Source of the DNA: an uncultured virus (IMG/VR IMGVR_UViG_3300029913_001576)
Lineage: Duplodnaviria; Heunggongvirae; Uroviricota; Caudoviricetes
DNA: 64,000 bases
Strand: one strand, 5' to 3'
IMG/VR virus record: IMGVR_UViG_3300029913_001576
Under the pieces are notes generated by a model. It did not search any database. It saw nothing but the letters and a program-made list of their open reading frames with translations, and had not been told where the DNA came from. Shown here piece after piece: positions 1-64,000 of this stretch. The translations under genes and the position numbers were made by a program. Every line of letters starts with the position of its first letter. Within the stretch, counting starts at the first letter, position 1.

Positions 1-250
1 TCAAATTCGGGGAGTGAGTCAGCGTTCCACACGCAATCAAGAGCACACCCAGGACTTCGACACCTATACAAATTCTGGGTTCACGATGAAGAAACACGTT
101 ATGACGCCTAATAAGTTCGGCCCGCTCGCGAGCTTCTTCCTCTTCGCCGTTTGGGAAAAAGTGCTGAAACATGGCCTTGGAGAGCGACACCCATGGGTTG
201 TCCGGGGTGGGCGAAGTAGTGGGCTGCGAGGAATGCTGGATCGTGCTCAT
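1..250 (-). CDS. hypothetical protein, 3'-partial (runs off the window)
   Basis: ATG at 250; open frame MSTIQHSSQPTT... continues to the window edge; same strand as neighbours. Confidence 0.5.
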   Translation of the reverse strand, partial: MSTIQHSSQPTTSPTPDNPWVSLSKAMFQHFFPNGEEEEARERAELIRRHNVFLHREPRICIGVEVLGVLLIACGTLTHSPNL

Positions 251-288
251 AGGTGAGAATGGAAGGCTTTTGTGGATGACCGGGAGAG

Positions 289-507
289 TTAGGACGGGTG
301 GAAACGCTCGTGGAATTTGCAGAACAGTCCGTTCTTTCCATGACCCTTGAGCCGTTTGCATTGATGGCTCAGCGGGCTTCGGCCGCCGTCCGCCACCGAA
401 TGCGCGCAATGAGCGGGGCTATACGGCGTCCCCTGAGGGTTCCCACCCCATCGGTTGTAACGGTAGGAGGCCAATCCTTTGGAAGTTTCGGGTAGGTTGA
501 AGCTCAT
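289..507 (-). CDS. small Cys/His-rich hypothetical protein
   Basis: 72 aa with C...C..HG...C..H pattern; co-oriented with the cluster. Confidence 0.55.
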   Translation of the reverse strand: MSFNLPETSKGLASYRYNRWGGNPQGTPYSPAHCAHSVADGGRSPLSHQCKRLKGHGKNGLFCKFHERFHPS

Positions 508-618
508 GCCGGGACTGCGTTAGAAGCCATATCGAGTCCCGCCAAGATGATCGGCAGGGACTGCTTTGGTTTCAAGGGGACTATTGAAAAAAAATGCACC
601 CTCCGCCGCCGACTGCGT

Positions 619-882
619 TTAGACCCAACACCAAAGGCGGTAGCCGCCGTAGAAGAGCAGCGGGACCACGAAGGTCGAAACCCATGTCACGCCTGCCCCC
701 GCGGCCATGGCCTGCCGATAATTCAGCCGATTAGGGTTTCGGTAGATCCACTGCTCCTTGTACATGCGTAGACCGTTAAGCAGGCCGATCAGGCACCAGA
801 TGGCCGACGCCAAAGCCACATGAAGAGTGTTCGAAGATTGCTCCGTTGGGCTGTTGGCAGGGAATCCGCCGGCGGGCACCAA
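619..882 (-). CDS. membrane protein, start uncertain
   Basis: Two hydrophobic segments; the frame stays open and hydrophobic upstream to beyond 1000 without an in-frame ATG/GTG/TTG. Confidence 0.45.
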   Translation of the reverse strand: MVPAGGFPANSPTEQSSNTLHVALASAIWCLIGLLNGLRMYKEQWIYRNPNRLNYRQAMAAGAGVTWVSTFVVPLLFYGGYRLWCWV

Positions 883-1022
883 GATGAAGGAGAGCAGTAC
901 AGTGGAGACTAGGGCCGAAACAGCTCCGGCAAAGTAGCCGGAGGTGTCTGGCGTGATCCGGAGAACGACAGTGTAAATGGCAGGTGCTGCACTCGCCCTA
1001 TTGGCGCATGGGGCATGGCGCC

Positions 1023-2186
1023 TCAGCGGTAGTTGATCTTCGAGCCGTTCAACTGCAAGTGCGGGTCGAGGACGTACGGAATCCCGTTGAGGCGAAGAGT
1101 GTCGCCCTCGATCACGAAGCTTTTCTCGGTGTTACTGCGGCTGCCCGGAACCGGGTACGAGAGGATTACTGTGCCGTTGGTTACGTACCAGTAGCCCATG
1201 GTCGCGTTCGCGAGCGCCTGAACTTTGGTCTGGATCTGCATGTTGTAGACCGGCCCGGAAAAGAGCGTCCCGTCTGCGAGGAACATCACGAGTTCGTTTG
1301 GCGAAATGAATGCCTTGTGGTCGGTTTGCTTGCCGAACTCGTTTTCTGCCGCAGTCCTTGCGTACGGAACTGCCGTCATGAAGCGGGTGTACTTCTCGGA
1401 CAGAACGTCATCCACCGAGCCGAGTTTGTAGTCCCTTATGTCGGCATCGAACTGCGTGCGGGAGGCGTTATTCTGGAGATTTCGCTTGGAGGCGGGCCTC
1501 AGCCGAACATGGGCGAAGAGCACGGCCACCCGGTTCGAGCCTGCTACCGACAGTGCGGTAATGTAATCCTTTGCGTAGGCAGGCATCATGACGATGGAGC
1601 CGAACTGGTCCCAGTGGTGGATAATGATACCTTCCAGATTCCCGCTCTGGATAGGGCCGATGGAAAACCCGCCGTACCCGAGGTCGAGATTGAGCGTGGG
1701 CGTGCTGGCAGTAGTGAAGAACGACTTGTTGTCGGGATTGTAGCGGTACATCATGAGCCTCAGCGTCACAGGAATGTCCTGGGTCCCGTCCAATACCCGG
1801 TGCGCCCAAGCGAGCGCCCCCGTGTTTTTCTCAGCCTCGCTCTGACCGCCGCCGGTCGATGAAAACTCGTCGCCGCCTCCTTCTCCGAGATTGAATCCGC
1901 GAATAAAGGTCTCTTCATCCGTGTTCTTGAGGAGGTACAGGAAGGCGGCTTCCTGCCGGCGCGAAACCGGGTCTCCGAGGAAGGTCTTGCAGAGCACATT
2001 GTCCGTGTTCGCTGGAGGGATCTGATCCTCGGGGATGCACCCTGCCGACGGGGCGGCGGCCGCAACCGGGGCGGGCGGTTTCGCGATGGGCGCCCCAAAC
2101 TCGTCGGTTTGGGCCGCAGCGTAATTAAAGCCTGCCAGGGCAAGGACTGCCGCGAGGAGGCAAGTGACGGAGCGAGTTGTGGTCAT
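1023..2186 (-). CDS. secreted hypothetical protein
   Basis: Likely start MTTTRSVTCLLAAVLALAGFNYAAA (signal peptide); 387 aa. Confidence 0.7.
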   Translation of the reverse strand: MTTTRSVTCLLAAVLALAGFNYAAAQTDEFGAPIAKPPAPVAAAAPSAGCIPEDQIPPANTDNVLCKTFLGDPVSRRQEAAFLYLLKNTDEETFIRGFNLGEGGGDEFSSTGGGQSEAEKNTGALAWAHRVLDGTQDIPVTLRLMMYRYNPDNKSFFTTASTPTLNLDLGYGGFSIGPIQSGNLEGIIIHHWDQFGSIVMMPAYAKDYITALSVAGSNRVAVLFAHVRLRPASKRNLQNNASRTQFDADIRDYKLGSVDDVLSEKYTRFMTAVPYARTAAENEFGKQTDHKAFISPNELVMFLADGTLFSGPVYNMQIQTKVQALANATMGYWYVTNGTVILSYPVPGSRSNTEKSFVIEGDTLRLNGIPYVLDPHLQLNGSKINYR

Positions 2187-2338
2187 AGGGAGGTTGCGCC
2201 GGGATGATTCGAAAGAGACACATCTGACGCATCGCCCCAAAAGGGCCGATCCGTCGTCTTTTGCGGGCTTGAACTTATTAAAGGCGCACATGGGTCTGCT
2301 CGATTGGGACGTGGTCCGATTGTTGGTCGCCAAACAAG

Positions 2339-2776
2339 CTAAGAGAAATCGACCTCCTTGCGGGCTTCCAACCTGGCTAATTTGGAGCCGTAGATGATTT
2401 CGAGGTTCTTCCGGATTCCGTCGATCTGATCCCGGCATTTTGCGGTGACCCCTTCACTATCAAGGAGCAATTCGCCAGCTGCAAAGCGTCGGAGAATAAT
2501 TCCTGCATAGGTGGCGATCATGTCGAGCCACTGCTCCTTTGCGAAGGAGACAGGGTATGGCTCCCCTCGATCCGCGGCTTCCTGTGCCGATTCCTTGAGG
2601 TCCTGCAAACGACTCCATAACGAAAAACATGCGTCGCTTAAAGGACCCGTCCCGTCGGAACAGTCGTTGCCTGTTAGGAGGCGTTCTTCATCGGTGAGTA
2701 GAGCCGCGAAGGCGATCTCAGCCTCGACGATTTTGGTGAGAGCCGCAGCCCGGGATGTGTGAGTTGAGGATGACAT
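2339..2776 (-). CDS. hypothetical protein
   Basis: 145 aa helical ORF; CCCATAATT motif upstream at about 2819-2827. Confidence 0.6.
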   Translation of the reverse strand: MSSSTHTSRAAALTKIVEAEIAFAALLTDEERLLTGNDCSDGTGPLSDACFSLWSRLQDLKESAQEAADRGEPYPVSFAKEQWLDMIATYAGIILRRFAAGELLLDSEGVTAKCRDQIDGIRKNLEIIYGSKLARLEARKEVDFS

Positions 2777-2892
2777 GGTGAAAAAGCGTGCTTCGACGGA
2801 CGAATCGCCGCCTTATCCAATTATGGGAGGCGCCTCCCACGAAACCTCCTCGTGGCAACCAAAGAGAGGGCGGCCTCACGCCTTCAGCGAAG

Positions 2893-3135
2893 CTATTGCG
2901 GACGGAGCATATCCGGCCAACCCCATCGTGCCTGCTGCACCAGGCAGCGACGCTGATGTTGCACGATTCCCTTGGTGGTGAAACGCAGGCCGCACGCGCA
3001 TAAGCACTTAGCCGTCCCCGAAGATCCTGTGTTAAAGGTTCCCCTGGACCTTCGGCGCTTGTCCGCACGAGTCTGCAAACGAGCCAACTGATCGGCGGAG
3101 AGCTTGAGCGGTTCCCTATGCATGGGGGTTGCCAA
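2893..3135 (-). CDS. small zinc-finger-like protein
   Basis: CACGLRFTTKGIVQHQRRC motif. Confidence 0.5.
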   Translation of the reverse strand: MATPMHREPLKLSADQLARLQTRADKRRRSRGTFNTGSSGTAKCLCACGLRFTTKGIVQHQRRCLVQQARWGWPDMLRPQ

Positions 3136-3141
3136 AGCGCC

Positions 3142-3477
3142 CTACCCCACGCTTTCTGGTGCGAAGTCGGCGTAGTGGAGCGCGGCTTTCTCGACGAAAT
3201 GCAGGTCGAGCGGCGGAAGGCCCTCAAATTTAGCCAGGTAGCCGGATTCGGAGAAGGACCCCACGTACTCGATTTGCTGCACCCTCATGATGCGTGCTGG
3301 CAGATTGCGGTTTGGGTATGTCACTGCCACGAACTCTCCGCGCTCAGGCACCCACCTCGCTGGCGTCGATCCGTCGGGCAGTTCAACAGAGACGGCCCGC
3401 GGCCGATAGCGAAGGACCAGGATGAGCACTGCGAGGAAGACCGCAAGGGCCGGGATCGTGGGTAATGTCGAGGGCAT
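3142..3477 (-). CDS. membrane-anchored hypothetical protein
   Basis: Start MPSTLPTIPALAVFLAVLILVL; N-terminal TM helix. Confidence 0.55.
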   Translation of the reverse strand: MPSTLPTIPALAVFLAVLILVLRYRPRAVSVELPDGSTPARWVPERGEFVAVTYPNRNLPARIMRVQQIEYVGSFSESGYLAKFEGLPPLDLHFVEKAALHYADFAPESVG

Positions 3478-3484
3478 GGGGAAG

Positions 3485-3673
3485 TCAGTCACGGCCTGCG
3501 TCGGATGTGCCGATCCATGAAGCGCTGGCCATGCAAAGGAGAGCTGCGCCGCCAAAAGCCACGGCCATGAGCCCGCCCGAGCGGAAGCACGCACCGAAGC
3601 AAACGAGGCCCGCGGTCACCGCGAGAACGGTGTTGCGGAGGCTATAGGTGCAGAAAAATCGGGTAAGGTTCAT
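3485..3673 (-). CDS. small membrane protein
   Basis: 62 aa, two hydrophobic segments. Confidence 0.5.
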   Translation of the reverse strand: MNLTRFFCTYSLRNTVLAVTAGLVCFGACFRSGGLMAVAFGGAALLCMASASWIGTSDAGRD

Positions 3674-3699
3674 TCGTTACAGGAAGAGGGTGGACTGGC

Positions 3700-3939
3700 C
3701 TACGCCGGGGTTGAGACTCCCGGCACCGGCTCTTTGATGTCGCCGGCGTCGATCCTGGAACGAAGGACTGCCGCCGCAGCGGCGAGACGGTTATACGCTT
3801 CGATGGTGCCGATCTGCACTTCGAGACTGCGAACTGCGGTCTCAAGCCCGAAATCGCATGGCCTCTTGATAATCTCCGGAGCTTTGGCGAGGAAGGCCGG
3901 AGAGGTAAGCACATCGCCCTTGGGTGCAGTTGGAGGCAT
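3700..3939 (-). CDS. hypothetical protein
   Basis: 79 aa; fits the tightly packed minus-strand array. Confidence 0.5.
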   Translation of the reverse strand: MPPTAPKGDVLTSPAFLAKAPEIIKRPCDFGLETAVRSLEVQIGTIEAYNRLAAAAAVLRSRIDAGDIKEPVPGVSTPA

Positions 3940-3965
3940 CGGGTGGCTATGTTGAACTGAGGCAA

Positions 3966-4178
3966 TTATCGTCTTCGCGCCCGTTGACGAATCCAGCGTT
4001 GTAATGCGGTTCCTGGCCAGAAAATCCCGAAGCCTACGGAGAGGAACCCGATCATGATAAAGACATCGTTCTCAAGGGAAGCCCACCGGCCTGCATCGTG
4101 GATCGCAAAGCCAAGGTATCCGCAAACGACTGCGAGAGCCCCGAAAGCGACGAACAGAACGCGGTCGAGGATCTTCAT
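3966..4178 (-). CDS. small membrane protein
   Basis: MKILDRVLFVAFG...; two TM helices; start overlaps the upstream stop. Confidence 0.55.
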   Translation of the reverse strand: MKILDRVLFVAFGALAVVCGYLGFAIHDAGRWASLENDVFIMIGFLSVGFGIFWPGTALQRWIRQRARRR

Positions 4179-4399
4179 AGCGGCACTGCCACAGGGGCTT
4201 TGGACGCTCGGCAAATGAATTCGCTTAGGCATTTACCGCAAACCGGGAGAGCATAGGGGTTGGCGGAGATTGGCCCGCCCTCCTCCTCGAAAAGAAACGG
4301 CTCGTCGCATTGCGGACAGCGGATCTTTCCAGACGTGACCATCGCGGCGTCAAAGGCGGATTCAGCTGCGGCCTCCATGCGCTCAACTTGATCCATCAT
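4175..4399 (-). CDS. zinc-ribbon protein
   Basis: CPQC ... CGKC pairs. Confidence 0.6.
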   Translation of the reverse strand: MMDQVERMEAAAESAFDAAMVTSGKIRCPQCDEPFLFEEEGGPISANPYALPVCGKCLSEFICRASKAPVAVPL

Positions 4400-4440
4400 C
4401 GAGATTTCGGGTTGAGGGATTGGATGCGAGCAACGCCTCG

Positions 4441-4629
4441 TCAACGAGGGGCGACTCCGAAAGACCGCCTCATGATGCTGGAAGCAAGGAGGCAGGTTCC
4501 TCCGAAAAACACGCCGCGAACACTGTAGGTCGCCGAGTAGGTCGGGCAATCAGGCCAGAACGTGGCGAGCAAGAAAAGCAGGAGTCCAAGGCCGAGAAGT
4601 ACGAGAGTGGCGGGTTTGCGAGCGTTCAC
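4441..4629 (-). CDS. small membrane protein
   Basis: GTG start 5 nt after a CATCTT motif; two TM helices. Confidence 0.55.
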   Translation of the reverse strand: MNARKPATLVLLGLGLLLFLLATFWPDCPTYSATYSVRGVFFGGTCLLASSIMRRSFGVAPR

Positions 4630-4647
4630 GGTGTAAGATGGGAGAGG

Positions 4648-5196
4648 TTACGGGGAGTTAGTCTGAGCGTAGAGAACCCCAGCCTTAGACATATAGTCCT
4701 CAACCGTAGTGTGGTCCTGAATTAGATCGTGGACAGGGAAGGTGTTTTTGGTGTGCCACTGACCGTTGGCTTGCTCGAATTGAATCACCCAAAAGCCGAT
4801 GGCCGCGCTCGGGAAGAACGTGTTAGTGATCTGAGCCCTGCCGGCAGTCCCGTCGATCCATGGGGTCCAAGTGCGGTCCCATGTCCGCGACTGCGAACAT
4901 TCAACCACGAGTTTGAATCGCTGCGACACCCCATTCATGCGGTCGGTCTCCGTAACTGGCACGGCGTAAATGGATGTTCGCGGACCGTGGAGTTGAACGA
5001 GTTGTAGTTTCTTTGAGCCGAGGAGTTTGTTGACCGCACACCAGTCACCAGTGGTCGTCAGGCGAAACGTGCTGTTGAGCAGCGTGTCTGCTTGAATCTC
5101 GTTCGCGGACGGAGCATGCGCCAACTGGACTCCCTCTCTCGAACAAGCGCAGGTCGCGATTACAGAAAGGAAAGCGAGTGTAGCCTGGAATTTCAT
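4648..5196 (-). CDS. putative lipoprotein
   Basis: MKFQATLAFLSVIATCAC lipobox-like signal. Confidence 0.6.
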   Translation of the reverse strand: MKFQATLAFLSVIATCACSREGVQLAHAPSANEIQADTLLNSTFRLTTTGDWCAVNKLLGSKKLQLVQLHGPRTSIYAVPVTETDRMNGVSQRFKLVVECSQSRTWDRTWTPWIDGTAGRAQITNTFFPSAAIGFWVIQFEQANGQWHTKNTFPVHDLIQDHTTVEDYMSKAGVLYAQTNSP

Positions 5197-5228
5197 TGAA
5201 CGTGGGCGAACTGGCGTTGGTGGAGGTA

Positions 5229-5555
5229 TCAACCCGCCGTGTGAACTGTGCTTCGTCGAAGACGCCGAGGGTTGATCGCGGAAACATCCGACCCGTCTTC
5301 GAGACGAACGGCCAATGCGAACATGCGCTTCGAACTTACGGTCACCCGTTTCGGAGGCATTGCACGCCGAAGTCGGGTTGCATGGTCGCGGGCTCGCTCA
5401 AGCACGGCCTTGTCCGGGCAGCTGGCGCCACTGACCTTCTTTTCGCCGGGAAGCTGCCCAAACCTGGGCGAGCAGGCGCGAACCAGTGATTCGAGCACAA
5501 CGAGAGTGTCTTCGTGACTGGAGGGAAGGCTTCTGGAGGAACGGATCTGTTTCAT
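5229..5555 (-). CDS. hypothetical protein
   Basis: 108 aa basic ORF in the array. Confidence 0.4.
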   Translation of the reverse strand: MKQIRSSRSLPSSHEDTLVVLESLVRACSPRFGQLPGEKKVSGASCPDKAVLERARDHATRLRRAMPPKRVTVSSKRMFALAVRLEDGSDVSAINPRRLRRSTVHTAG

Positions 5556-5562
5556 GGGGGCT

Positions 5563-6045
5563 TCAGGACGGCGTGTTGACGAAGACCCATTCGCCCGGGA
5601 ATTCATCTCGTGTGTGCTGGGCCGAAAGGGAGTATCCGCCGTACTTTCCGCTGGCTGAATAGAGACTCAGGTTGCCGGAACCGAAGGAGCGCACTTCGCA
5701 CATCTCCCAGGGATGCTCGGGTGCCTTTCGGTACTGCCAAAACCCAACTTTGTCGGGAAAGCTTGTTTTGCCCTTCGGGCAATTCCTTGGGAGTGGCGGA
5801 TACGGCATGAAGTGTGTCGGTCGTGCCGTGACGGGATCGCGGTGGTTAAGCCAGAACCCCTCTTCGCCGGTAGTGGGGTGAAAATAGCTGTCGATCCCGA
5901 TCACATCAGCGTCGTTGACCACTATGACGGGGTCGGACCAACAGCTCCCATTTGACGGGGGCACCCCCGGTGTCCAATCGCCAAAGCGCGCTACAGGCGA
6001 TAAACCAGGTGCGGTCGGCGGGCGAGCAAGGGTCTTGGATGTCAT
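5563..6045 (-). CDS. hypothetical phage/plasmid protein (DUF551-like N-terminal half)
   Basis: W...PP...PTHFMPYPPLP pattern. Confidence 0.55.
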   Translation of the reverse strand: MTSKTLARPPTAPGLSPVARFGDWTPGVPPSNGSCWSDPVIVVNDADVIGIDSYFHPTTGEEGFWLNHRDPVTARPTHFMPYPPLPRNCPKGKTSFPDKVGFWQYRKAPEHPWEMCEVRSFGSGNLSLYSASGKYGGYSLSAQHTRDEFPGEWVFVNTPS

Positions 6046-6081
6046 GATGGTTTAAGAGAAGATGGGTACCCCCCGGGGGGC

Positions 6082-6720
6082 CTATTTGAAGTACGGCACA
6101 AGGGGGGTTTGGTAGGCAAGATAGAGAGGATGAATAGGGCTTCCATTGATGTTCTTGCCGAAGCATAGAACCTTGTTCAGGCTGCACACTTCGCGAAGAA
6201 GACGCTCGACCTCGGCACCGCGGCCATGCTTGTGCCCTGGATTGCCCCAGCACACCACGACGAAGCGAGCGGCAGGAACGATCTTCCGAATCCACTCATC
6301 GTTCTCGGGAAGGTTCACACAGGGGAAATCCTTCAGTCTGGTCGATGCCGTCAACCTGATCGAAAGAGCGTTCAACTGGTAGTAGCCGCCAACACTCCAG
6401 TGATCCCTCGCACGGATGACCATTCTATCGACGGTAGAATCGCCGAAAATTTCGTCGGCCCGACTGGGGTTCATACCAATCCCGACAACGTAATCATTGG
6501 GGTTGCGCTCCTCGAAGGCCCGAAACCACGTGAACCGATGCGCGCGGTCCGCGCTAAAAAGTGTTCGTGCTACGTCCTGAGGGTGCTTCGCCCTTGTGAG
6601 ATCCGGCTTCGGCGGGAGAGCACCTGGGGCGGCGGACGTGAAGCCGCCTCTCTTTCCTTCCCGAAGAGAAGGAGCCGCTGATTCGACGGCTAGAAAGGAT
6701 AGCTGGGAAGAATTGGGCAC
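6082..6720 (-). CDS. DUF1643 family protein
   Basis: IGMNPSRAD, VVVCWGN and GSPIHPLY motifs. Confidence 0.85.
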   Translation of the reverse strand: MPNSSQLSFLAVESAAPSLREGKRGGFTSAAPGALPPKPDLTRAKHPQDVARTLFSADRAHRFTWFRAFEERNPNDYVVGIGMNPSRADEIFGDSTVDRMVIRARDHWSVGGYYQLNALSIRLTASTRLKDFPCVNLPENDEWIRKIVPAARFVVVCWGNPGHKHGRGAEVERLLREVCSLNKVLCFGKNINGSPIHPLYLAYQTPLVPYFK

Positions 6721-6750
6721 GTGAATGCGAAGTCGGCTCGTTCTCGTTGC

Positions 6751-7173
6751 TCAAGGGGGCGAGGGAGCGTTGCCAGACTTGGCCGTCTCAATGGCCGCCT
6801 TTAACTTGCGATATTGAGTCAGCTCGGCGAGATGGTCGCCAAAGCCTATCTTCCAAGCAAGAATCACGTTGCCTCCCGTGGTGTGAAGCGTCACTCGGGT
6901 GCTCCGGACGAAAGAGGCCACGAGCCAAAAGAGCAGCAAAGGGAGGAGAGGTATCAAGAACACCTTGAACATGAAACCGCGGAACAGGACTGCTAAAAAT
7001 GCGCAGGGAACGGCTGTAGCCAGCAGGGGAATAAGGGCAACGGCGACGAAGTTAGACGAACGCACATCGACAGAAGACACTTTGTCGAGGAACAAGGTGT
7101 GGTTGGCCGTGCGAATCTCGGTCCTTGTGACCGTGATGGTACCGTCGGAGTAGTAATTTTCGGGAGGTGCCAT
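6751..7173 (-). CDS. DUF6232-like membrane protein
   Basis: YYSDGTITVT...VSSVDV N-terminus followed by two TM helices. Confidence 0.6.
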   Translation of the reverse strand: MAPPENYYSDGTITVTRTEIRTANHTLFLDKVSSVDVRSSNFVAVALIPLLATAVPCAFLAVLFRGFMFKVFLIPLLPLLLFWLVASFVRSTRVTLHTTGGNVILAWKIGFGDHLAELTQYRKLKAAIETAKSGNAPSPP

Positions 7174-7238
7174 TGGGGAGGGAGCGCCATGTTCAATTAT
7201 GGGGGGGGCACGCCATAGAGGTGCGGGAGGTCGGCGGC

Positions 7239-7736
7239 CTATTTTGAAGTCGGGACGCGTTCAACAGTGAGTGCGATCCCCGTCGGCGTCGTGACTTTGT
7301 GGACAATGTAGACGGAGTCGTAGTTGGCTGCGACCAGAATCTCACCTGGGATACGGTGGTTAGACAGCTGGTCCTGAAGGGAGATCAAGTTCTCCAATGT
7401 GTCGCGCACACGGTTGGTGCGGTGGTCGCCTTCGTCGCAATGCACCGACATCAGGGGGTACCCAGGCGTGCGGTTCAGCGTCTCCATCAGGCGTTTCTCG
7501 TCCTTGACGTGCTCCTGTGTATCAAACCTTACGGCAAACCGGTGCCCCTCGTAACAAATAGCGCCAACGACCAACCACACCACGGTGGCTAGAAGGAAAC
7601 GAGGGGTATTCTCTGCGACGGTCTTTTTCTTGTCGCGAACAGAAAGGCAAATGCCGAAGAGGATCGCCAGTGCGAAGAGAACATTGAGGAGGGTGTTCGA
7701 AGTGCTGTTAAGGGAGTTGGAGAAGCTTGCGATCAT
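7239..7736 (-). CDS. membrane protein
   Basis: Two N-terminal TM helices; 165 aa. Confidence 0.6.
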   Translation of the reverse strand: MIASFSNSLNSTSNTLLNVLFALAILFGICLSVRDKKKTVAENTPRFLLATVVWLVVGAICYEGHRFAVRFDTQEHVKDEKRLMETLNRTPGYPLMSVHCDEGDHRTNRVRDTLENLISLQDQLSNHRIPGEILVAANYDSVYIVHKVTTPTGIALTVERVPTSK

Positions 7737-7763
7737 AGGAGGAGGTGGTTTGAGGTAAGATGG

Positions 7764-10025
7764 TCAGCCCAAGTCTGCGCCCTCGGGTAGCTTGAGGCGA
7801 TAGAGAAGCCCCGAGCACCGTTCGTTCGGCTTGTTATTTGCCACAGCGATGTGGAGCGCGCTTCGGTCACCGATCATGACCACTAGCTTCTTCCCACGCG
7901 TGACGCCGGTATAGACTAGGTTTCGGGCGAGCATGATCGAGTAGCTCCGCGTCATGGGCAGGATGACCGCCGGAAATTCGGAACCTTGGCTGCGGTGGAC
8001 CGTCATCGCGTAGGCGAGAGTCAGGTCGCTCAATTCCTTCCGCGTGTACTCGACCTCATTTGCGTCGAACCGGACGACGACCTTGCCGGATTCGCGGTGA
8101 CGGCCAACAATAAAGCCGACCTCGCCGTTGTACACCCCGAGATCGTAATTGTTCCGGGTCTGAATTACGCGGTCACCTGCGCGGAACGTGCTGAACCCAT
8201 TTGAGATAGCCTCCATGCCGGGACGCTCGGGATTGAGGAGCGACTGGAGCATCTTGTTCAACTCCCCGACCCCCAGGGGGCCTTTGTGCATCGGGGCCAA
8301 GACCATCACGTCTTTCATCGGATCGAGGCCGAATTTCAGAGGGATGCGGTCGAGGACCAGCTTCGCGATGGTGGCGCGCACCTTTTCGGCAAGATCCGCC
8401 CTCCATTCTTCAGCCGTCTCGGAAGGGTCTCGCGGCGGGCTGTGGAAAATAAAGTCGTCCACCTTCGGGTCACCGCTGTCCGGAACCTTGCCCTCGTTGA
8501 TCGTATGAGCGGCTAGAATAATCTTCGAGGCGGCTGCCTGACGGAAAATCGTGCGGAGGTAGACGGTCGGGATGCGCTTGGACTCGATCAAGTCCGAAAG
8601 GAAGGTGCCCGGGCCGACGCTCGGCAATTGGTCCACGTCGCCAATGAAGATTAGCGTGGCGTGTGCCGGCAGGGCACGCAGGAAGCGGGACGCAAGGGGG
8701 ATGTCTAGCATCGAGGACTCGTCGATGATGAAGAAGTCTCCCGGGAGGGGATTCTTTTCGTTGAACTCGAAATCGTTCTCGCGGGGTTTGAACGCGAGCG
8801 TGCGGTGAAGAGTCTTTGCCTCAAAACCGGTGGCCTCGGACATTCTCTTGGCGGCGCGGCCCGTCGGTGCGCATAAGACGGGCTTCTTGTCCGCGCCCTT
8901 GATGACTTGGAGGAGCGTGGCCAAGGCGGTGGTCTTTCCGGTACCTGGTCCACCAGTGATGACGCTCACCCGGTGAGTGAGCGAGGTGATGACCCCTACC
9001 CGCTGTGAATCGGATAGCGTTTTGCCGGTCGCGACCTGAGCCTCCGCAACGCGCTTTTCAAGTTCAGGGATCGGGGTGGCCAAAGGCGCGAGGGCCAAGA
9101 GGCGAATGATCTTCGCGGCGTGGCGCTCGTGCCGATTCATGCTCGGCAGGTAAATAACCGCTTCACTCTCCTGGGACTCTCGCTCCAGCTTCCCATCGGT
9201 GATGAGCTTCTCCAGATAGCTCGCCACCATGACCGGGTCCACCTGGAGAAGCTTGATCGCCCCGTTGGTGACCATGGGCTGGCGCATGCACGTGTGCCCC
9301 TGCCCCTTTGCCTCTTCGAGAACATAGACGATGCCCGCGCCGATGCGGTGTTCGGACTCGCGAAGCTCCGGGCTGATTTTAAGCGCAATCTGATCCGCAG
9401 TGATGAAGCCGATTCCATCTACGTCGTGCGCGAGGATGTAGGGGTTCTCCTTGACGATGCGAAGCGCCTCCTCGCCGAGATTGCGATGAATGCGCGTCGC
9501 CTTGTTGGGGCTCACTCCGTGCTCTCCGAGGAATACCATGAGATCCCGGATGACCGTCTGCTCCTTCCACGACTCCCTGATGGACGTGAGCCGCTTGGCC
9601 CCAATGCCCTTAACCTCGCCCAAGCGGGCGGACTCGGTGTCGAGGACCTGGATCGTTTTCTCGCCGAAGTGGTCCACGATGCGCCCCGCAAGCTCCGGCC
9701 CTACGCCGTAGATTAACCCAGAGGACAGGAAGGCCACTATGCCCTCCCGGGTCGTGGGCTCGATCACCCTGATGAGAGTGGCCTGCATCTGGCGGCCGTA
9801 GACCTTGTCCTCGATCCAATGACCGTCCGCCGCCACCGACATGCCCTCTTTGACGTTGGGGCACGTGCCCTTGACCACCTGCTTGTCGCGACGGTCCCCC
9901 TCGATGGCCAAAACCGAGAAGCCCGTATCCGGGGAACGAAAGATGACGCGGATCACCTTGCCACTGCATGTATCAGTGTGGGCGACAACAGCTTCCTTTA
10001 AGGAAGCAAAGGCGGTAGCGGGCAT
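7764..10025 (-). CDS. recD2: RecD2/TraA-family SF1B ATP-dependent DNA helicase
   Basis: N-terminal OB and HhH region, GGPGTGKT, CAPTGRAAKR, IIDESSM, GDVDQLPSVGPG, AYAMTVHRSQGSEF, YTGVTRGK. Confidence 0.95.
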   Translation of the reverse strand: MPATAFASLKEAVVAHTDTCSGKVIRVIFRSPDTGFSVLAIEGDRRDKQVVKGTCPNVKEGMSVAADGHWIEDKVYGRQMQATLIRVIEPTTREGIVAFLSSGLIYGVGPELAGRIVDHFGEKTIQVLDTESARLGEVKGIGAKRLTSIRESWKEQTVIRDLMVFLGEHGVSPNKATRIHRNLGEEALRIVKENPYILAHDVDGIGFITADQIALKISPELRESEHRIGAGIVYVLEEAKGQGHTCMRQPMVTNGAIKLLQVDPVMVASYLEKLITDGKLERESQESEAVIYLPSMNRHERHAAKIIRLLALAPLATPIPELEKRVAEAQVATGKTLSDSQRVGVITSLTHRVSVITGGPGTGKTTALATLLQVIKGADKKPVLCAPTGRAAKRMSEATGFEAKTLHRTLAFKPRENDFEFNEKNPLPGDFFIIDESSMLDIPLASRFLRALPAHATLIFIGDVDQLPSVGPGTFLSDLIESKRIPTVYLRTIFRQAAASKIILAAHTINEGKVPDSGDPKVDDFIFHSPPRDPSETAEEWRADLAEKVRATIAKLVLDRIPLKFGLDPMKDVMVLAPMHKGPLGVGELNKMLQSLLNPERPGMEAISNGFSTFRAGDRVIQTRNNYDLGVYNGEVGFIVGRHRESGKVVVRFDANEVEYTRKELSDLTLAYAMTVHRSQGSEFPAVILPMTRSYSIMLARNLVYTGVTRGKKLVVMIGDRSALHIAVANNKPNERCSGLLYRLKLPEGADLG

Positions 10026-10170
10026 AGGACAAGTATGGGGGTGTCCATGGCCAGTCCCGCGCCAGAAGTGCCCGGCACGGTATCATCGCAACAACCATTA
10101 TCGCCAGTATCCCCCCAAAAACAAGGGGCTTCTGGAAGTTAAGTGGCGACCGCTCCCCCATAATTGAAGA

Positions 10171-13100
10171 ATGGCAGACGCCGCTACGCTAGCTCCCGAC
10201 CGACCAGCCGCCCAAAAACCCTTTGACGCAAAACTGCGTTGGGGGGACATCAATTGGGCCGCCTTCTGGCACACGGGAGCCACGATGGACGGCAGTCTCG
10301 TGGTGAAGGGCGTGGGGGTCGAACCGAACCCCCGCTCTGTCATCGAGCGCGATCTCGGGACAGAGAACCCGGACGACAACCGGACGCATTCCACGATGCC
10401 GAGCACCTACTTTGTCCGCCAGAGCAGTGGCGGCCGGAGGCTTGTGAATTCGGTGTCCCCGTTGGTCCCAACCGGAACCGTCTCCGAAGACCCCAGCCTG
10501 CTTGTTGTCCCGTACGGCAAGTATTACGGATTGATGCTGGGTCAGATGACTCCTGAGGAAAAAGCAGAGGTGGCCGCAACGGCAACGACAGCCAAGATCA
10601 AGGCCGCCCTGAAGGAAGCAGCCTTCTGGCCGGAGTCTCACGCCATTCGCCCCCCGCTGCGCGAGGCGGCGAACGGCCAGCAAACGGCCAACGGACAGCC
10701 CAAGGTGAAAATCGGCCAGATGGACCTGGCGGCATTTTACCACAAGGGCTCCATCGTCCAGAATCCTAAAGGTGACCGTCTTCTCGTGATCGAGACTTGG
10801 GCGACTCAGACGAACGGAAAGGCCGCGGCCCGTGTGGTTCCCTGTGATGCGAGCGGGGTGCCAATCGCCGGCGCGCGGGAAAACATGCTCGTGTCGCTTC
10901 CAGCGTCGGCAATGGCCCCGTCGAAGGAGACGAACTGGAAAGGCACGGTAAAGATCCTAAAGAGCACCAATCCACAGCTAGTGGAAGGAACCCTTTCGAC
11001 AGACGCTTCCCTGCTTCTTGTCCCCTACGGGTACGACACCGGCAAGTCGCTCGGCGCCCTGAACAAATTTCAGCGGGCTGAACTGAGCCAGACCGCCAAG
11101 TCCGAAAAGTTCAAGGCGGCGATTGCGGAGGCGAAGAACTTTCCGGGAGTACAGGACATTCCCCGCAAGCAACGGCTTTCCGAGGCCACCATAAAGCAAC
11201 TGCGGGACGAACAAGCACGGTTGCTCCGTTCGATTCCCCTCGTGCATGTCATTGAGCAATTTTGCGGGCTGGCGCCCGACTCCATCGAGGGCTCCTACAG
11301 GAAGTACCGGTTGGACGCCGGCATCATCAATCTGAACGCGAAGAGCAACAAGTTCGGCTCCCTGAACGGCTACAAGTTCTCGTCGCTGCGGGGCAAGGAA
11401 GGCTCGTCCAACAACGCGGTCGATATGGCGTGTGCCGTTTACGAGATGGAGGGCAAGCACATCGACTTTCCTAAGGTCGCGAAGGCTTTGGAGGAGTATT
11501 TTCACCTCACACCTCAAATGGACGCGCTCTATGAGGCGGCCGTCCGGCGTGAAGCCGACATCGCCGCCGGCCGGGCCGTCGCGCCCTCGTCTGAACAAAC
11601 CGCAAAGGTGGACATGGAGTTGAAGGCGGCCGCAGCTGCCCAAAAAGCGCTCGACGAAACGGAGCTTCCCTTCGACCTCGCGCGGGGGCATTCGCAGAAC
11701 ATCGAGGGAGTCAGATATGGGGGCGGCTTTGAGCAGGATGAGGCGCTCTGGGACAAGGCCCGCGCCTACCTGGTGAATGAGCGCAAGTTGGACCCGCATC
11801 TGATCGACTATCTCCACGCCAACTCGAATCTCTACGCGGCCTGGCGCCAAGATCCCTCCGCCCCCGAGGTCATCGTGGCCCCGGTGTTTGGCTTCAAGAC
11901 GGGCCAATGCGTTGCGGTGGATACGAAGCCGCTGCCCCAGAAGCCCGGCGAGAAGACGCTCGGGAAATGCTACGGCCCCGTCGGGAAGGGTGCCTTCATG
12001 TTCGGGACCTTTGGCGACGAAACGAAGCACGTCGTCCTTTGCGAGGGATGGATCAAGGCCATCGCATACTTCGAGCTGCACCGGAAGGCGGACAAGATCG
12101 GGCCGGAGACGTGCATCATGTCTCTTGCCGGTGCAAAATCGCCCACCCAGCTGATTCCCCGGCTCAAGGAATTGGGGGCGGACGTAGTGGTTGCTTTCGA
12201 CAACGAGTACAAGGGGCGGACGACAGCCCGCGAGTTCTCCGACGAATGCAAGAAGGCGGGCGTGCCCTGCATCGAGCGCTTCGTTGAGCCAAGCGAGGTC
12301 ACGTTCACCGTCGAGGACACGCTGATCCCTGGCTACAACTCGCCCGAACGCGGTCAGGAGATCCGTTCCAGGGTGGCGAAGTGGGCCTCCGACAACAAAG
12401 TACCGTTCCGATCAGAGGCCACGGCTGAGGACCCGAAGAACTGCGGAATTCGCATGCCGAACACCGAGGAAGTCATCCTCTTCTTGGAGACGATCCTGAA
12501 TGAAGACCGGAAGGCGTCTCGTGACGACTACCAGGTACGCGCCCAGGCCCTCAGGAAGCAACTCGCGGCGAAGGGCCTCAACCCGAAACTGATCGACTCA
12601 CGTGTCGATGCCGAGGTGCCGAAGCACCGGACGGTCTCGCTCGATGTCCACAGCAAGGATTGGGATGACGTTCTGCGGAAGGGACCCTTCAAGCCAACAT
12701 TTGAGCGGAAACCCGAACCCGCCCCGCAAGTCGCACCGGCGCAGGAGCCCGCTGCCCCCGCCGCACCTGAGCCGGCAACCAATTCTGTCCCCGAAGCACC
12801 GCTCGCGCCCGAGGTGGCTGCCCCGCCGGCGGCCCCGGAAGCCCCCAAGCCTGAGTCGTCGGTGGCGCCAAAACCCACAAAGCGCCCCACCCCCCGGGGG
12901 GCCAGGATGACCCCCGCTTTGGTGCTCGTTCGGACGGTTCCGGACGCCGGGAAGGTGTTCTTTGTGGGAACAGCGCTCGGCATCCATGAGCTGAAGCTCG
13001 ACAAGGAGCAATCGGTCCTGTTGGGGATGCTGGTCGAGGAAGACCATCCGCGCCCCGTTGTGATCTCTGGAAACCCGCCACAGCTCGCGGGTTACATGAA

Positions 13101-13320
13101 TCAGGACGGTTTGATGGTGGATGCCGACGGGGTCCTCGGAACCGCCAGTTTGGCCGACACTTCTGAGGCCATCCAGCAGTCTTGGTTGCACCCCACAAAG
13201 GCACAGAACATCGAGCAACTGGCGCGTCTCCGGCGGGCAAGCGGACTTCCGGTCCCTCCGCCGTCGCCCGTTGGCCAAACGGTAAAACCTCCCTCCGCCA
13301 CCCCACAATTATACGCATGA
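10171..13320 (+). CDS. large Toprim-domain primase-like protein (DUF3991/Toprim-like)
   Basis: ARAYLVNERKLD, VVLCEGWI, VAFDNE..G and KDWDDVL motifs; duplicated N-terminal module; Pro/Ala linker. Confidence 0.65.
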   Translation: MADAATLAPDRPAAQKPFDAKLRWGDINWAAFWHTGATMDGSLVVKGVGVEPNPRSVIERDLGTENPDDNRTHSTMPSTYFVRQSSGGRRLVNSVSPLVPTGTVSEDPSLLVVPYGKYYGLMLGQMTPEEKAEVAATATTAKIKAALKEAAFWPESHAIRPPLREAANGQQTANGQPKVKIGQMDLAAFYHKGSIVQNPKGDRLLVIETWATQTNGKAAARVVPCDASGVPIAGARENMLVSLPASAMAPSKETNWKGTVKILKSTNPQLVEGTLSTDASLLLVPYGYDTGKSLGALNKFQRAELSQTAKSEKFKAAIAEAKNFPGVQDIPRKQRLSEATIKQLRDEQARLLRSIPLVHVIEQFCGLAPDSIEGSYRKYRLDAGIINLNAKSNKFGSLNGYKFSSLRGKEGSSNNAVDMACAVYEMEGKHIDFPKVAKALEEYFHLTPQMDALYEAAVRREADIAAGRAVAPSSEQTAKVDMELKAAAAAQKALDETELPFDLARGHSQNIEGVRYGGGFEQDEALWDKARAYLVNERKLDPHLIDYLHANSNLYAAWRQDPSAPEVIVAPVFGFKTGQCVAVDTKPLPQKPGEKTLGKCYGPVGKGAFMFGTFGDETKHVVLCEGWIKAIAYFELHRKADKIGPETCIMSLAGAKSPTQLIPRLKELGADVVVAFDNEYKGRTTAREFSDECKKAGVPCIERFVEPSEVTFTVEDTLIPGYNSPERGQEIRSRVAKWASDNKVPFRSEATAEDPKNCGIRMPNTEEVILFLETILNEDRKASRDDYQVRAQALRKQLAAKGLNPKLIDSRVDAEVPKHRTVSLDVHSKDWDDVLRKGPFKPTFERKPEPAPQVAPAQEPAAPAAPEPATNSVPEAPLAPEVAAPPAAPEAPKPESSVAPKPTKRPTPRGARMTPALVLVRTVPDAGKVFFVGTALGIHELKLDKEQSVLLGMLVEEDHPRPVVISGNPPQLAGYMNQDGLMVDADGVLGTASLADTSEAIQQSWLHPTKAQNIEQLARLRRASGLPVPPPSPVGQTVKPPSATPQLYA

Positions 13321-13652
13321 GCTATTACATCGCTGTCCTGAAGAACTACGCCGGCTTCTCTGGCCGCGCTCGCCGAGCCGAATACTGGTACTTCACGCTC
13401 TTTTACATGATCGTCTACGTCGCCGTCGCCGTAGTCGCTGGGATCATCCACGCTCCGCTGCTGCTCGTGGTCTATCAGCTCGCGATGTTTATCCCGAGCC
13501 TGGCGGTGGGTATCCGCCGGATGCACGACACCGATCACAGCGGCTGGTGGATACTGCTTCCTATCGTCAACCTCATCTTCGCCGTGACCGAAGGGTCGGT
13601 TGGCGACAACGATTACGGCGCCGACCCGAAGGCGGTTCCGCAGACAGCCTGA
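13317..13652 (+). CDS. DUF805 family inner membrane protein
   Basis: NYAGFSGRARRAEYW, IRRMHDTDHSGWW, GDNDYGADPK. Confidence 0.92.
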   Translation: MSYYIAVLKNYAGFSGRARRAEYWYFTLFYMIVYVAVAVVAGIIHAPLLLVVYQLAMFIPSLAVGIRRMHDTDHSGWWILLPIVNLIFAVTEGSVGDNDYGADPKAVPQTA

Positions 13653-14050
13653 TGAAGCTGGCGATCAGCTTTCTTCTCACGTTCGGGGCCTTTGCCGTCT
13701 GGGCATGGGCCTGCGGCGCCCCGTGGGCTGAAGCCCTCGCATGCTCAGGGACATTGCTGGTTGCGTGGCTCCCGGGTGCTCTTGAAACAGGCTCCAAAGT
13801 AGGATCACTTCCGCGGGTGGTTTGCGAGCACCGCATCACCGCCCTGCTAATCCGCGCCGGCGACACGGTCCTTTGGCGGGTGGCGTGCATATCCATGATC
13901 GCATGCGCTGCGGTTATCTGCCTCAAGGCGGAGAATGGGCGCTTCATCACGCTTGGTGGCGGGTTTGCTGTCGTAGGCGCTGTCGAGGTCCTCTGTCTTT
14001 ACCTCAAGGTCAGGCATCGGCACGACTCTATCGAGCAGCATTTCCCGTGA
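13652..14050 (+). CDS. membrane protein
   Basis: TGATG coupling with DUF805; about four hydrophobic segments. Confidence 0.6.
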   Translation: MKLAISFLLTFGAFAVWAWACGAPWAEALACSGTLLVAWLPGALETGSKVGSLPRVVCEHRITALLIRAGDTVLWRVACISMIACAAVICLKAENGRFITLGGGFAVVGAVEVLCLYLKVRHRHDSIEQHFP

Positions 14051-14484
14051 GGTTTCTCTACCAGAGGCAGGAGGAGGAACTGTCAGCCCTTGTCGCCGAG
14101 GGTGTCGTATTGCGCGACAAGCTCCAGAGTTCGGTCGGCGACCAAACCGTGGATTTGTACGAGGCGCTGTGCAAATGTCCCGAAGCGGCCGCAGACGGAC
14201 CGTGGCTGGAGTGGTGCATCCGAAACAAGCTGGCACGGGTAAACGGGGTTCGCCTCTCCTCGAATTTCTTGAAGGAACTGGCCCTGGATGTCCCTCGGCG
14301 CAACCTCCTCAAGGGAGAGTGGATCATTCCGTTTGCGAAGAACACCTTCAATCAGCTGCTCGTCGCCACCCTCCCCGGGGTGAAGCCCAGCAAGTCGGTG
14401 ACTGACGCGCTGGGGACAAACTTGGTCTACTGCGCAGCGACGTTCGAGGAGTGGGCCGAGCTTCGGGTCGCGCTGACAGCGTGA
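14047..14484 (+). CDS. hypothetical protein
   Basis: GTGA overlap with the upstream stop; MRFLYQRQEEEL... Confidence 0.6.
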   Translation: MRFLYQRQEEELSALVAEGVVLRDKLQSSVGDQTVDLYEALCKCPEAAADGPWLEWCIRNKLARVNGVRLSSNFLKELALDVPRRNLLKGEWIIPFAKNTFNQLLVATLPGVKPSKSVTDALGTNLVYCAATFEEWAELRVALTA

Positions 14485-14530
14485 GGCGAGCCTGATGTAG
14501 TCTCTGGCGACGCTCCCCCATAATTTATAC

Positions 14531-15274
14531 ATGGATCTCTTTCAAACAGCTTCAGGCCCAATCGTCGGATCGACCCTTGGCGAAGAACTGGCCCGTGTCG
14601 CCAAGCTCCATGCGCTTGGACCCAACACCCCGCTCGACCACGTTGCCGAATTCTCGCGGGATGTGGAGTGGGTGCGGGAGCGTGACCTTTCCAGTCCGGC
14701 CATGGACATCGAGAATGTCCTGAGCGAAGCCCAACTTCCGCTAAGCGTCGTGGCGTGGAGCCGGGAGCCAGGCGAACTTCAGGACGGCCCGCCGTATTCC
14801 GCGCGGGTACCCGGTGCCGTCGAGCACGGCTCGAAGACCAGGTCCGGCCAGGCCAAGCCGGTCGTCGGCTATGGGCACACGCCGGCAGAGGCCGTCAAGA
14901 CCCTCTCCGTCGCCATGCAGGGCAAGGATCTGATGCTGGACGGCCGGAAGGTCCATGTTCCCGCCCATCTCAGCGCCAGCAAGCTGATGGCCGAAATGGA
15001 CGTTTGCAGGAGGGAAAACCTCCACCTGCTCCAGGCCGCCCACAAGAAGGACGGAGCTGTCTCGATGCGCAGGAACGTGGACGGAACCTGGGACTCCAGC
15101 CTCGCGGCCCGCGAGGGAGAGGCCCTGAACGTCTCCGAGCGTAAAGGCACCTCATTCTCCGAGTCGGTTACGGGGCTCGCGAACGCGACCCTCGATCTCG
15201 CTGCTGCCACCGTCGGGCTCCGTCCGCTGTCGGCACCCCGGGTGCCGGTTCAGGAACAGACGATCTCGCGCTAA
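14531..15274 (+). CDS. hypothetical protein
   Basis: 247 aa; ATG 6 nt after CATAAT. Confidence 0.7.
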   Translation: MDLFQTASGPIVGSTLGEELARVAKLHALGPNTPLDHVAEFSRDVEWVRERDLSSPAMDIENVLSEAQLPLSVVAWSREPGELQDGPPYSARVPGAVEHGSKTRSGQAKPVVGYGHTPAEAVKTLSVAMQGKDLMLDGRKVHVPAHLSASKLMAEMDVCRRENLHLLQAAHKKDGAVSMRRNVDGTWDSSLAAREGEALNVSERKGTSFSESVTGLANATLDLAAATVGLRPLSAPRVPVQEQTISR

Positions 15275-15603
15275 GTGGCGCCTAGCCCTGATCTGGGCTG
15301 AAAGAGAGCACACCAGTCTCTCCATGCCCCGTATCGGGCAGGGGAATGGCCTGTAAAGGCCCGGGGAACCCCCTCAACGCTAGAATGCCCGTTCAAAGGG
15401 CGAGCAGGGCCTGGGCATGGCCCTAAAGTGCTTCCACGCCCAGGCCGGCAAGGTTGCTAGACGGTCGCTTTCTCATTTTTACCCTCACTGGCCGCGCGTG
15501 GGGATAACTTGAGGCGTCCAAGGGGCTGTTTGAGAGGAGAATCGTCCCCGAATGCCTCGAAATGAGCGCTCGGGGAGGCCCCCCGGGGGGTACCCCAAAG
15601 CGC

Positions 15604-16059
15604 CTAGTTCAGGGAGATCCGGCCGTCCTTGCAGAGCGTGGCCGCGACCTGGTGCTTCGAGGAGAACATGTAATCCACCGTGAAATCGACGCCGGCATCA
15701 AGCCGGCGCCCGGCAGCCTCAAGATTCGGTGAACCCCAGGCCCGGCACCTCTTTGCCATCCAGTCCCGGTCGGAGGCTGTCCATCCACCGGTGAGCAAGT
15801 GGGTGATAACATTCGCCAGGAGGTGCGAGTATAGGTTTTGCAGCAGGGCATCCTCGCTCTGCCAGAGCCCGGCGAGATCGGGTTGCTCCGCTGCCGCGGC
15901 CTTGGCTGAACTCATCAACTGCGCATGGGCAGCCTTGCTCACGAAAACGGATGCGGGCGGCCAAAAGGGCTGGCCTTCCGGAGACAGGAACTTGATAGGC
16001 TCAGGACTGGTCCCACGGGCAAAGACGACGGGAAGCACGGTGGATGCGAGAGTGGTCAC
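15604..16059 (-). CDS. hypothetical protein
   Basis: 151 aa; GTG 6 nt after CATAAT. Confidence 0.65.
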   Translation of the reverse strand: MTTLASTVLPVVFARGTSPEPIKFLSPEGQPFWPPASVFVSKAAHAQLMSSAKAAAAEQPDLAGLWQSEDALLQNLYSHLLANVITHLLTGGWTASDRDWMAKRCRAWGSPNLEAAGRRLDAGVDFTVDYMFSSKHQVAATLCKDGRISLN

Positions 16060-16310
16060 AACCTAATTATGGGCTCGTCGAGCCAACCCAACTCCACGTC
16101 GTAGGTCCAGACGGCCCATGTCTCGATGGGAAACTCAACGTCTGGGAGCTTCTGGGGAACCTGGACCAAATGCCCCTTTTCGAAGATGGAGATCGGGATG
16201 CACCGGCCCCTTAAGCGAATGTACGTGTCATCGACCTCGATCTGTCGAGCGTAGCCTATGAGAAACTCAGGAGACCGTGCGCTCTTGAGCCGGTATTCCT
16301 TCGCCAGCAT
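16056..16310 (-). CDS. hypothetical protein
   Basis: 84 aa; coupled to neighbours. Confidence 0.55.
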   Translation of the reverse strand: MLAKEYRLKSARSPEFLIGYARQIEVDDTYIRLRGRCIPISIFEKGHLVQVPQKLPDVEFPIETWAVWTYDVELGWLDEPIIRL

Positions 16311-16315
16311 GGGCT

Positions 16316-16936
16316 TTATTTTGCGACGGACGCAGGTACGAGAATCCAGCCGAGATCCGGGTCGAATACGGCACGCCTGTTGGAGGCGACCGCCATGCGT
16401 TCAGCCTCGGGCTTGTTGCTGTCCTTGCCGAGAAGGCCGGTGACGACGATGTCCCTCGGGTCGATGTAGTCGGTGGGCAGGCGGGGGGCTTCCTGGGCCG
16501 CCTGCTGCGAAGCTGCGGCGGACACGGGGTTTCCCATGCCCGGGGGAATCACGAGGTTGTCCTGGGGGATGTAGGCAAGCTCGGGGTTCTGGAGGGCGTT
16601 CACATTCATGCGCCCCTCCTCCACCTTCTCGTACATCACCTGGGGGCCGAAGAGCTGGCCTTTTTCGTTCTCGTAGGGAGCGAGGACGGTTTGGGTGATC
16701 TTTGGCCCGATATAAACGGGGACACCCCTGTTAGCCGGGGTGACCGCCACCGGGCCGGGTCCCACACCGGCAAATGGTTGTGCTGTGATCGGCGCAGAGG
16801 CGGTGTCTCCTCCGGCCGGGGTGGCAGTGATGGCGGCCATGATGACCTTGGGGTTCTTCGTCGTGGAAGACGACTGGCACCCTGCAAGGAGCGCGGCGGC
16901 GACAGAAAGGGATGCTGCGGTGACGATTAGTTTCAT
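16316..16936 (-). CDS. conjugative transfer lipoprotein, TraV/VirB7-like
   Basis: LLAGC lipobox; VLAPYENEKGQLFGPQVMYEKVEEG resembles the TraV core; lies downstream of the VirB10-like gene. Confidence 0.6.
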   Translation of the reverse strand: MKLIVTAASLSVAAALLAGCQSSSTTKNPKVIMAAITATPAGGDTASAPITAQPFAGVGPGPVAVTPANRGVPVYIGPKITQTVLAPYENEKGQLFGPQVMYEKVEEGRMNVNALQNPELAYIPQDNLVIPPGMGNPVSAAASQQAAQEAPRLPTDYIDPRDIVVTGLLGKDSNKPEAERMAVASNRRAVFDPDLGWILVPASVAK

Positions 16937-16976
16937 GGCGGGCAGTATAATTATGGGTGGGAAGGTGTGGGAAATA

Positions 16977-17465
16977 TCAGGTGTTCGAGGGGGGGCGGGC
17001 GCGCGCACGGATCTCACGCCGGAGGCAACTGATCTTGTAGTTGATGGACAAGTGCAGCGCCATGAACGCCACTAGGAGCGCCTCTGCCGCAACGATGAAT
17101 GCGTACTGTTCTACCGAGGAATAAAATGCCGCAAGGGACCATTCGAGGGGCGCCAGAGCAACGACACACCTGATGCCTGTAAGTCCAAGGAGAACCCCTC
17201 CGACAACATCATCGGCAAAGGTCGGGCGCGAACCCCGCCATGCGAGTTGGGCGGTCTTGTACGCCACGACAAAAGCGAGCCAAAGCAGTGCGGTCCCCTG
17301 GTGAGAGCGGAAATTGGCGATGGTCGAGACGACAAAGTTCATCGGCACAATGGGAATCGCTACCGCGGCCAGTAGGAGCGCACCGAATACCCCTACTAGG
17401 ATGCCTCGCAGGAATTGGGCTGTTTGGGCCGTGGAACGGCAATTCGCTGTGTCGGGCGCTGTCAT
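16977..17465 (-). CDS. membrane protein
   Basis: Four TM helices; inside the tra cluster. Confidence 0.6.
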   Translation of the reverse strand: MTAPDTANCRSTAQTAQFLRGILVGVFGALLLAAVAIPIVPMNFVVSTIANFRSHQGTALLWLAFVVAYKTAQLAWRGSRPTFADDVVGGVLLGLTGIRCVVALAPLEWSLAAFYSSVEQYAFIVAAEALLVAFMALHLSINYKISCLRREIRARARPPSNT

Positions 17466-19087
17466 GGTGCCTCCTTGAACGGGTCGCTTACCGGAGTGCT
17501 CGTCTGCGATGACGGGGACAGAGCGGTTGTGCCCGCTGGCTGCTGAGTGGTTGACGGAGATAGTGCGCTAGCGACTGCGGCCGCTGCTTGCCCTGGCGGT
17601 GCCTTGGATGCCGCCGTGATGGCTTGCGCGAGTTGCGCCATTGGGTTCTGGTTCGGGTCCTTCGCTGCCGCCAGCGCCTTGTAGACCGCCTCCGTAGACA
17701 TCACGTCAGGCTTGCCGAGCGTCACCATCTGCCCGCGGTTCGAAAAATCCCAGAGGGGGGTAAAATCCGTGTCCTGCGTGAGTTGCACGTAGCAGAGAGT
17801 TCCTTCCGGCAGCGTGGAGTACGCTGCGTAGTGCGTTTGGACCTCATTCAATTGCCCGTTAAGAAACTGCCCCAGAGCGGTCGAAAGCGCAGAGACTCCA
17901 GCTTCCTTGAAAAGTTGGCTCTCAGAGGTCTGCGAGGACGCCGTGACGCCGGCGGCAGTGATCGTCGGGAGCGTCGCGTGCTGGGCAACAATTGAGCCGT
18001 AGGCAGTGGCGAACTGCGCAATGAGCGGGGCTGCCTGGACCATCGCAGGGGAGGCGATGTAGTAGCTCGGGACCCCTGTGAACTTGTCCTCGCCGCATCC
18101 TATTGCGTTTACGGAGAGAGATACGCCGTCGCGCCGACGCAAGGTGTCGATATGTATCTGCATCCTGTCGCGGGTCACCGACCCTGCCGACGCCTCAAAC
18201 TCCCATCCGAACGGAAGGACAGGCTGCCCATTGAACCACACGTTCTTTGCGACGCCGAGGCGGATGATCGCCTGCATCTTCCCAGACTCCACGGTTGTGA
18301 GAACATAGACGGGAATGAATTCACCGCGAGGAAGCCACCGCGTCGGTTTGCCGTTGGCGTTCTGGCGCGAACCATTGCTCGGGGATGTAGACGCTCCGGC
18401 TGTGCCGGAAGATTGGCCGCCATTCTGCTGAGCTGTCGCCGGAAGGGCAGGAAGATCCACGGCGATCAGAGACTGGATCGAGGGGACCGGGGGGGGGCGG
18501 TTGTTGTCCGCCGTCGAGGCCCCGCCGCTAACATGGTTGTCGGGAAAAGGATTGCGCCCCTTTGCCCCCTTTGCTGCCCCACCCTCATCTATGACCGGGC
18601 GCCCGTCGTTGGATTCTGGCTGCTCAGACTGGGCCAGCGCGGAGAAGATCGAGTCGTTCGCGTGGGTTTGCTCGTCCGCAGACTGTGCCTTCGCCCCACT
18701 AGGGGCCTTAAAGCCGGAACCAAAGGTGTCGTTCGTGGCCGAAGATCCATTGTCCCCCTCGGCACCCGGCTCCTGCTGGACCGACATGCCGAGTTGCGAT
18801 CCCCCGAGAGGAGCTTCCTTGGGCTTCTTCAAGTTGATCTGCTCCGTGGCCTGGGCGCTTGCGGCAACCCCGCCAATCTGCACATCGCTCACGACGGGAT
18901 TTGCCTTTGGCTTGCTGCCCATGATGGAGGCGGCCCGGCGTTCCGCCTGTTTCGTGTCCACGGAGAACACGAACATGAAGAACCCCGCCGTCAGCAACGC
19001 GCCTAGGATCAAAAAACGGAGGACGCCCCACCCTTGCTTGCCGTCGGGTTTCTCGCGCGTCCAAAGATGTTTCAGAGGGGGGAGCAT
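17462..19087 (-). CDS. TrbI/VirB10 (TraB)-like T4SS core protein
   Basis: N-terminal TM helix, low-complexity linker, C-terminal LPRGEFIPVYVLTTVES...LPEGTLCYVQLT beta domain. Confidence 0.75.
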   Translation of the reverse strand: MLPPLKHLWTREKPDGKQGWGVLRFLILGALLTAGFFMFVFSVDTKQAERRAASIMGSKPKANPVVSDVQIGGVAASAQATEQINLKKPKEAPLGGSQLGMSVQQEPGAEGDNGSSATNDTFGSGFKAPSGAKAQSADEQTHANDSIFSALAQSEQPESNDGRPVIDEGGAAKGAKGRNPFPDNHVSGGASTADNNRPPPVPSIQSLIAVDLPALPATAQQNGGQSSGTAGASTSPSNGSRQNANGKPTRWLPRGEFIPVYVLTTVESGKMQAIIRLGVAKNVWFNGQPVLPFGWEFEASAGSVTRDRMQIHIDTLRRRDGVSLSVNAIGCGEDKFTGVPSYYIASPAMVQAAPLIAQFATAYGSIVAQHATLPTITAAGVTASSQTSESQLFKEAGVSALSTALGQFLNGQLNEVQTHYAAYSTLPEGTLCYVQLTQDTDFTPLWDFSNRGQMVTLGKPDVMSTEAVYKALAAAKDPNQNPMAQLAQAITAASKAPPGQAAAAVASALSPSTTQQPAGTTALSPSSQTSTPVSDPFKEAP

Positions 19088-19107
19088 GATATGTCATCCA
19101 CCCGCGA

Positions 19108-19971
19108 CTACTGGCGAATGTAGGGACGGAGATCGGCGGCGTCGGGCGGAAGCCCGAGGTCCCAATCGTTGTCGAGGCGCAGCTTGTACCCCTGCACGGC
19201 CAGCCAGACCGTCTCTTGCTGCCCCGGATAGATGATGGAGCGCGGAGCGAGTTGGCGCCGGACCTGGATGCCAATCTGGTGATTGCTGACGTACAGCCTG
19301 TACTGGTTGGCGTTCAGGTAGAACGCCGTGTTTTGGCTGTTGACCCAAGAAATCTTGAAGAGGATTAGGTCCTGGTCCGCAAACTGGTGAGCCTCGACCA
19401 AATTGATGTCGCAGTGATTCCAGTGGTAGACCTTGTGGATCGGAAGGACGGCGTAAGCGCGCAGCGTATCCCGGAAGGTGGCGTCGTAGGTAGCCCTCTC
19501 GACAACCTTGATCGTGCCGTTCAGGTCGATGTCCAGTGGCTTTAGGCTCGGGGCGCTGGCGATGGCCCTGTCATTGTCGCTGAACCGGCTCGACTTCGGG
19601 AACGTGAAGACAGGGTTCGGGATCGCTGGGTCGTTCGTCGTAATCCTGACCTTGAGCATGTAGGTGACTCCGGCGACGCGGAAGGTGACCGAGGACATGC
19701 CCTCGTTGACGGTGGGCTGGATCTGGAGCACGTTGCCGTCACGAAAGAGATTGATCTCGGCTCCGCCCTTCATGGGGGCGGCGTCGAACGGCTTGTCAGT
19801 CACCAGCGTGACCGAAGTAAGCATCCCGAACTTTGCGAAGATGGTGGGGACAACGTCCGGATTGAGGATGGCCGGATCGCGCGAGGTACCCGTGCCTTGA
19901 AGCGAGGGCTCAGCGTAGCTGCCAACAAACGTGGCGAGTGACAGGGCAAAGATGAGGGCGATGTTGCGCAT
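19108..19971 (-). CDS. VirB9/TraK-like secreted T4SS protein
   Basis: Signal peptide MRNIALIFALSL; TSVTL...NVLQIQP; IIYPGQQETVWL; lies directly before the VirB10-like gene. Confidence 0.6.
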   Translation of the reverse strand: MRNIALIFALSLATFVGSYAEPSLQGTGTSRDPAILNPDVVPTIFAKFGMLTSVTLVTDKPFDAAPMKGGAEINLFRDGNVLQIQPTVNEGMSSVTFRVAGVTYMLKVRITTNDPAIPNPVFTFPKSSRFSDNDRAIASAPSLKPLDIDLNGTIKVVERATYDATFRDTLRAYAVLPIHKVYHWNHCDINLVEAHQFADQDLILFKISWVNSQNTAFYLNANQYRLYVSNHQIGIQVRRQLAPRSIIYPGQQETVWLAVQGYKLRLDNDWDLGLPPDAADLRPYIRQ

Positions 19972-19999
19972 ATAGAAAGTATGGTGTGAAGATGGGGGA

Positions 20000-20695
20000 T
20001 TATTTGGTGCCGAGACCAAGGCGGCGTTCACGCTCGATAGCCTCCTCGTGACCATAGAACGCCTCGCCCTCCGGGTCGGGGGTTAGTCGGATCAACCTCC
20101 AGCCTAGGGCGTTACGGTCTGTCCGTGCCCCTGGAGCAAACCCTGCGGCGAAGTAGAGTTCGCTGATCTGGTACCCATTGAGGGTGCGGGAAGAAAGAAG
20201 CCCGCGAACACCGAGGACGACATAGCCGTTCTGTTGAAGTAGCACCCGTTCCGACGTGATCGAGTAGGTCTGCGTGTAGCCGCTCTTGTCCTTGGTGGAC
20301 TTCGCGAAGAGTTGATCGACGTACTCCGACACGCCGGGGCCTACGAAGTCGGAAATGGCCTTAACCCCACCCTTCTCATTTCGGGTGAGAAGGAACTCCA
20401 CGGTGTCGAGCATCTGGGACATGTAGACCTCGTCAGCAACATGGGTTCCGAACTCCAGCTTGCCGGAGAACAGCCTGCCGTCCGAGTAGACCTGTACGGG
20501 GTTGGGCTTACGGGCGCGTTGAACGACCCAGACAGACAGGGGCAAAGTTACCAGCGCCAGCAACACGGCCATGGCGGCGAGCGGCTTGAATCGGGCGCGA
20601 AGGGCATCGGCCCGGTCGAAGTAGTCCTCGGACCCGGGGACCCGCTCCCAGGTCAGGTTGTCCATCATCGGGATTTTCTTTTTCGGGTCGCTCAT
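20000..20695 (-). CDS. VirB8/TraE-like inner membrane T4SS protein
   Basis: Single TM helix plus NTF2-like length; C-terminal RTDRNALGW motif. Confidence 0.55.
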   Translation of the reverse strand: MSDPKKKIPMMDNLTWERVPGSEDYFDRADALRARFKPLAAMAVLLALVTLPLSVWVVQRARKPNPVQVYSDGRLFSGKLEFGTHVADEVYMSQMLDTVEFLLTRNEKGGVKAISDFVGPGVSEYVDQLFAKSTKDKSGYTQTYSITSERVLLQQNGYVVLGVRGLLSSRTLNGYQISELYFAAGFAPGARTDRNALGWRLIRLTPDPEGEAFYGHEEAIERERRLGLGTK

Positions 20696-21756
20696 GGCTT
20701 CGAGGGTTTCTGGACCTGAGCCGCAGGCTTAGGCGGGTTGGGGCTGGTCTTCTGGGGCGCGTCATCCGCGGCACCCATCTTGACAGTTCGCTCCGAATCC
20801 CAATCGAGGGCAGCTTGGTCGATGCGCCATTCGCGCTTCACCAAGACGAACGGAAAGCGGTTCAATCGGCTCGGGGGAGCCATCTCCAAGAGCAATTCGG
20901 CCCTATAGGGCAGCACGACATTCTTTTTTGAGGACTGGATGATGATGGCGAGGTAGCCGCGCACATAGCAGGAAACGCGTCCGTGCTTGGAGTCCTGCTC
21001 CACGTCCTCGATGCGGGTCACAACTAGATTCTGGATGATGAAATGCTTCTTTGCCTGCACGGCCTGCCTGCTCGCATCCGATTCGGCCTTGGCGAAAATG
21101 TCCGGGGCCACCAAGCCCCGCAAGAGGGGCAAGTCCGGGTCGCCCCGATCATCAAGCCGGTGCATAAGCGGGAGCACCGTGTTGATGAACAGGAGCATGT
21201 CGTCCAGATTTACGTCCTCCTTGCCGAAGGTGATGTCGGCTTCCTTACGCAGCGAGTTCGGCGCCGTGAGCTGCATCTGCGGGCGCACACCCGCCTGCCA
21301 GCCTGCAACGAGGAGGACCAGGACCACGAACACGTTTACCATCAAGGAGAGGGTGAGGATATTCAGCAGCCACCCAACGTAGGCGTGGCGTCGCAATTCC
21401 GGGATAGCGGTGATCGTTGGGCGAGAGGTTCGCGCCGGAGCACTCGCAGGGTCGAATTCCGTCGCAGGCTCAGTCGCAACGCTCCGGGCAGAAGGTTCGG
21501 CGAACAAGGTCGCCTGCACAGCCTTGCGTCTTGCTGCGGTCGCCTGTGCGGGGTTCAGTTGGGGACCCACCGGGAGGGCCGCAACGGGACCGGTACCATT
21601 GGCAGCGGCGGTTGCCGCCGTTTTGTCAGAAGCGACGGCAGTGGTGGAACTTGAGGCGGCTGTCTTCCCCTGCTTTTTAGCAAGCACAGCTTCGCGGTTT
21701 TCCCGCATTTTGCGAGATAGGCGACCTAGTAATCCTTCCTGCTTGGGTTCACTCAT
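20692..21756 (-). CDS. second VirB8/TraE-like membrane protein
   Basis: Single TM helix; C-terminal PSRLNRFPFVL; position in the cluster. Confidence 0.45.
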   Translation of the reverse strand: MSEPKQEGLLGRLSRKMRENREAVLAKKQGKTAASSSTTAVASDKTAATAAANGTGPVAALPVGPQLNPAQATAARRKAVQATLFAEPSARSVATEPATEFDPASAPARTSRPTITAIPELRRHAYVGWLLNILTLSLMVNVFVVLVLLVAGWQAGVRPQMQLTAPNSLRKEADITFGKEDVNLDDMLLFINTVLPLMHRLDDRGDPDLPLLRGLVAPDIFAKAESDASRQAVQAKKHFIIQNLVVTRIEDVEQDSKHGRVSCYVRGYLAIIIQSSKKNVVLPYRAELLLEMAPPSRLNRFPFVLVKREWRIDQAALDWDSERTVKMGAADDAPQKTSPNPPKPAAQVQKPSKP

Positions 21757-21798
21757 GTGCCCTCTAATTATGGGAGGACAAAGGGGGGAAAGTAGGGG

Positions 21799-24372
21799 TT
21801 AATCCTCGTCTTCGCCCCTATTCTTGTTCCGGCTCTTCATGTAGCCGCCGAGCGCCCTCATCGGGTCGCCGCCGTGCTTCAAGAGATTGACCCCAATGCG
21901 GCCTGCGGCCCGATAGGCGCGCCCCTGGGCGACCTTGCTTGTTGCCCAGCTAGGCTTCTGAATCTGGGGCACACCCAGCGCGTTACCCTTACCTACGGCA
22001 CGCGAGGCGACGTTCACCGTTCGCGCTCCCATGTTGCCCACCCGGGAAGCTGCCATCCTGGCCAGACCGCCGACCCCGCCACCTCCGGCAGCCAATGCGC
22101 CAGCGCCTGCAACCGCCATGCCGCCCGCAATCAGGACCGCAGCACCCGCGCCGACGGCCGCCGAGCCCATGACACCCGCGATCCACGATCCGCCAGAGAG
22201 GAACCCGCGCGTGAGGCCCGGGACCTTCCATGCGAGGACCAGCGAAGCGATCAAGTAGCCCGCCGTGAGAATCAGCATTGAACAAGCAATCATCTCGGGA
22301 AGGGCCGCCCCTCCTGAAACCAGCGCAACGGCGGCGCCGGCGGCTGCAAACGCAGCGGAAAAGAGTGCGCAGAAGCCCCCGTACAGAGCGTCCATTATCA
22401 TTTGGAAGAACGCCCAGAACGGTACCATGAGCGATGCGGCTAGTAGCGTTTCAACTGACCCTGTGAATGCCTTCTTCAAGGGTCCGTCGAAGAGCCAAAA
22501 TGGAAGGCAAACCATCATTCCGAGGATTGCCAGCTCGGCGACGGCGCGGAAAAGGAACTGCCCGACATACATCACGGCGGGCATGACCAGGTCCTTGCAG
22601 ATGTAGACCCCTGCCGAGAGGACATTCGTGACATTGTCCATGATCGTAGTGGGCTTGAACTGCGAGGCAGCCCCCATGAGTTTCCTCTTGGCCGCAGACC
22701 CAACATCCTGGAGCCACCCGTAGAAGCTGCTCATGGTTGAGTTGCTCATGGCCTGGGCGAATTGATCCAGCATCTCGGAGTCCACCCAGTTCGAAGTCGC
22801 TGAGCGAACGTCGGCCTTGTACTGCTCAAGAAGAGCGGTCCTTTGGGCCGGTCCGGTTCCGCTCGAACCCACATTCTGGAGGGAAGTCGTCACATTCGAA
22901 GTGATGGAGTCGAGGTAGTTCGAAAGGGGCGTGACGTTGTAGGATGAGATGTTCGCGCTGTACGTGTTGACCGGCGTGCTCGCGTCCGTGTACGTCCAAT
23001 TGATCGCCATTCCAGTGTAGGTTATTGCGCCGCTGCTCATGTTGGCGGAATCGGACGCGAGTTGGGCATAGCGCTTCGCCACGGCCGCCCGGACATCGTC
23101 CAGTCCTCCTTGGACAATTGCGCTGCCATCAGGATTGGTGCCTGCCGTGGTGGTGAGCCGCGGCAGCATCGGGTAGTTCTGAGAGCCAAAGGTCGATTGC
23201 GACCCTGACGAAGAAGACCCTGTGGACGCTTGCGTATTCATCGCGTGCCCAAGGGAGTTCAAGAAACAGGCCCAATAGTCGATGGACGCTGCGTCAAGCG
23301 CAGGGTTGTCGGCGTACTTCGTGAAAATGCCCGCTCGGTCAGCCAGTCCTGCATGTACCGCCTTGTCCCGGATAGGCAGAAGCTCCGCGTTGAGGGCTGA
23401 AGCCGCACCGGCCACCTGTCCAAAGCGAGTCGCGACTCCACTGGAGGCGTTGATCGAATTCATGTTCGTCTGGAGGTAGTTCACGAAATTGTACATTCCG
23501 TTCATCAACTCCATCGAGGTCGCGTAGATGATCGCGGGGTTCGCGTAGATGAGGCACGCCACGAAGAGCTTCAGCACAAGGGCCGCAATCGCGCGAATGT
23601 CGCGCTGCTCCGAATGCATCAAACTTGCGATGCGAACCATGAACGCAAAGAGCATGATCGACCCCATGATCCCCATGGCCCGGTACTGCGTGAGAAAGGT
23701 TCCCAGCGGCAGGCCAAGAACATAGAGCATCGGGGTCGAGTCGCAGTAGAGGTAAAGGTCGTGGTAGTATTTGAAATAGTTCCCCGCCGTGTAGTCGGCC
23801 TGCTGAGGGGCAGGATGCGAACCGCTTGTGGTGCTGCTGATAGTCAGGGCAATGGCAGCGGTGAGATTGTTGGTCGCCCCTTGATTGATCCCTCCGACCG
23901 TATTGCTCGTATCGAGAGGCGGTGCAGGCGTAGCTCCGGAGGGGACCGGCGTTGGGGTCGGAGCCCCGAGGGTCGCCGCAGCTCCTGGAATGGCCGCCAT
24001 GCCGCTCGTGGCTTGAACGACCGGAGATGGGGCGACCATAGTTGGAGTCGCCACGTAGACCGGGGCTGGAAACGGAGTCGGGGTTGCACTCGAAGGCGCA
24101 GGAGTAGGCGTTATGCCCGAGCCACCCGGATCAGTCGATCCCGTGCTGGTTGACCCGGAGCCTGTCGATCCTGGATCACCTGTCGAACCTGGATCAGTCG
24201 TAGCGCCTGGATCAGTGGTTCCTCCAGAGCTTGGCGGGGGTGTGAGCCCAGACCCACCAGAGGGATCGGTCGGGGTGCTGGGAGGCGGATCGCTCTGCGC
24301 CCGCATGGTGGCCGAGAAACATAGGGCCAACGCGCAGAAGAAGGCGACGAAAGGTTTGCGGAGGAATTCCAT
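21799..24372 (-). CDS. VirB6/TrbL-like polytopic membrane protein
   Basis: Signal peptide, S/T/P/G-rich N-terminus with TDPG repeats, several TM helices, Gly/Ala-rich C-terminal tail. Confidence 0.65.
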   Translation of the reverse strand: MEFLRKPFVAFFCALALCFSATMRAQSDPPPSTPTDPSGGSGLTPPPSSGGTTDPGATTDPGSTGDPGSTGSGSTSTGSTDPGGSGITPTPAPSSATPTPFPAPVYVATPTMVAPSPVVQATSGMAAIPGAAATLGAPTPTPVPSGATPAPPLDTSNTVGGINQGATNNLTAAIALTISSTTSGSHPAPQQADYTAGNYFKYYHDLYLYCDSTPMLYVLGLPLGTFLTQYRAMGIMGSIMLFAFMVRIASLMHSEQRDIRAIAALVLKLFVACLIYANPAIIYATSMELMNGMYNFVNYLQTNMNSINASSGVATRFGQVAGAASALNAELLPIRDKAVHAGLADRAGIFTKYADNPALDAASIDYWACFLNSLGHAMNTQASTGSSSSGSQSTFGSQNYPMLPRLTTTAGTNPDGSAIVQGGLDDVRAAVAKRYAQLASDSANMSSGAITYTGMAINWTYTDASTPVNTYSANISSYNVTPLSNYLDSITSNVTTSLQNVGSSGTGPAQRTALLEQYKADVRSATSNWVDSEMLDQFAQAMSNSTMSSFYGWLQDVGSAAKRKLMGAASQFKPTTIMDNVTNVLSAGVYICKDLVMPAVMYVGQFLFRAVAELAILGMMVCLPFWLFDGPLKKAFTGSVETLLAASLMVPFWAFFQMIMDALYGGFCALFSAAFAAAGAAVALVSGGAALPEMIACSMLILTAGYLIASLVLAWKVPGLTRGFLSGGSWIAGVMGSAAVGAGAAVLIAGGMAVAGAGALAAGGGGVGGLARMAASRVGNMGARTVNVASRAVGKGNALGVPQIQKPSWATSKVAQGRAYRAAGRIGVNLLKHGGDPMRALGGYMKSRNKNRGEDED

Positions 24373-24374
24373 GC

Positions 24375-25013
24375 TTACCTGTTCAGGCGGGAGTTCAACT
24401 CCGCCTGTGCTCCGTCCTTCATCTGTTCCGAATTTTCCTCGGTGAGAATCTGCTGCTTCTGCTGCGCCATCTGGATGCGGGCCTCGTTCGCGCTGTTCTG
24501 GTCAGTGACCGCGAGCGCGAGGCTCTGGTTTTGAAGCGCTCCAAATTGTGAGGCCAACTGGGTCTGGTGGCTGTAGTCGAGCGGCTGCCCGTTGTTCTGC
24601 GCGACGGCGTTAGCAATCTGCTGGTTCACGCCGCCAATCGCTGTCCTGTTCGTTGCCGACCAACTGAGGTAGCTCTTGAGCGTGGGGTCGGAACTGACTT
24701 TGGCCGACTGCTGGGTCTCGGTAACGCTGGGCGAGAGCGCAGCGGCACTTGTCGGAAGAGATCCAGCTTGCAAGTCTGCCGCTGCGGCCGCGCCAAACTG
24801 CGATTGGGTTGCGGCCTGAGTCGCTGCCTTGCCTGTTTCTTGGATCTGCTGCTGTCCCTCCTGCGTTGTGATCCAGTCGTCCACGAGGGCGTTCAACACG
24901 TCCGCAGGAATGCAATCTATGTGGAAGATGATACCGTCGGCACGAGCCAAGCCGGATGCAAATAGGGCAAACGCGAGACTTCCTGCGATGAGATGTGAGG
25001 CGCGGGTTTTCAA
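24375..25013 (-). CDS. secreted Gln-rich transfer protein (VirB5-like candidate)
   Basis: Signal peptide; helical Q/A-rich; inside the tra cluster. Confidence 0.5.
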   Translation of the reverse strand: MKTRASHLIAGSLAFALFASGLARADGIIFHIDCIPADVLNALVDDWITTQEGQQQIQETGKAATQAATQSQFGAAAAADLQAGSLPTSAAALSPSVTETQQSAKVSSDPTLKSYLSWSATNRTAIGGVNQQIANAVAQNNGQPLDYSHQTQLASQFGALQNQSLALAVTDQNSANEARIQMAQQKQQILTEENSEQMKDGAQAELNSRLNR

Positions 25014-25016
25014 CGG

Positions 25017-25895
25017 TCAATCATTGCGGTCGATTCTCGCGTCCAGTTGTGCCTGCGCCTCTTCCCTTGCCCGCCGAGCCTGCATATCCGTCAGGACGGT
25101 GTTCTGGGCACTCGTCTGAGCGATCAGGGTTTCGTTAGCCTGATTCTGCTGGGTAGCGGATAGCGCTTGAAGTCGGGCGTTTGAGGCCGCGATGGCTGAA
25201 CCGGCAGCGGCCTGCTCATTCAAGGTGGTCGCCTTGTCGGACTTCTGCTGAGCTTGGGCCGCGATATTCGACTCCGTCTGGATGGCAGTCCGTCGGGAGG
25301 TGGCGCCGCTGTTGAAGCTCTGCGACTGTAAATTGGCGATGGTGCCGGCAATGGCGCTCTGATTCGCGACCTGCTGGTCAGGTGGCATGTTGCCAACGGT
25401 GGTAGCCAGTTGGATCGAGGGGTCGCCCAACCCTACGCTGATGCCGAGTGCGCCCATGCTCTGGTTGGTCGCCCAGTTGGAGAAGTTCTGGATTGGGCTC
25501 TGCGTCCCCATGAAAGAGTTCAGGGACGTTCCCATGAACACATCCAGGCTGCCGGCCAAGGGACCCGTTTGCTGGTAGAGGCTGTTGATCGTGGACGGGT
25601 CAATCCCGAGCCCCTGCGCGACCGAAGACAGGCTGGAGAGGGAAAGGGCGCCCGAGTTGCCGTCGCCGAGAGAGACACCCAGCGACGCCTGGATTCCCGA
25701 GAGCGAGGTCAATTGCGCGGTGTTGATCCCGAAGATATTGCCCAGCGTGTTGAGTTGCTGCCCTTCCTGCGCGTACTGCTGGAGGAGCTGACCGAAGGCC
25801 GTGGGGTCGAAAACGATGTCCCCTACTCCGAAAAGGGCGAATGCCTTCGTGGAAAGCACGAGGGTAAGCGCCAGCGTTGAAATGATGCGTTTCAT
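25017..25895 (-). CDS. TrbJ/VirB5-like secreted protein
   Basis: MKRIISTLAL signal followed by GDIVFDPT motif; Gln-rich helices. Confidence 0.65.
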   Translation of the reverse strand: MKRIISTLALTLVLSTKAFALFGVGDIVFDPTAFGQLLQQYAQEGQQLNTLGNIFGINTAQLTSLSGIQASLGVSLGDGNSGALSLSSLSSVAQGLGIDPSTINSLYQQTGPLAGSLDVFMGTSLNSFMGTQSPIQNFSNWATNQSMGALGISVGLGDPSIQLATTVGNMPPDQQVANQSAIAGTIANLQSQSFNSGATSRRTAIQTESNIAAQAQQKSDKATTLNEQAAAGSAIAASNARLQALSATQQNQANETLIAQTSAQNTVLTDMQARRAREEAQAQLDARIDRND

Positions 25896-25944
25896 GGTAA
25901 GACAATTATGGGGGCCGCGGCACTTCGAGTGCCGGTGCCTCGAC

Positions 25945-26424
25945 TCACCGCTTGGGCTCATCAAGGGGGGCTTCCTCGTCGTCACTGCGGCGCGGAGCCA
26001 CGTTGACGTTGTCCACGAGGCCGCCCGGGTAGTTCACCTCGTTCGTGAAACGGGTCTCGGTCGTGTTCGGGCCGCCCTGCTTCTGGTATCGCTCTGACTC
26101 CCAGTATTCGTTGAGGATCTTCACCCGTTCTGCCCGACGGGCAGCTTCAACAAGCTCGGCCTCCCTCCGGGCCTTGGCGTCGCTTTCGACGTTGGCGACC
26201 ACGGCACCGCCAATTGCACCCACGGCACCGCCGGCGGCTGCGCCTAAGGCGTTGTGGGTGAGGGCGTACCCTCCGGCGGCACCAAGACCGGCGCCTCCAA
26301 CGATGTCCACAGCCTGGCTGACGGAAGTGTGGTCAACTGTCTGGGGCAGTTGCACGGGTGACGATGAACTGACGCACCCACCACAAAGGAGGATCGGCAT
26401 GGCAAGGATGTACGGGATTTTCAT
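25945..26424 (-). CDS. glycine-zipper lipoprotein
   Basis: CGGC lipobox; GAGLGAAGG...GGAVGAIGG. Confidence 0.7.
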   Translation of the reverse strand: MKIPYILAMPILLCGGCVSSSSPVQLPQTVDHTSVSQAVDIVGGAGLGAAGGYALTHNALGAAAGGAVGAIGGAVVANVESDAKARREAELVEAARRAERVKILNEYWESERYQKQGGPNTTETRFTNEVNYPGGLVDNVNVAPRRSDDEEAPLDEPKR

Positions 26425-26439
26425 GGTGGTAATGGAAAA

Positions 26440-29046
26440 TTAGGCTGCTTTGGGTACCCCCCGGGGGGCCTGTTCACTCGGGTTGGACCGGGCATAAGCG
26501 ACCCCGCGAGGGAACTGCTTGGAGAATTCGCGCATTGCGACATCGAGCCCGCATTTGTTCGTCCGCATGTACTCCTTCATCCAGTGGGTATCTTCCTTGT
26601 CGCTCGTAATCATCGCGTACTTGATCGGCGTGACGTAGTTCCTGCAAAGGTGCGCCTGCGTGCCGGTCGAGGTCTTCTGTACGACGACGAAGTCCGCGAA
26701 CTCCCCCTTGCGGGTTTGCAGCTCCCCAATGAAATCGACTACCTCGACAGGGAACCCGCTTGCTTCCGCAGCGGCCCGGGTGTCGCCAAGGTCGTCCTGG
26801 CGGAGAAAAATCTTGATCGGGGCATGCGTGAAAAGGGTTGAGAGATCCATGGCCTTCTGCGTGAGCGCCCAAACACCCGTTCCCGTTTTGCGGAAGGTGC
26901 GGTAGGCGAAATCAAGGAACGCCGCCTGGGCAGGATTCTTGCACAGCTGGCCGGCCTCGTCGAAAAACACATACTTCCGGCGAACGCCGCCGTAGCTCAT
27001 CAGCTGCGACACCATGGAGATAATCAGCATCGTGAGCACGTTGGTGAGTGCCTCATTGGTGCCGCGAACGTCCTGTCCGAGGTCGATGACACTCAGGCGG
27101 CCGCCCATCGGCACGTTGTTCATACCGTCAAACATCCGTCCGTAGTCGCCACCGTCGCACCAGGAGCTAATCTGGGTGGCCAGCCAGCGGCCATCCTGCT
27201 CCTTTGCGAGGACATCGCGAAGCTCGCCGAGTTGCACCTCGCGCGCGCCGTTGGCCTGGTCATAGAGCCTGAGGAGGGCGTCCTTCAAGGTGCGCTTGGC
27301 ATCGCCGTCCAGCAACCCGGTCTTCTGGGCTGCGGACATGACCATGACCTCCAGGATCGACATTACTTGCCCGAGTTCGTCCGGGTCGGGTGCGTGCCCA
27401 CCGGAGATGTAGAGCGGGTTCAGCGTGATGTCCTTGTTCTGCGTCGTGAGCAAAAGCGGCGTCACGCCGAAGGCCGCAGCGAGTCCGTTGAACGAGCCAC
27501 CGCGGTCGATCATGACCGCGCGGCCATCCGCACCCAGCAGCTCGATAATCAAGGAGGCCCCCAGGACCGATTTGCCTTGGCCGGTTCCGGCCGAGATCAT
27601 CCCGTGCGGGGCGCTGTAGAGTGAGCCTTCGTGCGGGTCGATGTTGAGCAAGCCGCTTGTTGAGGAGACGGTCGTGAAAAGCGCTCCGAGCGAGTTGCCG
27701 CTCATGCGAAGGTAGGTCGGCTGCCCGCTGATGGGAATAAGGCGAACCGCATGGCGGGTCGTTACCTCAAGTGCGCGACAAACGTCGCGGTCCATGGTGT
27801 TGCCCGGGCACGTAGCCCGCAGGAACGGCCACAAGTTGAAGCGTTCATGCACGAGCCCGATCTTTCCGGCTTGGTCGCAAAGAATCCGCAGGGTACGGGC
27901 GAGCTTCAGCACCTCCTCGGGGTCATCCCCCCAAAGGCGGAACGTCACCCACTGCCGCCAGAGGCGGTCCGTGTTACTGGAGAGTTCCTCGATCTCGCGG
28001 TCAAGGTCGGCAAGCATGTTCCGGTTCTCGGGCTTGTCGCCCTGGTCCTTCAATGCCCGCAATTTGCGGTTAAGTTTCTCAATGCGCTTGGCGCGGTTGT
28101 GCGGAGTCGCCCAGGTGGTGACTTCCATCTTGGTCAAGCCGGCATAGAGAACGTCCTCCCAGATCCCCAATTTGAATCCCTCGGGGGGTTGCTCAAGGGT
28201 GAGAAGTGCCTCGTAGCTATCGCCCATGCGGTAGATGCCGGGAGGCAACCCCTCGCCAAAAGGGGTCCACTCAAACTCAGTCATTGGGAACAGGTCCGAC
28301 ACTGGCGACCCGTTGATGGCGGCGTAATGCGCAGCCGCCCCACCCTCCTCGTACAGCGAGCGATTCGCCCACTGGTAGAGCGCCTTCATCCATGACTTGT
28401 CGGTCAACCGAACGGGAAACACTCCGGCGCCTTCGAGCATGGGATTGATCGTGTCCAGCATGCTTTTCACATCGGCCGCCATGGCGTTGAAGGTGTCCTC
28501 GGATAGCTGGATCTCAGTGGAGACCTTAATCAGCTTCACCTTGCGCAGGAGAGAGGGGATTGCCTTAAAGGCGCGCTTGAAGAACTTCGGTTGGACGTTG
28601 GGGTCCTCGTCGCTCAGCTCCTCGGGAAGCGGACGCCTGACGATGATGAGCGTTGCCTCTTTCCACGCGACCATGCCCCCCGCGAGGGACCCGAGGACAA
28701 CCTGCTCGCACTCGCGCACAATCTCGCCAGCGAGGGCCGCCTGTCCGGAAGGCTTCGCCCTGTCAGCCATGATCCGGGTGAGTTCCTTGATCCGCCCACT
28801 TTGCGTCCAGCGCACCTGCCAGTCGTAATTCTCCGGGAGGGCGTTCAATACGCTCCGGAAGACGCCGAGTACATCAATCCGCGCCCCGTCCCCTCCCATG
28901 AGCGTGTTGGGAAGCTGGAGAGCCCATCCTCCGGCCATGGAGAAGTCCTTGTTCACAAGAATTCCGTTTGTGAGCATCATCGCAGGCAACTCGCTCGAAA
29001 GGACCGGAGATGCTGTCTGGTTGGAGCGCTGGAAATGTTTGCTCAT
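26440..29046 (-). CDS. virB4: VirB4/TraC family T4SS ATPase
   Basis: Walker A AGTGQGKS, IDRGGSF, FFDEA, RTFRKTG...LTQ; 868 aa. Confidence 0.9.
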   Translation of the reverse strand: MSKHFQRSNQTASPVLSSELPAMMLTNGILVNKDFSMAGGWALQLPNTLMGGDGARIDVLGVFRSVLNALPENYDWQVRWTQSGRIKELTRIMADRAKPSGQAALAGEIVRECEQVVLGSLAGGMVAWKEATLIIVRRPLPEELSDEDPNVQPKFFKRAFKAIPSLLRKVKLIKVSTEIQLSEDTFNAMAADVKSMLDTINPMLEGAGVFPVRLTDKSWMKALYQWANRSLYEEGGAAAHYAAINGSPVSDLFPMTEFEWTPFGEGLPPGIYRMGDSYEALLTLEQPPEGFKLGIWEDVLYAGLTKMEVTTWATPHNRAKRIEKLNRKLRALKDQGDKPENRNMLADLDREIEELSSNTDRLWRQWVTFRLWGDDPEEVLKLARTLRILCDQAGKIGLVHERFNLWPFLRATCPGNTMDRDVCRALEVTTRHAVRLIPISGQPTYLRMSGNSLGALFTTVSSTSGLLNIDPHEGSLYSAPHGMISAGTGQGKSVLGASLIIELLGADGRAVMIDRGGSFNGLAAAFGVTPLLLTTQNKDITLNPLYISGGHAPDPDELGQVMSILEVMVMSAAQKTGLLDGDAKRTLKDALLRLYDQANGAREVQLGELRDVLAKEQDGRWLATQISSWCDGGDYGRMFDGMNNVPMGGRLSVIDLGQDVRGTNEALTNVLTMLIISMVSQLMSYGGVRRKYVFFDEAGQLCKNPAQAAFLDFAYRTFRKTGTGVWALTQKAMDLSTLFTHAPIKIFLRQDDLGDTRAAAEASGFPVEVVDFIGELQTRKGEFADFVVVQKTSTGTQAHLCRNYVTPIKYAMITSDKEDTHWMKEYMRTNKCGLDVAMREFSKQFPRGVAYARSNPSEQAPRGVPKAA

Positions 29047-29378
29047 ATAAGGTCAAATTCCTGCGGGGCCGGGCGGGATGCCGCTGGAAGCAGGGGTTCC
29101 GGGCACTCGGCGCGACCTGGACGGAGGTACCGGCGTGAGTTGGCCAAAGTCGCAAAGAGGTGAAGATCGTAGCCACGAGGTTTTCCCGCGCGCAGGATCA
29201 GGATGTAGGCGACGAATCCGAAGACGAAGATGAAGAAGAGGAAATAGCTGTCGAGAAGGCCAAGGGAGACGATCAGCCCCGGCCCGAGAAGCCCGAGGTC
29301 CGTGGGCATTATCAGCCAGAAGATGTACACGCTCTGCGCAGCCTGCACATTGTAACTGATGACAGTGGGTTCCTCCAT
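29043..29378 (-). CDS. VirB3/TraL-like membrane protein
   Basis: Two TM helices then GKPRGY..H motif; directly upstream of VirB4. Confidence 0.65.
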   Translation of the reverse strand: MEEPTVISYNVQAAQSVYIFWLIMPTDLGLLGPGLIVSLGLLDSYFLFFIFVFGFVAYILILRAGKPRGYDLHLFATLANSRRYLRPGRAECPEPLLPAASRPAPQEFDLI

Positions 29379-29387
29379 GACGGGTCG

Positions 29388-29852
29388 TTACTTCGAGCCG
29401 TTCTTGGTGACAACGGAGGCGTCGATTCGAAGGTCGCTCAGCGATTTCTCGATTAGGTCACGGACCGCCGCCAGATCGTTTGTCGTGACCTGGGGTCCGG
29501 CTGCGGCCGTGACTAGAATGCGGCGGGCTTCGGCAAGGTGCTCGACGGCGGACGCCCGGCCGGCGCGCGTAACAGGAATGTACGCGAGAATCGGAATCTT
29601 CGCGACGACCGTCTGGTTGCCGACGTGGAATACCACCTCCTTCGTGAGATCCAGTTCGACAAGCTGGTAGTCAGGAAACGAGACTGGGAGGACGGGCTCG
29701 CGCCGGATGTGTGCATCGAGCGTAGGCGGGCCGCTCGGCTGTGATGTTGCAGGAGCGGTTGCCGTAGAGGGCGCCTGGTCCGCAAAGACCGGCACGGACG
29801 TGACAAGCAGCGCGATGACGAAGGCGGCGGAGACGATCCGGGAGGGATGCAT
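29388..29852 (-). CDS. secreted hypothetical protein, first gene of the tra operon
   Basis: Signal peptide; ATG 6 nt after CATAAT. Confidence 0.65.
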   Translation of the reverse strand: MHPSRIVSAAFVIALLVTSVPVFADQAPSTATAPATSQPSGPPTLDAHIRREPVLPVSFPDYQLVELDLTKEVVFHVGNQTVVAKIPILAYIPVTRAGRASAVEHLAEARRILVTAAAGPQVTTNDLAAVRDLIEKSLSDLRIDASVVTKNGSK

Positions 29853-29969
29853 TCTCTAATTATGGGACGGAGCGCATCCAAAAACACGGATGCCTGAAAA
29901 AAACGGGATGAGCTGGAAGCATCCTCTCCACCTCGGCCCCCATAATTAGTGAGAACCCAGTATCACAAA

Positions 29970-30329
29970 ATGAAACATTACAACAAAGTCCTCATGTTCG
30001 CGGCACTACTTCTGGTGGTGTTCGCTTTCGTCCCTGCGATGCACGCCCAGTCCTCATTGAGCACCAGCTCGATCTTCCAGGCGCCGACCACCCAATCCCC
30101 CATTGCTGGGGGTCTCAACGAAGTCCTCAAGTGGGTCTTCATCTTCCTCAAGTTTCTCGCCGTAATTGCCTGCGGTTGGGGCTCTTACCAAATTTACAAA
30201 GGCGAGCTGTCCTCTGGAATTTGGGCCTATGTCGCAGCCCTAGCGCTGTTCTTTTCCCCGGCCCTGGTGGACCTGGCCTCGAACATCGGCGCGACTGCCT
30301 CGGGCACCACGACGCAGCAAAGCCCCTGA
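29970..30329 (+). CDS. VirB2/TrbC-like pilin
   Basis: Signal peptide ending AMHA-Q plus two hydrophobic helices; 119 aa; monocistronic and divergent from the tra operon. Confidence 0.6.
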   Translation: MKHYNKVLMFAALLLVVFAFVPAMHAQSSLSTSSIFQAPTTQSPIAGGLNEVLKWVFIFLKFLAVIACGWGSYQIYKGELSSGIWAYVAALALFFSPALVDLASNIGATASGTTTQQSP

Positions 30330-30369
30330 GCGCGTGTCGTGTCCGACTTGAAATCGGGCACGATTGACC

Positions 30370-30404
30370 AAGGGGGGCCAATCGCGAGGTTGGCCCCCCT
30401 TTCT
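30370..30404 (+). terminator. intrinsic terminator after the pilin gene
   Basis: AAGGGGGGCCAA-8 nt-TTGGCCCCCCTT hairpin followed by TCT. Confidence 0.65.
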
Positions 30405-30418
30405 ATCTCGCCCTCTCC

Positions 30419-32848
30419 GTGTACCCTGTCTCCCTCGAAGCCATAGCGGCGATTCCCGCTGTTTCCGAAGCTCCCACGTGGACACCGGAACAGGAGGAGA
30501 TTTTTAACGTCCCCTATGGATTCCACGTCGTCGTTGCCAATGCTGGCACTGGCAAAACGGCTACCGCAGCTGAACTGATCGTTCGCCGGTACGTGGAGGA
30601 GGAAACGAAGTTATTCACCCCACCCCCCGGGGGGCATGTCGGAGGGGACCAGCAGACAGCTTTGCTGAAGCAGATCCTGGCGGTGACCTTCACTCGGGAC
30701 GCAGCAAAAGAGCTGGATGACCGGATCTATTTTCGTTTCGCGGAACTCGGGATACCAACCCCACTCGACCGAGGGGGCCGGCGTTACCGCATCTCTCGAA
30801 CGATTGACGCGTATGTGCAGCGCTGGATGTGGGGCAAGAGCCTGATCGAGGCACTCCTTAAGATCGACCCGGACATCCTGGGCTGTGTCGAGGAGAAGCT
30901 GGGGAAGATGCCGTTCGACACTCGGAACGCCATGGTTGAGGCAGGCAATGGGAACCCTTGCGTTGGATTCTTCCGCGCTTGGCCGTGGCTGAAAGGGGAC
31001 GACGTAGCGGACATCATTTTTGACACCCTGCACCGGGATGAGGAAGCCGCGATCCCAGGGCTGACGCCCTCGACGTGGCCCGACGATTTCGATGCGATGC
31101 TCAAAACCCTGGGGCCTCCGCCACCGCGCGTCGAAGTTGCCCCGGGAGAGCTGCGGATGGCCCCCTGGGGGGATGCCTTCTGGACCCCCCACATCGAGAA
31201 GTGGCGCGACCACCGCCGCGTGATGAGGGATCTGACAGACCGGTTTCAAGCGGGTGAACTGGCAGGGCACTCGCACGAGGATCTGGTCAGGAAGCTCACG
31301 ATCCACGAGGAACACGAAGCGGCGCGCCGGGAATTCTTCGCGATACTGGAGTTGGCGAGGTCTCGCGGTTACCATCCTGTACGCGCTCACGACAAGCTCG
31401 CCTCACTTGCGGTGCTCCAGGAAATCGCAGCAAGCCTCCACTGGGATGGGTTTGACCAGTTCCACAGTTTCGCGCTCCGATTCTATGCCGAAAAGCTGCG
31501 GTACGGGGTCATGGATTACACGGATTTCCTCCTGGCATGCGTCGATACCCTTGAGCAGAACGCGGAACTCGTCGAACGCGACAAGGAGTACCCGAGGCGG
31601 GGCATCCGGAGGAAGTACATCTATTACGACGAAACCCAGGACAACAGTGTGACGAACAATCGCCTGTTCAAGCGCCTGTGCGCGAAGCAGGGCGTTCCGT
31701 ACCTCGCCGTGGCTATTGGTGACGCAAAACAGGCGATCTACGGCTTCCGTGGTGCTTGCTCCTACGGCTTCGGGCAGATGATCGAGTCGATCCAGAAGAC
31801 AAACCCTCAGAACATCCATCACTTGACTTGCAGTTTCCGTTCGCAGGCCAAGATCGTGGCCTTGGGGAATGAGTGCGTCCTTACGCTGCCCAGCTACAAG
31901 GACACCGTCCACCCGAGCCACACCGTGTACACGGAGCCAGGGGACATTGTGATCGCGCCACCTCTGGCGACTGAAATCGAGGAGTCGGACTGGGTAATGG
32001 AACGCGTGAGGGAAATCCTCTACAACACGACGGAGTCGGTACTGCTCCTGCACCGCAACAATTTGTACGAACACCCGATAGTGCCCCACGTCACAGAGCT
32101 TAAGAAGGAGTTTGGCTCCAGGATCACCCTGATGACCATTCACCGTTCGAAGGGGCTTCAGGCGCACCACTGCTTCGTCATGGGGCTGACGGCGACGCTG
32201 CTGCCCGACGTGAGGACCAGTTACAACCAAAGCGTAAACCTCCTCTACGTGGCGCTTACCCGTCCACGCAAGGCCCTCTATCTGACCGCCCCGTACATGC
32301 TTCGGAGGCCGAACAAGGATGGCGTTCTCGACGACAAGCGGGTCGGCCCTTCGCCTTTCCTCTTTCGGCTGCCGACCCTGTGCAACCTTGCTCAGCACGC
32401 GGGCTGGCCGCTCGCCATGATGGAAGCGGGAGAAACCAGTACGCGACAGGCGGCGGCACTGCTGGTCTCGCGCATCGGAGGAAAGGAGATGGACCTCCGG
32501 AAGCAGTGGAGAGCCCTGTGGCCCCATGTGAAGCTGAAGGACTCGGACGGCGATGAGTACACCGCCGAAACAGGGTCGGCTGCGCCCTCCCCCGCAATCA
32601 AGCTCGTTTCTCGCCGCAGCCTCTACGAAGACGGCAAACTGGTCTTGGATGCGGCTCCTGTCCTATCCGAGGGAATCAAGGAGCGGGTGGAGGCTAAAAT
32701 GAGGCAGGCGTACATGAAAAACGGACAAGCCCCTCGCCTGGGCCGGGATGAGTTCATGTACGCCCTGAAGCAGGGCTGGATTGAGCAACCCGAGGGGGCA
32801 AAAATCTGGAAGGTCTCGATGAAGTTCGCGTCCCTCTGCTCTGCGTGA
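30419..32848 (+). CDS. UvrD/REP-family SF1A helicase
   Basis: ANAGTGKT, TFTRDAAKEL, DETQD, GDAKQAIYGFRG, TIHRSKGL, YVALTRPR. Confidence 0.9.
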   Translation: MYPVSLEAIAAIPAVSEAPTWTPEQEEIFNVPYGFHVVVANAGTGKTATAAELIVRRYVEEETKLFTPPPGGHVGGDQQTALLKQILAVTFTRDAAKELDDRIYFRFAELGIPTPLDRGGRRYRISRTIDAYVQRWMWGKSLIEALLKIDPDILGCVEEKLGKMPFDTRNAMVEAGNGNPCVGFFRAWPWLKGDDVADIIFDTLHRDEEAAIPGLTPSTWPDDFDAMLKTLGPPPPRVEVAPGELRMAPWGDAFWTPHIEKWRDHRRVMRDLTDRFQAGELAGHSHEDLVRKLTIHEEHEAARREFFAILELARSRGYHPVRAHDKLASLAVLQEIAASLHWDGFDQFHSFALRFYAEKLRYGVMDYTDFLLACVDTLEQNAELVERDKEYPRRGIRRKYIYYDETQDNSVTNNRLFKRLCAKQGVPYLAVAIGDAKQAIYGFRGACSYGFGQMIESIQKTNPQNIHHLTCSFRSQAKIVALGNECVLTLPSYKDTVHPSHTVYTEPGDIVIAPPLATEIEESDWVMERVREILYNTTESVLLLHRNNLYEHPIVPHVTELKKEFGSRITLMTIHRSKGLQAHHCFVMGLTATLLPDVRTSYNQSVNLLYVALTRPRKALYLTAPYMLRRPNKDGVLDDKRVGPSPFLFRLPTLCNLAQHAGWPLAMMEAGETSTRQAAALLVSRIGGKEMDLRKQWRALWPHVKLKDSDGDEYTAETGSAAPSPAIKLVSRRSLYEDGKLVLDAAPVLSEGIKERVEAKMRQAYMKNGQAPRLGRDEFMYALKQGWIEQPEGAKIWKVSMKFASLCSA

Positions 32849-32879
32849 GAACTCCCCTGATCACCCCATACTTATAGGG

Positions 32880-34214
32880 ATGCAAGTCCAAGACAAACGT
32901 CACCGCCCCAACTGGGACAAGGACCGCCTTGGGACCTACTTTGTACGGGGGATTCGTCGCGACAAGGCGCCGGTGGGTAACGTCTACTCTGAGAAGGGGG
33001 ACAAGAACGATCCTGGTTCGGAAAAGAAGGCCGAGATCAAGGAGGTTATGACCCTCCTGCTCTACAACCCGAAGACGAAGGAGACGATGGAGGTCATCAT
33101 TGACCCTCGGCACCCTCAGTCCCGGGACCAGCTAAAGATCGCCCAGGACGTGATCGAGGGCCGCGTTGGCGGGCTCACCCCTGTCCGCATGGCCGTTGAG
33201 AGGGCTTCTGCGCTGGACAAGGAGGGCAATGAGGTCGCCGGCACGGAGATCGACCGCGTTGGCGAAATGGAGTCGCCAGCCATGTCGAGGGGGCAGACCA
33301 GCGTCTCAGCCTTCGGGAAGAAGATCGGTGAATGGACGCCCGAGCTGGATGCGGCCGTGGACAGGGCGGTTTCACTCAAAGCCGCCAAGGCGGCCTCTGC
33401 GTACTTTGGAAACGTCGAGATGGGCGGGGTGGAATGGGCTGCCGTTCAAGATCGCGCGCGGGCAAAACTCACAGAGCACTGGAAAGGGCAGATCCCCGAC
33501 GACGCGATTGCTGCGAAGATCGCCCTGTATGAGCCGCAGAATCCACAGGAGATGTTCGATGGCCGCTTTCAGGATCGCAACGGGCGCGAAATCCAGGGGG
33601 CATTTGACGCCACCCGGGAGCCGCCGCCAGTGGACAACCGCACTGCCGAGGCCCAGTATTTCTACCAGCAATCCCTGGTGGAGTCGTTTGCCGAGCAGAT
33701 GCAAACTGAGGGAGGCGGGCTTCTCGAAGCGACCCAGGGCGAACTGATGAAGGACGGGATTATCCCCGTAAAGAAGCCCGGCGTTGACCCCAAGATTGCC
33801 GACTCGATCAATTACGAGAGGGCGCGGGCCGTAGGTGCCCACCTGCTCGGAGGATACCAACAGGCCCGCGGCGCCGCCATCATCAACGCGCGCCTCGCCG
33901 GCGAACTCGCAGACCCCGGCTCGCTGAACAGCGACGTAAATGGATTCATGGAGTCTGAGGGCCTCAGCCAAGACCAAAAGGGGGAATTCTACCTGGGGGT
34001 CGCTGGCGCTCGGAGCCATGCCTATCATATGGACGCAAAACAAGGGGTAAAACTCGCCGCAGAAAAGTGCATCAAGGCTCCTGAGGACCTGAAGGCAAAG
34101 GAGCATGAGGCCAAGAAAGAGGAACTGCTCTCGGGAGCGCACAGTTTCCTCGAAGGGCACCTCAAGGAGGCTTCAAAGGCGGTCGAGGGAGTCGAGACCA
34201 TCGCGTTCATGTAG
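32880..34214 (+). CDS. hypothetical protein
   Basis: 444 aa; ATG 7 nt after CATACT. Confidence 0.75.
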   Translation: MQVQDKRHRPNWDKDRLGTYFVRGIRRDKAPVGNVYSEKGDKNDPGSEKKAEIKEVMTLLLYNPKTKETMEVIIDPRHPQSRDQLKIAQDVIEGRVGGLTPVRMAVERASALDKEGNEVAGTEIDRVGEMESPAMSRGQTSVSAFGKKIGEWTPELDAAVDRAVSLKAAKAASAYFGNVEMGGVEWAAVQDRARAKLTEHWKGQIPDDAIAAKIALYEPQNPQEMFDGRFQDRNGREIQGAFDATREPPPVDNRTAEAQYFYQQSLVESFAEQMQTEGGGLLEATQGELMKDGIIPVKKPGVDPKIADSINYERARAVGAHLLGGYQQARGAAIINARLAGELADPGSLNSDVNGFMESEGLSQDQKGEFYLGVAGARSHAYHMDAKQGVKLAAEKCIKAPEDLKAKEHEAKKEELLSGAHSFLEGHLKEASKAVEGVETIAFM

Positions 34215-34217
34215 ACC

Positions 34218-35048
34218 ATGGCTGCTGCACTCGAAAGCTCCCCTCTCGCTCTGCTTTACCCTGCCCTGGGGAAGCTGCTTTCGTCGCCCGGATTTGTCAG
34301 CGCCTTGATCGACGCCAAGTGGCTGGAGAACATAGACCCCCTCCTGAAGGTCCCGGATTTGATCTCAGGGGAAGATCAGCATTGGCCGAGCCTGCTCGAA
34401 GCCTCCCCCACCCTCAAGGATCTTGACCTTCCCAGTGACGGTTCCGCCGCAGGAGATGCCATGAGGAATGCACGGCGCGCGGCCCTGCGAACAATCGCTG
34501 TCGCCGCCGGCCTCGGGAAACAAAAATTCGCTCAGACCGCGCTCTTCGGAGGAGAGCCGTTTCTCAAAGTCACGCTCGGCGGGGGGATAGAACTCAAGCT
34601 GGGGCGCTGCGAGTCAGTTCGGTGGGCGTCGTCTCCTGTGGCCGTGAACAAGGCCAAGGAACTGGCCCAGAAACCCGAGATCGTAGACATCGCGGAGAAG
34701 GGGTTGATGCCCCTTCTGGGTTATGGCGAAGCCCAGTTCCCTGAGGTGTACGGCTACTGGATGATGCTGCTGCCGCTTCGCAATTTCGACACGCGCTCAA
34801 GGTTCCCGCTTCTCCTGCCTGGAGCACGGCTACCTGCCGTGCCGAACGGATACGAGAGCCGCTACTCCGCAGCGGAAGTTGAGGGGGCAGGCGTGCCTTT
34901 CTCCGTCGCGGCAAAGATAGCGACGCCGTATATCGCCAAGGTCGTTCGCCAAGTGCGCTCGGAGGTGGTTCCAGAGAAACTTCCCGACCAAGAGCGGCTC
35001 GAAGAGATTCTCGCGTGGGCGCTCGCGAAAGCCGACCGCGAAGACTAG
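34218..35048 (+). CDS. hypothetical protein
   Basis: 276 aa; starts 3 nt after the upstream stop. Confidence 0.7.
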   Translation: MAAALESSPLALLYPALGKLLSSPGFVSALIDAKWLENIDPLLKVPDLISGEDQHWPSLLEASPTLKDLDLPSDGSAAGDAMRNARRAALRTIAVAAGLGKQKFAQTALFGGEPFLKVTLGGGIELKLGRCESVRWASSPVAVNKAKELAQKPEIVDIAEKGLMPLLGYGEAQFPEVYGYWMMLLPLRNFDTRSRFPLLLPGARLPAVPNGYESRYSAAEVEGAGVPFSVAAKIATPYIAKVVRQVRSEVVPEKLPDQERLEEILAWALAKADRED

Positions 35049-35875
35049 GTCTGGCGCAGGTACGCCTCTAGCTCGTCGGGAGTAACAAAGCCGGCGGCTT
35101 CGTCACCGCAAATGCAAGCCTCCCTGAACCTCGTCGCGAGCTGATCGTCCCACTGCTTGATAAGGTCCTTCTTCTCGCGGGCCGTCTTGCCGCGGAACTC
35201 GAAATTCAGCGCATTCTGGAGCGCCCAATAGGACCGTGGCGCAATACCCATCTCGCCGGCCACGGAACTGTTCGGCGTGCAGCATAGCGCGAAACGGTTC
35301 CTCAACGTGGCGGCACCTTCGGGCAAATCAGGATCTCCCTTGATCGTCGAGTAATACTCCGGAGCAACAACGCCAAGCGTGTGAGAGTCGATGGCGAGCA
35401 CCGTGTTCGGCTCGTCATTCCCGAGGGCGATATTGAGGATGGCCAGCGACCCGTTGGCGAAATTGCCCATGAGCATCGCGCACGTCGCATAAGCCCAGTG
35501 TTCGTCGGGGAAATTGATAATGGAATTCACGACCGCCTCAACCTCCGTCAACGTGCGCTCCCACAGAGCTGTCATTGCGGCCGCTGACCGCTCCGGCTGC
35601 GCAGAGATCGTCGTCGCGAATGCGAGGAGCTGCTTTACGAGGTAGCGATGAAGGGGTTCGTTGACGCCGTCGCTATCAATGACACAGATGCCGGACTCGA
35701 CGACCCAATCCCTGCCAGCGCGCTTGCCTCGGATTTGGAAACGGAGGCACCAGAGCATGGAGTCGAGTTGCTGTTCCATTTGGGACTCGGGGGCACTGGG
35801 CAAAATGAATCCCGGGAAGGTAGCTTGGCCGGGGTGTCTGGCCAGTTCTTGGAGAAGCGCCATGTTGGAAATCAT
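35045..35875 (-). CDS. hypothetical protein
   Basis: 276 aa; convergent with the previous gene. Confidence 0.7.
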   Translation of the reverse strand: MISNMALLQELARHPGQATFPGFILPSAPESQMEQQLDSMLWCLRFQIRGKRAGRDWVVESGICVIDSDGVNEPLHRYLVKQLLAFATTISAQPERSAAAMTALWERTLTEVEAVVNSIINFPDEHWAYATCAMLMGNFANGSLAILNIALGNDEPNTVLAIDSHTLGVVAPEYYSTIKGDPDLPEGAATLRNRFALCCTPNSSVAGEMGIAPRSYWALQNALNFEFRGKTAREKKDLIKQWDDQLATRFREACICGDEAAGFVTPDELEAYLRQT

Positions 35876-35937
35876 CGCCGCTTCAAGGCGTCAATCAAGT
35901 TGATTTACCGATATTTCGCGTGAAAAGCTAAGTAAAT

Positions 35938-36237
35938 TCACGTAGCCGCCCCCACCCCCCGGGGGGCCTCCAACGAGGCGTACCAGCGAGCAATTGTGCG
36001 GCGTAGCAGGTCGTCAATCAGGAGTGTGCCGGTGCCTGCCATGACCGCCGGCGCAACGGTGGCAGGGATATGCATGACCGCGCCGTGATGATGCCGAGCG
36101 GTCTTCACCGTCGAGGCAATTTCGGGGTGCTCGGCCGCCAAGAGCGACAACATCCCGTCCGGGCGTAGGAGCGCGTGGTACTCGTCTCCGCCGAGAAAGA
36201 CATCCAGTCCTTCTGAGGATTTGCTAAGGACTTCCAT
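35938..36237 (-). CDS. hypothetical protein
   Basis: 99 aa; coupled to the PLD-like gene. Confidence 0.55.
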   Translation of the reverse strand: MEVLSKSSEGLDVFLGGDEYHALLRPDGMLSLLAAEHPEIASTVKTARHHHGAVMHIPATVAPAVMAGTGTLLIDDLLRRTIARWYASLEAPRGVGAAT

Positions 36238-36787
36238 TGTATGTGGGCAGCCAACTCCTTATGAGCGCGAAGCATGTGGCCGCAGTCTGGTCATGGGCGA
36301 AGATGAGAATTGGGACATCCTCGGTCTTCATCTGGTCGGAGGAGAGAATTGGGGACGTGCAGACGATGGCCGTGGAGCGGTCGGAAACGAGCATGAACCC
36401 TCGAATGGGCATCGTGCTCACGTAGACGGGGATTTGGTGCTGGATCAGCCAGGCCCGAGCCCCGGCCGGGGGATTCGAGTTGTTGAGGGCTTGGGCGCCC
36501 GAGAGCACCACGGCTACCGAAACCCTCTTGGTGCCGGCCTTTTCTAAAGCCTCCAGCACGCTCTTGTTGTTGATGAAGTCCGCTCCGAGAACGATGGAGG
36601 ACCTCGAATGGCCGATTACCTCTATCAGGGCGGGCACACTGTCTGCCCCTCGCTCTACTAGGTGCCCGAAGATGTAGGGCCTGTAGCCGAGCTTCTTGGC
36701 TACGTACGGGGTAAGAGTGAGCCCGATGGCAGTAGCTGCCGAAACGAGCCCCAGAATAGCTAGGGTCAGAAAGATAACACGCTTCAC
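36224..36787 (-). CDS. phospholipase D/Nuc-fold protein with degenerate HKD motif
   Basis: N-terminal TM helix; LIEVIGHSRSSIVL...VLEALEKA...VSVAVVL; the HKD position reads IRGFMLVSD. Confidence 0.6.
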   Translation of the reverse strand: MKRVIFLTLAILGLVSAATAIGLTLTPYVAKKLGYRPYIFGHLVERGADSVPALIEVIGHSRSSIVLGADFINNKSVLEALEKAGTKRVSVAVVLSGAQALNNSNPPAGARAWLIQHQIPVYVSTMPIRGFMLVSDRSTAIVCTSPILSSDQMKTEDVPILIFAHDQTAATCFALIRSWLPTYNGSP

Positions 36788-36794
36788 TCCTATA

Positions 36795-36822
36795 AATTAT
36801 GGGGGCTCGCTCCCCCATAATT
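36795..36822. promoter_or_regulatory. back-to-back CCCCCATAATT promoter motifs driving divergent genes
   Basis: AATTATGGGGG-ctcgct-CCCCCATAATT between starts at 36787 (-) and 36832 (+). Confidence 0.7.
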
Positions 36823-36831
36823 AGAGGTATC

Positions 36832-37146
36832 ATGACACGCAGAGAGTATTTCGCTCGCCGGTTCGTCATCGCCCTGGCCCGTCACATCCCCGTGGAGACC
36901 CCAGGATGGGCTACCGCGATGATCTTTGTCCCCCTGATCTTCGCCACAACCCTTGTCCGGGGGACGATTACGGCATTTGAGCACCTTGGTGCGGTGGGGA
37001 AGCTCTTTACCCACAAGCAACTTGTCTGGACGGAAATCTTCATCTTCTGCCTGGCGCTGTTCGTCTCCCTCAGCTTCCTGTGCCGGCTCCTCCAGATTTG
37101 CTGCCCGAAATACTACGACATGTACAAGGTAGAGGAGGAAAGTTGA
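36832..37146 (+). CDS. membrane protein upstream of the coupling protein
   Basis: Two TM helices; CATAAT motif upstream. Confidence 0.6.
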   Translation: MTRREYFARRFVIALARHIPVETPGWATAMIFVPLIFATTLVRGTITAFEHLGAVGKLFTHKQLVWTEIFIFCLALFVSLSFLCRLLQICCPKYYDMYKVEEES

Positions 37147-40100
37147 GCGGGGGCTTGCTAGCACCTTTGGGCGATGTGGTTCCTCTCACGAGGAAGCAGA
37201 CCTTCGTCGCTGGCGTCGCTACGGGAGCGATGTTTTTCCCAATGTACGGACTGGTGTCGCAGACCTTCAGCACGCTTGCGGTGGCATACGGCCAAAACGA
37301 CACGCCGGCGAAGGCTCTGAGCACCGTAGTGGGTCTTGGCCTCGCCCCGTTTCTCCTCGGGCGCTGGCAGCTGCTAAACGAGATGTCGCCTCCGCAGAAG
37401 AAGAAGTACCGCGGACTGCGCATCGGGCCGGTACGCGCAACCGAGACGGATCTCTGCACGGGCATGCTGGTCCTCGGTGCCACAGGAACGGGTAAAACCT
37501 CTCGCGTCTTGCTCCCTGCCGTCGAGGATTTTTTCAACACGTATAATGTTGAAGATCCCGATGTTTACAGCAAAGACCCGTTCCAAAAATTAGGGGGGTA
37601 CTGCATCGAGGTTAAGGGCAAGTTTTTTGAGGTCATGGTCACTTTGGCGCATCGCGCAGGGCGCAATGCTTCGACCGATGTCCGCGTCATCCGCGCCAAC
37701 AGCACCCTCCCTGTTGTGGAGTTCAAAGATGAGCACGGGCGCAAATTCCTTCTGAACGGCCAACCATGCTCCACGGGCAGTGAAGTCTCGTTGCTCTATA
37801 AGGGGTACAAGTTCAAGTCAGGCGAGGCCATCGAGAGCACCCTATTCAAGCGCATCCGCCTCCAAGACCTGGAGAAGAAGGAAGAGGAGCTGCGCGAAAT
37901 GGCCGTCAAGGTTCACGACGACGTGCGTTTCATCGGCTGGCGGTGGAAGGCCGGGAAACTGCACCGGGTGAAGCAGACCTTGAAAAAGGACACCCCGGAA
38001 TTCACCGGAGAGGTAATCGTCGCCCCGAAGAAACTCTATTACGTCAAGACGCTCCATCTGAGCAACGGGCTCCGCTACAACCTGATAGACCCACGTGTTC
38101 CTTCTTCGGAAGCCGCCGAGCGCATCTCGATGGTCGCCAAGATGACGACCGGCGAGGGCAAGAATTCCGGCGGCAACGAATACTTCTACCAGGCTGCTTC
38201 CAAGACGGTCGAGGCGGCCATTCGTCTCCAGCGCATAATCTCTCCCAAAACGGAGGTCACCGTCCTGGAGATCAATCGCTTGATCGCGCACGAGTCTGCA
38301 CTCCATGCCGCGCTGAACATCCTGTCCTCGATCAAGGTCGCGATGCAGCAGAAGAAGACGGCCGCCGAAAAAGGCGGCGACAACGACGGAGCTTACGAAC
38401 TCTCCAAGACGATACTCTCCTATGACGATCTCGGGAAATTCTTCACCGAGGAGTGGCTGAAACTCAAAGCCACCCCCACAGGTTCCAGCATCCAATCAAC
38501 GATCACCAACCTCTTCGGCCCGTTCATGAGGGACCCGCAGTTGGCGGAGACCTTCTGTACGCCCGCCACATTCTCGTTCGATGACTGCATGCAGAAGGGG
38601 ACCGTCTTCTGCTTTGTCCCTGGGTCCGAGTACGAAATGCTGAGCCGCACCCTCGGAACCGTGCTCAAGATGGACTGGCAGTCCCGGATGCTTCGCCGGG
38701 TCTCAGAAGGATCGGACTCGCTCAACAAAAATCGCCTTGTCCTTCACGTGGCCGATGAGTGCCAGGCGTTCATCATTTCGGGCTCGCAGGATGCTGGTGA
38801 CCCGAAGTTCATGTCGCTCTCTCGCGAATCGAGGGTAGTGAACATCTGCGCGACGCAGAGCGAAGCGTGGGTTTACAGCGCCATTTCCCAGAACGAGGCC
38901 CGGGTCTGGTTACAGAGCTTCGGTACCCGGGTTTGGCTGACGCAAACGGACATGGAGACCAACAAACGGGCCTCCGAGTTGTGCGGGATGATTAAGAAGG
39001 AGAAGCGCACCCATACCCAGCAACTGCACGTTGGCGATCTCGTCCAGGGCAAGGAGGGCACAGCGAAGCAGCAGATGTCCTACGAGGAGAAACAGCGCTA
39101 CGAGCCACACGAGTACACCCAGTTGAAGAATGATGAGGCGATCTGCTTCAACAAAGGCGAGGGGCTGCTCGATGTCGGGATGGGCGACTGCAAGGCGATG
39201 AAGGCGAAGATTCCGTGGAGGTGGATTACTTCGGACGCAGGCGCCGCGATCATCGCTGACCGGATGCGTTGGTGGTTCTGCGAAGTTTGGGAAAATGACC
39301 TTTGCAATGCCGGTCGCACCGGGCTGATGGATACCGGCGGCCCTGAGATCGTCGATGATCCGCTGCCTGTGCTCCCATTAGAGTCGGACCCCGACGGCGT
39401 GCTTCCGCAAGCGGTGATCCCGGCGGCCCCGCCCTCGACCGCCCCACAAGCTGCCGTCGCCCCGACTGCGCCGCTTTCCGGGACGGCGACGCCCCCTCCT
39501 GCCTCAGGCGCGGCCCAACCGCCCGCCGCCCCGCCGCCAAGTGCCCCTCCCGCGAGCGCTCCGCCTGCTGCGTCCGCACCGTCGGTGCCGCCTGGCCCTC
39601 CCCCTCCACCGGCCACCTCCGGGGCACCGCCGGCCTCGGGGCTTCAGCAGAAGCGTGAAGATCCCCCTGTTACGAAGACAATCGACGCGGGCGACCTGCT
39701 TGCAAAGGCAGGGCAGCACCCTCTCGGGAAGATGACTCCCCCCGGAGGGGATCTTCCTGTGCAAGTGGACAGCGTCAAAGACGGCAAAGATCCGTCTTCT
39801 GGAACGCCGCTCAGGGCGGCACCCATCCCACCGAACACTGACGCTGCGCCGACAGCCGAGGCACCACCGCCGTCGGCACCGGCTGGGGAGAAGAAACTGA
39901 CGCCCGCAGAACTTGCGAAGCAGGAGCGGGCCTACAAGGAGCTGATTGAGGGGAACCCCTTCTTGCTTGTGACGTATGAGGATGTCGCAGGCGTCGAGAA
40001 GTCGCGCGCTTTGGCACGCCAGCGCTCCGAAATGCCGCCGGAAGACGTGGCTGTCACGGCTTCGGGTGGCATGGTCGCGGGCAACAAGGGAATCGTTCGG

Positions 40101-40286
40101 GATGCCGCTGAGAAGGCCGGCGCGAAGGCGGACACGTTCAGGGCGCCCGCCGACCTCGTGGATGCCAACAGCGCTGGGGCGGAATTGAATCGCAGGACAG
40201 TGGAGGCAATTTCCGGCAAACTCGCAGCTCCGGATGCCGTCAAGACGGCCGCCGGCTCTCTGAAGGAAGAATGGGTGAACTTCTAG
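37143..40286 (+). CDS. virD4: type IV coupling protein (VirD4/TraD family) with long Pro/Ala-rich tail
   Basis: N-terminal TM helices, GATGTGKT, YNLIDP, VADECQ, SRESRVVNICATQS; TTG start at 37143 inferred from overlap with the upstream stop. Confidence 0.85.
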   Translation: MSGGLLAPLGDVVPLTRKQTFVAGVATGAMFFPMYGLVSQTFSTLAVAYGQNDTPAKALSTVVGLGLAPFLLGRWQLLNEMSPPQKKKYRGLRIGPVRATETDLCTGMLVLGATGTGKTSRVLLPAVEDFFNTYNVEDPDVYSKDPFQKLGGYCIEVKGKFFEVMVTLAHRAGRNASTDVRVIRANSTLPVVEFKDEHGRKFLLNGQPCSTGSEVSLLYKGYKFKSGEAIESTLFKRIRLQDLEKKEEELREMAVKVHDDVRFIGWRWKAGKLHRVKQTLKKDTPEFTGEVIVAPKKLYYVKTLHLSNGLRYNLIDPRVPSSEAAERISMVAKMTTGEGKNSGGNEYFYQAASKTVEAAIRLQRIISPKTEVTVLEINRLIAHESALHAALNILSSIKVAMQQKKTAAEKGGDNDGAYELSKTILSYDDLGKFFTEEWLKLKATPTGSSIQSTITNLFGPFMRDPQLAETFCTPATFSFDDCMQKGTVFCFVPGSEYEMLSRTLGTVLKMDWQSRMLRRVSEGSDSLNKNRLVLHVADECQAFIISGSQDAGDPKFMSLSRESRVVNICATQSEAWVYSAISQNEARVWLQSFGTRVWLTQTDMETNKRASELCGMIKKEKRTHTQQLHVGDLVQGKEGTAKQQMSYEEKQRYEPHEYTQLKNDEAICFNKGEGLLDVGMGDCKAMKAKIPWRWITSDAGAAIIADRMRWWFCEVWENDLCNAGRTGLMDTGGPEIVDDPLPVLPLESDPDGVLPQAVIPAAPPSTAPQAAVAPTAPLSGTATPPPASGAAQPPAAPPPSAPPASAPPAASAPSVPPGPPPPPATSGAPPASGLQQKREDPPVTKTIDAGDLLAKAGQHPLGKMTPPGGDLPVQVDSVKDGKDPSSGTPLRAAPIPPNTDAAPTAEAPPPSAPAGEKKLTPAELAKQERAYKELIEGNPFLLVTYEDVAGVEKSRALARQRSEMPPEDVAVTASGGMVAGNKGIVRDAAEKAGAKADTFRAPADLVDANSAGAELNRRTVEAISGKLAAPDAVKTAAGSLKEEWVNF

Positions 40287-40290
40287 CGCC

Positions 40291-41325
40291 GTGGACACTC
40301 ACATCACCAACCACCCGCAGAAGGTCTTCACGTACCTCGCCCCCGAGGGAGGGATCTACGATCCCGAGACGCGTGAAGGCCGAAAGAAGCACCTGTTGGC
40401 CTTGGCCTCGCGCCGGGCAAAGGTCCTTTGCTATGAGATGGACGGATTCATGTGCCAAGCGTTCCCGTCGTGGATGCTTGAGGCCGGGCCTGGATTGCTG
40501 GCGCACACGATCATCAGGAAGGACCTCGGGAAAAACCCGCTCCTTGCGGTGCAATTGCTGATGTCGGCCTACGAGGACTCCCAACCGCTTCTCGAACGCA
40601 TCGTCCTCGCTAGCGGAGAGGCGACAGTTCCGCTGTTGAGGGCCATCGACGATGGGAAGATTCAACCGCGGCAGCCGCGCGAACGCTACGAAGAGGCGCT
40701 GCTCCAAGAACCCTGGTGGGCGCTGCAATACCTCGCCTCTCCAGTCCCAGGACAAGACGTGGAAGCGAAGAGGAGGGCATTTGCGGGAAAGCTACGGGCG
40801 AGGCTGGCTTCTACCGCTTCGCTTTCAGGTCAGGCGGCCCTTGTACACCTGATGCTCAATGACTCGCTGGACCCGGGTGGGTATCGGGAGCAACTGATGT
40901 CGGACGGCATGAGCGCCTATCTCGCCAGTCGGCTCCTCTGTGCCCGAGGCTTTAGCGCCTCCGTCGATGATGTGCAGAAAGTCGATGCCCGGTGGGCGGT
41001 CCACATTGCGCTCTGGGGAGGGTTTGCCGGGGGGAATGTGAATACGCGCATCGAGGACGCCATTGCGTCGCATCCTGGGTGGGCGGGGGAATACGTGGCC
41101 CTTGAGGAGGTGAAGCAGAAGGATTGGGCCTGGGTATCAGGTATTTACGCGCGGACTGAGCAGCAGTTCAAGCCGGCGGCTAACGAAGGCCCTACAGCTT
41201 GGCATGAACTGCTTTGGGCGATGCTGGACCGGATCTGCGTTTTGATAGAGGGCGGCGACCCGAAGCTGACTTTGAACCAATCCTTCGAAAGGTCGAAATC
41301 TCCCCCTCCGCCCCCCCAAAATTAG
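40291..41325 (+). CDS. hypothetical helical protein
   Basis: 344 aa; follows the coupling protein. Confidence 0.7.
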   Translation: MDTHITNHPQKVFTYLAPEGGIYDPETREGRKKHLLALASRRAKVLCYEMDGFMCQAFPSWMLEAGPGLLAHTIIRKDLGKNPLLAVQLLMSAYEDSQPLLERIVLASGEATVPLLRAIDDGKIQPRQPRERYEEALLQEPWWALQYLASPVPGQDVEAKRRAFAGKLRARLASTASLSGQAALVHLMLNDSLDPGGYREQLMSDGMSAYLASRLLCARGFSASVDDVQKVDARWAVHIALWGGFAGGNVNTRIEDAIASHPGWAGEYVALEEVKQKDWAWVSGIYARTEQQFKPAANEGPTAWHELLWAMLDRICVLIEGGDPKLTLNQSFERSKSPPPPPQN

Positions 41326-41328
41326 TAT

Positions 41329-41976
41329 ATGAGCATTTTTTGCAGGATACTGCCGCTGGCCACCTTGGTCTTGACCGCCATTACGCTTCATGCCGACGAC
41401 GCGCTTACACCGCCGGCCGCGCAACCTTCAGACGACTCGCTTGGGGCAGACCAGCAGAGGGCTCTCAGCAGCGCGGACGGCGTAGGAGACGGAACGCTTG
41501 CCACAGTGATGAACGCATTCCTGCGGGCCTACGCGGGTGACAAAATGGAGTGGCGCGTTGCCAAGGACCTGAAGCTCGGAATCGCCGAGAACTCGACACT
41601 TCCGGACGGATGGCAAAAGGCGAAGCATCCAAAGTACGGATGGTTCGCGTTCAGGCCGAAGACCTACGACATGCTGTCGCTGGAGGAGAGGCGGGCGATC
41701 ATTCGCGACGTGCGCTTCCCTCAGTTCATTGCCCAAATGCGGGTCGTGGCGGATGGGAAGAACCCTCCTCTGAGCGATGCAATGAAGCTCGCGGCTAACG
41801 CTCCCGCCACGGCTCCGGACCCCACGAACCATCCGTTACCTAGGGCCGAGGTCATTGCGCGCCTGCTAGAGGGCCGGAAAGCGATGCCAGACACCTTCGT
41901 GTTCGATGTGTCGGCAAATGAGCTGCTGGCGCCGGGTCGCATGATTGTGACCATCCAGCCCGACTCCACGCCATGA
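41329..41976 (+). CDS. secreted hypothetical protein
   Basis: Signal peptide; ATG 6 nt after a CAAAAT variant motif. Confidence 0.7.
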   Translation: MSIFCRILPLATLVLTAITLHADDALTPPAAQPSDDSLGADQQRALSSADGVGDGTLATVMNAFLRAYAGDKMEWRVAKDLKLGIAENSTLPDGWQKAKHPKYGWFAFRPKTYDMLSLEERRAIIRDVRFPQFIAQMRVVADGKNPPLSDAMKLAANAPATAPDPTNHPLPRAEVIARLLEGRKAMPDTFVFDVSANELLAPGRMIVTIQPDSTP

Positions 41977-42533
41977 AGATCGTCGCCACAGCCATTTTGG
42001 CGGGCCTGTTCTCCGCGGCTGGCTTTGGTCAGCAATATCCCGCCCCGCTCACCCCTCTGCCAGCGGTTCCCCTTCCAGCGGGTATCGTGGTTGAATTCAG
42101 CGCAGACGGAGCGGACATCGTGGGAGACGTGGCAAAGTACATCGCCGCGGCCAAGCACGAGGTACTCGTCTCGGAATATCTCGTCACCGACATCCGGGTC
42201 CTTGAAGCACTAGCCGAAGCCTGTCAGCGAAATCGCTTTGTAGCAGTCGTGCTCGACAGGAGTCCAGCTGTTCGGAATTACGACACCCCTAGATACCTTC
42301 GCTCGCAGGGTATCCCCGTGGTCCTGGCCCCCCGGGGGGCAGACGGGCACGGATGGCACAATGAGCGCTTTCTGGTGATTGACCGAGAATTGGTGATTAC
42401 CACGACCTGCGACCTGACGCTGGCGGCCGCAAGGAATACGGAAAGCATGAGGGTTGATCGGGAGGTCGCGATCATGACGCGCTACTTTAACGCGTGGATC
42501 GCCGAAGCAGGACGCGGGACGCGCCTTCAGTGA
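41973..42533 (+). CDS. secreted PLD/Nuc-family nuclease-like protein with altered HKD motif
   Basis: FS...IAAAKHEVLVSEY..TD..VLEAL...VAVVLD; HNERFLVID; AAARNTES. Confidence 0.75.
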   Translation: MKIVATAILAGLFSAAGFGQQYPAPLTPLPAVPLPAGIVVEFSADGADIVGDVAKYIAAAKHEVLVSEYLVTDIRVLEALAEACQRNRFVAVVLDRSPAVRNYDTPRYLRSQGIPVVLAPRGADGHGWHNERFLVIDRELVITTTCDLTLAAARNTESMRVDREVAIMTRYFNAWIAEAGRGTRLQ

Positions 42534-42567
42534 CGATAAAGGGTTGGAAGCCTGAGATGGCGACTTT

Positions 42568-43092
42568 GTGAAGATCCGCTACGTCCTGACCCGCACCGAC
42601 TATATCCGGGGGACCTTACGCGCCGCGGTCTTCAACAAGCCCGTGATGATCTATCTGGGGGTCTTTTCGACTGTAATGGTCGGCTTATCCTTGAGAACAG
42701 AGTATCATCGCGGTGCAAGCGTCAGTTACCTCGTGTTTGCAGGGCTGTTCCAGATGGCCGCAATAGCCCTTCTGATGGCCTTTGGCATGGTCGTGATAGG
42801 ATGCCTCACACTTTGCCTGGGGAAGGGCACGGGGGTGGTCTGCGAGCACGAGATGGAGGCAGTGGATGCCGGCCTCGTCGAAAGGACCGAGTTTAACGAG
42901 ACCTGCCACAGGTGGAAGGGCGTCACCAGAGTCCGGACGACCCCAGGATACTATTTCGTCCGAGTAAACGAAACCGGCGGGTCGTACCACGTGATTCCTC
43001 GGTTGCGGAGGCCCTTGGAAGGTGACGTTGAAGCCTTCGTCGCCGAGATCCGCGTTCGGTGCTCGGCGACGAAGCCGACCGGTCCTACCTGA
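42568..43092 (+). CDS. YcxB-like membrane protein
   Basis: IRYVLTRTDY, two TM helices, C-terminal RWKGVTRV...HVIPR. Confidence 0.65.
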   Translation: MKIRYVLTRTDYIRGTLRAAVFNKPVMIYLGVFSTVMVGLSLRTEYHRGASVSYLVFAGLFQMAAIALLMAFGMVVIGCLTLCLGKGTGVVCEHEMEAVDAGLVERTEFNETCHRWKGVTRVRTTPGYYFVRVNETGGSYHVIPRLRRPLEGDVEAFVAEIRVRCSATKPTGPT

Positions 43093-43119
43093 CAGGAGCG
43101 GTCCAGCCCACTGGCGCGC

Positions 43120-43545
43120 TCAACCGATGTGAAGCAATTTGGGGAGCCCGACGACCACCCCTACGCCGTAGGCAGCGTCCGCCCAGAAGAAGGAACCGAT
43201 TGCCCCTGCATAGATCACGCCGACCAGAGGCGTTCCGACTACCTTGGCCAACGCCGGGGCGTCCTTGTGCCAGACAGCGTTCCAGATTGCCTTAGCGTCA
43301 CCTGTACTGGGGAAGGAGTGCATTGCGACGGAGATTGCGAGCCACATGAGCCCTACGTGCAACCCCTCGGCCAGTTGCGAACCCTTGAGGGGAAGCGCCG
43401 CAACTCCCAGGGCGAACCCCAACAGCGTGTTGATGAAAAGAGGGCCAATCCCGATCAGCACGTGGCGCCAGGTCGAGGAAGGCCGCTCGTGGACGATCAC
43501 ACATGGGAAGGTGATCCATGTGATGATGAAGCCGGGGATAAACAT
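43120..43545 (-). CDS. DUF3267-like membrane metalloprotease homologue lacking HExxH
   Basis: TFPCVIVHE, IGPLFINT and ISVAMHSFPSTGDA motifs. Confidence 0.6.
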   Translation of the reverse strand: MFIPGFIITWITFPCVIVHERPSSTWRHVLIGIGPLFINTLLGFALGVAALPLKGSQLAEGLHVGLMWLAISVAMHSFPSTGDAKAIWNAVWHKDAPALAKVVGTPLVGVIYAGAIGSFFWADAAYGVGVVVGLPKLLHIG

Positions 43546-43587
43546 GGGGATGTACCTGCGGTTAAAGGACCTTTGTTCGAGCTAGTA

Positions 43588-45207
43588 TCAATGGGAAGCT
43601 GGCGACGGGGCTGTTCCCACGGGCGCCGGCGGTTGAGATACGCCTGCCGGGGAGGCCCCCCGGGGGGTACCGTATTCGGCGGCCCTACGGGCAAAAACCT
43701 GGGCGGCCATCGCCTCCTGTGCCTGCTGTTGGTGGACCGCGATGGCCTTGGTGCCGTCGGCGAACTCAGTGGGATGGTTCTTCTGGATCGCCTTCAGTCG
43801 GGCGGAAAGCTCGTCAACCGGCGTCAGGCTCCCCTGCGAGCTAAGTGCCGCGAGGTAGGACTCGACGGCCTCGGAGTATTGGCCCGCGGCTTCCTGGTGG
43901 ATTCCGACTTGCAGGCTGTGGAACGCGGCGAGGTCTGCATTCGGCGATTGGCGCAGATACCCCTGTGTTGAACTCATGACCACGGAATCTTGCAGGGCGT
44001 CGATGACCCCCTGCCAGTCCTTGGCCTGGATCTTGGTCGCGATGACCCGCTTCAAATAGCTGGCCACCGTGTCCTTCGCGTCGGGGACAATCTCGCGGAA
44101 CTGGAAGTCCAGCGCCTGAATCGCGAGATCCGATTTCACCTTGGCTAGCGGCAGAGCGTAGTCCCCTAGGGGCTGGTAGGAGCGTGAGGCGTAAAGCTCG
44201 ATTGCGGGCTGCGGGTCCTGGTACATCAGCTTGGTCTTCGCATTGAGTACCTGCATGAGTTCGGAGGCTGCGACCTGGTCCTCGCTCGAAATCTGGCCTC
44301 CCTGCCGGGGTTGGTTAAACGCCTTCGAATACTTCTCGACGTTGCCGAGCGTAAGACCGGCCGGGTCCGGAAGGGGCTCAGGGACCTTTACAGGGACGAC
44401 AACCGGGACCTTCTCCTCGGCTCCGGGGATGCTGGCTCTGCGCGCTTCGACCTTGGCTCGGAAGTCGCCCGCAAACGAAGATGTCTCTCTCGTTAGCGCA
44501 TCTAGGGCGGTTTTCGCCTTTGGCGAGGCGCTGCTTTGGAGTGCCACCAGCTCTTGCCACGACCCTGCGTAACGCCGAAGGGCCTGGAGCGAATAGCCAA
44601 AGCTGTTGTCGTACTGGATGCACGCAGACTGAGCAGCGTCAATCTCGGAAAGGACGGGGTCGAAATCCGAAGCGGCCTTGGCGGCGTCAATGGCCTTGCC
44701 GAGATGCTTCACGAGCGTGTCCATGGTCGCCTTGTGGGAGGACTCCAATTGCGCAGCGACGGTGGATTGCAGATCCAGTAGCCGGCTCCTCGGAAGAACA
44801 GTGAACATCTGCTCCGACTCTTGTGAGAGCTGGGCCACGGCGGTGGACGCCTTCGCGAATTCGCCGCGCTCCTCTGCGAGTTGGTAGTCCTGCCAATGGG
44901 CAACAAAGCGGTGGACGGCCGCGAGCTTCACGGCGACCACATCACGCTGGCTGCCCATGGCGGGAACAAGATTGCTGATCTCTTGCAGGATCTCGTCGAA
45001 ATCCTTGGCGGGTGCCTTCGCGTTGATCTTGGCCAGGACCTCCTGAATCACCTTGTCGAGGTCCGCCTGGGTGAACGCCGGAGCCACCGGGATCGGCGTT
45101 GCCATGACAGGCGTGGAGGCGTCGCCGGCACGGGATGTGCCAAGGCCGATTGCTAGAGAAAGCGCAAGGCCCAGGGAGCCTGCGAGTTTGGATGCGGTGA
45201 TGTTCAT
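43588..45207 (-). CDS. secreted alpha-helical repeat protein
   Basis: Start MNITASKLAGSLGLALSL (signal peptide); internally repeated DFD.(I/V)L.EI ... W(Q/D) helices. Confidence 0.7.
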   Translation of the reverse strand: MNITASKLAGSLGLALSLAIGLGTSRAGDASTPVMATPIPVAPAFTQADLDKVIQEVLAKINAKAPAKDFDEILQEISNLVPAMGSQRDVVAVKLAAVHRFVAHWQDYQLAEERGEFAKASTAVAQLSQESEQMFTVLPRSRLLDLQSTVAAQLESSHKATMDTLVKHLGKAIDAAKAASDFDPVLSEIDAAQSACIQYDNSFGYSLQALRRYAGSWQELVALQSSASPKAKTALDALTRETSSFAGDFRAKVEARRASIPGAEEKVPVVVPVKVPEPLPDPAGLTLGNVEKYSKAFNQPRQGGQISSEDQVAASELMQVLNAKTKLMYQDPQPAIELYASRSYQPLGDYALPLAKVKSDLAIQALDFQFREIVPDAKDTVASYLKRVIATKIQAKDWQGVIDALQDSVVMSSTQGYLRQSPNADLAAFHSLQVGIHQEAAGQYSEAVESYLAALSSQGSLTPVDELSARLKAIQKNHPTEFADGTKAIAVHQQQAQEAMAAQVFARRAAEYGTPRGASPAGVSQPPAPVGTAPSPASH

Positions 45208-45218
45208 AGAGAGTGTCG

Positions 45219-45590
45219 CTAAGGGGTGAGGAACGGTTGCAGGTAGAAATGGACGATGCCGTCCTCGCCCGTGTATCCGGTGAAATGGTAGAGCCAGGGT
45301 CCCTTTCCCTTCTCCGCGGAAATCGCCCTCCCACCGGTCTGAATGGTCATCTCGACGGGCCAGTTCACCCATGGCCGTCCGTCCTTGTGCCTGACCCTCA
45401 TGTCCAGATCGTCGTCGGGTCCCGGAATTCCGACCTCGGACCCGTCTGGGTTCTTCTTCGTGTAAAGGGCGTCGATTACAACGTCGTCCGGCCGGGTCGG
45501 AGGATAGCGTTTCGCTTCTGGGTGGTTCGCGGGAGCGACGCACCCAGTCACCAGGGCCAACAAGGGGCATACGTGACGGAGAAGCTTCAC
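45219..45590 (-). CDS. lipoprotein
   Basis: LVTGC lipobox. Confidence 0.65.
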   Translation of the reverse strand: MKLLRHVCPLLALVTGCVAPANHPEAKRYPPTRPDDVVIDALYTKKNPDGSEVGIPGPDDDLDMRVRHKDGRPWVNWPVEMTIQTGGRAISAEKGKGPWLYHFTGYTGEDGIVHFYLQPFLTP

Positions 45591-45614
45591 GATAGGCCCC
45601 GTAAAGGCAGGCCG

Positions 45615-45986
45615 TTAGTCGGCTCCCGCGTCACTGCTCATCTCCGGGACTGGAGGGGTGCTCCGGGCTAGTGAGGCTAATGCGTGGTTCTTGGGGCTCA
45701 TCCACTCTCTCAGGATGCCCGCTAGGGCCGCTACGATGACCAAGGGGCCGAAGATGTAGCAGAGGCCGACCGAGATGAAGGTCATGAGGCCGCCGTAGAT
45801 GCCAAGGAAGAAGAAGCCTGTCTTCCTCCACCCAAGTGCCATGGCAAAAGTGCCTAGCACAACCGCCAGCATCCCCATGAGGATAAGGAGCGCGATCATG
45901 AAGCGGGCCTGCGCCTGCTTGATGAAGAGGTCCAGCATCTCGGGGGTTATGACCCCATTCGAAGGTGTGCCGGCCGGAGCGCTCAT
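45615..45986 (-). CDS. membrane protein
   Basis: Three TM helices; ATGA overlap with the upstream stop. Confidence 0.6.
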   Translation of the reverse strand: MSAPAGTPSNGVITPEMLDLFIKQAQARFMIALLILMGMLAVVLGTFAMALGWRKTGFFFLGIYGGLMTFISVGLCYIFGPLVIVAALAGILREWMSPKNHALASLARSTPPVPEMSSDAGAD

Positions 45987-46597
45987 GGCGTGGCTCCCTG
46001 CGGGTTGAGATCTGCCAAGGTGATCTTCCGGCAGATCAGGGTTTCGCGCTCTGAGATAAGCAGGCTCTCGCCGTGCTTCGAAACGGTCCAATCCGGTGAA
46101 GGGAAGACCTTTTGGGCCATTGCGACCAAGTCGTCGCAGCGGCTAAACTCGCCGTTCACGGGAGTTGTGCCGTCGCCGCTAAAGACAACGGACACCCGGT
46201 ATTCGTCTGCAAAACGCAGAGCCGCCTCGGCTGCTGTGCTGTGGGCAAACTTCATGAAGGCCGACGTGGGGCGATCCGGGAGGATGGCCTTTCCGGCAGC
46301 CACGTCCGGCAGCGGCGTGGTCACGAGGACCGGTGCCGCCGGCAGCGTTGTTGGCGGAGGTGGGATGGTGGCCGTAGGATGCTGGGAGCCCCCCGGGGGG
46401 GGCGTCGGGGGCTGCTGCGAGCCTGTCGAGGCGGAACCGCTGCCATGGGTGGTGCCTTGGGAAGTGTCGTTCAGGGCGGCCTGATAGTCCCCTAGAGCAT
46501 CGTTCGCTGGCGCCTTCGCGGCGGGTGTGGGCGTCGGGTCTGCTCCAAAGGCAACACCGGCGATGAGGACGGAAAGAGAGGTGGCAATCAGCTTCAT
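45983..46597 (-). CDS. secreted protein with possible STN/secretin-N0-like domain
   Basis: Signal peptide MKLIATSLSV, Pro-rich linker, AALRFADEYRVSVVF...VNGEF. Confidence 0.5.
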   Translation of the reverse strand: MKLIATSLSVLIAGVAFGADPTPTPAAKAPANDALGDYQAALNDTSQGTTHGSGSASTGSQQPPTPPPGGSQHPTATIPPPPTTLPAAPVLVTTPLPDVAAGKAILPDRPTSAFMKFAHSTAAEAALRFADEYRVSVVFSGDGTTPVNGEFSRCDDLVAMAQKVFPSPDWTVSKHGESLLISERETLICRKITLADLNPQGATP

Positions 46598-46604
46598 ACG
46601 ATAA

Positions 46605-48257
46605 TTATGGGGGTCCGGCAGGGGGTAATTCAGGGATGTAGACCATGTTTTTCTTAGCCTCGCTGACCTCGATGATACCCTGGGAGGCGAGTTCGAGGGC
46701 GTATGCCCCCATGAGCTGGCCACCTTCTGACATCCATTGCTTCCGAAAATCCTTTGAAGACCACCCGCGCTCGGCCGCGATGATGTCCCGGAGGGCCGCG
46801 GTAATGATGACCAGCTCGAACAGCGGCACCCGGCCCCTGAGCCCTGTCCCGCATTCCGGGCACCCGTAACGGCGGTGGACGTGAGAGGGGGGCTTCATCC
46901 GGAACCGTTCATAAAGGTGGCGCTCTTCGTCACTGATGGGGACCTTTACCCGGCACTTCTGGCAAAGGCGGGAGGCAAGGCGCTGCGCAAGGACCACTGA
47001 CAGCGCCGCGGCCAGAGTTACCCGGCTATGGGGCACGAGATCAATGTACCTGGTGATCGTCTCCGTGGCGTCGGGGGCATGGAGGGTGGAAAGCAGGGTG
47101 TGCCCGGTCAGAGCGGCTTCCAACGCCATGCCTGCGGTTTCCGGGTCGCGGATCTCACCCACTAGGATAACGTCGGGGTTCAGGCGCAAGAAGCTGCGCA
47201 GGACAGCGTGAAACGTGAGGTTAGTCTTGCCCCCCACAGGGACCTGGGTGATGCCGGGGAGGGTGTATTCCACGGGGTCCTCTACGGTACGGATGACCAG
47301 GTCGGCACGGTCCAAGGACAGCAGTGAGCAGTAGAGAGTGGTGGTCTTGCCTGAGCCGGTGGGGCCGGTGACAAGCACCATCCCGCCCTTGACCGCGAGC
47401 GCGGTCTTGAAAGGTGCGATGAGGTTCTCGGGCAGCGGGATCTTGGTGGCGGAGGCGATGAGCTTCTGGCTGTCCTGAAGTCTCATGCCCACCGTTTCCC
47501 CCGTATGGGTAGGCGAGAAGGCAATGCGGATGTCGAGGGTCGTGCCATTGGCGAGCTTGGCCTGGAACCGGTCGTCGTGGGGCTTGTACTTCTCGTTCGG
47601 ATTGATGCCTGCCAGCTTCTTCACGCTAGCCAAGAACCCGGCCCTGTGGGTCTTCCTGACCGGGGGAAACACCTCCGCGATGCCCGACAGACGGAAGCGG
47701 ACCTCGATCCTCCACCCGTCATCGTCCAGGAAGATGTCGCTTGCCCCCAGTCCATGGGCGATCTCCAGCATCTTAAGGACGGCATGGCGATAGGTGTCGT
47801 TCGCCTTGAGGTCAGGAACGATCTCCCACGCCTGGGGGACGACCACCGGGGGCGGTAAAACCGCTGCCTGAACGGGCTCCCCGAGGGCTTGCAGCGTCCG
47901 GTCAAGATCCTCGTCCGAACAGGCGCACCAATATATTTCACCTCGCAGCAGCTTGGCGACCTCCCGCCTTAGCGGGGGTTCGTAGAGGCGGGGAGAAACC
48001 ACCGCAGCCACGTCAAACGACAGGAAGAGTGGGAGCCACCCGTGGCCGCCACAGTGCCTCCAGTGAGCGTCATAGGCTGCCTTATCTACCGCCAATTCAT
48101 GGAGCGGAACAAAGGGCCTTCCCGTGGCCTGGGACCATGCGAAGGCTACGTCGGTGACGGTCCAATCTGACTGGGGCTTCGAGGACTTGAGGTGGGGCGG
48201 CAGCTTGTCGATAGACTCAAGTTCATGAGGCGGGAGGTTCTGAAGTAGAGGGGACAT
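46605..48257 (-). CDS. GspE/PilB family secretion ATPase
   Basis: GASDIF, VTGPTGSGKTTTLY, TVEDPVEY, LRLNPDVILVGEIRD, TGHTLLSTLH, CQKC...CPEC zinc motif. Confidence 0.92.
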   Translation of the reverse strand: MSPLLQNLPPHELESIDKLPPHLKSSKPQSDWTVTDVAFAWSQATGRPFVPLHELAVDKAAYDAHWRHCGGHGWLPLFLSFDVAAVVSPRLYEPPLRREVAKLLRGEIYWCACSDEDLDRTLQALGEPVQAAVLPPPVVVPQAWEIVPDLKANDTYRHAVLKMLEIAHGLGASDIFLDDDGWRIEVRFRLSGIAEVFPPVRKTHRAGFLASVKKLAGINPNEKYKPHDDRFQAKLANGTTLDIRIAFSPTHTGETVGMRLQDSQKLIASATKIPLPENLIAPFKTALAVKGGMVLVTGPTGSGKTTTLYCSLLSLDRADLVIRTVEDPVEYTLPGITQVPVGGKTNLTFHAVLRSFLRLNPDVILVGEIRDPETAGMALEAALTGHTLLSTLHAPDATETITRYIDLVPHSRVTLAAALSVVLAQRLASRLCQKCRVKVPISDEERHLYERFRMKPPSHVHRRYGCPECGTGLRGRVPLFELVIITAALRDIIAAERGWSSKDFRKQWMSEGGQLMGAYALELASQGIIEVSEAKKNMVYIPELPPAGPP

Positions 48258-48261
48258 CGAG

Positions 48262-49827
48262 CTATATCCCAATTATGGGGAGACGATCCTCGGTTAACGG
48301 AACCGGCATCTTAAGTGCCCTGAACCGAGGAGCGTGGACCTTGGCAAAGATGCTCGGGACTGCGGTCGGGTCGGCCGGCTTGTGGGTCTCCGCCTCGCGT
48401 TCGGCTGCCACTACCATGCCCCGTTCGGCGAGGTTTTCGACCCACGCACCGGACGGTAGTTCGCGGGTGGATTGGGTGTCGTCCATGCCCGTCAGTGCTC
48501 CAAGGAAGGAAGGCCGGGTGCCAAATGTTGCGGCCGCCGAGACATGGAATTGGGCTACGGCAAACCCCGTATTGGCCATCAGGGCGTCCAGCTTGGCACG
48601 GCTCAAATCGAGTGATCCGCGGTAGGCTTTCATGGTGTCGCCGACCTGTGCCCTCTGGCGGGAATTCCACTTGCGCCGAGCCTCCTGAGCCGCCCAAACG
48701 TCCAGCGGGGGAGCCCTCATTTCGCGGCCAGCAAGGGCCACATAGGCAGTCTTTCCGGAAGGCTGCGGGGTCGCATGTTCAGAGAAGACAGGGGAATAAT
48801 CCCCCGCCTCGGCGGGCGCCCGGGTGGCATTAAAGGCATCCATCGCAGCTTGGGAATGCGCGGTAGAGGCAGCTGTCCACCCGTCGTGGATCTCGGTCCA
48901 GCGAGCGCGAATCCGCTCAGGAGACGGGGTGCCACGGGGGGGCGTCAGACACTCCGATTCGATCTGCTGACGGGACTCATCAATGGTCTTTGCAAGGGTC
49001 ATTTTACCCCTCGCCGAGGCCACCAACGCCGCCGCAGCCGAGGCCGCATCCAGCGATCCAGGGCCTACAGCAAGCATCGAATGGCGGCAAAGAAGGAGCC
49101 AATATGCGAGCTTCGCAGCTATCGAATCCGGAGGGTTGATGTCGCGGCTTAGGCTAACGAAAAGCTGCCGCGCCCGTAGGTTGAAGGTGTTCCGAAGAAA
49201 CTCAAAGCGGTCCTCCTGCTCCTCTTTCTTGTCGAAGTCATTTCCTGAGAACCGGATTAGTTTTCCTGACTCGGTGGTGGGGTGTACGAGCGCATGGCAA
49301 TGCGGATTCTCGGTGTCGTGGTGGCACCCGACAACGTACCCAATGCTCTGGCCTGGGTAGAACCGGGAGGCGTACTGCGTGAGGGTATCGTGGAGGGTCG
49401 CCAGCAACATTGCGTCGATGGGATACCCCAGTCGATTCATCTCTTTTGCGATGCGTGGGTCGAAGGAGGCCGTGACGTGATGCCCCTTGATTGCCGCGTC
49501 TGCTCGGTCGGTTTTCCACCACTCAAGAAGGTGATTTATGGTGGATGTAGGCTGAGCTTTCGTGACATCAACACCGTGCCTGCTAAGCTCTGTGGCAAGG
49601 TGTCCGAAGGTCCAAATTCCTGAGGCAAAGGGGGTGTATTCGGCCTGTTTCTTGTCGGTTGCTTGGGCTCCAGAAGGGGCTCCAAGCGATGAGATAGCCG
49701 TGATCTTTGTGGTCTCGTCGATATAGGATCGGAGCAATTCACTGAGGCGTTTGTTGGTCTTAACCTCATTCAATTTAGCCCACACCCCGGCAGTGTTTGG
49801 AACGCGAGAAAATGCCTCGTAATTCAT
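48262..49827 (-). CDS. relaxase, MOB-P/VirD2-like HUH endonuclease
   Basis: Motif I ..SYI.., motif II HHVTASF, motif III HHDTENPHCHALV; start MNYEAF inferred from ATGA overlap. Confidence 0.75.
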   Translation of the reverse strand: MNYEAFSRVPNTAGVWAKLNEVKTNKRLSELLRSYIDETTKITAISSLGAPSGAQATDKKQAEYTPFASGIWTFGHLATELSRHGVDVTKAQPTSTINHLLEWWKTDRADAAIKGHHVTASFDPRIAKEMNRLGYPIDAMLLATLHDTLTQYASRFYPGQSIGYVVGCHHDTENPHCHALVHPTTESGKLIRFSGNDFDKKEEQEDRFEFLRNTFNLRARQLFVSLSRDINPPDSIAAKLAYWLLLCRHSMLAVGPGSLDAASAAAALVASARGKMTLAKTIDESRQQIESECLTPPRGTPSPERIRARWTEIHDGWTAASTAHSQAAMDAFNATRAPAEAGDYSPVFSEHATPQPSGKTAYVALAGREMRAPPLDVWAAQEARRKWNSRQRAQVGDTMKAYRGSLDLSRAKLDALMANTGFAVAQFHVSAAATFGTRPSFLGALTGMDDTQSTRELPSGAWVENLAERGMVVAAEREAETHKPADPTAVPSIFAKVHAPRFRALKMPVPLTEDRLPIIGI

Positions 49828-50135
49828 CGTGAAGCCTCCGAAAAGACCTTGTTTCGCATGGACCTTTGGAGGCCAACGGCGTCCAACAAAGCCTTCTCCG
49901 CCAGGGGCAGAAGTTCGTCGAGCCGGGCCTCCATTTTGCGCCTTAGGTCGCGGCAAAAGTCGAGGTCATCCATAAGGGTCGCCTCGTCGTTTAGGGACCC
50001 GTCCTCAAGCATTCGGCACCCAAATTGAACGATCAAAGCGGCGGCCTGCTCAGGGGTAAGGCCCTTCTTTTGGGAGATCAAAACGAGCGACTCCATGGCC
50101 TTATCAGATAGGTTAATTGGAAGCGGAGTGCTCAT
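49824..50135 (-). CDS. relaxosome accessory protein candidate (RHH/MobC-like)
   Basis: INLSDKAMESL...KKGLT N-terminus; coupled to the relaxase. Confidence 0.5.
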   Translation of the reverse strand: MSTPLPINLSDKAMESLVLISQKKGLTPEQAAALIVQFGCRMLEDGSLNDEATLMDDLDFCRDLRRKMEARLDELLPLAEKALLDAVGLQRSMRNKVFSEASR

Positions 50136-50473
50136 TTTTTTGAAGGGATTCCGGCATGATGCGCGCTTACGGCTTCGGCCAAACTGATGGAGGATTCGCG
50201 AAGGAATCGGAGTTCGTTTCCGACCTGCCGACGGTACAGGTCGGCTATGTCCATGTTCGTCAGGGATAGTAGGGATATGACCTCCTCAAGGCGATGGGTT
50301 TTGATCCAAAGCTCAGTTTGTGCGCACGCAATAGAGTCTACAGATCGTGTGGTGTAGTGCTCCAGTAGAGCGGCGACAGCATCGCTAAAAATAGCGTCAG
50401 GGAAGTGTTGGTTTATCAGGTCGGCGATCTCCTTGGTGATGCGCCTGCGGTAGGTGTCGTCGTCATTGGCCAT
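50132..50473 (-). CDS. relaxosome accessory protein candidate
   Basis: First gene of the mob operon; ATG 6 nt after CATAAT; next to the repeat region. Confidence 0.5.
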   Translation of the reverse strand: MANDDDTYRRRITKEIADLINQHFPDAIFSDAVAALLEHYTTRSVDSIACAQTELWIKTHRLEEVISLLSLTNMDIADLYRRQVGNELRFLRESSISLAEAVSAHHAGIPSKK

Positions 50474-50516
50474 GCTCTAATTATGGGGTGCCGCGACCAG
50501 AGAGTGCTTCACGAAC

Positions 50517-50782
50517 GTCCCACCTGAGGGAGAAAACCCCCAAACGAAGGGGGTGGGACGGTTTTCAGGAGTCCCACCTAAGGGAGAAAAAGGCCCAACG
50601 AAGAGGGGGGTCGGGGCACATTTGAAAAAGACCGCGTCCCACCTGAGGGAGCAAAAACGCTATCGAGTCCCACCTGTGGCAGCAAAACACCCCACGAAGA
50701 GGGGGGGACGACGAATCAAGAAATCAAAAACGTCCCACCTAAGGGAGAAAACACCCCAACGAAGGGGGTGGGACGTTTTTGA
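50517..50782. repeat. array of GTCCCACCT direct repeats with inverted partners (candidate oriT / iteron region)
   Basis: GTCCCACCT at 50517, 50571, 50636, 50667, 50732; four ACGAAG(A)GGGG copies; perfect 16-bp inverted repeat 50724-50739/50767-50782. Confidence 0.85.
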
Positions 50783-50800
50783 ACAAAACCCGATCTTGCT
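50724..50800 (+). other. putative origin of transfer with nic-like ATCTTG/C
   Basis: Inverted repeat followed by ATCTTGC (50793-50799), similar to the MOB-P nic consensus YATCCTG/Y; adjacent to the relaxase operon. Confidence 0.5.
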
Positions 50801-50891
50801 GAGGTTAGACAGTGTCCCTGTGCAAACCCGTCCAAAATCCAAAAAACAGGCTAACCCAGAAAACCACCCCCGGGCCTCCCATAATTAGTAC

Positions 50892-51152
50892 ATGGCAAAC
50901 ACAAATCGCTACCTCGCGAGACTCGTCGAAGACAGGCTCGCCCACATCAAGTTCGAACCCGCCCCCACCCTCCTTAAGGATGCCATCGTGAGCGCCCTGG
51001 AGACCAAGGTTAAGAAGCTCGTAGACGATACGCTGAAGGACTGGCCCTCCGTATTGGAGTTCGGTAAAAGGGTCGCCCCGGAGGCCCATGCCGCCCAGCC
51101 AAAAGCCCCCGCGGCAGCACCCAAAGCGACCCCCTCCGCAGCCAAGGCATAG
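50892..51152 (+). CDS. small hypothetical protein
   Basis: ATG 6 nt after CATAAT; Ala/Lys/Pro-rich tail. Confidence 0.7.
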   Translation: MANTNRYLARLVEDRLAHIKFEPAPTLLKDAIVSALETKVKKLVDDTLKDWPSVLEFGKRVAPEAHAAQPKAPAAAPKATPSAAKA

Positions 51153-51183
51153 CCGGTCGCCACCCCACGCCAGACTAGGCGGA

Positions 51184-51549
51184 TCAGACATTGAAGCCGG
51201 GCTTCGCAGGCCAATCTGCGAACCCGGCTTCTTGATGTACAGGCACCCCCAGCGACGCCGCATCGCCCTTCATGGCCACGGCAACGTACACCTTCCCTAG
51301 GGCGCTAGACGCAGCCTCAATATGGACGCACCGAAGCTCAGCCGCCGGAGCCGCACCTGCCTTAAGCTTGTCCCCGCACTTGCAGACAAAATGGCCACAG
51401 GAGCACTCCCCATTGCCGTTGTAGTGCGATAGATCAACATGCTGGGTGTCCTCCGGGTCGCTAAGCGACGGGACTCCCCACACGTAGGGGAAGTCGATCA
51501 CATAGGGCTCGTAGAAGGCCAGGACCGTCACAGCCACTTGAAGAGCCAA
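51184..51549 (-). CDS. SWIM-type zinc finger protein
   Basis: CSCGHF...CVHI motif. Confidence 0.65.
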   Translation of the reverse strand: MALQVAVTVLAFYEPYVIDFPYVWGVPSLSDPEDTQHVDLSHYNGNGECSCGHFVCKCGDKLKAGAAPAAELRCVHIEAASSALGKVYVAVAMKGDAASLGVPVHQEAGFADWPAKPGFNV

Positions 51550-51953
51550 ACACGGTGTTCGATCAGGTAGGGGAACACGAACAGCGAGAGCAGGAAGTAG
51601 GCGATGATGCCCCCAACGACCAGCTGTTGAACGATGGACCGCAGGCGCACCCGCTCGGCCCTGGCCCTGAGGGCAAGAAGTTCATCCTCCCCCATAGCGG
51701 CTATCGCATCCACGAGGTTGTCGGGATCAGGGAACCCGGCAGCGCGGCCGGCAAGGTGTGCCAGCTTAAGACCCGGGGGTTCCCATTCATCTGACGCCTG
51801 CGCAGCCTGCCCGGACGGAACGCCGTGGGAGGGGTCGAGAGGCTTGTGGTCAAGAGAGTCCATCTCCGTCCAGTCACGGGACGGCTTCAGTATCCTGACA
51901 GTCGGCGTCGAGCCAGGGGGCTTGCCGGCGTTCGGATCAGAGGGGGTGCTCAT
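51528..51953 (-). CDS. membrane protein
   Basis: C-terminal TM helix; coupled to neighbours. Confidence 0.6.
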   Translation of the reverse strand: MSTPSDPNAGKPPGSTPTVRILKPSRDWTEMDSLDHKPLDPSHGVPSGQAAQASDEWEPPGLKLAHLAGRAAGFPDPDNLVDAIAAMGEDELLALRARAERVRLRSIVQQLVVGGIIAYFLLSLFVFPYLIEHRVWLFKWL

Positions 51954-52513
51954 ATCAGTTGGGCTGTTTTGACTACGCAGGTGTCGGGCTCGAAGAGGAT
52001 GACGAAGAGGTTCTTGCTTTGGTGGTCTGGGCGGTCCGGGTCCTTGCCCCAGATGGTGACCGCCAGTGAATGGTTGTGCCTATCCTCAACCCAGTCGCTG
52101 TTACCGAGTAGCTCGTGGGTAAAGGGGTAATGCGCGAGGATGAATTGGCCCCTGAGGCGCCGGGAGGCCCACAGGTCTATGCCGACTGGGATCTCCACTT
52201 GATTAGCCTGCGCCATCAGGCTCTCGGACAGCTTCGCCAGATTGACGCAAACCCACGAAAGCACGAGTCGCTCGCCCTGGAACTCGCCGGGAATGACAAT
52301 CCCTTCGTCAGGGAAGGAAACGGAGTCGCTACGCTCGACTTGCCTGCGGGCCGCCCGCACCACAGCTGCATGGTACGGGGACTCGTTCCCTGTCTCCGCC
52401 GATTCAAACAGCTTCGCCAGGTCTGCCCGTCCAGCCGCAAGCAAGGCGTCCCGGATCTCGGGGGTTAGCCGGGACTCGAAGGCGAACGCGCGGTAGCTTT
52501 GGGAGTCGTTCAT
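51950..52513 (-). CDS. hypothetical protein
   Basis: 187 aa; coupled. Confidence 0.65.
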   Translation of the reverse strand: MNDSQSYRAFAFESRLTPEIRDALLAAGRADLAKLFESAETGNESPYHAAVVRAARRQVERSDSVSFPDEGIVIPGEFQGERLVLSWVCVNLAKLSESLMAQANQVEIPVGIDLWASRRLRGQFILAHYPFTHELLGNSDWVEDRHNHSLAVTIWGKDPDRPDHQSKNLFVILFEPDTCVVKTAQLI

Positions 52514-52520
52514 TTGGGAC

Positions 52521-52982
52521 CTAGTGGTGGTGAAGCTGGAGGATTTCGTACTGCTTGTACCAGTAGTAGGGGCTGATGAGGTTGAAGGATTTGCTGATGT
52601 AGTACCAATGCCCTCCGCAATAGCCGAGCAGGAGGAGCCCGAAGAAGATGCCCCCGATGAAGCTCAGGAGGGGGTGTCCAAGAATCGCATTCGCGAGCAG
52701 CCAGTACCACCACTCCATCGTAGCCTGTGCCTTCTTGACGGACGCATAGGTGGCTTCCCGGAGTTGCTCCAGATTGCCAGGCTCGGGCTCAACGGTGGGC
52801 GTCATCAGCCAGTACCAGACATCCCCGATCACCGTATTGGAGTTCTTTCTGAATTCCTTGGTCGCTACGAAATTCTCGTGGAAATTCGTCAGACGCCCCA
52901 TGCGCCGTCCCGCGGCGGGAACACCGTCACGAGCGGCGAGGCGGGCCTGGTCGAGGGCGGAAGGTTTTTGAGGGGAGGACAT
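52521..52982 (-). CDS. membrane protein
   Basis: 153 aa with a TM segment. Confidence 0.6.
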   Translation of the reverse strand: MSSPQKPSALDQARLAARDGVPAAGRRMGRLTNFHENFVATKEFRKNSNTVIGDVWYWLMTPTVEPEPGNLEQLREATYASVKKAQATMEWWYWLLANAILGHPLLSFIGGIFFGLLLLGYCGGHWYYISKSFNLISPYYWYKQYEILQLHHH

Positions 52983-53028
52983 GGGCTGAAAAGGTGGCTG
53001 CGTGGGCGGGTACGGCGCTCGGACCCCA

Positions 53029-53172
53029 TCAGGGGTCCAACCCTCCCCGGTCGAGAACCTTCTGGACGTTCCGGGGGGTGCGCCTCCGGCTACCGAACCA
53101 GCGGGTCGGAGGGGGCATCGTCTTACGGATGCTCTTCAAGATCACGGTCTGGGTGATGGTAGCGGGCTTCAT
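53029..53172 (-). CDS. small basic protein (47 aa; not in the ORF track)
   Basis: ATG 5 nt after CATCTT; MKPATITQTVILKSIRKTMPPPTRWF... Confidence 0.55.
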   Translation of the reverse strand: MKPATITQTVILKSIRKTMPPPTRWFGSRRRTPRNVQKVLDRGGLDP

Positions 53173-53232
53173 AGCACAAGATGGGGGGGCTCCTGCCTAA
53201 ATAATCGGCTGGAACCCCCGAGTTTCAACCCC

Positions 53233-53655
53233 TTAGCGGGCGAAAAGGTGCGCCCCAGCAGTGCAAGGCAGGTAGACCACTTGCCCGAAATGATAGACCC
53301 CTGTGGGTTCGGTCAGGTAGACGATGGCCCCATTGGTCAGCTGCACCGTGATCGCGTCAGAATAGGCGTTGATCTGATGGCCGGAAACAACCGTACCCTC
53401 GTTGGCCTGCACGCTGACCCCGTCAAGAAGGACGGAGAGCCGAAGCCCCTCCCGGCCATCCATGTCCCGGCGAACCTCGATGCGCCTGCCAACCTGGGCA
53501 TGCTTGACCTCCTTGCGGACCTCGGGGCGGGCAACGGGGGCGGCAAGCAGCGGCTTGCGGGAGTCCTGAGCACGGACGGCGGGCTTGGCGTCAGAGGCCA
53601 TAACCGACGACGAAACAGCGAGAAACGTGACAACGAGAGCGATAGTGAGTTTCAT
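53233..53655 (-). CDS. secreted hypothetical protein
   Basis: MKLTIALVVTFLAVSSSVMA signal; ATG 5 nt after CATCTT. Confidence 0.65.
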   Translation of the reverse strand: MKLTIALVVTFLAVSSSVMASDAKPAVRAQDSRKPLLAAPVARPEVRKEVKHAQVGRRIEVRRDMDGREGLRLSVLLDGVSVQANEGTVVSGHQINAYSDAITVQLTNGAIVYLTEPTGVYHFGQVVYLPCTAGAHLFAR

Positions 53656-53844
53656 GGAGCAAGATGGGGTCGGCGAAATGGGGTACAACCAAGCACCTCC
53701 CAACCGAGCCCCCACCGGTTGTTCCCCGTCAAGAAGCTGTCTCCACAGAGTAGCGGTTCCCTGGGAAGGTGATGGCAACCCGGGCAATCTGGCCCTCGGC
53801 GTCGCTAGGGTACACCTCAATGAGGCGAATCGCAGTCATAGGGG

Positions 53845-54318
53845 CTAGACCGTGGCGTAGGTCTCGGGGGTGCGACGATGGGCCGGGACGGGGCGATATT
53901 GGGTCAAAGCTGCCCGGCGGGCGAAAACGAGCCGTGGCAGGCCCTTCCCGAACTGGTCGGCGGTGGGATCTGCGATCCAAAGATCCGGACCTGCCTCGAA
54001 AGTAACTGCAACATGCCAAGCCACAGCCCCATCGGCCATAGCGTAGCTGAATTCTGCCAGGCGGAAGGTGATCCACGGGAACGCGCGAATGAGCGACTCC
54101 ACAAGCCCGTCAGACTCGTCAGCGCACCGGCCCTCAAACACCCTCGGGTTGTCACCCCACCCCAGGAAAGCCTCTGAGGCAGCCCGCCAGGTCGAGCAAT
54201 GCTCGGCGATCTCCTCCACAAGGGGGCCGGAAGAGGCTATTGCCCCCTGCACGCCGGCAAGGATTGTCGCGGCGGCCGCCTGGAGAGTGCCTGCGTCGGT
54301 AACTGTGGGCGTTCCCAT
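53845..54318 (-). CDS. hypothetical protein, possible transglutaminase/papain-like fold
   Basis: GRCADES...WHVAV...WIADPTADQF gives a Cys-His-Asp arrangement. Confidence 0.55.
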   Translation of the reverse strand: MGTPTVTDAGTLQAAAATILAGVQGAIASSGPLVEEIAEHCSTWRAASEAFLGWGDNPRVFEGRCADESDGLVESLIRAFPWITFRLAEFSYAMADGAVAWHVAVTFEAGPDLWIADPTADQFGKGLPRLVFARRAALTQYRPVPAHRRTPETYATV

Positions 54319-54356
54319 GCTTCCAAGTTGGGAGGCGCGCGTGGGCAGGCCGGAAG

Positions 54357-55001
54357 CTAGCGAGCCCGTAGCTCTAGGGAGGCCCCCCGGGGGGTAGGCA
54401 AACGGCGGGTCGCTCGCCGTGGGAGGAGGCCCTCAAGGGCGGCAAAGTCGTGCTCCGGTGTGCCGCTCAGGATCACATTCTGAAAGGTGGCCATTTCAGC
54501 CAGCTCAACCGAGGCGCTTGCCATGCGGCGCGAAAGCTCGGCGGGAGACATGTTGCCACGGGCAACCAGGCGGTCCCGAAGAGTATCGAGGGAGTCGGCG
54601 GCCACGAAGACCTCTATCAGCCGGCCATGGAGGCGGGGATCGCCCGAAGCAGCCTTCCTCAGGCTTCGGGCGCCCTGGATGTCGAGGATGCCCACAAGGT
54701 TCGTATGGTCGAGCCGGTCAACGACAGCGGACCGCAAAGTCCCATAGCGGTGCTTCCCGTGGACGTACGCCCATTCCAGGAAGTCGTCGCCCTGGAGGCG
54801 GGCATCGAACTGTGCCTCACTCATGAACAGATAATCAACGCCGTCCACCTCGCCTGGTCGCGGGTCGCGGGTCGTGGCAGTCACGAGACGCTCAAAGCCA
54901 GGGACCTCGCGAGCAACCCGGTTGCACAAAGTCGTCTTACCGGCGCCTGACGGGCCGACGATGACAAGGAGGTGTGTCGGGGACTGTGAATCGTGCTGCA
55001 T
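54357..55001 (-). CDS. gmk: guanylate kinase
   Basis: GPSGAGKTT, TTRDPRPGEVDGVDYLF, FLEWAYVHG..YGT, DIQGA. Confidence 0.92.
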   Translation of the reverse strand: MQHDSQSPTHLLVIVGPSGAGKTTLCNRVAREVPGFERLVTATTRDPRPGEVDGVDYLFMSEAQFDARLQGDDFLEWAYVHGKHRYGTLRSAVVDRLDHTNLVGILDIQGARSLRKAASGDPRLHGRLIEVFVAADSLDTLRDRLVARGNMSPAELSRRMASASVELAEMATFQNVILSGTPEHDFAALEGLLPRRATRRLPTPRGASLELRAR

Positions 55002-55048
55002 CCTCAACAAGTATGGGGGGGGGCGATTCGCAGCGCGTTCAAGATGCA

Positions 55049-55195
55049 CTAGACCCGGAAGACGCCGTAGACATGGCGCGGGGCAACAGCCGTCCGGTTC
55101 CGGCGCTCCATCGCCATGCGGATCAGGACGTACATCGCAGGGAGAAAGAAAACGAGGGCGACTACAGCGTAGTCGAAGGGCTCAAGGGGTGTCAT
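55049..55195 (-). CDS. small membrane protein (48 aa; not in the ORF track)
   Basis: ATG 5 nt after CATCTT; single TM helix YAVVALVFFLPAMYVLI. Confidence 0.55.
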   Translation of the reverse strand: MTPLEPFDYAVVALVFFLPAMYVLIRMAMERRNRTAVAPRHVYGVFRV

Positions 55196-55211
55196 GACCC
55201 AAGATGGCGAC

Positions 55212-55433
55212 TCAACCCCCGAGGACCGGCTGCTTCGCGCGGATGGACTCGATCATGCGAAAAGCGCCACCCGGACCATCCGGGGCCGTGAGCGAGCGGT
55301 TCGCCTGCATCCGCTCATTGTCCGAAAAGACATCCTCCTTGACCGCACGCCGCATCCAGTCGTCGAGGCTCTCGGCGGACGTGGGGGCGCAAAGGTCGGC
55401 GATAGCTACGAGGAGTTCTTCGATGTCATGCAT
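55212..55433 (-). CDS. hypothetical protein
   Basis: 73 aa; CATCTT motif upstream. Confidence 0.6.
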   Translation of the reverse strand: MHDIEELLVAIADLCAPTSAESLDDWMRRAVKEDVFSDNERMQANRSLTAPDGPGGAFRMIESIRAKQPVLGG

Positions 55434-55449
55434 GGTGCGTCAAGATGGG

Positions 55450-55749
55450 TCATTGGCTGAGCGAGTTTTCGAGCGACATAAGCGCAGGATGTCCGTGACC
55501 AAGAACCTTGTTCAGCGCCATGGACACCCGACCAGGAGTCAGGCCCATTTCTCCGTAGGAAAGGCGACCGAGCCTGACGGCGAGCTTGCGCGCCTGCTCG
55601 GTGGTGATGAGGGCATGGCTCACAGCTCGGTCCAGAGCGCCTGGCACATGAGCCGGTGCGACTGTGACCGGATTGTGGAACTTCTCCTGTTGGCGAAGAC
55701 CAACCGAGTGGTGCGTGTCGTTGTAGAGGCCGGAGATGGATTTGGACAT
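55450..55749 (-). CDS. hypothetical protein
   Basis: 99 aa; ATG 5 nt after CATCTT. Confidence 0.6.
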   Translation of the reverse strand: MSKSISGLYNDTHHSVGLRQQEKFHNPVTVAPAHVPGALDRAVSHALITTEQARKLAVRLGRLSYGEMGLTPGRVSMALNKVLGHGHPALMSLENSLSQ

Positions 55750-55783
55750 AAAGCAAGATGGGTCGGCGGCTCCTCTGGTCCGA

Positions 55784-55975
55784 TCAAGCGTGCGCAGGAG
55801 GGGCGGATTTGGCGGACGCAGCCTGGAGTTCTGCGTTAAACCGGCAGAGATAGTCGTGGGCTGTCTCGACGTTGTAGTTCCTGCGATTCACCGCGTCCGC
55901 GACCTTCTTCGAGAAGGTCTCGAAAATGGCCTTACCTGTTGCTTTGCACGTCACGATCCAGCTATGAGGTTGCAT
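55784..55975 (-). CDS. small hypothetical protein
   Basis: MQPHSWIVTCKATGKAIFETF...; ATG 5 nt after CATCTT. Confidence 0.65.
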   Translation of the reverse strand: MQPHSWIVTCKATGKAIFETFSKKVADAVNRRNYNVETAHDYLCRFNAELQAASAKSAPPAHA

Positions 55976-56044
55976 GTGACAAGATGGAGTTCGTAGGACA
56001 GCGACGGAAGTCGCTACACTCGCCGCCGGGATAGCCCCTAAGTC

Positions 56045-56080
56045 AAAAGGGGTGCCTGGCTTACCCATGGCACCCCTTTT
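56045..56080 (-). terminator. intrinsic (possibly bidirectional) terminator
   Basis: AAAAGGGGTGCC...GGCACCCCTTTT 12-bp inverted repeat just downstream of the tRNA-like gene. Confidence 0.75.
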
Positions 56081-56086
56081 GGAAAT

Positions 56087-56149
56087 TGGCGGCCGCGTGG
56101 GATTCGAACCCAGAGGCTATCATCCCCTGCCCCAGTGGTCAGCGCAGCC
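56087..56149 (-). ncRNA. 63-nt truncated tRNA-like RNA with encoded CCA
   Basis: Acceptor stem GGCTGCG/CGCGGCC, G discriminator plus CCA, T arm TGGG-TTCGAAT-CCCA, stem with 7-nt loop ATGATAG. Confidence 0.65.
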
Positions 56150-56190
56150 GTATAAGGAACCTAGTGAAGCAAGATGGCCTGAGCGGAACG

Positions 56191-56433
56191 CTAACTCCGG
56201 TCCCGAAGGGCAACCGTCGCTCCCGTCGAGTAACGGCCTGTGGGAACGATTGCGGCGGTGAACCGCTCGTTCAGTCGGCCCAAGATCGTGTCCAGTCGGA
56301 ACTCGGCATTGGGACGGCCACCGTTCCTCCGAAGCTTCGACCCGACGATGGACTCCACCTTGCTGGTCGCTACTTCGTAGACGACGACATCAAAGAGAGG
56401 CGCTGTCGATTGCGAGTGGGTTTGCATGGGCAT
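56191..56433 (-). CDS. hypothetical protein
   Basis: 80 aa downstream of the methyltransferase. Confidence 0.55.
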   Translation of the reverse strand: MPMQTHSQSTAPLFDVVVYEVATSKVESIVGSKLRRNGGRPNAEFRLDTILGRLNERFTAAIVPTGRYSTGATVALRDRS

Positions 56434-56441
56434 GGGAGTGG

Positions 56442-57797
56442 TCAGGTCGAGGCGAAGAGGGGAAGGTCCTCGACTCCGCTCGAAACAGGGGCGCGCACGA
56501 TGGCGGTTGCCGCTCGGATCACGGCGGTGAAGAGGGGGACGTAGACCGCCTGACCCAAAAGTCTCCAGGCGCGAGTCTTGGCCTCGGGGAGTACGTAGCT
56601 GTCGTTCAGGCCAAAGATTCGGCGGCCCTCGCTCACGGTGAAGTAGCGATAGGTGTCCGGCAACGTGGGATGGGCAAGCAACGGCTGATCGTTCTTAGTT
56701 TCGCCATACTCGGCGGTCAAAGTGCCCATGGAAATATCAGTCGGTTTGACGACCTGGAACCCGAAACCGCTACCGCGCTCAGCATTGCGCTCGTTGACCC
56801 GGAAGACCCACGGCTTGCTTTCGCGGTTCCACCAAAGCTCCTGGGGAACGTCGCGGTCAAGAAGGTCGCCCACGGTGGTGCGCCGGGCATCAGTCGCGAG
56901 GGGGGTCGGCCACACAAAGGGCTGGCGGCCGGCCTCGGGAGTCGTGGCAACGAGGACGGTGCGCGTGCGCTTTGAAACCGCGCCAAAATCCGCAGCGCTC
57001 ATGACCTGGCTGTCTACGCTGTAACCCAGGCGGCGGAGGGCGCCAGAGAGGCTTGCCCAAAGCTCCTTATCCTTGAACCCCGGGGCGCACTCCAGGATGA
57101 CCGTGCGCGGGTTGACGCGGGAGATGATGAGGAACGCCCAGAAAGCCATGTCGCCCAGCGGGTGTTCGGTGGCGGGCCGCGAGCGGTCGATCTTGCTGCC
57201 GTCGGCGTTGAGCGTGCGGCAGCGCGCCCAAGGCTGGCATGGGAGGCCGAGTAAGAGCAATTCAACCGGCGTGAGACTCGTGGAAAAAGCCGCCTCGTGG
57301 ACCGACATTTCGTAGACGGCCGCGCTCGGGTGGTTTCCGGAGTAGGTGTCGGCCGTGCTGCCCTCGATCTCGACCGCCCATTTGGCGGTATAGCCGGCCT
57401 CGACGCCGGCCTGGTCAAGGAGGCCAGCGCCGGAAAAAAGGGAGCCCATCGAGCCATCGCTCGGGCGCGCCCGCTGCTGTTGGTCGAGCGGATGGACCGT
57501 AAGCACGATCTCGCGCTCGCTCACTCGCACTTGGATCGTCCGGGAATCGCCGAAGACCTCCGACAAAAACTTCGCATTGAGGTCGATCAAGGGGTGCCCG
57601 TTCTTCTCTTGGACGCGCTTGCCGGAAGGCTCCTCGCAAGGGCTGATCGAAAGAGTGCCCGCGCCCATTCGGATCGAAATCCATTGGCCGCCGGCGAAAC
57701 CGGCCCTGGCAAGGTATCGGGCATTGACGAAATAGCGGGGTGCGCCGCGCTGCTGCCCAAGATGCACTACGGACTCATGGATGAGGTTCGATTTCAT
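56442..57797 (-). CDS. C5 cytosine DNA methyltransferase with extra N-terminal (AbrB/SymE-like) domain
   Basis: SLFSGAG (motif I), GLPCQ (IV), LECAP (VI variant), KRTR (VIII), RYFTVSEGRR, LLGQAV (X). Confidence 0.88.
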   Translation of the reverse strand: MKSNLIHESVVHLGQQRGAPRYFVNARYLARAGFAGGQWISIRMGAGTLSISPCEEPSGKRVQEKNGHPLIDLNAKFLSEVFGDSRTIQVRVSEREIVLTVHPLDQQQRARPSDGSMGSLFSGAGLLDQAGVEAGYTAKWAVEIEGSTADTYSGNHPSAAVYEMSVHEAAFSTSLTPVELLLLGLPCQPWARCRTLNADGSKIDRSRPATEHPLGDMAFWAFLIISRVNPRTVILECAPGFKDKELWASLSGALRRLGYSVDSQVMSAADFGAVSKRTRTVLVATTPEAGRQPFVWPTPLATDARRTTVGDLLDRDVPQELWWNRESKPWVFRVNERNAERGSGFGFQVVKPTDISMGTLTAEYGETKNDQPLLAHPTLPDTYRYFTVSEGRRIFGLNDSYVLPEAKTRAWRLLGQAVYVPLFTAVIRAATAIVRAPVSSGVEDLPLFAST

Positions 57798-57821
57798 GGC
57801 GATTGAGGCTTCAAGATGGAG

Positions 57822-58013
57822 TCAGGTGGGACGGGTCTGCGCCTTGCGGACAGCCCTGGCGATGAGTTCATCGAGCGCGGCCTGCTTCACCTTCTTGCCC
57901 GGACCATCGAGGGTAATCAGGACGCAGCGGAGCGTCGCGTCATCAGCGGCAGGGACCTTCGAGAGGTCCGTGGGAGCCAGCCAGCCGGCCAGCGGTTGCT
58001 CGGGTGTGCTCAC
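57822..58013 (-). CDS. hypothetical protein
   Basis: 63 aa in the array. Confidence 0.45.
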   Translation of the reverse strand: MSTPEQPLAGWLAPTDLSKVPAADDATLRCVLITLDGPGKKVKQAALDELIARAVRKAQTRPT

Positions 58014-58026
58014 GGGAATAATCCCG

Positions 58027-58224
58027 TCAGCCCTGGGAATCGGGCGTCGCCAACTGCTTGAAGCGGTGGTGGCGAATTACCCAAACCGCACCGGCCACAA
58101 ACGCCACCGTCGCAATCGAGTGGCTCAGAATGTAATGCCCCGGACGATTCGCCGTAAGAGTCTGCGCAAAGGCGGCCAGCAGAAACACGGCGCAGAGGAC
58201 ACGGTCGAAGCGATGGGATTTCAT
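58027..58224 (-). CDS. small membrane protein
   Basis: Two TM helices; CATCTT motif upstream. Confidence 0.55.
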   Translation of the reverse strand: MKSHRFDRVLCAVFLLAAFAQTLTANRPGHYILSHSIATVAFVAGAVWVIRHHRFKQLATPDSQG

Positions 58225-58248
58225 GGGATGTAAGGCAAGATGGGCTCC

Positions 58249-58563
58249 TCAGTAACGACGCTCGCGTGCGCGGTCAGCTTTCTCCAGTTCCATGTCGATC
58301 ACCTTCGAGTGGCGCTCGATGTACTCGGCCACGGCAGGATAGCGTCCGTCGAGCCAGTTCGCGTCACGGAGGCGGTCCAGATAGCTGGCGGGCACTTCGC
58401 CGATGGGTTGCCCAACAAAGGCGCCAAACGGCATCGTGCTCTTGTCGTCCATGACCCGAAAGGAGCGGGAAGCAACTACCGGGGCCACGGGACCGCGAAA
58501 GCCCTCGCGAACATACTCGTCGCCACGGCGGATGCCGGTATCGGTCAGTGTGTCGGATTCCAT
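58249..58563 (-). CDS. DUF3820-like protein
   Basis: MPFGAFVGQPIGEVPASYL motif. Confidence 0.7.
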   Translation of the reverse strand: MESDTLTDTGIRRGDEYVREGFRGPVAPVVASRSFRVMDDKSTMPFGAFVGQPIGEVPASYLDRLRDANWLDGRYPAVAEYIERHSKVIDMELEKADRARERRY

Positions 58564-58577
58564 GCCCCAAGATGGGG

Positions 58578-58961
58578 CTAGCCGGCAATCGCGCGGCGGC
58601 CGCTCCAAGTGCCATCGGCCTCTAGGCACTCGATGACATCCGCCTTGTCAGCGGAGATGTCCCGCCAACCAACCGGCAGGCAAAGAAAGGCGAAATCGTC
58701 CCCGACCAGGACAACATCTCCGGTCGAAAGGCTGCGGGTCCTCCCCGCAACTGAGGCCCACTTCCCGCCCTGCTCCGGATTGTTCGAGAGGTCGAACGCG
58801 TACTCGGCGGCCTGCACGGGCGTGGTGCCCTCGGGCAAATCAACTACGAAGGCGATGCGCCGCGTCGGAATATCGACCTTCGTGCCCGATACCTGCGTGC
58901 CCGACGCAACAGTCTTGCTGATGCTCATGCCGAACATGATCGCCGTAAGTTTCGTGGTCAT
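58578..58961 (-). CDS. YodL-like hypothetical protein
   Basis: AF..SN...RSLSTGDVVLV...GW motif. Confidence 0.6.
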   Translation of the reverse strand: MTTKLTAIMFGMSISKTVASGTQVSGTKVDIPTRRIAFVVDLPEGTTPVQAAEYAFDLSNNPEQGGKWASVAGRTRSLSTGDVVLVGDDFAFLCLPVGWRDISADKADVIECLEADGTWSGRRAIAG

Positions 58962-58994
58962 CGTACCCCAAGATGGGAGGGGCGCGCCCGGGCC

Positions 58995-60008
58995 TTAGGC
59001 CGCAATCCCTTGAACGTGGCGGGCTGCGAAGAACTTCCCGATTGCCTCGCCAAGTGCCTCAAACGGGCGGGCGACAACGCCCTGCCCAAGGACCTCATAC
59101 GCGGTCGTCCGGGGAAGTTTGGCAATGGCGGCGATGAAGGCATCGTCAAACCCGTGGATGCGGGCGACCTCGGTCGGGCGAAGGAGGCGGTAGCTGCCCT
59201 CGCTTGTGCCGCTGCTCACGAAAACGCCCGTGGGCTGAATCTTGCCATACGACTTCGGAATCGTCGGGACCTTCACGCTTTGGCGGGTAAGGATGCGGCG
59301 GGAGAACCCGCAACCTTCGCTGGCCTTGCGGTCGCAATACTTCGTGTGTGCTGCAACCTGCGCGGGGCTGAACTCGTCGGCCTTGTCCTGATCCGTGACC
59401 GGGTCCAAAAGGTTCTCAATCGTGCCGCTAAAGTGGACCGGGGAGTAATCCCAGCTGAACCGGCCCAAACGGGAGGCGACCATGACCCAGCGCACGCGCT
59501 CCGTAGCGGTGTTGAAGTCCGTGAACGGATTGACGACGTACTCGCTCAACTGGTAGCCAATCGCCGAGAGGTGGGCGCGAATGGCTGCCGCGCTGAAGGT
59601 CGTCCGGTAATTGCTTACGTTCTCGAAAACGACGCCCTCGGGGCGGCGCAGCGTGATTTCGTGGAGAGTCGGGATGAACAGGTGCCCAACGTCCGGGTGC
59701 ATCTCGGCGCACGATAGACCGTTCTTGGAAATGCCCGCTGAACTCGCGCCGGTGCAGGGAATGCCAGCGAGGAAGATGTTCGTCGCGTTGCCGGAGGGAA
59801 AGCTGGTCTCCTCGGGAGCATACCCAGTGACTGAACCAAGGGCGGTCGAGGCTTCGGGGTGCTGGTCGGAGAAAAGGCGCAGGTAGCGACCGTCAATCTC
59901 GACGACTCCAGCGACGGCCACCTTGCCATAACGGGAAAGGCCACGGGAGAAAGGGGCGCAGAGCGTGCCCATCCCGGGGAAGAACTCTTTGAGAGCGAAG
60001 GTTGCCAT
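58995..60008 (-). CDS. C5 cytosine DNA methyltransferase
   Basis: FFPGMG (I), GIPCTG (IV), FENV (VI), ERVR (VIII), RLLRPTEVARIHGF, LGQGV; start MATFAL 5 nt after CATCTT. Confidence 0.88.
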   Translation of the reverse strand: MATFALKEFFPGMGTLCAPFSRGLSRYGKVAVAGVVEIDGRYLRLFSDQHPEASTALGSVTGYAPEETSFPSGNATNIFLAGIPCTGASSAGISKNGLSCAEMHPDVGHLFIPTLHEITLRRPEGVVFENVSNYRTTFSAAAIRAHLSAIGYQLSEYVVNPFTDFNTATERVRWVMVASRLGRFSWDYSPVHFSGTIENLLDPVTDQDKADEFSPAQVAAHTKYCDRKASEGCGFSRRILTRQSVKVPTIPKSYGKIQPTGVFVSSGTSEGSYRLLRPTEVARIHGFDDAFIAAIAKLPRTTAYEVLGQGVVARPFEALGEAIGKFFAARHVQGIAA

Positions 60009-60075
60009 AAACCAAGATGGGGCGGGCGTCCGGGCGTAGGTCGGCCAAGCGACAGCATTCAGCCCGACTCGCCAG

Positions 60076-60756
60076 CTACCGTTTGAAAGTGACGGCGTCG
60101 GTCTGTGCCCAACCGCACGCAACGAGGAACTGGCGGCAAACCTCCTGCGTGATGTCGGCATCCGTTGAGCCCTTGGGGGCGGGGATTTCGTCGGCACCAA
60201 AGAGGTCGAGCTGGCCTGTCGGAAGCACGGCGGAGGTCTGGATGCGAACCGTCGCGGGCTTGGCCCAAGCTATAAGGGCCGTGGCAGCGATGAGGTTGCT
60301 GGCGGAAAGAGCGGCCTCAATGACGGCGGGGCGACCGGCGGGCCTCTCCAAACCCGTGCGCAGGGCAATTGAACCTGCGGCGGTGGTGAGCGTGTTGCCA
60401 TCAATCGTCCACGTCTCGGTCGAAACGATGCGAACCGAAAAGGCGCGAAGGGAGGGAAGAATTTGGGCGAGCCCGACCGAGAGCTTGACGCGAACCTCGG
60501 GAGCCGAAAACCGGGCCATGACAGACGACCCCTCGTAAGAAAGGATCGCGGAACCGTTCCGCTTGGAAACGTGGGTGCTGGAGAGAATCGCGGGGCGGAT
60601 GTTCAGCCCCGGTCCCATGCGAGGCTCGACGACGAAGCCCGTGCCAACGTCGAATCCGTTGTTGCTCAGGCGGGAGTAGGAATCCTCAACCCAAAGCCGA
60701 CGATTCAGGCCGGTAGAGCAGTTGCCCAGAGTGGTGAGGATGCTGTCGGATCTCAT
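60076..60756 (-). CDS. methyltransferase-associated protein resembling the N-terminal domain of the 56442-57797 product; has QLDLF
   Basis: RLWVE...RL...GF..G pattern similar to RYFVN...LARAGF..G. Confidence 0.6.
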   Translation of the reverse strand: MRSDSILTTLGNCSTGLNRRLWVEDSYSRLSNNGFDVGTGFVVEPRMGPGLNIRPAILSSTHVSKRNGSAILSYEGSSVMARFSAPEVRVKLSVGLAQILPSLRAFSVRIVSTETWTIDGNTLTTAAGSIALRTGLERPAGRPAVIEAALSASNLIAATALIAWAKPATVRIQTSAVLPTGQLDLFGADEIPAPKGSTDADITQEVCRQFLVACGWAQTDAVTFKR

Positions 60757-61066
60757 GGTGCAAGATGGGGTCAGCGTAGGTCGCGAGGCGTGGAAGGCGG
60801 ATGTGCAGCGAGGGTACAGGCACAGTGGAAACTACGGCGCCCACGGCGTGCGGGTCGCCGGGCCATGCATGCATGACCTCGACTAGCCAGATTTCGTGGG
60901 GCGTCTCGCGGACGCGCTCGAACTCGGAAACGCAGTTGCGGGCAGAGCCAGCCCTGCGTCACGCATAGACGCCCGGGCGGTCGGACTCTGGGTCGGGCCG
61001 CAACCCGTGGGCCGAGATGTCGTCGCGGCTGAGCGACGGGGCCACGTGGAAGTAGATCCAGCTCAC
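60686..61066 (-). pseudogene. ADP-ribosyltransferase/Tpt1-like ORF interrupted by in-frame TGA
   Basis: GTG 61066: MSWIYFHVAP...I.AHGLRP...GVYA, stop at 60959-60961, then ...EIWLVEV...DP...PVPSLHIR. Confidence 0.45.
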
Positions 61067-61377
61067 TTCCGGGGCGACTTGGCGCGAATCGCCTTCAGCT
61101 TGAGGTGCTTTCGCAGTGCCGCGCCTGTGAAAGGCGTGCGCTTCTCTGCAAGGTGCTTGGCGATGACGGCGCAGGTCTCCTCCCAGCTGCGGGTCTCCCA
61201 GAGGTCCTGACCTTCGGGGGACAACTCAACCTCGGCGAGCGCCACGGCGACCGCGCTTAGGTTGTAAAAGTTGCCGATTTCGCGGAGATGGTCGGCGTGG
61301 TCATCGGGGATCTCCCGGGCGATGCAAGCAGCGTTGGCGGCGGCGGCGAGGGCAAGGGCGGCAGTGGTAGCGGTCAT
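61063..61377 (-). CDS. hypothetical protein
   Basis: 104 aa; ATG 5 nt after CATCTT. Confidence 0.65.
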   Translation of the reverse strand: MTATTAALALAAAANAACIAREIPDDHADHLREIGNFYNLSAVAVALAEVELSPEGQDLWETRSWEETCAVIAKHLAEKRTPFTGAALRKHLKLKAIRAKSPRK

Positions 61378-61413
61378 GTCCCAAGATGGCGGCCGTGCCC
61401 TTACCGGGGGGTG

Positions 61414-61884
61414 TCAGACAGCCAGCAGCGGTTGCCCCATGGTAACGGCCTTCGCAACCTTCGCGGTGCGTGCCGGCGCGAGGCTCTTCGTAGGCAACGA
61501 AGTCTTGAAGAAAAGGGCGGTGCCGGAGTCGGCTCCATATCGGAGTTCGTAACCCCAAGTCCGAATCCCCGGAGCACTTCCGATCCGGGTATCGGTGGGC
61601 TTGCTGGGCTCAATCATGCGCGAGACGATGATGTCGCGGCCGAGGGTCAGCGGATCAAGAGCCGTGACTTCGTGGACGTTGTGCGCCCACTCCGAACGGT
61701 CTCCGGAGAAGTGGCACGTCTTCACGAGGTAGAGGTCACCGACTTTTAACTCGCTCAAGGAGTGGATTCGGGCTCCCGGCTGAAAAGCCCCCCACCCCAC
61801 CTTGGGGTCGGCTGTCGGGAAAGGCGGCTTCCTGCTCGGAACCTGTGCGTAAGCCCGGCGATGGGCCGTTGGGGCAGCGTTCAT
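61414..61884 (-). CDS. hypothetical protein
   Basis: 156 aa; ATG 5 nt after CATCTT. Confidence 0.65.
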   Translation of the reverse strand: MNAAPTAHRRAYAQVPSRKPPFPTADPKVGWGAFQPGARIHSLSELKVGDLYLVKTCHFSGDRSEWAHNVHEVTALDPLTLGRDIIVSRMIEPSKPTDTRIGSAPGIRTWGYELRYGADSGTALFFKTSLPTKSLAPARTAKVAKAVTMGQPLLAV

Positions 61885-61953
61885 GGGCCAAGATGGGGCA
61901 AGGGTCGCCCTAGCCGCCTCCCGGGATGCCAAGGCCGTCCAGCCTGGCCTGGG

Positions 61954-62322
61954 TCAACCCATGCTGCGGTTTGACCGGAGAACCGCCCGAAGCTGGTACG
62001 CCTGAATCGCCTGTTGGGGGGTCATCCGGGAAGCTCGTTGGCCACCCATCCACCCCCACTTGGCCATTGCCAGCCAAAGTGCAGCGCTCGTCACGAAAAA
62101 GAAGGTAATCGCGGCAAACACGACCAGTTGCCACGCAAGCGGAACGCCCCTCATTTGCCACTGCATCCACTCGATGGCCTCGGCTGTAGCTGCGGCGGAC
62201 AGGTAAAACCCCACCAACGAGCCGACTGCGGAGGCGGCAATAGCGGCCAAGGTCGCGAAAAATAGCGAAGCACTCGCAAAAAACGTGCCTACGGCGAGGA
62301 TGAATGACTCAAGGTGCTCCAT
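61954..62322 (-). CDS. membrane protein
   Basis: MEHLESFILAV...; TM helices; ATG 7 nt after CATAAT. Confidence 0.6.
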   Translation of the reverse strand: MEHLESFILAVGTFFASASLFFATLAAIAASAVGSLVGFYLSAAATAEAIEWMQWQMRGVPLAWQLVVFAAITFFFVTSAALWLAMAKWGWMGGQRASRMTPQQAIQAYQLRAVLRSNRSMG

Positions 62323-62373
62323 GCTGTAAATTATGGGGGATCTCGGGGCACTGCTACCGGGACCTCGCACCGG

Positions 62374-62607
62374 TTATCGGAGGCAGGGATCGCCGGCGGC
62401 AAGCCTTTTGGCGATGTCCACGGCCTGCGACTCCACGCCAAGCCAGTCGTCGTAAGCCTCAGTTGCGGGAAACCCGTTCGCCTGGGATGTGACGATCCAA
62501 GCGCCCTCACCGTCGCTCTCTGCCCAGAAGAACAGACCGGGCTGGGACGTTGACTCGAATTTGATCGGCTCCTTCGAGGGACTGGCGACGGCCGGGGATA
62601 CGCTCAT
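62374..62607 (-). CDS. hypothetical protein
   Basis: 77 aa; ATG 5 nt after CATCTT. Confidence 0.65.
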   Translation of the reverse strand: MSVSPAVASPSKEPIKFESTSQPGLFFWAESDGEGAWIVTSQANGFPATEAYDDWLGVESQAVDIAKRLAAGDPCLR

Positions 62608-62678
62608 GGGGCAAGATGGCTGCGGAAAGTCTCGCTAGGGCGCCGCAAACGGGCAAGAAAGCCCGATAACGCCCTCAA

Positions 62679-62930
62679 ATGGACCAAGTGGCTACTCCTC
62701 CAGGCTTCGTCGATCAAATGCCCCAGCGGGGGGCGTGGAATGCCCCTGTGAGCGAGCCTGAGCCCTGTAGCTGGGACAATCAGGTCCTGTTGCCTGACGG
62801 GAGGACAAGCTACGGGGTGTTCATGCCGGGAGCCGGATGGTACGTCCGGGACCGGTTCCTAGACGTTCTCGGGTGGCGGAAGCTGGACAACCGGCAGATC
62901 ACCTGCGGGCGCGACCTGCGATCCCTCTAA
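62679..62930 (+). CDS. hypothetical protein (DUF551-like)
   Basis: W......P...VL.....W......VLGWRKL; fills the gap between minus-strand genes. Confidence 0.5.
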   Translation: MDQVATPPGFVDQMPQRGAWNAPVSEPEPCSWDNQVLLPDGRTSYGVFMPGAGWYVRDRFLDVLGWRKLDNRQITCGRDLRSL

Positions 62931-62980
62931 GGAGGCCCCCCGGGGGGTGGGTAAACGGAGGGCGAAACGCCCACAGGCGT

Positions 62981-63325
62981 TCAAACCGGGTGCGAGTCCA
63001 GTTCCTCAATCGCCCTGCGGGCGTCGTGAGCGGACATCGTGGGGCGCACGTAACCGGCAGTCTGGATGCGGTTCCGGAACTCGGTCTTGACGGCGAGAAA
63101 CTTGTCAGCGCCCAGCATTTCAAGCTCGGAGGCAAAAAGGCCCTCCTGTGCGTGGTACCCCTCGACCTGCTCTAGCGCCCGGCGGTACTTCGCCGCCAGC
63201 TCGCGATTGCGCTCGCGGTACTTCTGGAGACGCTCGGAACTGCCCGCAGCGAGCCATGTGAAGAAGCCAGAGGCCAAGGCCGCAGCTACCGCGGAGCCCC
63301 CAGTGACAATGTTCGGGTCAATCAT
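62981..63325 (-). CDS. membrane-anchored coiled-coil protein
   Basis: N-terminal TM helix; ATG 5 nt after CATCTT. Confidence 0.65.
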   Translation of the reverse strand: MIDPNIVTGGSAVAAALASGFFTWLAAGSSERLQKYRERNRELAAKYRRALEQVEGYHAQEGLFASELEMLGADKFLAVKTEFRNRIQTAGYVRPTMSAHDARRAIEELDSHPV

Positions 63326-63966
63326 ACCCCAAGATGGGAGGCGTCGGAATAGAGGTACAAATGCCGCAGGTCCCTCTCCCGCTCAACGGTCGCCGGAGAG
63401 AAGTCTCCCATGGCTGGCATGTCGAACCGCACGACCGCCTTTCCGTGACGCGTGCCGACGACCGTGCCGCAAAGGACCCCCGAGCGATTGAAGACGGGCG
63501 CAAGCCGAGGATCGCGGCACACAAAATGGACAAGGTTTCCGATGAGTGCGACCGGGTCGCCGGACGCAGGGACCATGTCGGCGCCGAACGTGTCGTGCGA
63601 ATGCCTGTCGGGCTGCATCAGGGCCTCGTCAGTGACAAGGATTGGGCTCGTGTAGTTCGAGAGGTTTTCGCCGCCATCGGCCTGCTGCACGACCTCTACG
63701 GGCAACGGATGCCCGTAGGTCGTGCCGTAGCGCTCATTGTAGCCCAGGAAGCGGATGCCGGTGAGGGCTTCCCATGCGCACGAGGTGGTGTGAAATGTGG
63801 ACTCGCGATTGATGAACCTCACGCGCCCGTCGATGGTGATGACCGCGCTCGACGCACTCATGCTGCTCCACAGCGTGAACCGGCGACCGGCGATGATAAC
63901 GTCATACCGGCTGTGCCAACCTGGGGCGGGGAAAGACGAAGGGACCTTGTGCCCGTTCAACCGCAT
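63322..63966 (-). CDS. hypothetical protein
   Basis: 214 aa; start uncertain near the window edge. Confidence 0.55.
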   Translation of the reverse strand: MRLNGHKVPSSFPAPGWHSRYDVIIAGRRFTLWSSMSASSAVITIDGRVRFINRESTFHTTSCAWEALTGIRFLGYNERYGTTYGHPLPVEVVQQADGGENLSNYTSPILVTDEALMQPDRHSHDTFGADMVPASGDPVALIGNLVHFVCRDPRLAPVFNRSGVLCGTVVGTRHGKAVVRFDMPAMGDFSPATVERERDLRHLYLYSDASHLGV

Positions 63967-64000
63967 CGTGCGGGTGTGCCATGCAAGCAGCCTTAGCGTC

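Follow-up and report, generated by a model that had tools for sequence, protein, structure and literature searches.

PMC2238952 gives a -10 element of the TANNNT type, located some 10 nt upstream of the start codon, as the signature of leaderless genes. PMC6289460, which cites Delver and Belogurov 1997, describes the protein ArdK as binding repeated conserved upstream elements. The window analysed here is the whole stretch of 64 kb; the element it belongs to is conjugative, uncultured and from a peat metagenome. Two short boxes stand before its gene starts, CCATCTTG (class II) in the leading block and CCCATAATT (class I) across the element. Judged from the sequence, CCATCTTG is probably the leading-region variant of a -35-less promoter type that it shares with CCCATAATT and that would give leaderless or near-leaderless transcripts.

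The window contains 20 exact copies of CCATCTTG, compared with a mean of 2.28 in 100 dinucleotide shuffles (largest 6). Of these, seventeen are minus-strand copies within 10 kb (53177-63337), while the remaining three (20775+, 28125+ and 38666-) are antisense within long genes and consistent with chance. An ATG follows exactly 4 nt on in 12 of the 17, which is 5 nt past the hexamer CATCTT, and 7, 7, 11 and 14 nt on in another four (8, 8, 12 and 15 nt past the hexamer). The copy at 56170-56177 has neither an ATG within 32 nt nor an ORF of at least 30 aa. This recount agrees with the preliminary description, which had reported 17 minus-strand copies, 12 of them with CATCTT 5 nt before the ATG and the rest at 8-15 nt. 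The 16 downstream ORFs are 47-451 aa long and all start with ATG. In an unbiased count of the 7-mers found 3-7 nt before any ATG in the window, CATCTTG and CCATCTT rank at the top.

All eight positions of CCATCTTG are invariant across the 17 copies, far tighter than in ordinary housekeeping -10 elements, and the flanks are not conserved among copies. Within the block, just two one-mismatch variants stand before a gene (54324-54331 and 55040-55047). A pyrimidine is found 3 nt past the box in every copy, followed by an A in 16 of 17. This pair is kept in four of the five sites that lack an ATG 4 nt past the box (P about 2-3e-4).

The class II units are all on the minus strand. Those with the ATG 4 nt past the box start with the unit 62981..63337 (box 63330-63337, 114-aa ORF), whose box sits within the 3' end of the upstream ORF 63322-63966 (ATGA overlap). 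They continue with 62374..62619 (box 62612-62619, 77 aa), 61414..61896 (box 61889-61896, 156 aa), 61063..61389 (box 61382-61389, 104 aa), 60076..60768 (box 60761-60768, 226 aa) and 58995..60020 (box 60013-60020), the last encoding a 337-aa C5 cytosine DNA methyltransferase (PF00145, E 3.2e-21). In the unit 58249..58575 (box 58568-58575, 104 aa), the stop codon of the upstream gene lies 2 nt before the box. The same spacing is found in 55784..55987 (box 55980-55987, 63 aa), 55450..55761 (box 55754-55761, 99 aa), 55049..55207 (box 55200-55207, 48 aa), 53233..53667 (box 53660-53667, 140 aa, with a signal-peptide-like N-terminus) and 53029..53184 (box 53177-53184, 47 aa). Downstream of this last unit, four close-packed or overlapping ORFs (51184-52982) have no boxes.

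In three units the ATG is shifted while the pyrimidine-A pair stays at its fixed place: 58578..58976 (box 58969-58976, T-A, ATG 7 nt on, 127 aa), 58027..58243 (box 58236-58243, T-A, ATG 11 nt on, 65 aa) and 55212..55448 (box 55441-55448, C-A, ATG 7 nt on, 73 aa). The unit 56442..57819 (box 57812-57819, ATG 14 nt on) encodes a second C5 cytosine DNA methyltransferase of 451 aa (PF00145, E 1.5e-27), and its box is the sole class II site with a C instead of the A. The one-mismatch box CCAACTTG at 54324-54331 leads the unit 53845..54331 (ATG 5 nt on, 157-aa ORF). Class I sequences also occur within the block: CCCATAATT at 62329-62337 (unit 61954..62337, minus strand, 6 nt from the 8-mer to the ATG, 122 aa) and the variant CCATACTT at 55009-55016 (unit 54357..55016, minus strand, ATG 7 nt on, a 214-aa guanylate-kinase-like protein).

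In the promoter reading, RNA polymerase would recognize CATCTT with its A at the place of -11 and its T at the place of -7, and no -35 element would be needed. Transcription is predicted to start at the conserved A after the pyrimidine, 5 nt past the hexamer. In the 12 units with the closest spacing this would be the A of the ATG itself, so that the mRNA would have no leader and need no Shine-Dalgarno sequence. For the three units with the ATG 7, 7 and 11 nt past the box the predicted leaders are 3-7 nt, among them 3 nt for the 58969-58976 unit and 7 nt for the 58236-58243 unit. No start can be placed at 57812 because the fixed position is a C. The sequence evidence supports the earlier proposal of a -10-type box placed for transcripts that start at the ATG or a few nucleotides before it. 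One feature that does not fit well is the class II spacing: with 5 nt from hexamer to start, it falls 1 nt short of class I and of the usual optimum.

The product of one class II unit (56040..56177, minus strand) would be a tRNA-like RNA. The box at 56170-56177 is followed by a predicted transcript start at A 56165, giving a 16-nt leader, and by a 63-nt tRNA-like core with a 7-bp acceptor stem, the T-loop motif GGTTCGAATCC and a G-CCA 3' end (z -3.2). A strong 13-bp terminator hairpin with a T run lies 3' of the core. These features support the earlier remark that the copy at 56171 precedes a non-coding RNA. ARAGORN and Rfam do not call the unit. Since its segment 56081-56129 recurs in other contigs from the same metagenomes, it could be an attachment-site relic instead of a made RNA.

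The class I box, which is absent from the preliminary description, occurs 17 times in the window compared with 0.1 expected. The pattern CCATA[A/C]TT fits 21 sites, and an ORF of at least 30 aa starts within 1-13 nt in 20 of them, most commonly after 5 nt (9 sites). The boxes lie on both strands, match the direction of the genes and, at core transfer genes, precede the start by about 5 nt. The users of (C)CCCATAATT are core transfer, replication and relaxase genes, with the hexamer CATAAT 6 nt before the start codon. This hexamer is close to the consensus -10 and in the canonical position for transcripts starting at the ATG. The class II box would be the leading-region version of this element-wide promoter type; it differs from the core box, in line with the suggestion of a promoter class distinct from that of the core genes.

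From the high-coordinate end, class I boxes are found at 50878..50886 (plus strand, ATG 5 nt on, 86-aa ORF 50892-51152), 50479..50487 (minus, ATG 5 nt on, 113-aa ORF 50132-50473 ahead of the relaxase), 48271..48279 (minus, within the relaxase 3' end, ATG of a T2SSE-type ATPase 13 nt on) and 46603..46611 (minus, ATG 5 nt on, 204-aa ORF). Two of them (36795-36803, minus, and 36814-36822, plus) stand back to back as a divergent pair that fills a 44-bp intergenic space. The variant CCATACTT at 32866..32873 (plus, ATG 6 nt on) leads a 444-aa ORF. Another divergent pair consists of 29858-29866 (minus, ATG 5 nt on) and 29939-29947 (plus, probable ATG 22 nt on). Further minus-strand boxes are located at 25904..25912 (inside an operon, ATG 8 nt on), 21766..21774 (ATG 9 nt on), 19977..19984 (CCATACTT, ATG 5 nt on, with CCATCTTC 4 nt upstream), 16949..16957 (ATG 12 nt on) and 16065..16073 (GTG 5 nt on). 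The plus-strand box at 14517..14525 has an ATG 5 nt on (247-aa ORF). In the divergent pair 10031..10165, the minus half is CCATACTT at 10031-10038 (ATG 5 nt on, RecD2-like helicase) and the plus half CCCATAATT at 10157-10165 (ATG 5 nt on, 1049-aa Toprim protein). The last two, both minus, are 7195..7203 (ATG 4 nt on) and 2819..2827, a leadered unit with its first ATG 43 nt past the 8-mer.

The nearest relative, 57% identical, is an element of a Verrucomicrobiae genome (G001). There, the class I box or a variant keeping the A and T (CCCCACAGTT) precedes four orthologous genes, as judged by protein match, and one gene in a syntenic place; the flanks differ from those in the window. CCATAATG followed by 5 nt and an ATG lies directly after the T2SSE ATPase gene, in the same relative place as the box 46603..46611. 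The orthologs of the 29858/29939 pair have CCCCACAGTT, 5 nt and GTG, and CCCCATAATT, 28 nt and ATG. Upstream of the orthologs of the genes at 21766..21774 and 16949..16957 are CCCATACT and CCCCATAAT, respectively.

Both boxes could in principle be translation signals, that is, non-Shine-Dalgarno ribosome-binding or enhancer sequences on the RNA. The ribosome, protein S1 or an element-encoded RNA-binding protein would read them and each cistron of a polycistronic transcript would be translated on its own. We consider this unlikely. A single box for each gene, set close to the start codon at a constant spacing even in operons or in the 3' end of an upstream ORF, does resemble a ribosome-binding signal and speaks against the promoter reading, and terminators are missing between many neighbouring genes. 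Shine-Dalgarno sequences are nearly absent from the element: in the window, 7 of 79 crude ORF starts have an SD-like word before them, the only strong one being AAGGAGG before 16977-17465, and in a crude test on 204 ORFs of the G001 genome SD words were not enriched. However, one box precedes the tRNA-like RNA. The pyrimidine-A pair keeps its distance from the box even where the ATG shifts, something that translation would not call for, and both points support the promoter reading. For some class I boxes a role as ribosome site is excluded, because two pairs are divergent, one of them filling the 44-bp space, because the box is 43 nt from the ATG at one gene, and because an ortholog pair has it 22 nt (window) and 28 nt (relative) away. 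The 16S rRNA of G001 has a canonical 3' tail and shows no complementarity to the two boxes. Also against a translation signal, ordinary genes in 401 sampled Verrucomicrobiae genomes do not use CCATCTTG-N4-ATG as a general start signal (4 of 41 fetched sites precede an ORF of at least 100 aa).

The near-consensus -10 hexamer of class I likewise favours promoters, and so does the lack of other candidates in the short intergenic spaces; a consensus sigma-70 scan returned 1 site between 50 and 64 kb compared with 1.9 expected. A point against promoters is that a -35 or UP element is absent at both classes of box. Nothing else could act as a ribosome site or promoter for the boxed genes, since SD words are nearly absent, the 16S rRNA has no complement and sigma-70 sites are at chance level.

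The invariance of CCATCTTG calls for a dedicated reader, and weighs against the promoter reading in so far as the searches described below revealed none. An element-encoded repressor or activator might bind it as an operator overlapping the promoter, keeping the block silent in the donor and allowing a burst after transfer (zygotic induction). The box is tighter than polymerase contact alone needs and is confined to the leading block, and there is a precedent in ArdK on the CUP elements of IncN plasmids, as presented in PMC6289460. On the other hand, an asymmetric 8-bp site without a second half-site is unusual for a repressor, and Pfam, PHROGs and NCBIfam detect no DNA-binding protein family among the ORFs of the window. 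The same searches revealed no sigma factor, RNA polymerase or regulator, so that the element-encoded sigma factor or activator suggested earlier was not found. An operator, which we regard as still less likely, is compatible with the promoter reading rather than opposed to it.

It is very improbable that the box is an RNA processing site at which a sequence-specific endoribonuclease cuts a few nucleotides before each AUG and releases leaderless mRNAs. The fixed distance to the AUG and the close-packed genes without terminators would suit such a site, but the searches gave no candidate nuclease, the box of the tRNA-like unit lies 16 nt ahead of what looks like the mature 5' end, and the class I box is -10-like and occurs in divergent pairs with 44-96-bp spacers, where an upstream promoter would not fit. 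Least probable is a role of the box at the DNA level, in the transferred single strand or at a cassette boundary (for instance in priming synthesis of the complementary strand, or as a short homology by which gene modules are shuffled): the box does lie on one strand only, recurring every 190-1640 nt, the element encodes the Toprim protein and the leading block has strain variants in four metagenome runs, but its exact 4-nt link to the ATG marks the box as a feature of gene starts, the breakpoints of the variants (e.g. 62955, 54963 and 53341) are off the boxes, and the gaps show no folding of the kind seen in single-strand promoters (z -3.1 to +1.1, the only strong one being the RNA unit).

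Under the promoter reading, the proposal that each gene is its own transcription unit is half right. Many neighbouring genes of the leading block are separated by 14-36 nt and lack an intervening terminator, and therefore the transcripts must be nested and overlapping. A candidate oriT region (50487..50878) lies between divergent class I promoters, upstream of the operon of a small gene and the relaxase (PF03432). It contains five direct repeats CGTCCCACCTRAGGGAG and the inverted repeats CGTCCCACC/GGTGGGACG. All class II genes point towards this candidate oriT, on the side away from the relaxase, and include two orphan DNA methyltransferases. Judged from this orientation, position and gene content, the class II genes may form an early 'establishment' programme; its timing at entry into the recipient is suggested by position and orientation. 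The class I and class II boxes may also be regulated differently.

The 8-mer CCATCTTG, termed here the class II box, occurs 20 times in the 64-kb window, compared with a mean of 2.28 and a maximum of 6 copies in 100 dinucleotide-preserving shuffles. Seventeen of the 20 copies are carried by the minus strand between 53177 and 63337. The remaining three (20775+, 28125+ and 38666-) are antisense within long genes, and their number fits chance. The distance from the 8-mer to an ATG is exactly 4 nt at 12 of the 17 clustered sites and 7, 7, 11 and 14 nt at four others, while the copy at 56170-56177 lacks both an ATG within 32 nt and an ORF of at least 30 aa. This recount reproduces the copy number and spacing given in the preliminary description, in which the box was flagged as a leaderless promoter motif. 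CATCTTG and CCATCTT are also the top-ranked 7-mers 3–7 nt before any ATG in an unbiased count over the whole window. The 17 copies agree at all eight positions, a stricter conservation than that of a housekeeping -10 element, and the sequence flanking the box is not conserved. Each site contains the hexamer CATCTT, whose second base is A and whose sixth is T, and which ends 5 nt before the start codon at 12 of 17 sites. The 16 ORFs behind the boxes range from 47 to 451 aa and all start with ATG. Two of them encode C5 cytosine methyltransferases (PF00145, E 3.2e-21 and 1.5e-27); no family was found for the others in Pfam, PHROGs or NCBIfam.

A second, related box (class I) precedes the core genes of the element. 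It is absent from the preliminary description, and the finding is larger than originally reported. The sequence CCCATAATT occurs 17 times where 0.10 occurrences are expected and, together with the variant CCATACTT, constitutes 21 class I sites that are found on both strands and follow gene direction. The start codon of an ORF of at least 30 aa lies within 1–13 nt after 20 of these sites, most often at a distance of 5 nt (9 sites). The hexamer, CATAAT or CATACT in 21/21 sites, ends 6 nt before the start in 9/21, the canonical register for a predicted transcript starting at the A of the ATG, and 5–8 nt before it in 14/21 (55009 counted from its ATG). CATAAT is one base off TATAAT, and a purine is located 7 nt past the hexamer in 18 of the 21 sites. 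The core genes behind class I boxes include those of the Toprim protein, the RecD2 helicase, the type IV secretion operons and the T2SSE ATPase, as well as a small gene preceding the relaxase and the divergent neighbour of that gene. Two class I sites (62329-62337 and 55009-55016) are located within the block of class II genes. Both boxes conform to the pattern (C)CCAT-N-N-T, CCATCTTG having the CCAT and the T of class I. Upstream of class I we observe a weak A/T-rich patch at the place of a -35 element and nothing more; from -42 to -8, neither class contains a conserved column or an enriched 4-6-mer. Counted together, the two related kinds of box amount to about 38 start-proximal sites that organise the 64-kb element.

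The window, with a G+C content of 61%, is a conjugative element. Its products include a relaxase of the MobA/VirD2 type (48262-49956, minus strand), a coupling protein (37080-40286) and two ATPases, one TraC/VirB4-like (26440-29046) and one of the T2SSE type. A TrbI-like protein, a helicase resembling RecD2 and a Toprim protein of 1049 aa are encoded as well. A 392-bp spacer (50487-50878) separates the relaxase operon from the box block. The spacer contains five iteron-like direct repeats CGTCCCACCTRAGGGAG within 50509-50780, flanked by two divergent class I boxes, and the inverted arms CGTCCCACC and GGTGGGACG, and it is a plausible candidate for oriT or a replication origin. All genes of the box block lie beyond the spacer from the relaxase and point towards it. 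The transferred strand serves as template for leading-region genes, which share the same orientation, as described in the leading-region account of PMC11541004. The position and orientation of the box genes make the label plausible here, and we refer to the class II block as the putative leading region on the basis of the predicted oriT and gene orientation.

Several further genes were observed in the block and in the transfer region. Nearest to the candidate oriT, four overlapping or abutting ORFs (51184-52982, minus strand; 121, 141, 187 and 153 aa) lack a box, a Shine-Dalgarno (SD) sequence and a family assignment; their transcription probably comes from the putative promoter at 53177, with translation by coupling. 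An 83-aa ORF at 62679-62930 (plus strand), located in a 373-nt gap and likewise lacking a family and a box, is the sole opposite-strand ORF in the block with good third-position G+C (0.76). A guanylate-kinase-like protein (54357-55001, minus strand; TIGR03263, 145 bits against a cut-off of 160) is encoded behind a box of the class I type and is unusual cargo for a leading region. Within the transfer region, one ORF matches the TIR domain weakly (36224-36787, minus strand; E 3.8e-4, below the cut-off) and another encodes a protein with a PLD-like nuclease domain (41973-42533, plus strand); both are possible defence or exclusion genes.

All 24 runs listed for the stretch are DNA runs labelled peat metagenome, with no RNA run among them. 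Four metagenome DNA runs cover the window near-identically, with a few strain breakpoints. Their contigs leave the window sequence at 62922-62955, 54931-54963 and 53341, which suggests strain variants whose leading block differs in gene content. None of these breakpoints coincides with a box. A longer record (98,317 bp, locus L069) contains the TraC gene of the window at 100% identity; judged from where this gene matches, the record extends beyond the window by about 28 kb on the near side of position 1 and 6 kb on the far side. Among the 20 loci matched by the TraC alignment there is one true relative, an element integrated into a metagenome-assembled Verrucomicrobiae genome (G001). The two TraC proteins share 57% identity, 22 window proteins are syntenic at 27–62% identity, and type IV secretion genes are present; tblastn did not find a relaxase, a coupling protein or a leading block in this element. 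A second element on contig C5 of the same genome was considered and rejected, the class I pair there being isolated. As a single-protein query TraC had no match in genome_contigs, and its alignment gave one short 68% fragment in metagenome_contigs and no match in viral_contigs. The best plasmid matches of TraC are 22–26% identical. For the relaxase, 5 distant relatives were found, all on short contigs, and none in plasmids. No relative with a leading region was found by the TraC and relaxase searches or by tblastn of G001.

The class II box at 56170-56177 is followed by a tRNA-like non-coding unit (56040-56165, minus strand), in agreement with the earlier claim that one copy precedes a non-coding RNA. 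The unit comprises a 16-nt leader, a 63-nt core and a 13-bp terminator hairpin with a T run. The core features a 7-bp acceptor stem, the T-loop motif GGTTCGAATCC, an encoded G-CCA end and a loop resembling an anticodon loop with GAU. Neither ARAGORN nor Rfam made a call on the unit. A 49-nt part of it (56081-56129) is present on other contigs with different flanks in 4/4 metagenome runs, and it may belong to a small-RNA family or be the core of an attachment site.

The position of the boxes directly before start codons could reflect either transcription or translation, and several observations favour a promoter. At 3 nt after the class II box a pyrimidine is found in 17/17 sites, and the following base is A in 16/17. 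This pair persists at 4 of the 5 sites that have a more distant ATG or none (P about 2-3e-4); transcription start sites usually show a pyrimidine at -1 followed by a purine at +1. The tRNA-like unit favours the promoter reading as well. Class I boxes form divergent pairs, one of which fills a 44-bp intergenic space (36795-36822) and leaves no room for other promoters. One class I box sits 43 nt ahead of its ATG, and that of gene 29949 is separated from the probable ATG by 22 nt, or by 28 nt in the G001 ortholog. In G001, the box or its variant CCCCACAGTT, with the A and T kept, precedes the orthologs of 29388, 29949, 20692, 16316 and 13822, as well as the gene that follows the T2SSE ATPase, with flanks that differ from those of the window. 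A scan of 50–64 kb with the sigma-70 consensus returned 1 site against 1.9 expected, which likewise favours the boxes as promoters; upstream of the 16S rRNA gene of G001 the same scan gave no site. We consider it reasonably probable that the boxes are -35-less core promoters with leaderless or near-leaderless transcripts, CCATCTTG marking the leading-region set.

Some features count against promoters. The class II spacing is one nucleotide shorter than that of class I, and some boxes lie inside operons or inside the 3' end of the upstream ORF. Many neighbouring genes are 14–36 nt apart without a terminator, so that the transcription units would have to overlap. Operator, processing or DNA-level roles of the boxes take up the probability left by the promoter and translation readings.

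A translation signal would account for a box placed before start codons, and we regard it as quite improbable. The preliminary description had noted the lack of SD sequences, and indeed just 7 of the 79 crudely called ORF starts follow an SD-like word, a strong one in a single case. The 16S rRNA of G001, a proxy genome and not the host itself, ends in GATCACCTCCTTTCT, the usual 3' tail. The exact complement of either box is absent from the whole of this 16S rRNA, and sites with one mismatch are internal only (positions 301-1354). The scarcity of SD words and the missing 16S complement both argue for the promoter. A crude test for SD or -10 enrichment in 204 ORFs of G001 carried little information; it gave no SD enrichment. 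A plus-strand reading, in which genes start at the ATG within CAAGATGG, was rejected because only 6 of the 17 ORFs reach 50 aa, none with a family, and because the minus-strand ORFs include the two methyltransferases.

To see whether the box is a host signal, we compared it with Verrucomicrobiae genomes. G001 contains one CCATCTTG-N4-ATG, equal to the reversed control, and 34 CCCATAAT against 18 in the control, 5 of the 34 falling within its element or close by. Of 401 Verrucomicrobiae genomes, 286 contain CCATCTTG-N4-ATG, mostly 1–3 times, and most of the 401 have 0–3 matches. The excess over the reversed control is due to coding sequence, as the word spells Ala/Pro-Ile-Leu codons. Among 41 sampled sites, 4 precede an ORF of at least 100 aa and 10 precede one of at least 47 aa, compared with 12 of 12 in the window. 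Of the three genomes richest in matches, G066, the first of them, has 13 of 17 in identical, IS-like copies, and in the other two the matches are scattered, mostly inside coding sequence. CCATCTTG is thus not an ordinary gene-start signal in the searched Verrucomicrobiae, from which the host of the window may differ.

Two other repeated words were seen in these genomes. An identical CCATCTTGGGCAATG occurs at 13 places on three contigs of G066, a 2.8-Mb Verrucomicrobiae genome, and probably marks where a multicopy insertion sequence begins. In G001, whose G+C content is 63% at its one measured locus (L001), GTATATA has 91 copies in 80 kb (C5:222001-302000, loci L076-L079), often as ...TCTATATA..., and may be a host promoter or repeat word.

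An element-encoded sigma factor or activator had been proposed as the reader of the box. None was found: searches of the window ORFs against Pfam, PHROGs and NCBIfam gave no sigma factor, RNA polymerase or DNA-binding regulator. For an 86-aa ORF adjoining the candidate oriT, the Atlas matches are all below the bar; one of these, a phage cluster with Sigma70_r2 in 16% of its members, is not usable. The literature searched on Verrucomicrobia promoters, leaderless transcripts and start sites, or on CCCCATAAT, yielded no title or abstract about a promoter motif of this kind.

The boxes would be a variant of leaderless promoters and of leading-region regulons, both already known. Leaderless-gene promoters of Actinomycetota and Deinococcus-Thermus have a -10 element TANNNT about 6–7 nt before the start, as outlined in PMC2238952. 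The boxes resemble them, to the extent of that account, in the A at position 2 and T at position 6 directly before the ATG, in the lack of an SD sequence and in the little or no role of a -35 element. Unlike these promoters, the boxes begin with C preceded by two or three further C, have all 8–9 positions fixed, fall into two sequence classes and are specific to a mobile element rather than genome-wide.

In the leading region of IncN plasmids (pKM101/R46), CUP sequences with a 13-nt consensus are binding sites of the ArdK repressor, according to the summary in PMC6289460. Copies of the conserved element stand upstream of several genes of that leading region and unite them in one regulon (PMC6289460, citing Delver and Belogurov 1997), an arrangement that the class II boxes resemble. 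In contrast to CUP, the box is 8 bp long and the transcripts would be leaderless; no ArdK-type or other regulator family was found within the window. The Frpo/ssi sequences of F-like and IncI plasmids lie in leading regions whose genes include orphan methyltransferases, as the relevant part of PMC11541004 states. The class II block would share with these regions (PMC11541004) the place, the presumed purpose, the strand orientation and the orphan methyltransferases. Frpo are long hairpins that mimic -35 and -10 elements, whereas most gaps in the block measure 14–70 nt. Both strands of five gaps longer than 100 nt were folded as DNA, with z between -3.1 and +1.1, and only the RNA unit folds strongly. 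Hairpin promoters of the Frpo/ssi type were rejected on this comparison, as the long gaps do not fold unusually.

The boxes also recall promoters of sigma-32 (RpoH), exemplified by the -10 region CCCCATTTA of dnaK P1 (PMC10216364). Compared with the pattern CTTGAA-N13-15-CCCCATnT, they are reminiscent of the CCCCAT core with A at -11, reading (C)CCATCT in class II and CCCCATAAT in class I. The class II CCATCT is preceded by C at 11 of 17 sites, with another C one position further back at 10 of 17, and class I has A at the place of the last T of CCCCATnT. The -35 element CTTGAA is absent 13–15 nt upstream in both classes. The RpoH model TIGR02392 reached at best 171 bits, against a cut-off of 323, in G001, a proxy that may not be the host of the window. 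To our knowledge, RpoH is not established outside Proteobacteria. Because CTTGAA is absent and no G001 protein exceeds the RpoH cut-off, we do not assign the box to sigma-32.

In phage T4, gp55 reads the late promoters (TATAAATA), and small early genes are preceded by early promoters. The boxes share with them a fixed 8-bp, -10-only design without a -35 element, present in many copies with one per small gene. They differ in sequence and in their carrier, a conjugative element and no phage, and the searches of the window gave neither a gp55-like nor any other sigma-like protein. By analogy of layout, the nearest precedents would be T4 late promoters and, as far as its summary in PMC6289460 goes, the CUP/ArdK regulon.

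Class II would plausibly constitute a separately timed early programme with its own reader. A more far-reaching reading, which we put forward as unlikely but worth stating, is that a family of conjugative elements from uncultured Verrucomicrobia-like bacteria uses a private, -35-less leaderless code of two words: CCCCATAATT for transfer and maintenance, and CCCATCTTG for a burst of about 16 establishment genes and the tRNA-like RNA. The words may be told apart by a candidate small sigma-like protein of the element, by analogy with gp55 at T4 late promoters. Alternatively, the discriminator may be the methylation state set by the two C5 methyltransferases of the regulon, which would shut the block after entry.

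Expression of the first genes after conjugation is known for a few proteobacterial and Firmicute plasmids, through hairpin single-strand promoters, CUP/ArdK and antitermination. The lineage of this element has no cultured model, and its solution would be different and very economical: an 8-bp box and a start codon would suffice, with no -35 element, leader or ribosome-binding site, at 17 class II sites in the leading block and 21 class I sites across the element. About 80% of the roughly 80 genes of the element have no known family. As promoters, the boxes would provide a map of transcription units, corrected start codons for about 38 of these genes and a defined set of candidate establishment or anti-defence genes. 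Under a two-word code, the lack of -35 and SD sequences would make the first expression independent of host-specific signals. The boxes, if promoters, would also offer a compact test case of how -10-only promoters combined with leaderless translation can widen host range.

Follow-up and report, generated by a model that had tools for sequence, protein, structure and literature searches.

Irregular tRNA-like genes, part of which do not serve translation, are described for Acidobacteria from soil and peat data (PMC5389517). According to the accounts available in two papers, some of these RNAs are charged yet unused in translation and have been proposed to fulfill a regulatory role, and some of the genes adjoin toxin-antitoxin or transposon genes (PMC5389517; PMC7609411). 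Allo-tRNAs, as portrayed in this literature, comprise about 90 nt and combine a 12-bp branch (8/4 or 9/3) with an anticodon arm and a long variable arm. Here, we describe a tRNA-like RNA of 63 nt that is encoded on the minus strand of a 64-kb stretch of DNA (termed the window, to which all positions refer), from position 56149 (5' G) to position 56087 (A of CCA). It has in common with allo-tRNAs its origin from a soil/peat metagenome, association with a mobile locus, non-canonical stem lengths and tRNA-Ser/Sec-like traits (G73, possibly an extra arm). In contrast to allo-tRNAs, it features a 7/4 branch and a single inner hairpin, is about 30 nt shorter and resides in a gene array of a conjugative element. 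With the 7/4 branch the discriminator is G73, and an eighth pair, C56150-G56090, would consume it.

Class II tRNA-Ser and tRNA-Sec constitute a second point of reference. The 63-nt RNA resembles these tRNAs with regard to its T arm (16/16 positions), G73, CCA and a hairpin that abuts the T stem, but in the corresponding alignment the anticodon arm is missing, the D hairpin amounts to 14 nt, the T stem lacks one pair, the acceptor shows no relationship in sequence and the scores stay far below the family thresholds. The tRNA-like domain of tmRNA consists of acceptor and T arm, a reduced D region and one further helix and does not contain a decoding anticodon arm. This layout is shared by the 63-nt RNA, which on the other hand differs from tmRNA by a third pair that is C3-G70 and not G3-U70 and by having neither message domain nor pseudoknots; in the window, ARAGORN was negative for tmRNA and no tmRNA family was among the Rfam matches. 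Phage tRNAs reportedly counter tRNA-targeting defences, e.g., those of T5 act against PARIS and retron systems, and such phage-borne anti-defence tRNAs are full-length and decoding. Common to them and to the RNA studied here is a mobile element carrying a tRNA-shaped RNA beside anti-restriction genes, whereas the 63-nt RNA is not callable as a tRNA. In length, in its reduced D region and in its very short connectors it also comes close to armless and arm-reduced mitochondrial tRNAs (54-65 nt), which, however, work in organelles with adapted factors, whereas its own T loop is fully bacterial (PMC7609411).

Plasmid leading regions are known as stores of protein anti-defence genes. Orphan methylases are given as one of their hallmarks, and a gene orientation that makes the transferred strand the template as one of their traits (PMC11541004). 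The main text of this leading-region survey contains 0 occurrences of the term "tRNA" (PMC11541004), and another report mentions non-pseudo tRNAs on only three plasmids (PMC13478746). As far as these two sources reflect the plasmid literature, tRNA-shaped genes are absent from it or are dismissed as integration relics (PMC11541004; PMC13478746). Among the papers listed by full-text searches, none described a tRNA-like gene located in a leading region or serving a plasmid as decoy, and the term "tRNA-like" was absent or appeared a single time in papers on unrelated subjects.

The window represents a conjugative element. Searches with Pfam and related resources identified a VirB4/TraC-like ATPase, a TrbI-like protein, a coupling protein and a VirB11-like ATPase, and a MobA/VirD2-type relaxase is encoded at 48262-49956, such that T4SS, coupling protein, relaxase and two orphan methylases are all present in the window. 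The VirB4-like protein had its best PLSDB match at 26% identity, was without match at E<=1e-30 in all 401 genomes of one Acidobacteriota class (0/401) and led to mixed phyla in an Atlas search. The element was found in 22 of 24 listed runs, all of them peat DNA, and recurred over 11.0-11.4 kb in two other metagenome contigs (L002 and L003), the copies being 100% identical. Five 44-nt direct repeats with inverted arms (50517-50775) are located between the relaxase gene and the gene array and may form part of an origin, be it of transfer or of replication. A search with an RP4-type nic consensus yielded 11 matches vs. 6 expected and none in the repeat region. Small minus-strand genes extending from approximately 50.8 to 63.9 kb point toward these repeats. 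Most of them are nameless, and neither PHROGs nor NCBIfam provided informative names for the small array proteins. Within the array, Pfam recognized two orphan C5 methylases as well as a guanylate-kinase-like gene. One of the methylases (56442..57797, minus strand; PF00145, E 1.5e-27) carries a 116-aa N-terminal extension and has 21 relatives at 53-79% identity. The last gene upstream of the tRNA-like unit is an 80-aa orphan reading frame from the ORF scan (56191..56433, minus strand), which matched nothing but itself in the protein collection. By analogy with the features cited above, we consider the small-gene array beside the relaxase gene as the presumptive leading region.

The array is punctuated by a recurrent motif, CCATCTTG, that occurs 20 times in the window vs. 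2.28 times expected, a number reached in 0 of 100 shuffles. Seventeen of the copies are found on the minus strand between 53177 and 63337. At 12 of these 17 an ATG follows exactly 4 nt past the motif, at a further four it follows after 7-14 nt, and at the tRNA-like unit there is none. The position +4 after the motif is a pyrimidine in 17/17 cases and position +5 is an A in 16/17, including four of the five sites that have no ATG there; upstream of the 17 copies, neither a -35-like element nor any other conservation was seen. The fixed Y-A fits a transcription start giving rise to leaderless messages, which would make the motif a putative promoter element. A scan for sigma-70-type promoters between 55000 and 57000 gave 0 matches. 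The copy belonging to the tRNA-like unit (56170..56177, minus strand) lies 20 nt upstream of the 63-nt RNA and is followed by CTTC and then A (56165), without a start codon. If this conserved A is the start, a 5' leader of 16 nt (56150..56165, minus strand) is predicted from the fixed Y-A spacing. At the other end, the CCA is followed by the trailer ATTTCC (56086-56081) and, beginning 7 nt past CCA, by a terminator-like hairpin of 12 bp that is flanked by A4 and U4 (trailer and hairpin together 56045..56086, minus strand). Its arms are AAAAGGGGTGCC (56080-56069) and GGCACCCCTTTT (56056-56045), and its folding energy within a context of 55 nt is -29.6 kcal/mol; a simple terminator scan missed it because the loop exceeds 8 nt and the T-run comprises only 4 residues (<5). 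Downstream of the hairpin, motif and ORF scans revealed the next CCATCTTG copy (55980-55987) together with its 63-aa ORF (55784..55987 including the motif, minus strand). The original prediction of a stand-alone unit is borne out by this arrangement, in which a recurrent start motif precedes the RNA, a strong hairpin directly follows it and the next gene has a motif of its own.

The tRNA-like stretch occupies part of the non-coding gap between the 80-aa ORF (56191-56433) and the next ORF start at 55975. On the minus strand it reads GGCTGCG-CTGACCACTGGGGCA-GGGG-ATGATAG-CCTC-TGGG-TTCGAAT-CCCA-CGCGGCC-G-CCA, then ATTTCC, then the hairpin, and the minus-strand sequence that had been quoted agrees with it exactly. 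All following elements are on the minus strand. The 5' acceptor strand GGCTGCG (56143..56149) forms 7 pairs, one of them U-G, with positions 56091-56097 at pair probabilities of 0.96-1.0, and the 3' acceptor strand CGCGGCC is succeeded by the discriminator G and an encoded CCA (together 56087..56097; sequence and folding). All seven acceptor pairs are kept although the interior is about 13 nt shorter. The D region (56128..56141) is a 14-nt, bulged 4-bp hairpin that in the minimum-energy fold is composed of TG, a bulged A, CC, the loop ACTGG, GG and CA; its 5-nt loop, ACUGG in the RNA, contains GG but falls short of the 7-11 nt of canonical D loops, which sit on a stem of 3-4 bp. The inner hairpin GGGG-ATGATAG-CCTC (56113..56127) is, according to sequence and alignments, either an anticodon arm with GAT or a variable arm. 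It is separated by 0 nt from the T arm TGGG-TTCGAAT-CCCA (56098..56112), compared with a canonical variable region of at least 4 nt. The T arm has a 4-bp stem, and 16 nt here equal the tRNA-Ser consensus of an alignment referred to as A3. A C-C mismatch occupies the fifth position of the T stem, at which both covariance models introduced below (R1 and R2) place a deletion. Because the T stem has only 4 pairs, the acceptor/T stack amounts to 11 bp, not 12. In sum, the RNA would be a compact one with four helices, i.e., a 7-bp acceptor, a bulged 4-bp D-like hairpin, a hairpin of 4-5 bp and a 4-bp T arm. The earlier description, which had an intact acceptor stem (7 bp, one G-U), T loop and CCA next to a reduced D arm and an absent variable loop, is in full agreement with the seven pairs, the TTCGAAT loop, the encoded CCA, the 14-nt bulged hairpin and the direct abutment of inner hairpin and T stem found here.

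For detection of tRNA ancestry, covariance models were built from 9 tRNA-Ser genes (R1) and from 19 class-I tRNAs (R2) and applied to a span of 2.5 kb (55000-57500), for which E-values are rough; the automatic structure of R2 is poor and comprises only 15 pairs. The best match of R1 was exactly 56087-56149 on the minus strand with 20.2 bits and E 1.3e-4 (runner-up 7.3 bits), and the same exact ends were returned as best match by R2 with 24.1 bits and E 2.7e-4 (runner-up 8.7 bits). These scores of 24.1 (class I) and 20.2 bits (tRNA-Ser) do not separate a class I from a class II origin. The string GGTTCGAATCC has a single exact occurrence in the 64 kb and, with up to one mismatch, three matches, the exact one included. 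Judged by its sequence, the 63-nt RNA is tRNA-derived beyond chance. ARAGORN found neither a tRNA nor a tmRNA in the whole window, and its relaxed and metazoan-mitochondrial modes gave 0 calls on the minus strand. When the ARAGORN threshold was set to 70%, one spurious call appeared, on the opposite strand only. In Rfam there was no match at gathering thresholds; in E-value mode the best clan member was tRNA-Sec with 18.4 bits vs. a threshold of 47 (E 0.87, 56089-56151). The expectation that the locus does not encode a standard decoding tRNA is supported by the 0 calls of ARAGORN, the sub-threshold Rfam score, the 11-bp acceptor/T stack and the lack of a variable loop.

With regard to the inner hairpin, the original prediction had suggested that its 7-nt loop displays GAT as an Ile anticodon. 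As in an anticodon loop, U indeed occupies position 2 of this loop and A position 6. The other part of the claim fares less well, as both Rfam tRNA-Sec and R1 align the hairpin to the long variable arm, leaving no anticodon arm; in the R1 alignment 12 nt take the place of 35 model positions (D and anticodon arms). Like a variable arm, the hairpin directly adjoins the T stem. The T arm agrees with the tRNA-Ser consensus at 16/16 positions (A3) and G73 fits tRNA-Ser/Sec. Among the blastn matches listed, the longest partial ones were to phage tRNA-Ser and covered hairpin plus T arm at 84% identity (E=3, not significant). We regard the reading of GAT as an Ile anticodon as ambiguous.

In the minimum-energy fold, acceptor stem and D-like hairpin are retained, and one irregular hairpin takes the place of the two 3' hairpins. 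Folding of 66 nt is weak (z -1.54), 15 of 200 shuffles folding as well. A compact cloverleaf has -22.0 to -22.7 kcal/mol and lies 4.6-5.3 kcal/mol above the minimum-energy fold. Eight ordinary tRNAs treated in the same way (8 of 19 rows, namely those permitting projection of the cloverleaf with 19 or more of 21 pairs; 11 rows were dropped as misaligned) had their cloverleaf 0.2-8.7 kcal/mol above the minima. Since the gap of 4.6-5.3 kcal/mol falls within this range, the cloverleaf is neither supported nor excluded by energy.

A second, diverged short copy was detected on another contig in all four peat runs examined (4/4). This contig, represented for example by sequences of 15,092 nt (depth 14.3) and of 7,520 nt (depth 9.7), the element described here having a depth of approximately 5-6, aligns to 56081-56129 with 6 of 49 letters differing (88% identity) and no gaps, and beyond the 49-nt block continues into unrelated sequence. 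In RNA orientation, its upstream flank reads ...GAC-GGCTGTG-CTGAAGCAATGGGCT, after which the shared block begins. The 5' acceptor strand is present; its C6 is exchanged for T, which would preserve pairing as U-G provided that the partner is the same. The D region is longer by 2 nt, and the whole RNA would comprise about 65 nt if its 3' end matches that in the window. Within the same TG...CA frame with bulged A, AGC-AATGG-GCT replaces CC/GG with its loop ACTGG, which adds one pair to the D-like hairpin and changes others, as seen by eye in two sequences from the flank of the second contig. Downstream, there is no hairpin, and an ATG follows 10 nt after CCA. The diverged homologue is equally short, and the short form is therefore shared and not a private deletion. 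Three points raised by the original prediction can be assessed on this basis: a private deletion in the copy studied here and a similarity limited to the 3' half, either of which would have spoken against it, are both contradicted by a short homologue whose similarity extends over the 5' acceptor strand and the D region, and the covariation among short versions that it had called for is represented by one short homologue with a paired change in the D-like hairpin, observed by eye in two sequences.

Searches for further relatives covered several collections. Blastn of 3 kb against phages and plasmids gave no match. A 100-nt query found three plasmid matches at E=3 and matched 131 phage records, of which each of the 25 listed covers at most 35% of the query; these listed phage matches mostly fall under annotated tRNA genes, some without annotation. 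A pattern scan of viral sequences yielded four matches, three inside ordinary phage tRNAs and one non-tRNA, another pattern yielded 0, a further one a single degenerate tRNA-like stretch beside phage tRNAs, and the 5' part of the homologue used as a pattern in the viral collection again 0. All in all, these searches of phage, plasmid and viral collections yielded no homologue of the tRNA-like RNA. Relatives of the methylase were not found in genome contigs. A metagenome scan with the methylase retrieved the identical copies and one relative of 66% identity (L004) that has a different downstream gene and no tRNA-like element, the viral scan retrieved only a 30% fragment, and all tblastn matches in PLSDB remained below 30% identity.

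Based on these results, our leading, still tentative reading, held with a confidence that falls slightly short of even, is that of a conserved functional, tRNA-derived, non-decoding tRNA-like small RNA of a conjugative element from peat. Transcription would start at the conserved A (56165), could also reach the unit by read-through from the methylase operon and would stop at the hairpin. The 7-bp acceptor, the T loop and the encoded G-CCA make cleavage of the transcript by RNase P plausible; the bacterial enzyme cuts minihelices composed of acceptor and T arm. RNase P together with 3' trimming would release a 63-nt RNA ending in CCA. This RNA would show the acceptor/T-arm face of a tRNA, possibly in the form of a tRNA-Ser-like acceptor plus extra arm, and by presenting this face it would be open to enzymes reading it, without use by the ribosome. 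It may be bound, charged or modified by enzymes that ignore the anticodon and, while the element becomes established, may serve as a mimic, decoy or regulator. Any specific target is much less probable than the general reading. If there is a conserved stand-alone tRNA look-alike, an RNA player would be added to plasmid establishment. The irregular tRNA-like genes of soil bacteria would extend to a much smaller form, and this small form could be a natural minimal substrate for RNase P, the CCA-adding enzyme, synthetases and tRNA-targeting toxins.

The strongest competitor, unlikely in our view but to be reckoned with, is a decaying tRNA pseudogene, i.e., a captured tRNA (with tRNA-Ser-like T arm, G73 and trailer) that has lost internal parts and has no function; if this were all, the locus would be of little consequence. 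Such an origin is in line with the failure of ARAGORN in all modes and an Rfam score of 18.4 bits vs. 47, with the T stem lacking one pair, the absent variable loop and the weak folding z-score, as well as with a neighbourhood in which the upstream ORF is an orphan and which is not conserved in the 66% methylase relative L004. Furthermore, Acidobacteria are known to contain allo-tRNA pseudogenes in which stems are disrupted (PMC5389517). Decay is opposed by the survival of 7/7 acceptor pairs in an RNA with an interior shortened by about 13 nt and by a perfect T loop and CCA. Also opposed to it are the diverged copy on another replicon, with its short layout and a paired change in the D-like hairpin, and the start motif of the array and the hairpin that the RNA has. 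A decaying tRNA is less likely now than it was at the outset.

An explanation that we deem rather improbable assigns the fold to processing or stability, in the manner of "tRNA punctuation": it would recruit RNase P and 3' enzymes, and the small RNA would be a by-product. The tRNA-like RNA does sit at the 3' end of a methylase-ORF80 unit with no hairpin in between. In the homologue, where the ATG comes 10 nt past CCA and no hairpin intervenes, cleavage would create a near-leaderless message, a product reminiscent of the ATG starts located 4 nt past the motif in the array. Yet in the window a strong hairpin takes the place that a following gene would have, a copy of the start motif belongs to the unit itself, and in the plasmid literature, as far as represented by two papers, there is no precedent (PMC11541004; PMC13478746).

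A more specific version of the preferred reading, i.e., of the functional non-decoding RNA, is quite doubtful at present: an anticodon-less stand-in for tRNA-Ser that is expressed early and soaks up tRNA-recognising defence or toxin enzymes by means of acceptor end and extra arm. Nucleotidyltransferases of the MenT/AbiE type block the CCA end and are reported to prefer tRNA-Ser via its long variable loop (PMC11162799). Such enzymes are possible example targets, and sensing that depends on seryl-tRNA synthetase is another possible target. If true, this would mark the first case of a conjugative plasmid with an RNA anti-defence decoy.

Even less probable is a remnant of a recombination site, in which case the tRNA end would stem from an att site that belonged to an integrative element or to another element inserted here. 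In favour of it, another replicon shares, at 88%, the 49-nt block that extends from the inner hairpin to a point 6 nt beyond CCA, and T arm plus GCCAATTTC tail resemble the ends of Acidobacteriota tRNA-Ser, tRNA-Cys and tRNA-Ala and of a prophage-borne tRNA-Ser. This is opposed by the finding that none of 70 ORFs scanned with Pfam across the 64 kb belongs to an integrase or recombinase family and by the location of the site inside a motif-punctuated array, not at an element end. Moreover, the RNA possesses its 5' acceptor strand and D region, both of which have similar counterparts in the homologue, itself no canonical tRNA, and the exact 22-nt end occurs in no tRNA of about 185,579 species genomes. 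Finally, a working compact decoder, either tRNA-Ile(GAU) or a serine-accepting suppressor-like tRNA, is the least credible of the explanations: a 7-nt loop in which positions 2 and 6 are U and a purine, respectively, a G-CCA end and a canonical T loop would suit it, and irregular 8/4 and 9/3 tRNAs from soil bacteria are stated to translate in E. coli (PMC5389517), but the acceptor/T stack has 11 bp and not 12, 0 nt separate the T stem from the hairpin preceding it, the D loop is limited to 5 nt, none of the tRNA detectors calls the RNA, the mitochondrial mode of ARAGORN included, and tRNA-Sec and R1 align the hairpin as a variable arm.

Acidobacteriota were sampled more extensively. Among 939 genomes in three samples (401, 137 and 401, with possible overlap and including the unpublished genome G025) there was no homologue of the tRNA-like RNA; matches were limited to the level of the T arm (tRNA-Ser, Glu, Cys and Ala) plus one 35-nt match in a coding region. 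Of about 185,579 species genomes, one contained the exact 22-nt end consisting of T arm, acceptor and G, and there it fell within a coding region lacking a tRNA. The sampled Acidobacteriota tRNA genes often end with ...CCAATTTC(C/G), as does the 63-nt RNA; this shared ending identifies no host and hints at a 3' processing context of host type. A role of the CCATCTTG motif as a general host gene-start signal was considered and rejected, as CCATCTTGNNNYATG was present in just 1-4 scattered copies in 150 of 401 Acidobacteriota genomes; at the loci examined in the sampled Acidobacteriota, the ATG of CCATCTTGNNNYATG opens an ORF of at least 100 aa in only one case out of 12. As a side observation, CCATCTTGNNNYATG appeared by eye to be commoner than its reversed control in the 401 genomes, which include the unpublished genomes G563, G792, G758, G718 and G854.

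With regard to the run of small minus-strand genes that occupies approximately 50.8-63.9 kb of the window, nearly all of its members are preceded by a common motif, CCATCTTG-N3-Y-A(TG), located on the same strand between positions 53177 and 63337. Seventeen copies of CCATCTTG are present in this interval and an ATG follows exactly 4 nt after the motif in 12 of them; neither a Shine-Dalgarno-like stretch nor a -35-like block was found at these sites. The motif resembles a start signal specific to the element, from which leaderless or near-leaderless messages would arise, the alternative being a signal that acts at the RNA level. Weaker variants of CCATCTTG occur near positions 550-7763.

The stretch that separates the relaxase gene from the array contains five direct repeats with a unit of 44 nt (50517-50775). 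The copies share 61-100% identity with the reference copy and each of them contains the inverted arms GTCCCACC...GGTGGGAC. The repeats may represent an origin of transfer or an iteron region.

The array also carries two orphan C5 DNA methylase genes on the minus strand (56442-57797 and 58995-60008). The protein encoded by the former has an N-terminal extension of 116 amino acids and belongs to a small family with 21 relatives (53-79% identity); in tblastn searches it matched 977 PLSDB plasmids, all at less than 30% identity, of which 776 are predicted to be conjugative. A guanylate-kinase-like gene (54357-55049, minus strand; Pfam E-value 2e-26; NCBIfam 144 bits, slightly below the cut-off of 160) is surrounded by nameless small array genes and constitutes unusual cargo for such a region. 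Adjoining the coupling-protein gene, small proteins encoded at 36224-36787 (minus strand) and 41973-42533 (plus strand) gave weak matches to TIR (20.7 bits, below the cut-off) and PLD-like (30.4 bits) domains and may serve as defence or anti-defence cargo.

A diverged short tRNA-like copy, aligning to window positions 56081-56129, resides on a second contig in the peat metagenome runs X18, X20, X21 and X22, where this contig reaches two to three times the depth of the window's element. An ATG is situated 10 nt past the CCA of this copy.

L024 is a locus of the acidobacterial genome G025, which is flagged as unpublished and may be published only with the depositors' permission. At approximately positions 1320-1670 it contains an ordinary tRNA that scores 53 bits with R2, the covariance model built from 19 class-I tRNAs, and, after it, two partial copies of the tRNA end (19-20 bits) in a tandem repeat of 130 nt. 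Recurrent insertion at a tRNA gene typically leaves such a pattern, which bears no relation to the window's element. On the viral contig locus L014, a degenerate tRNA-like stretch (1000-1057, minus strand) lies between called tRNA genes; ARAGORN made no tRNA call at this position, R2 gave a score of 19.9 bits, and the stretch has a 20-nt T-arm/acceptor end in common with the window's tRNA-like RNA.
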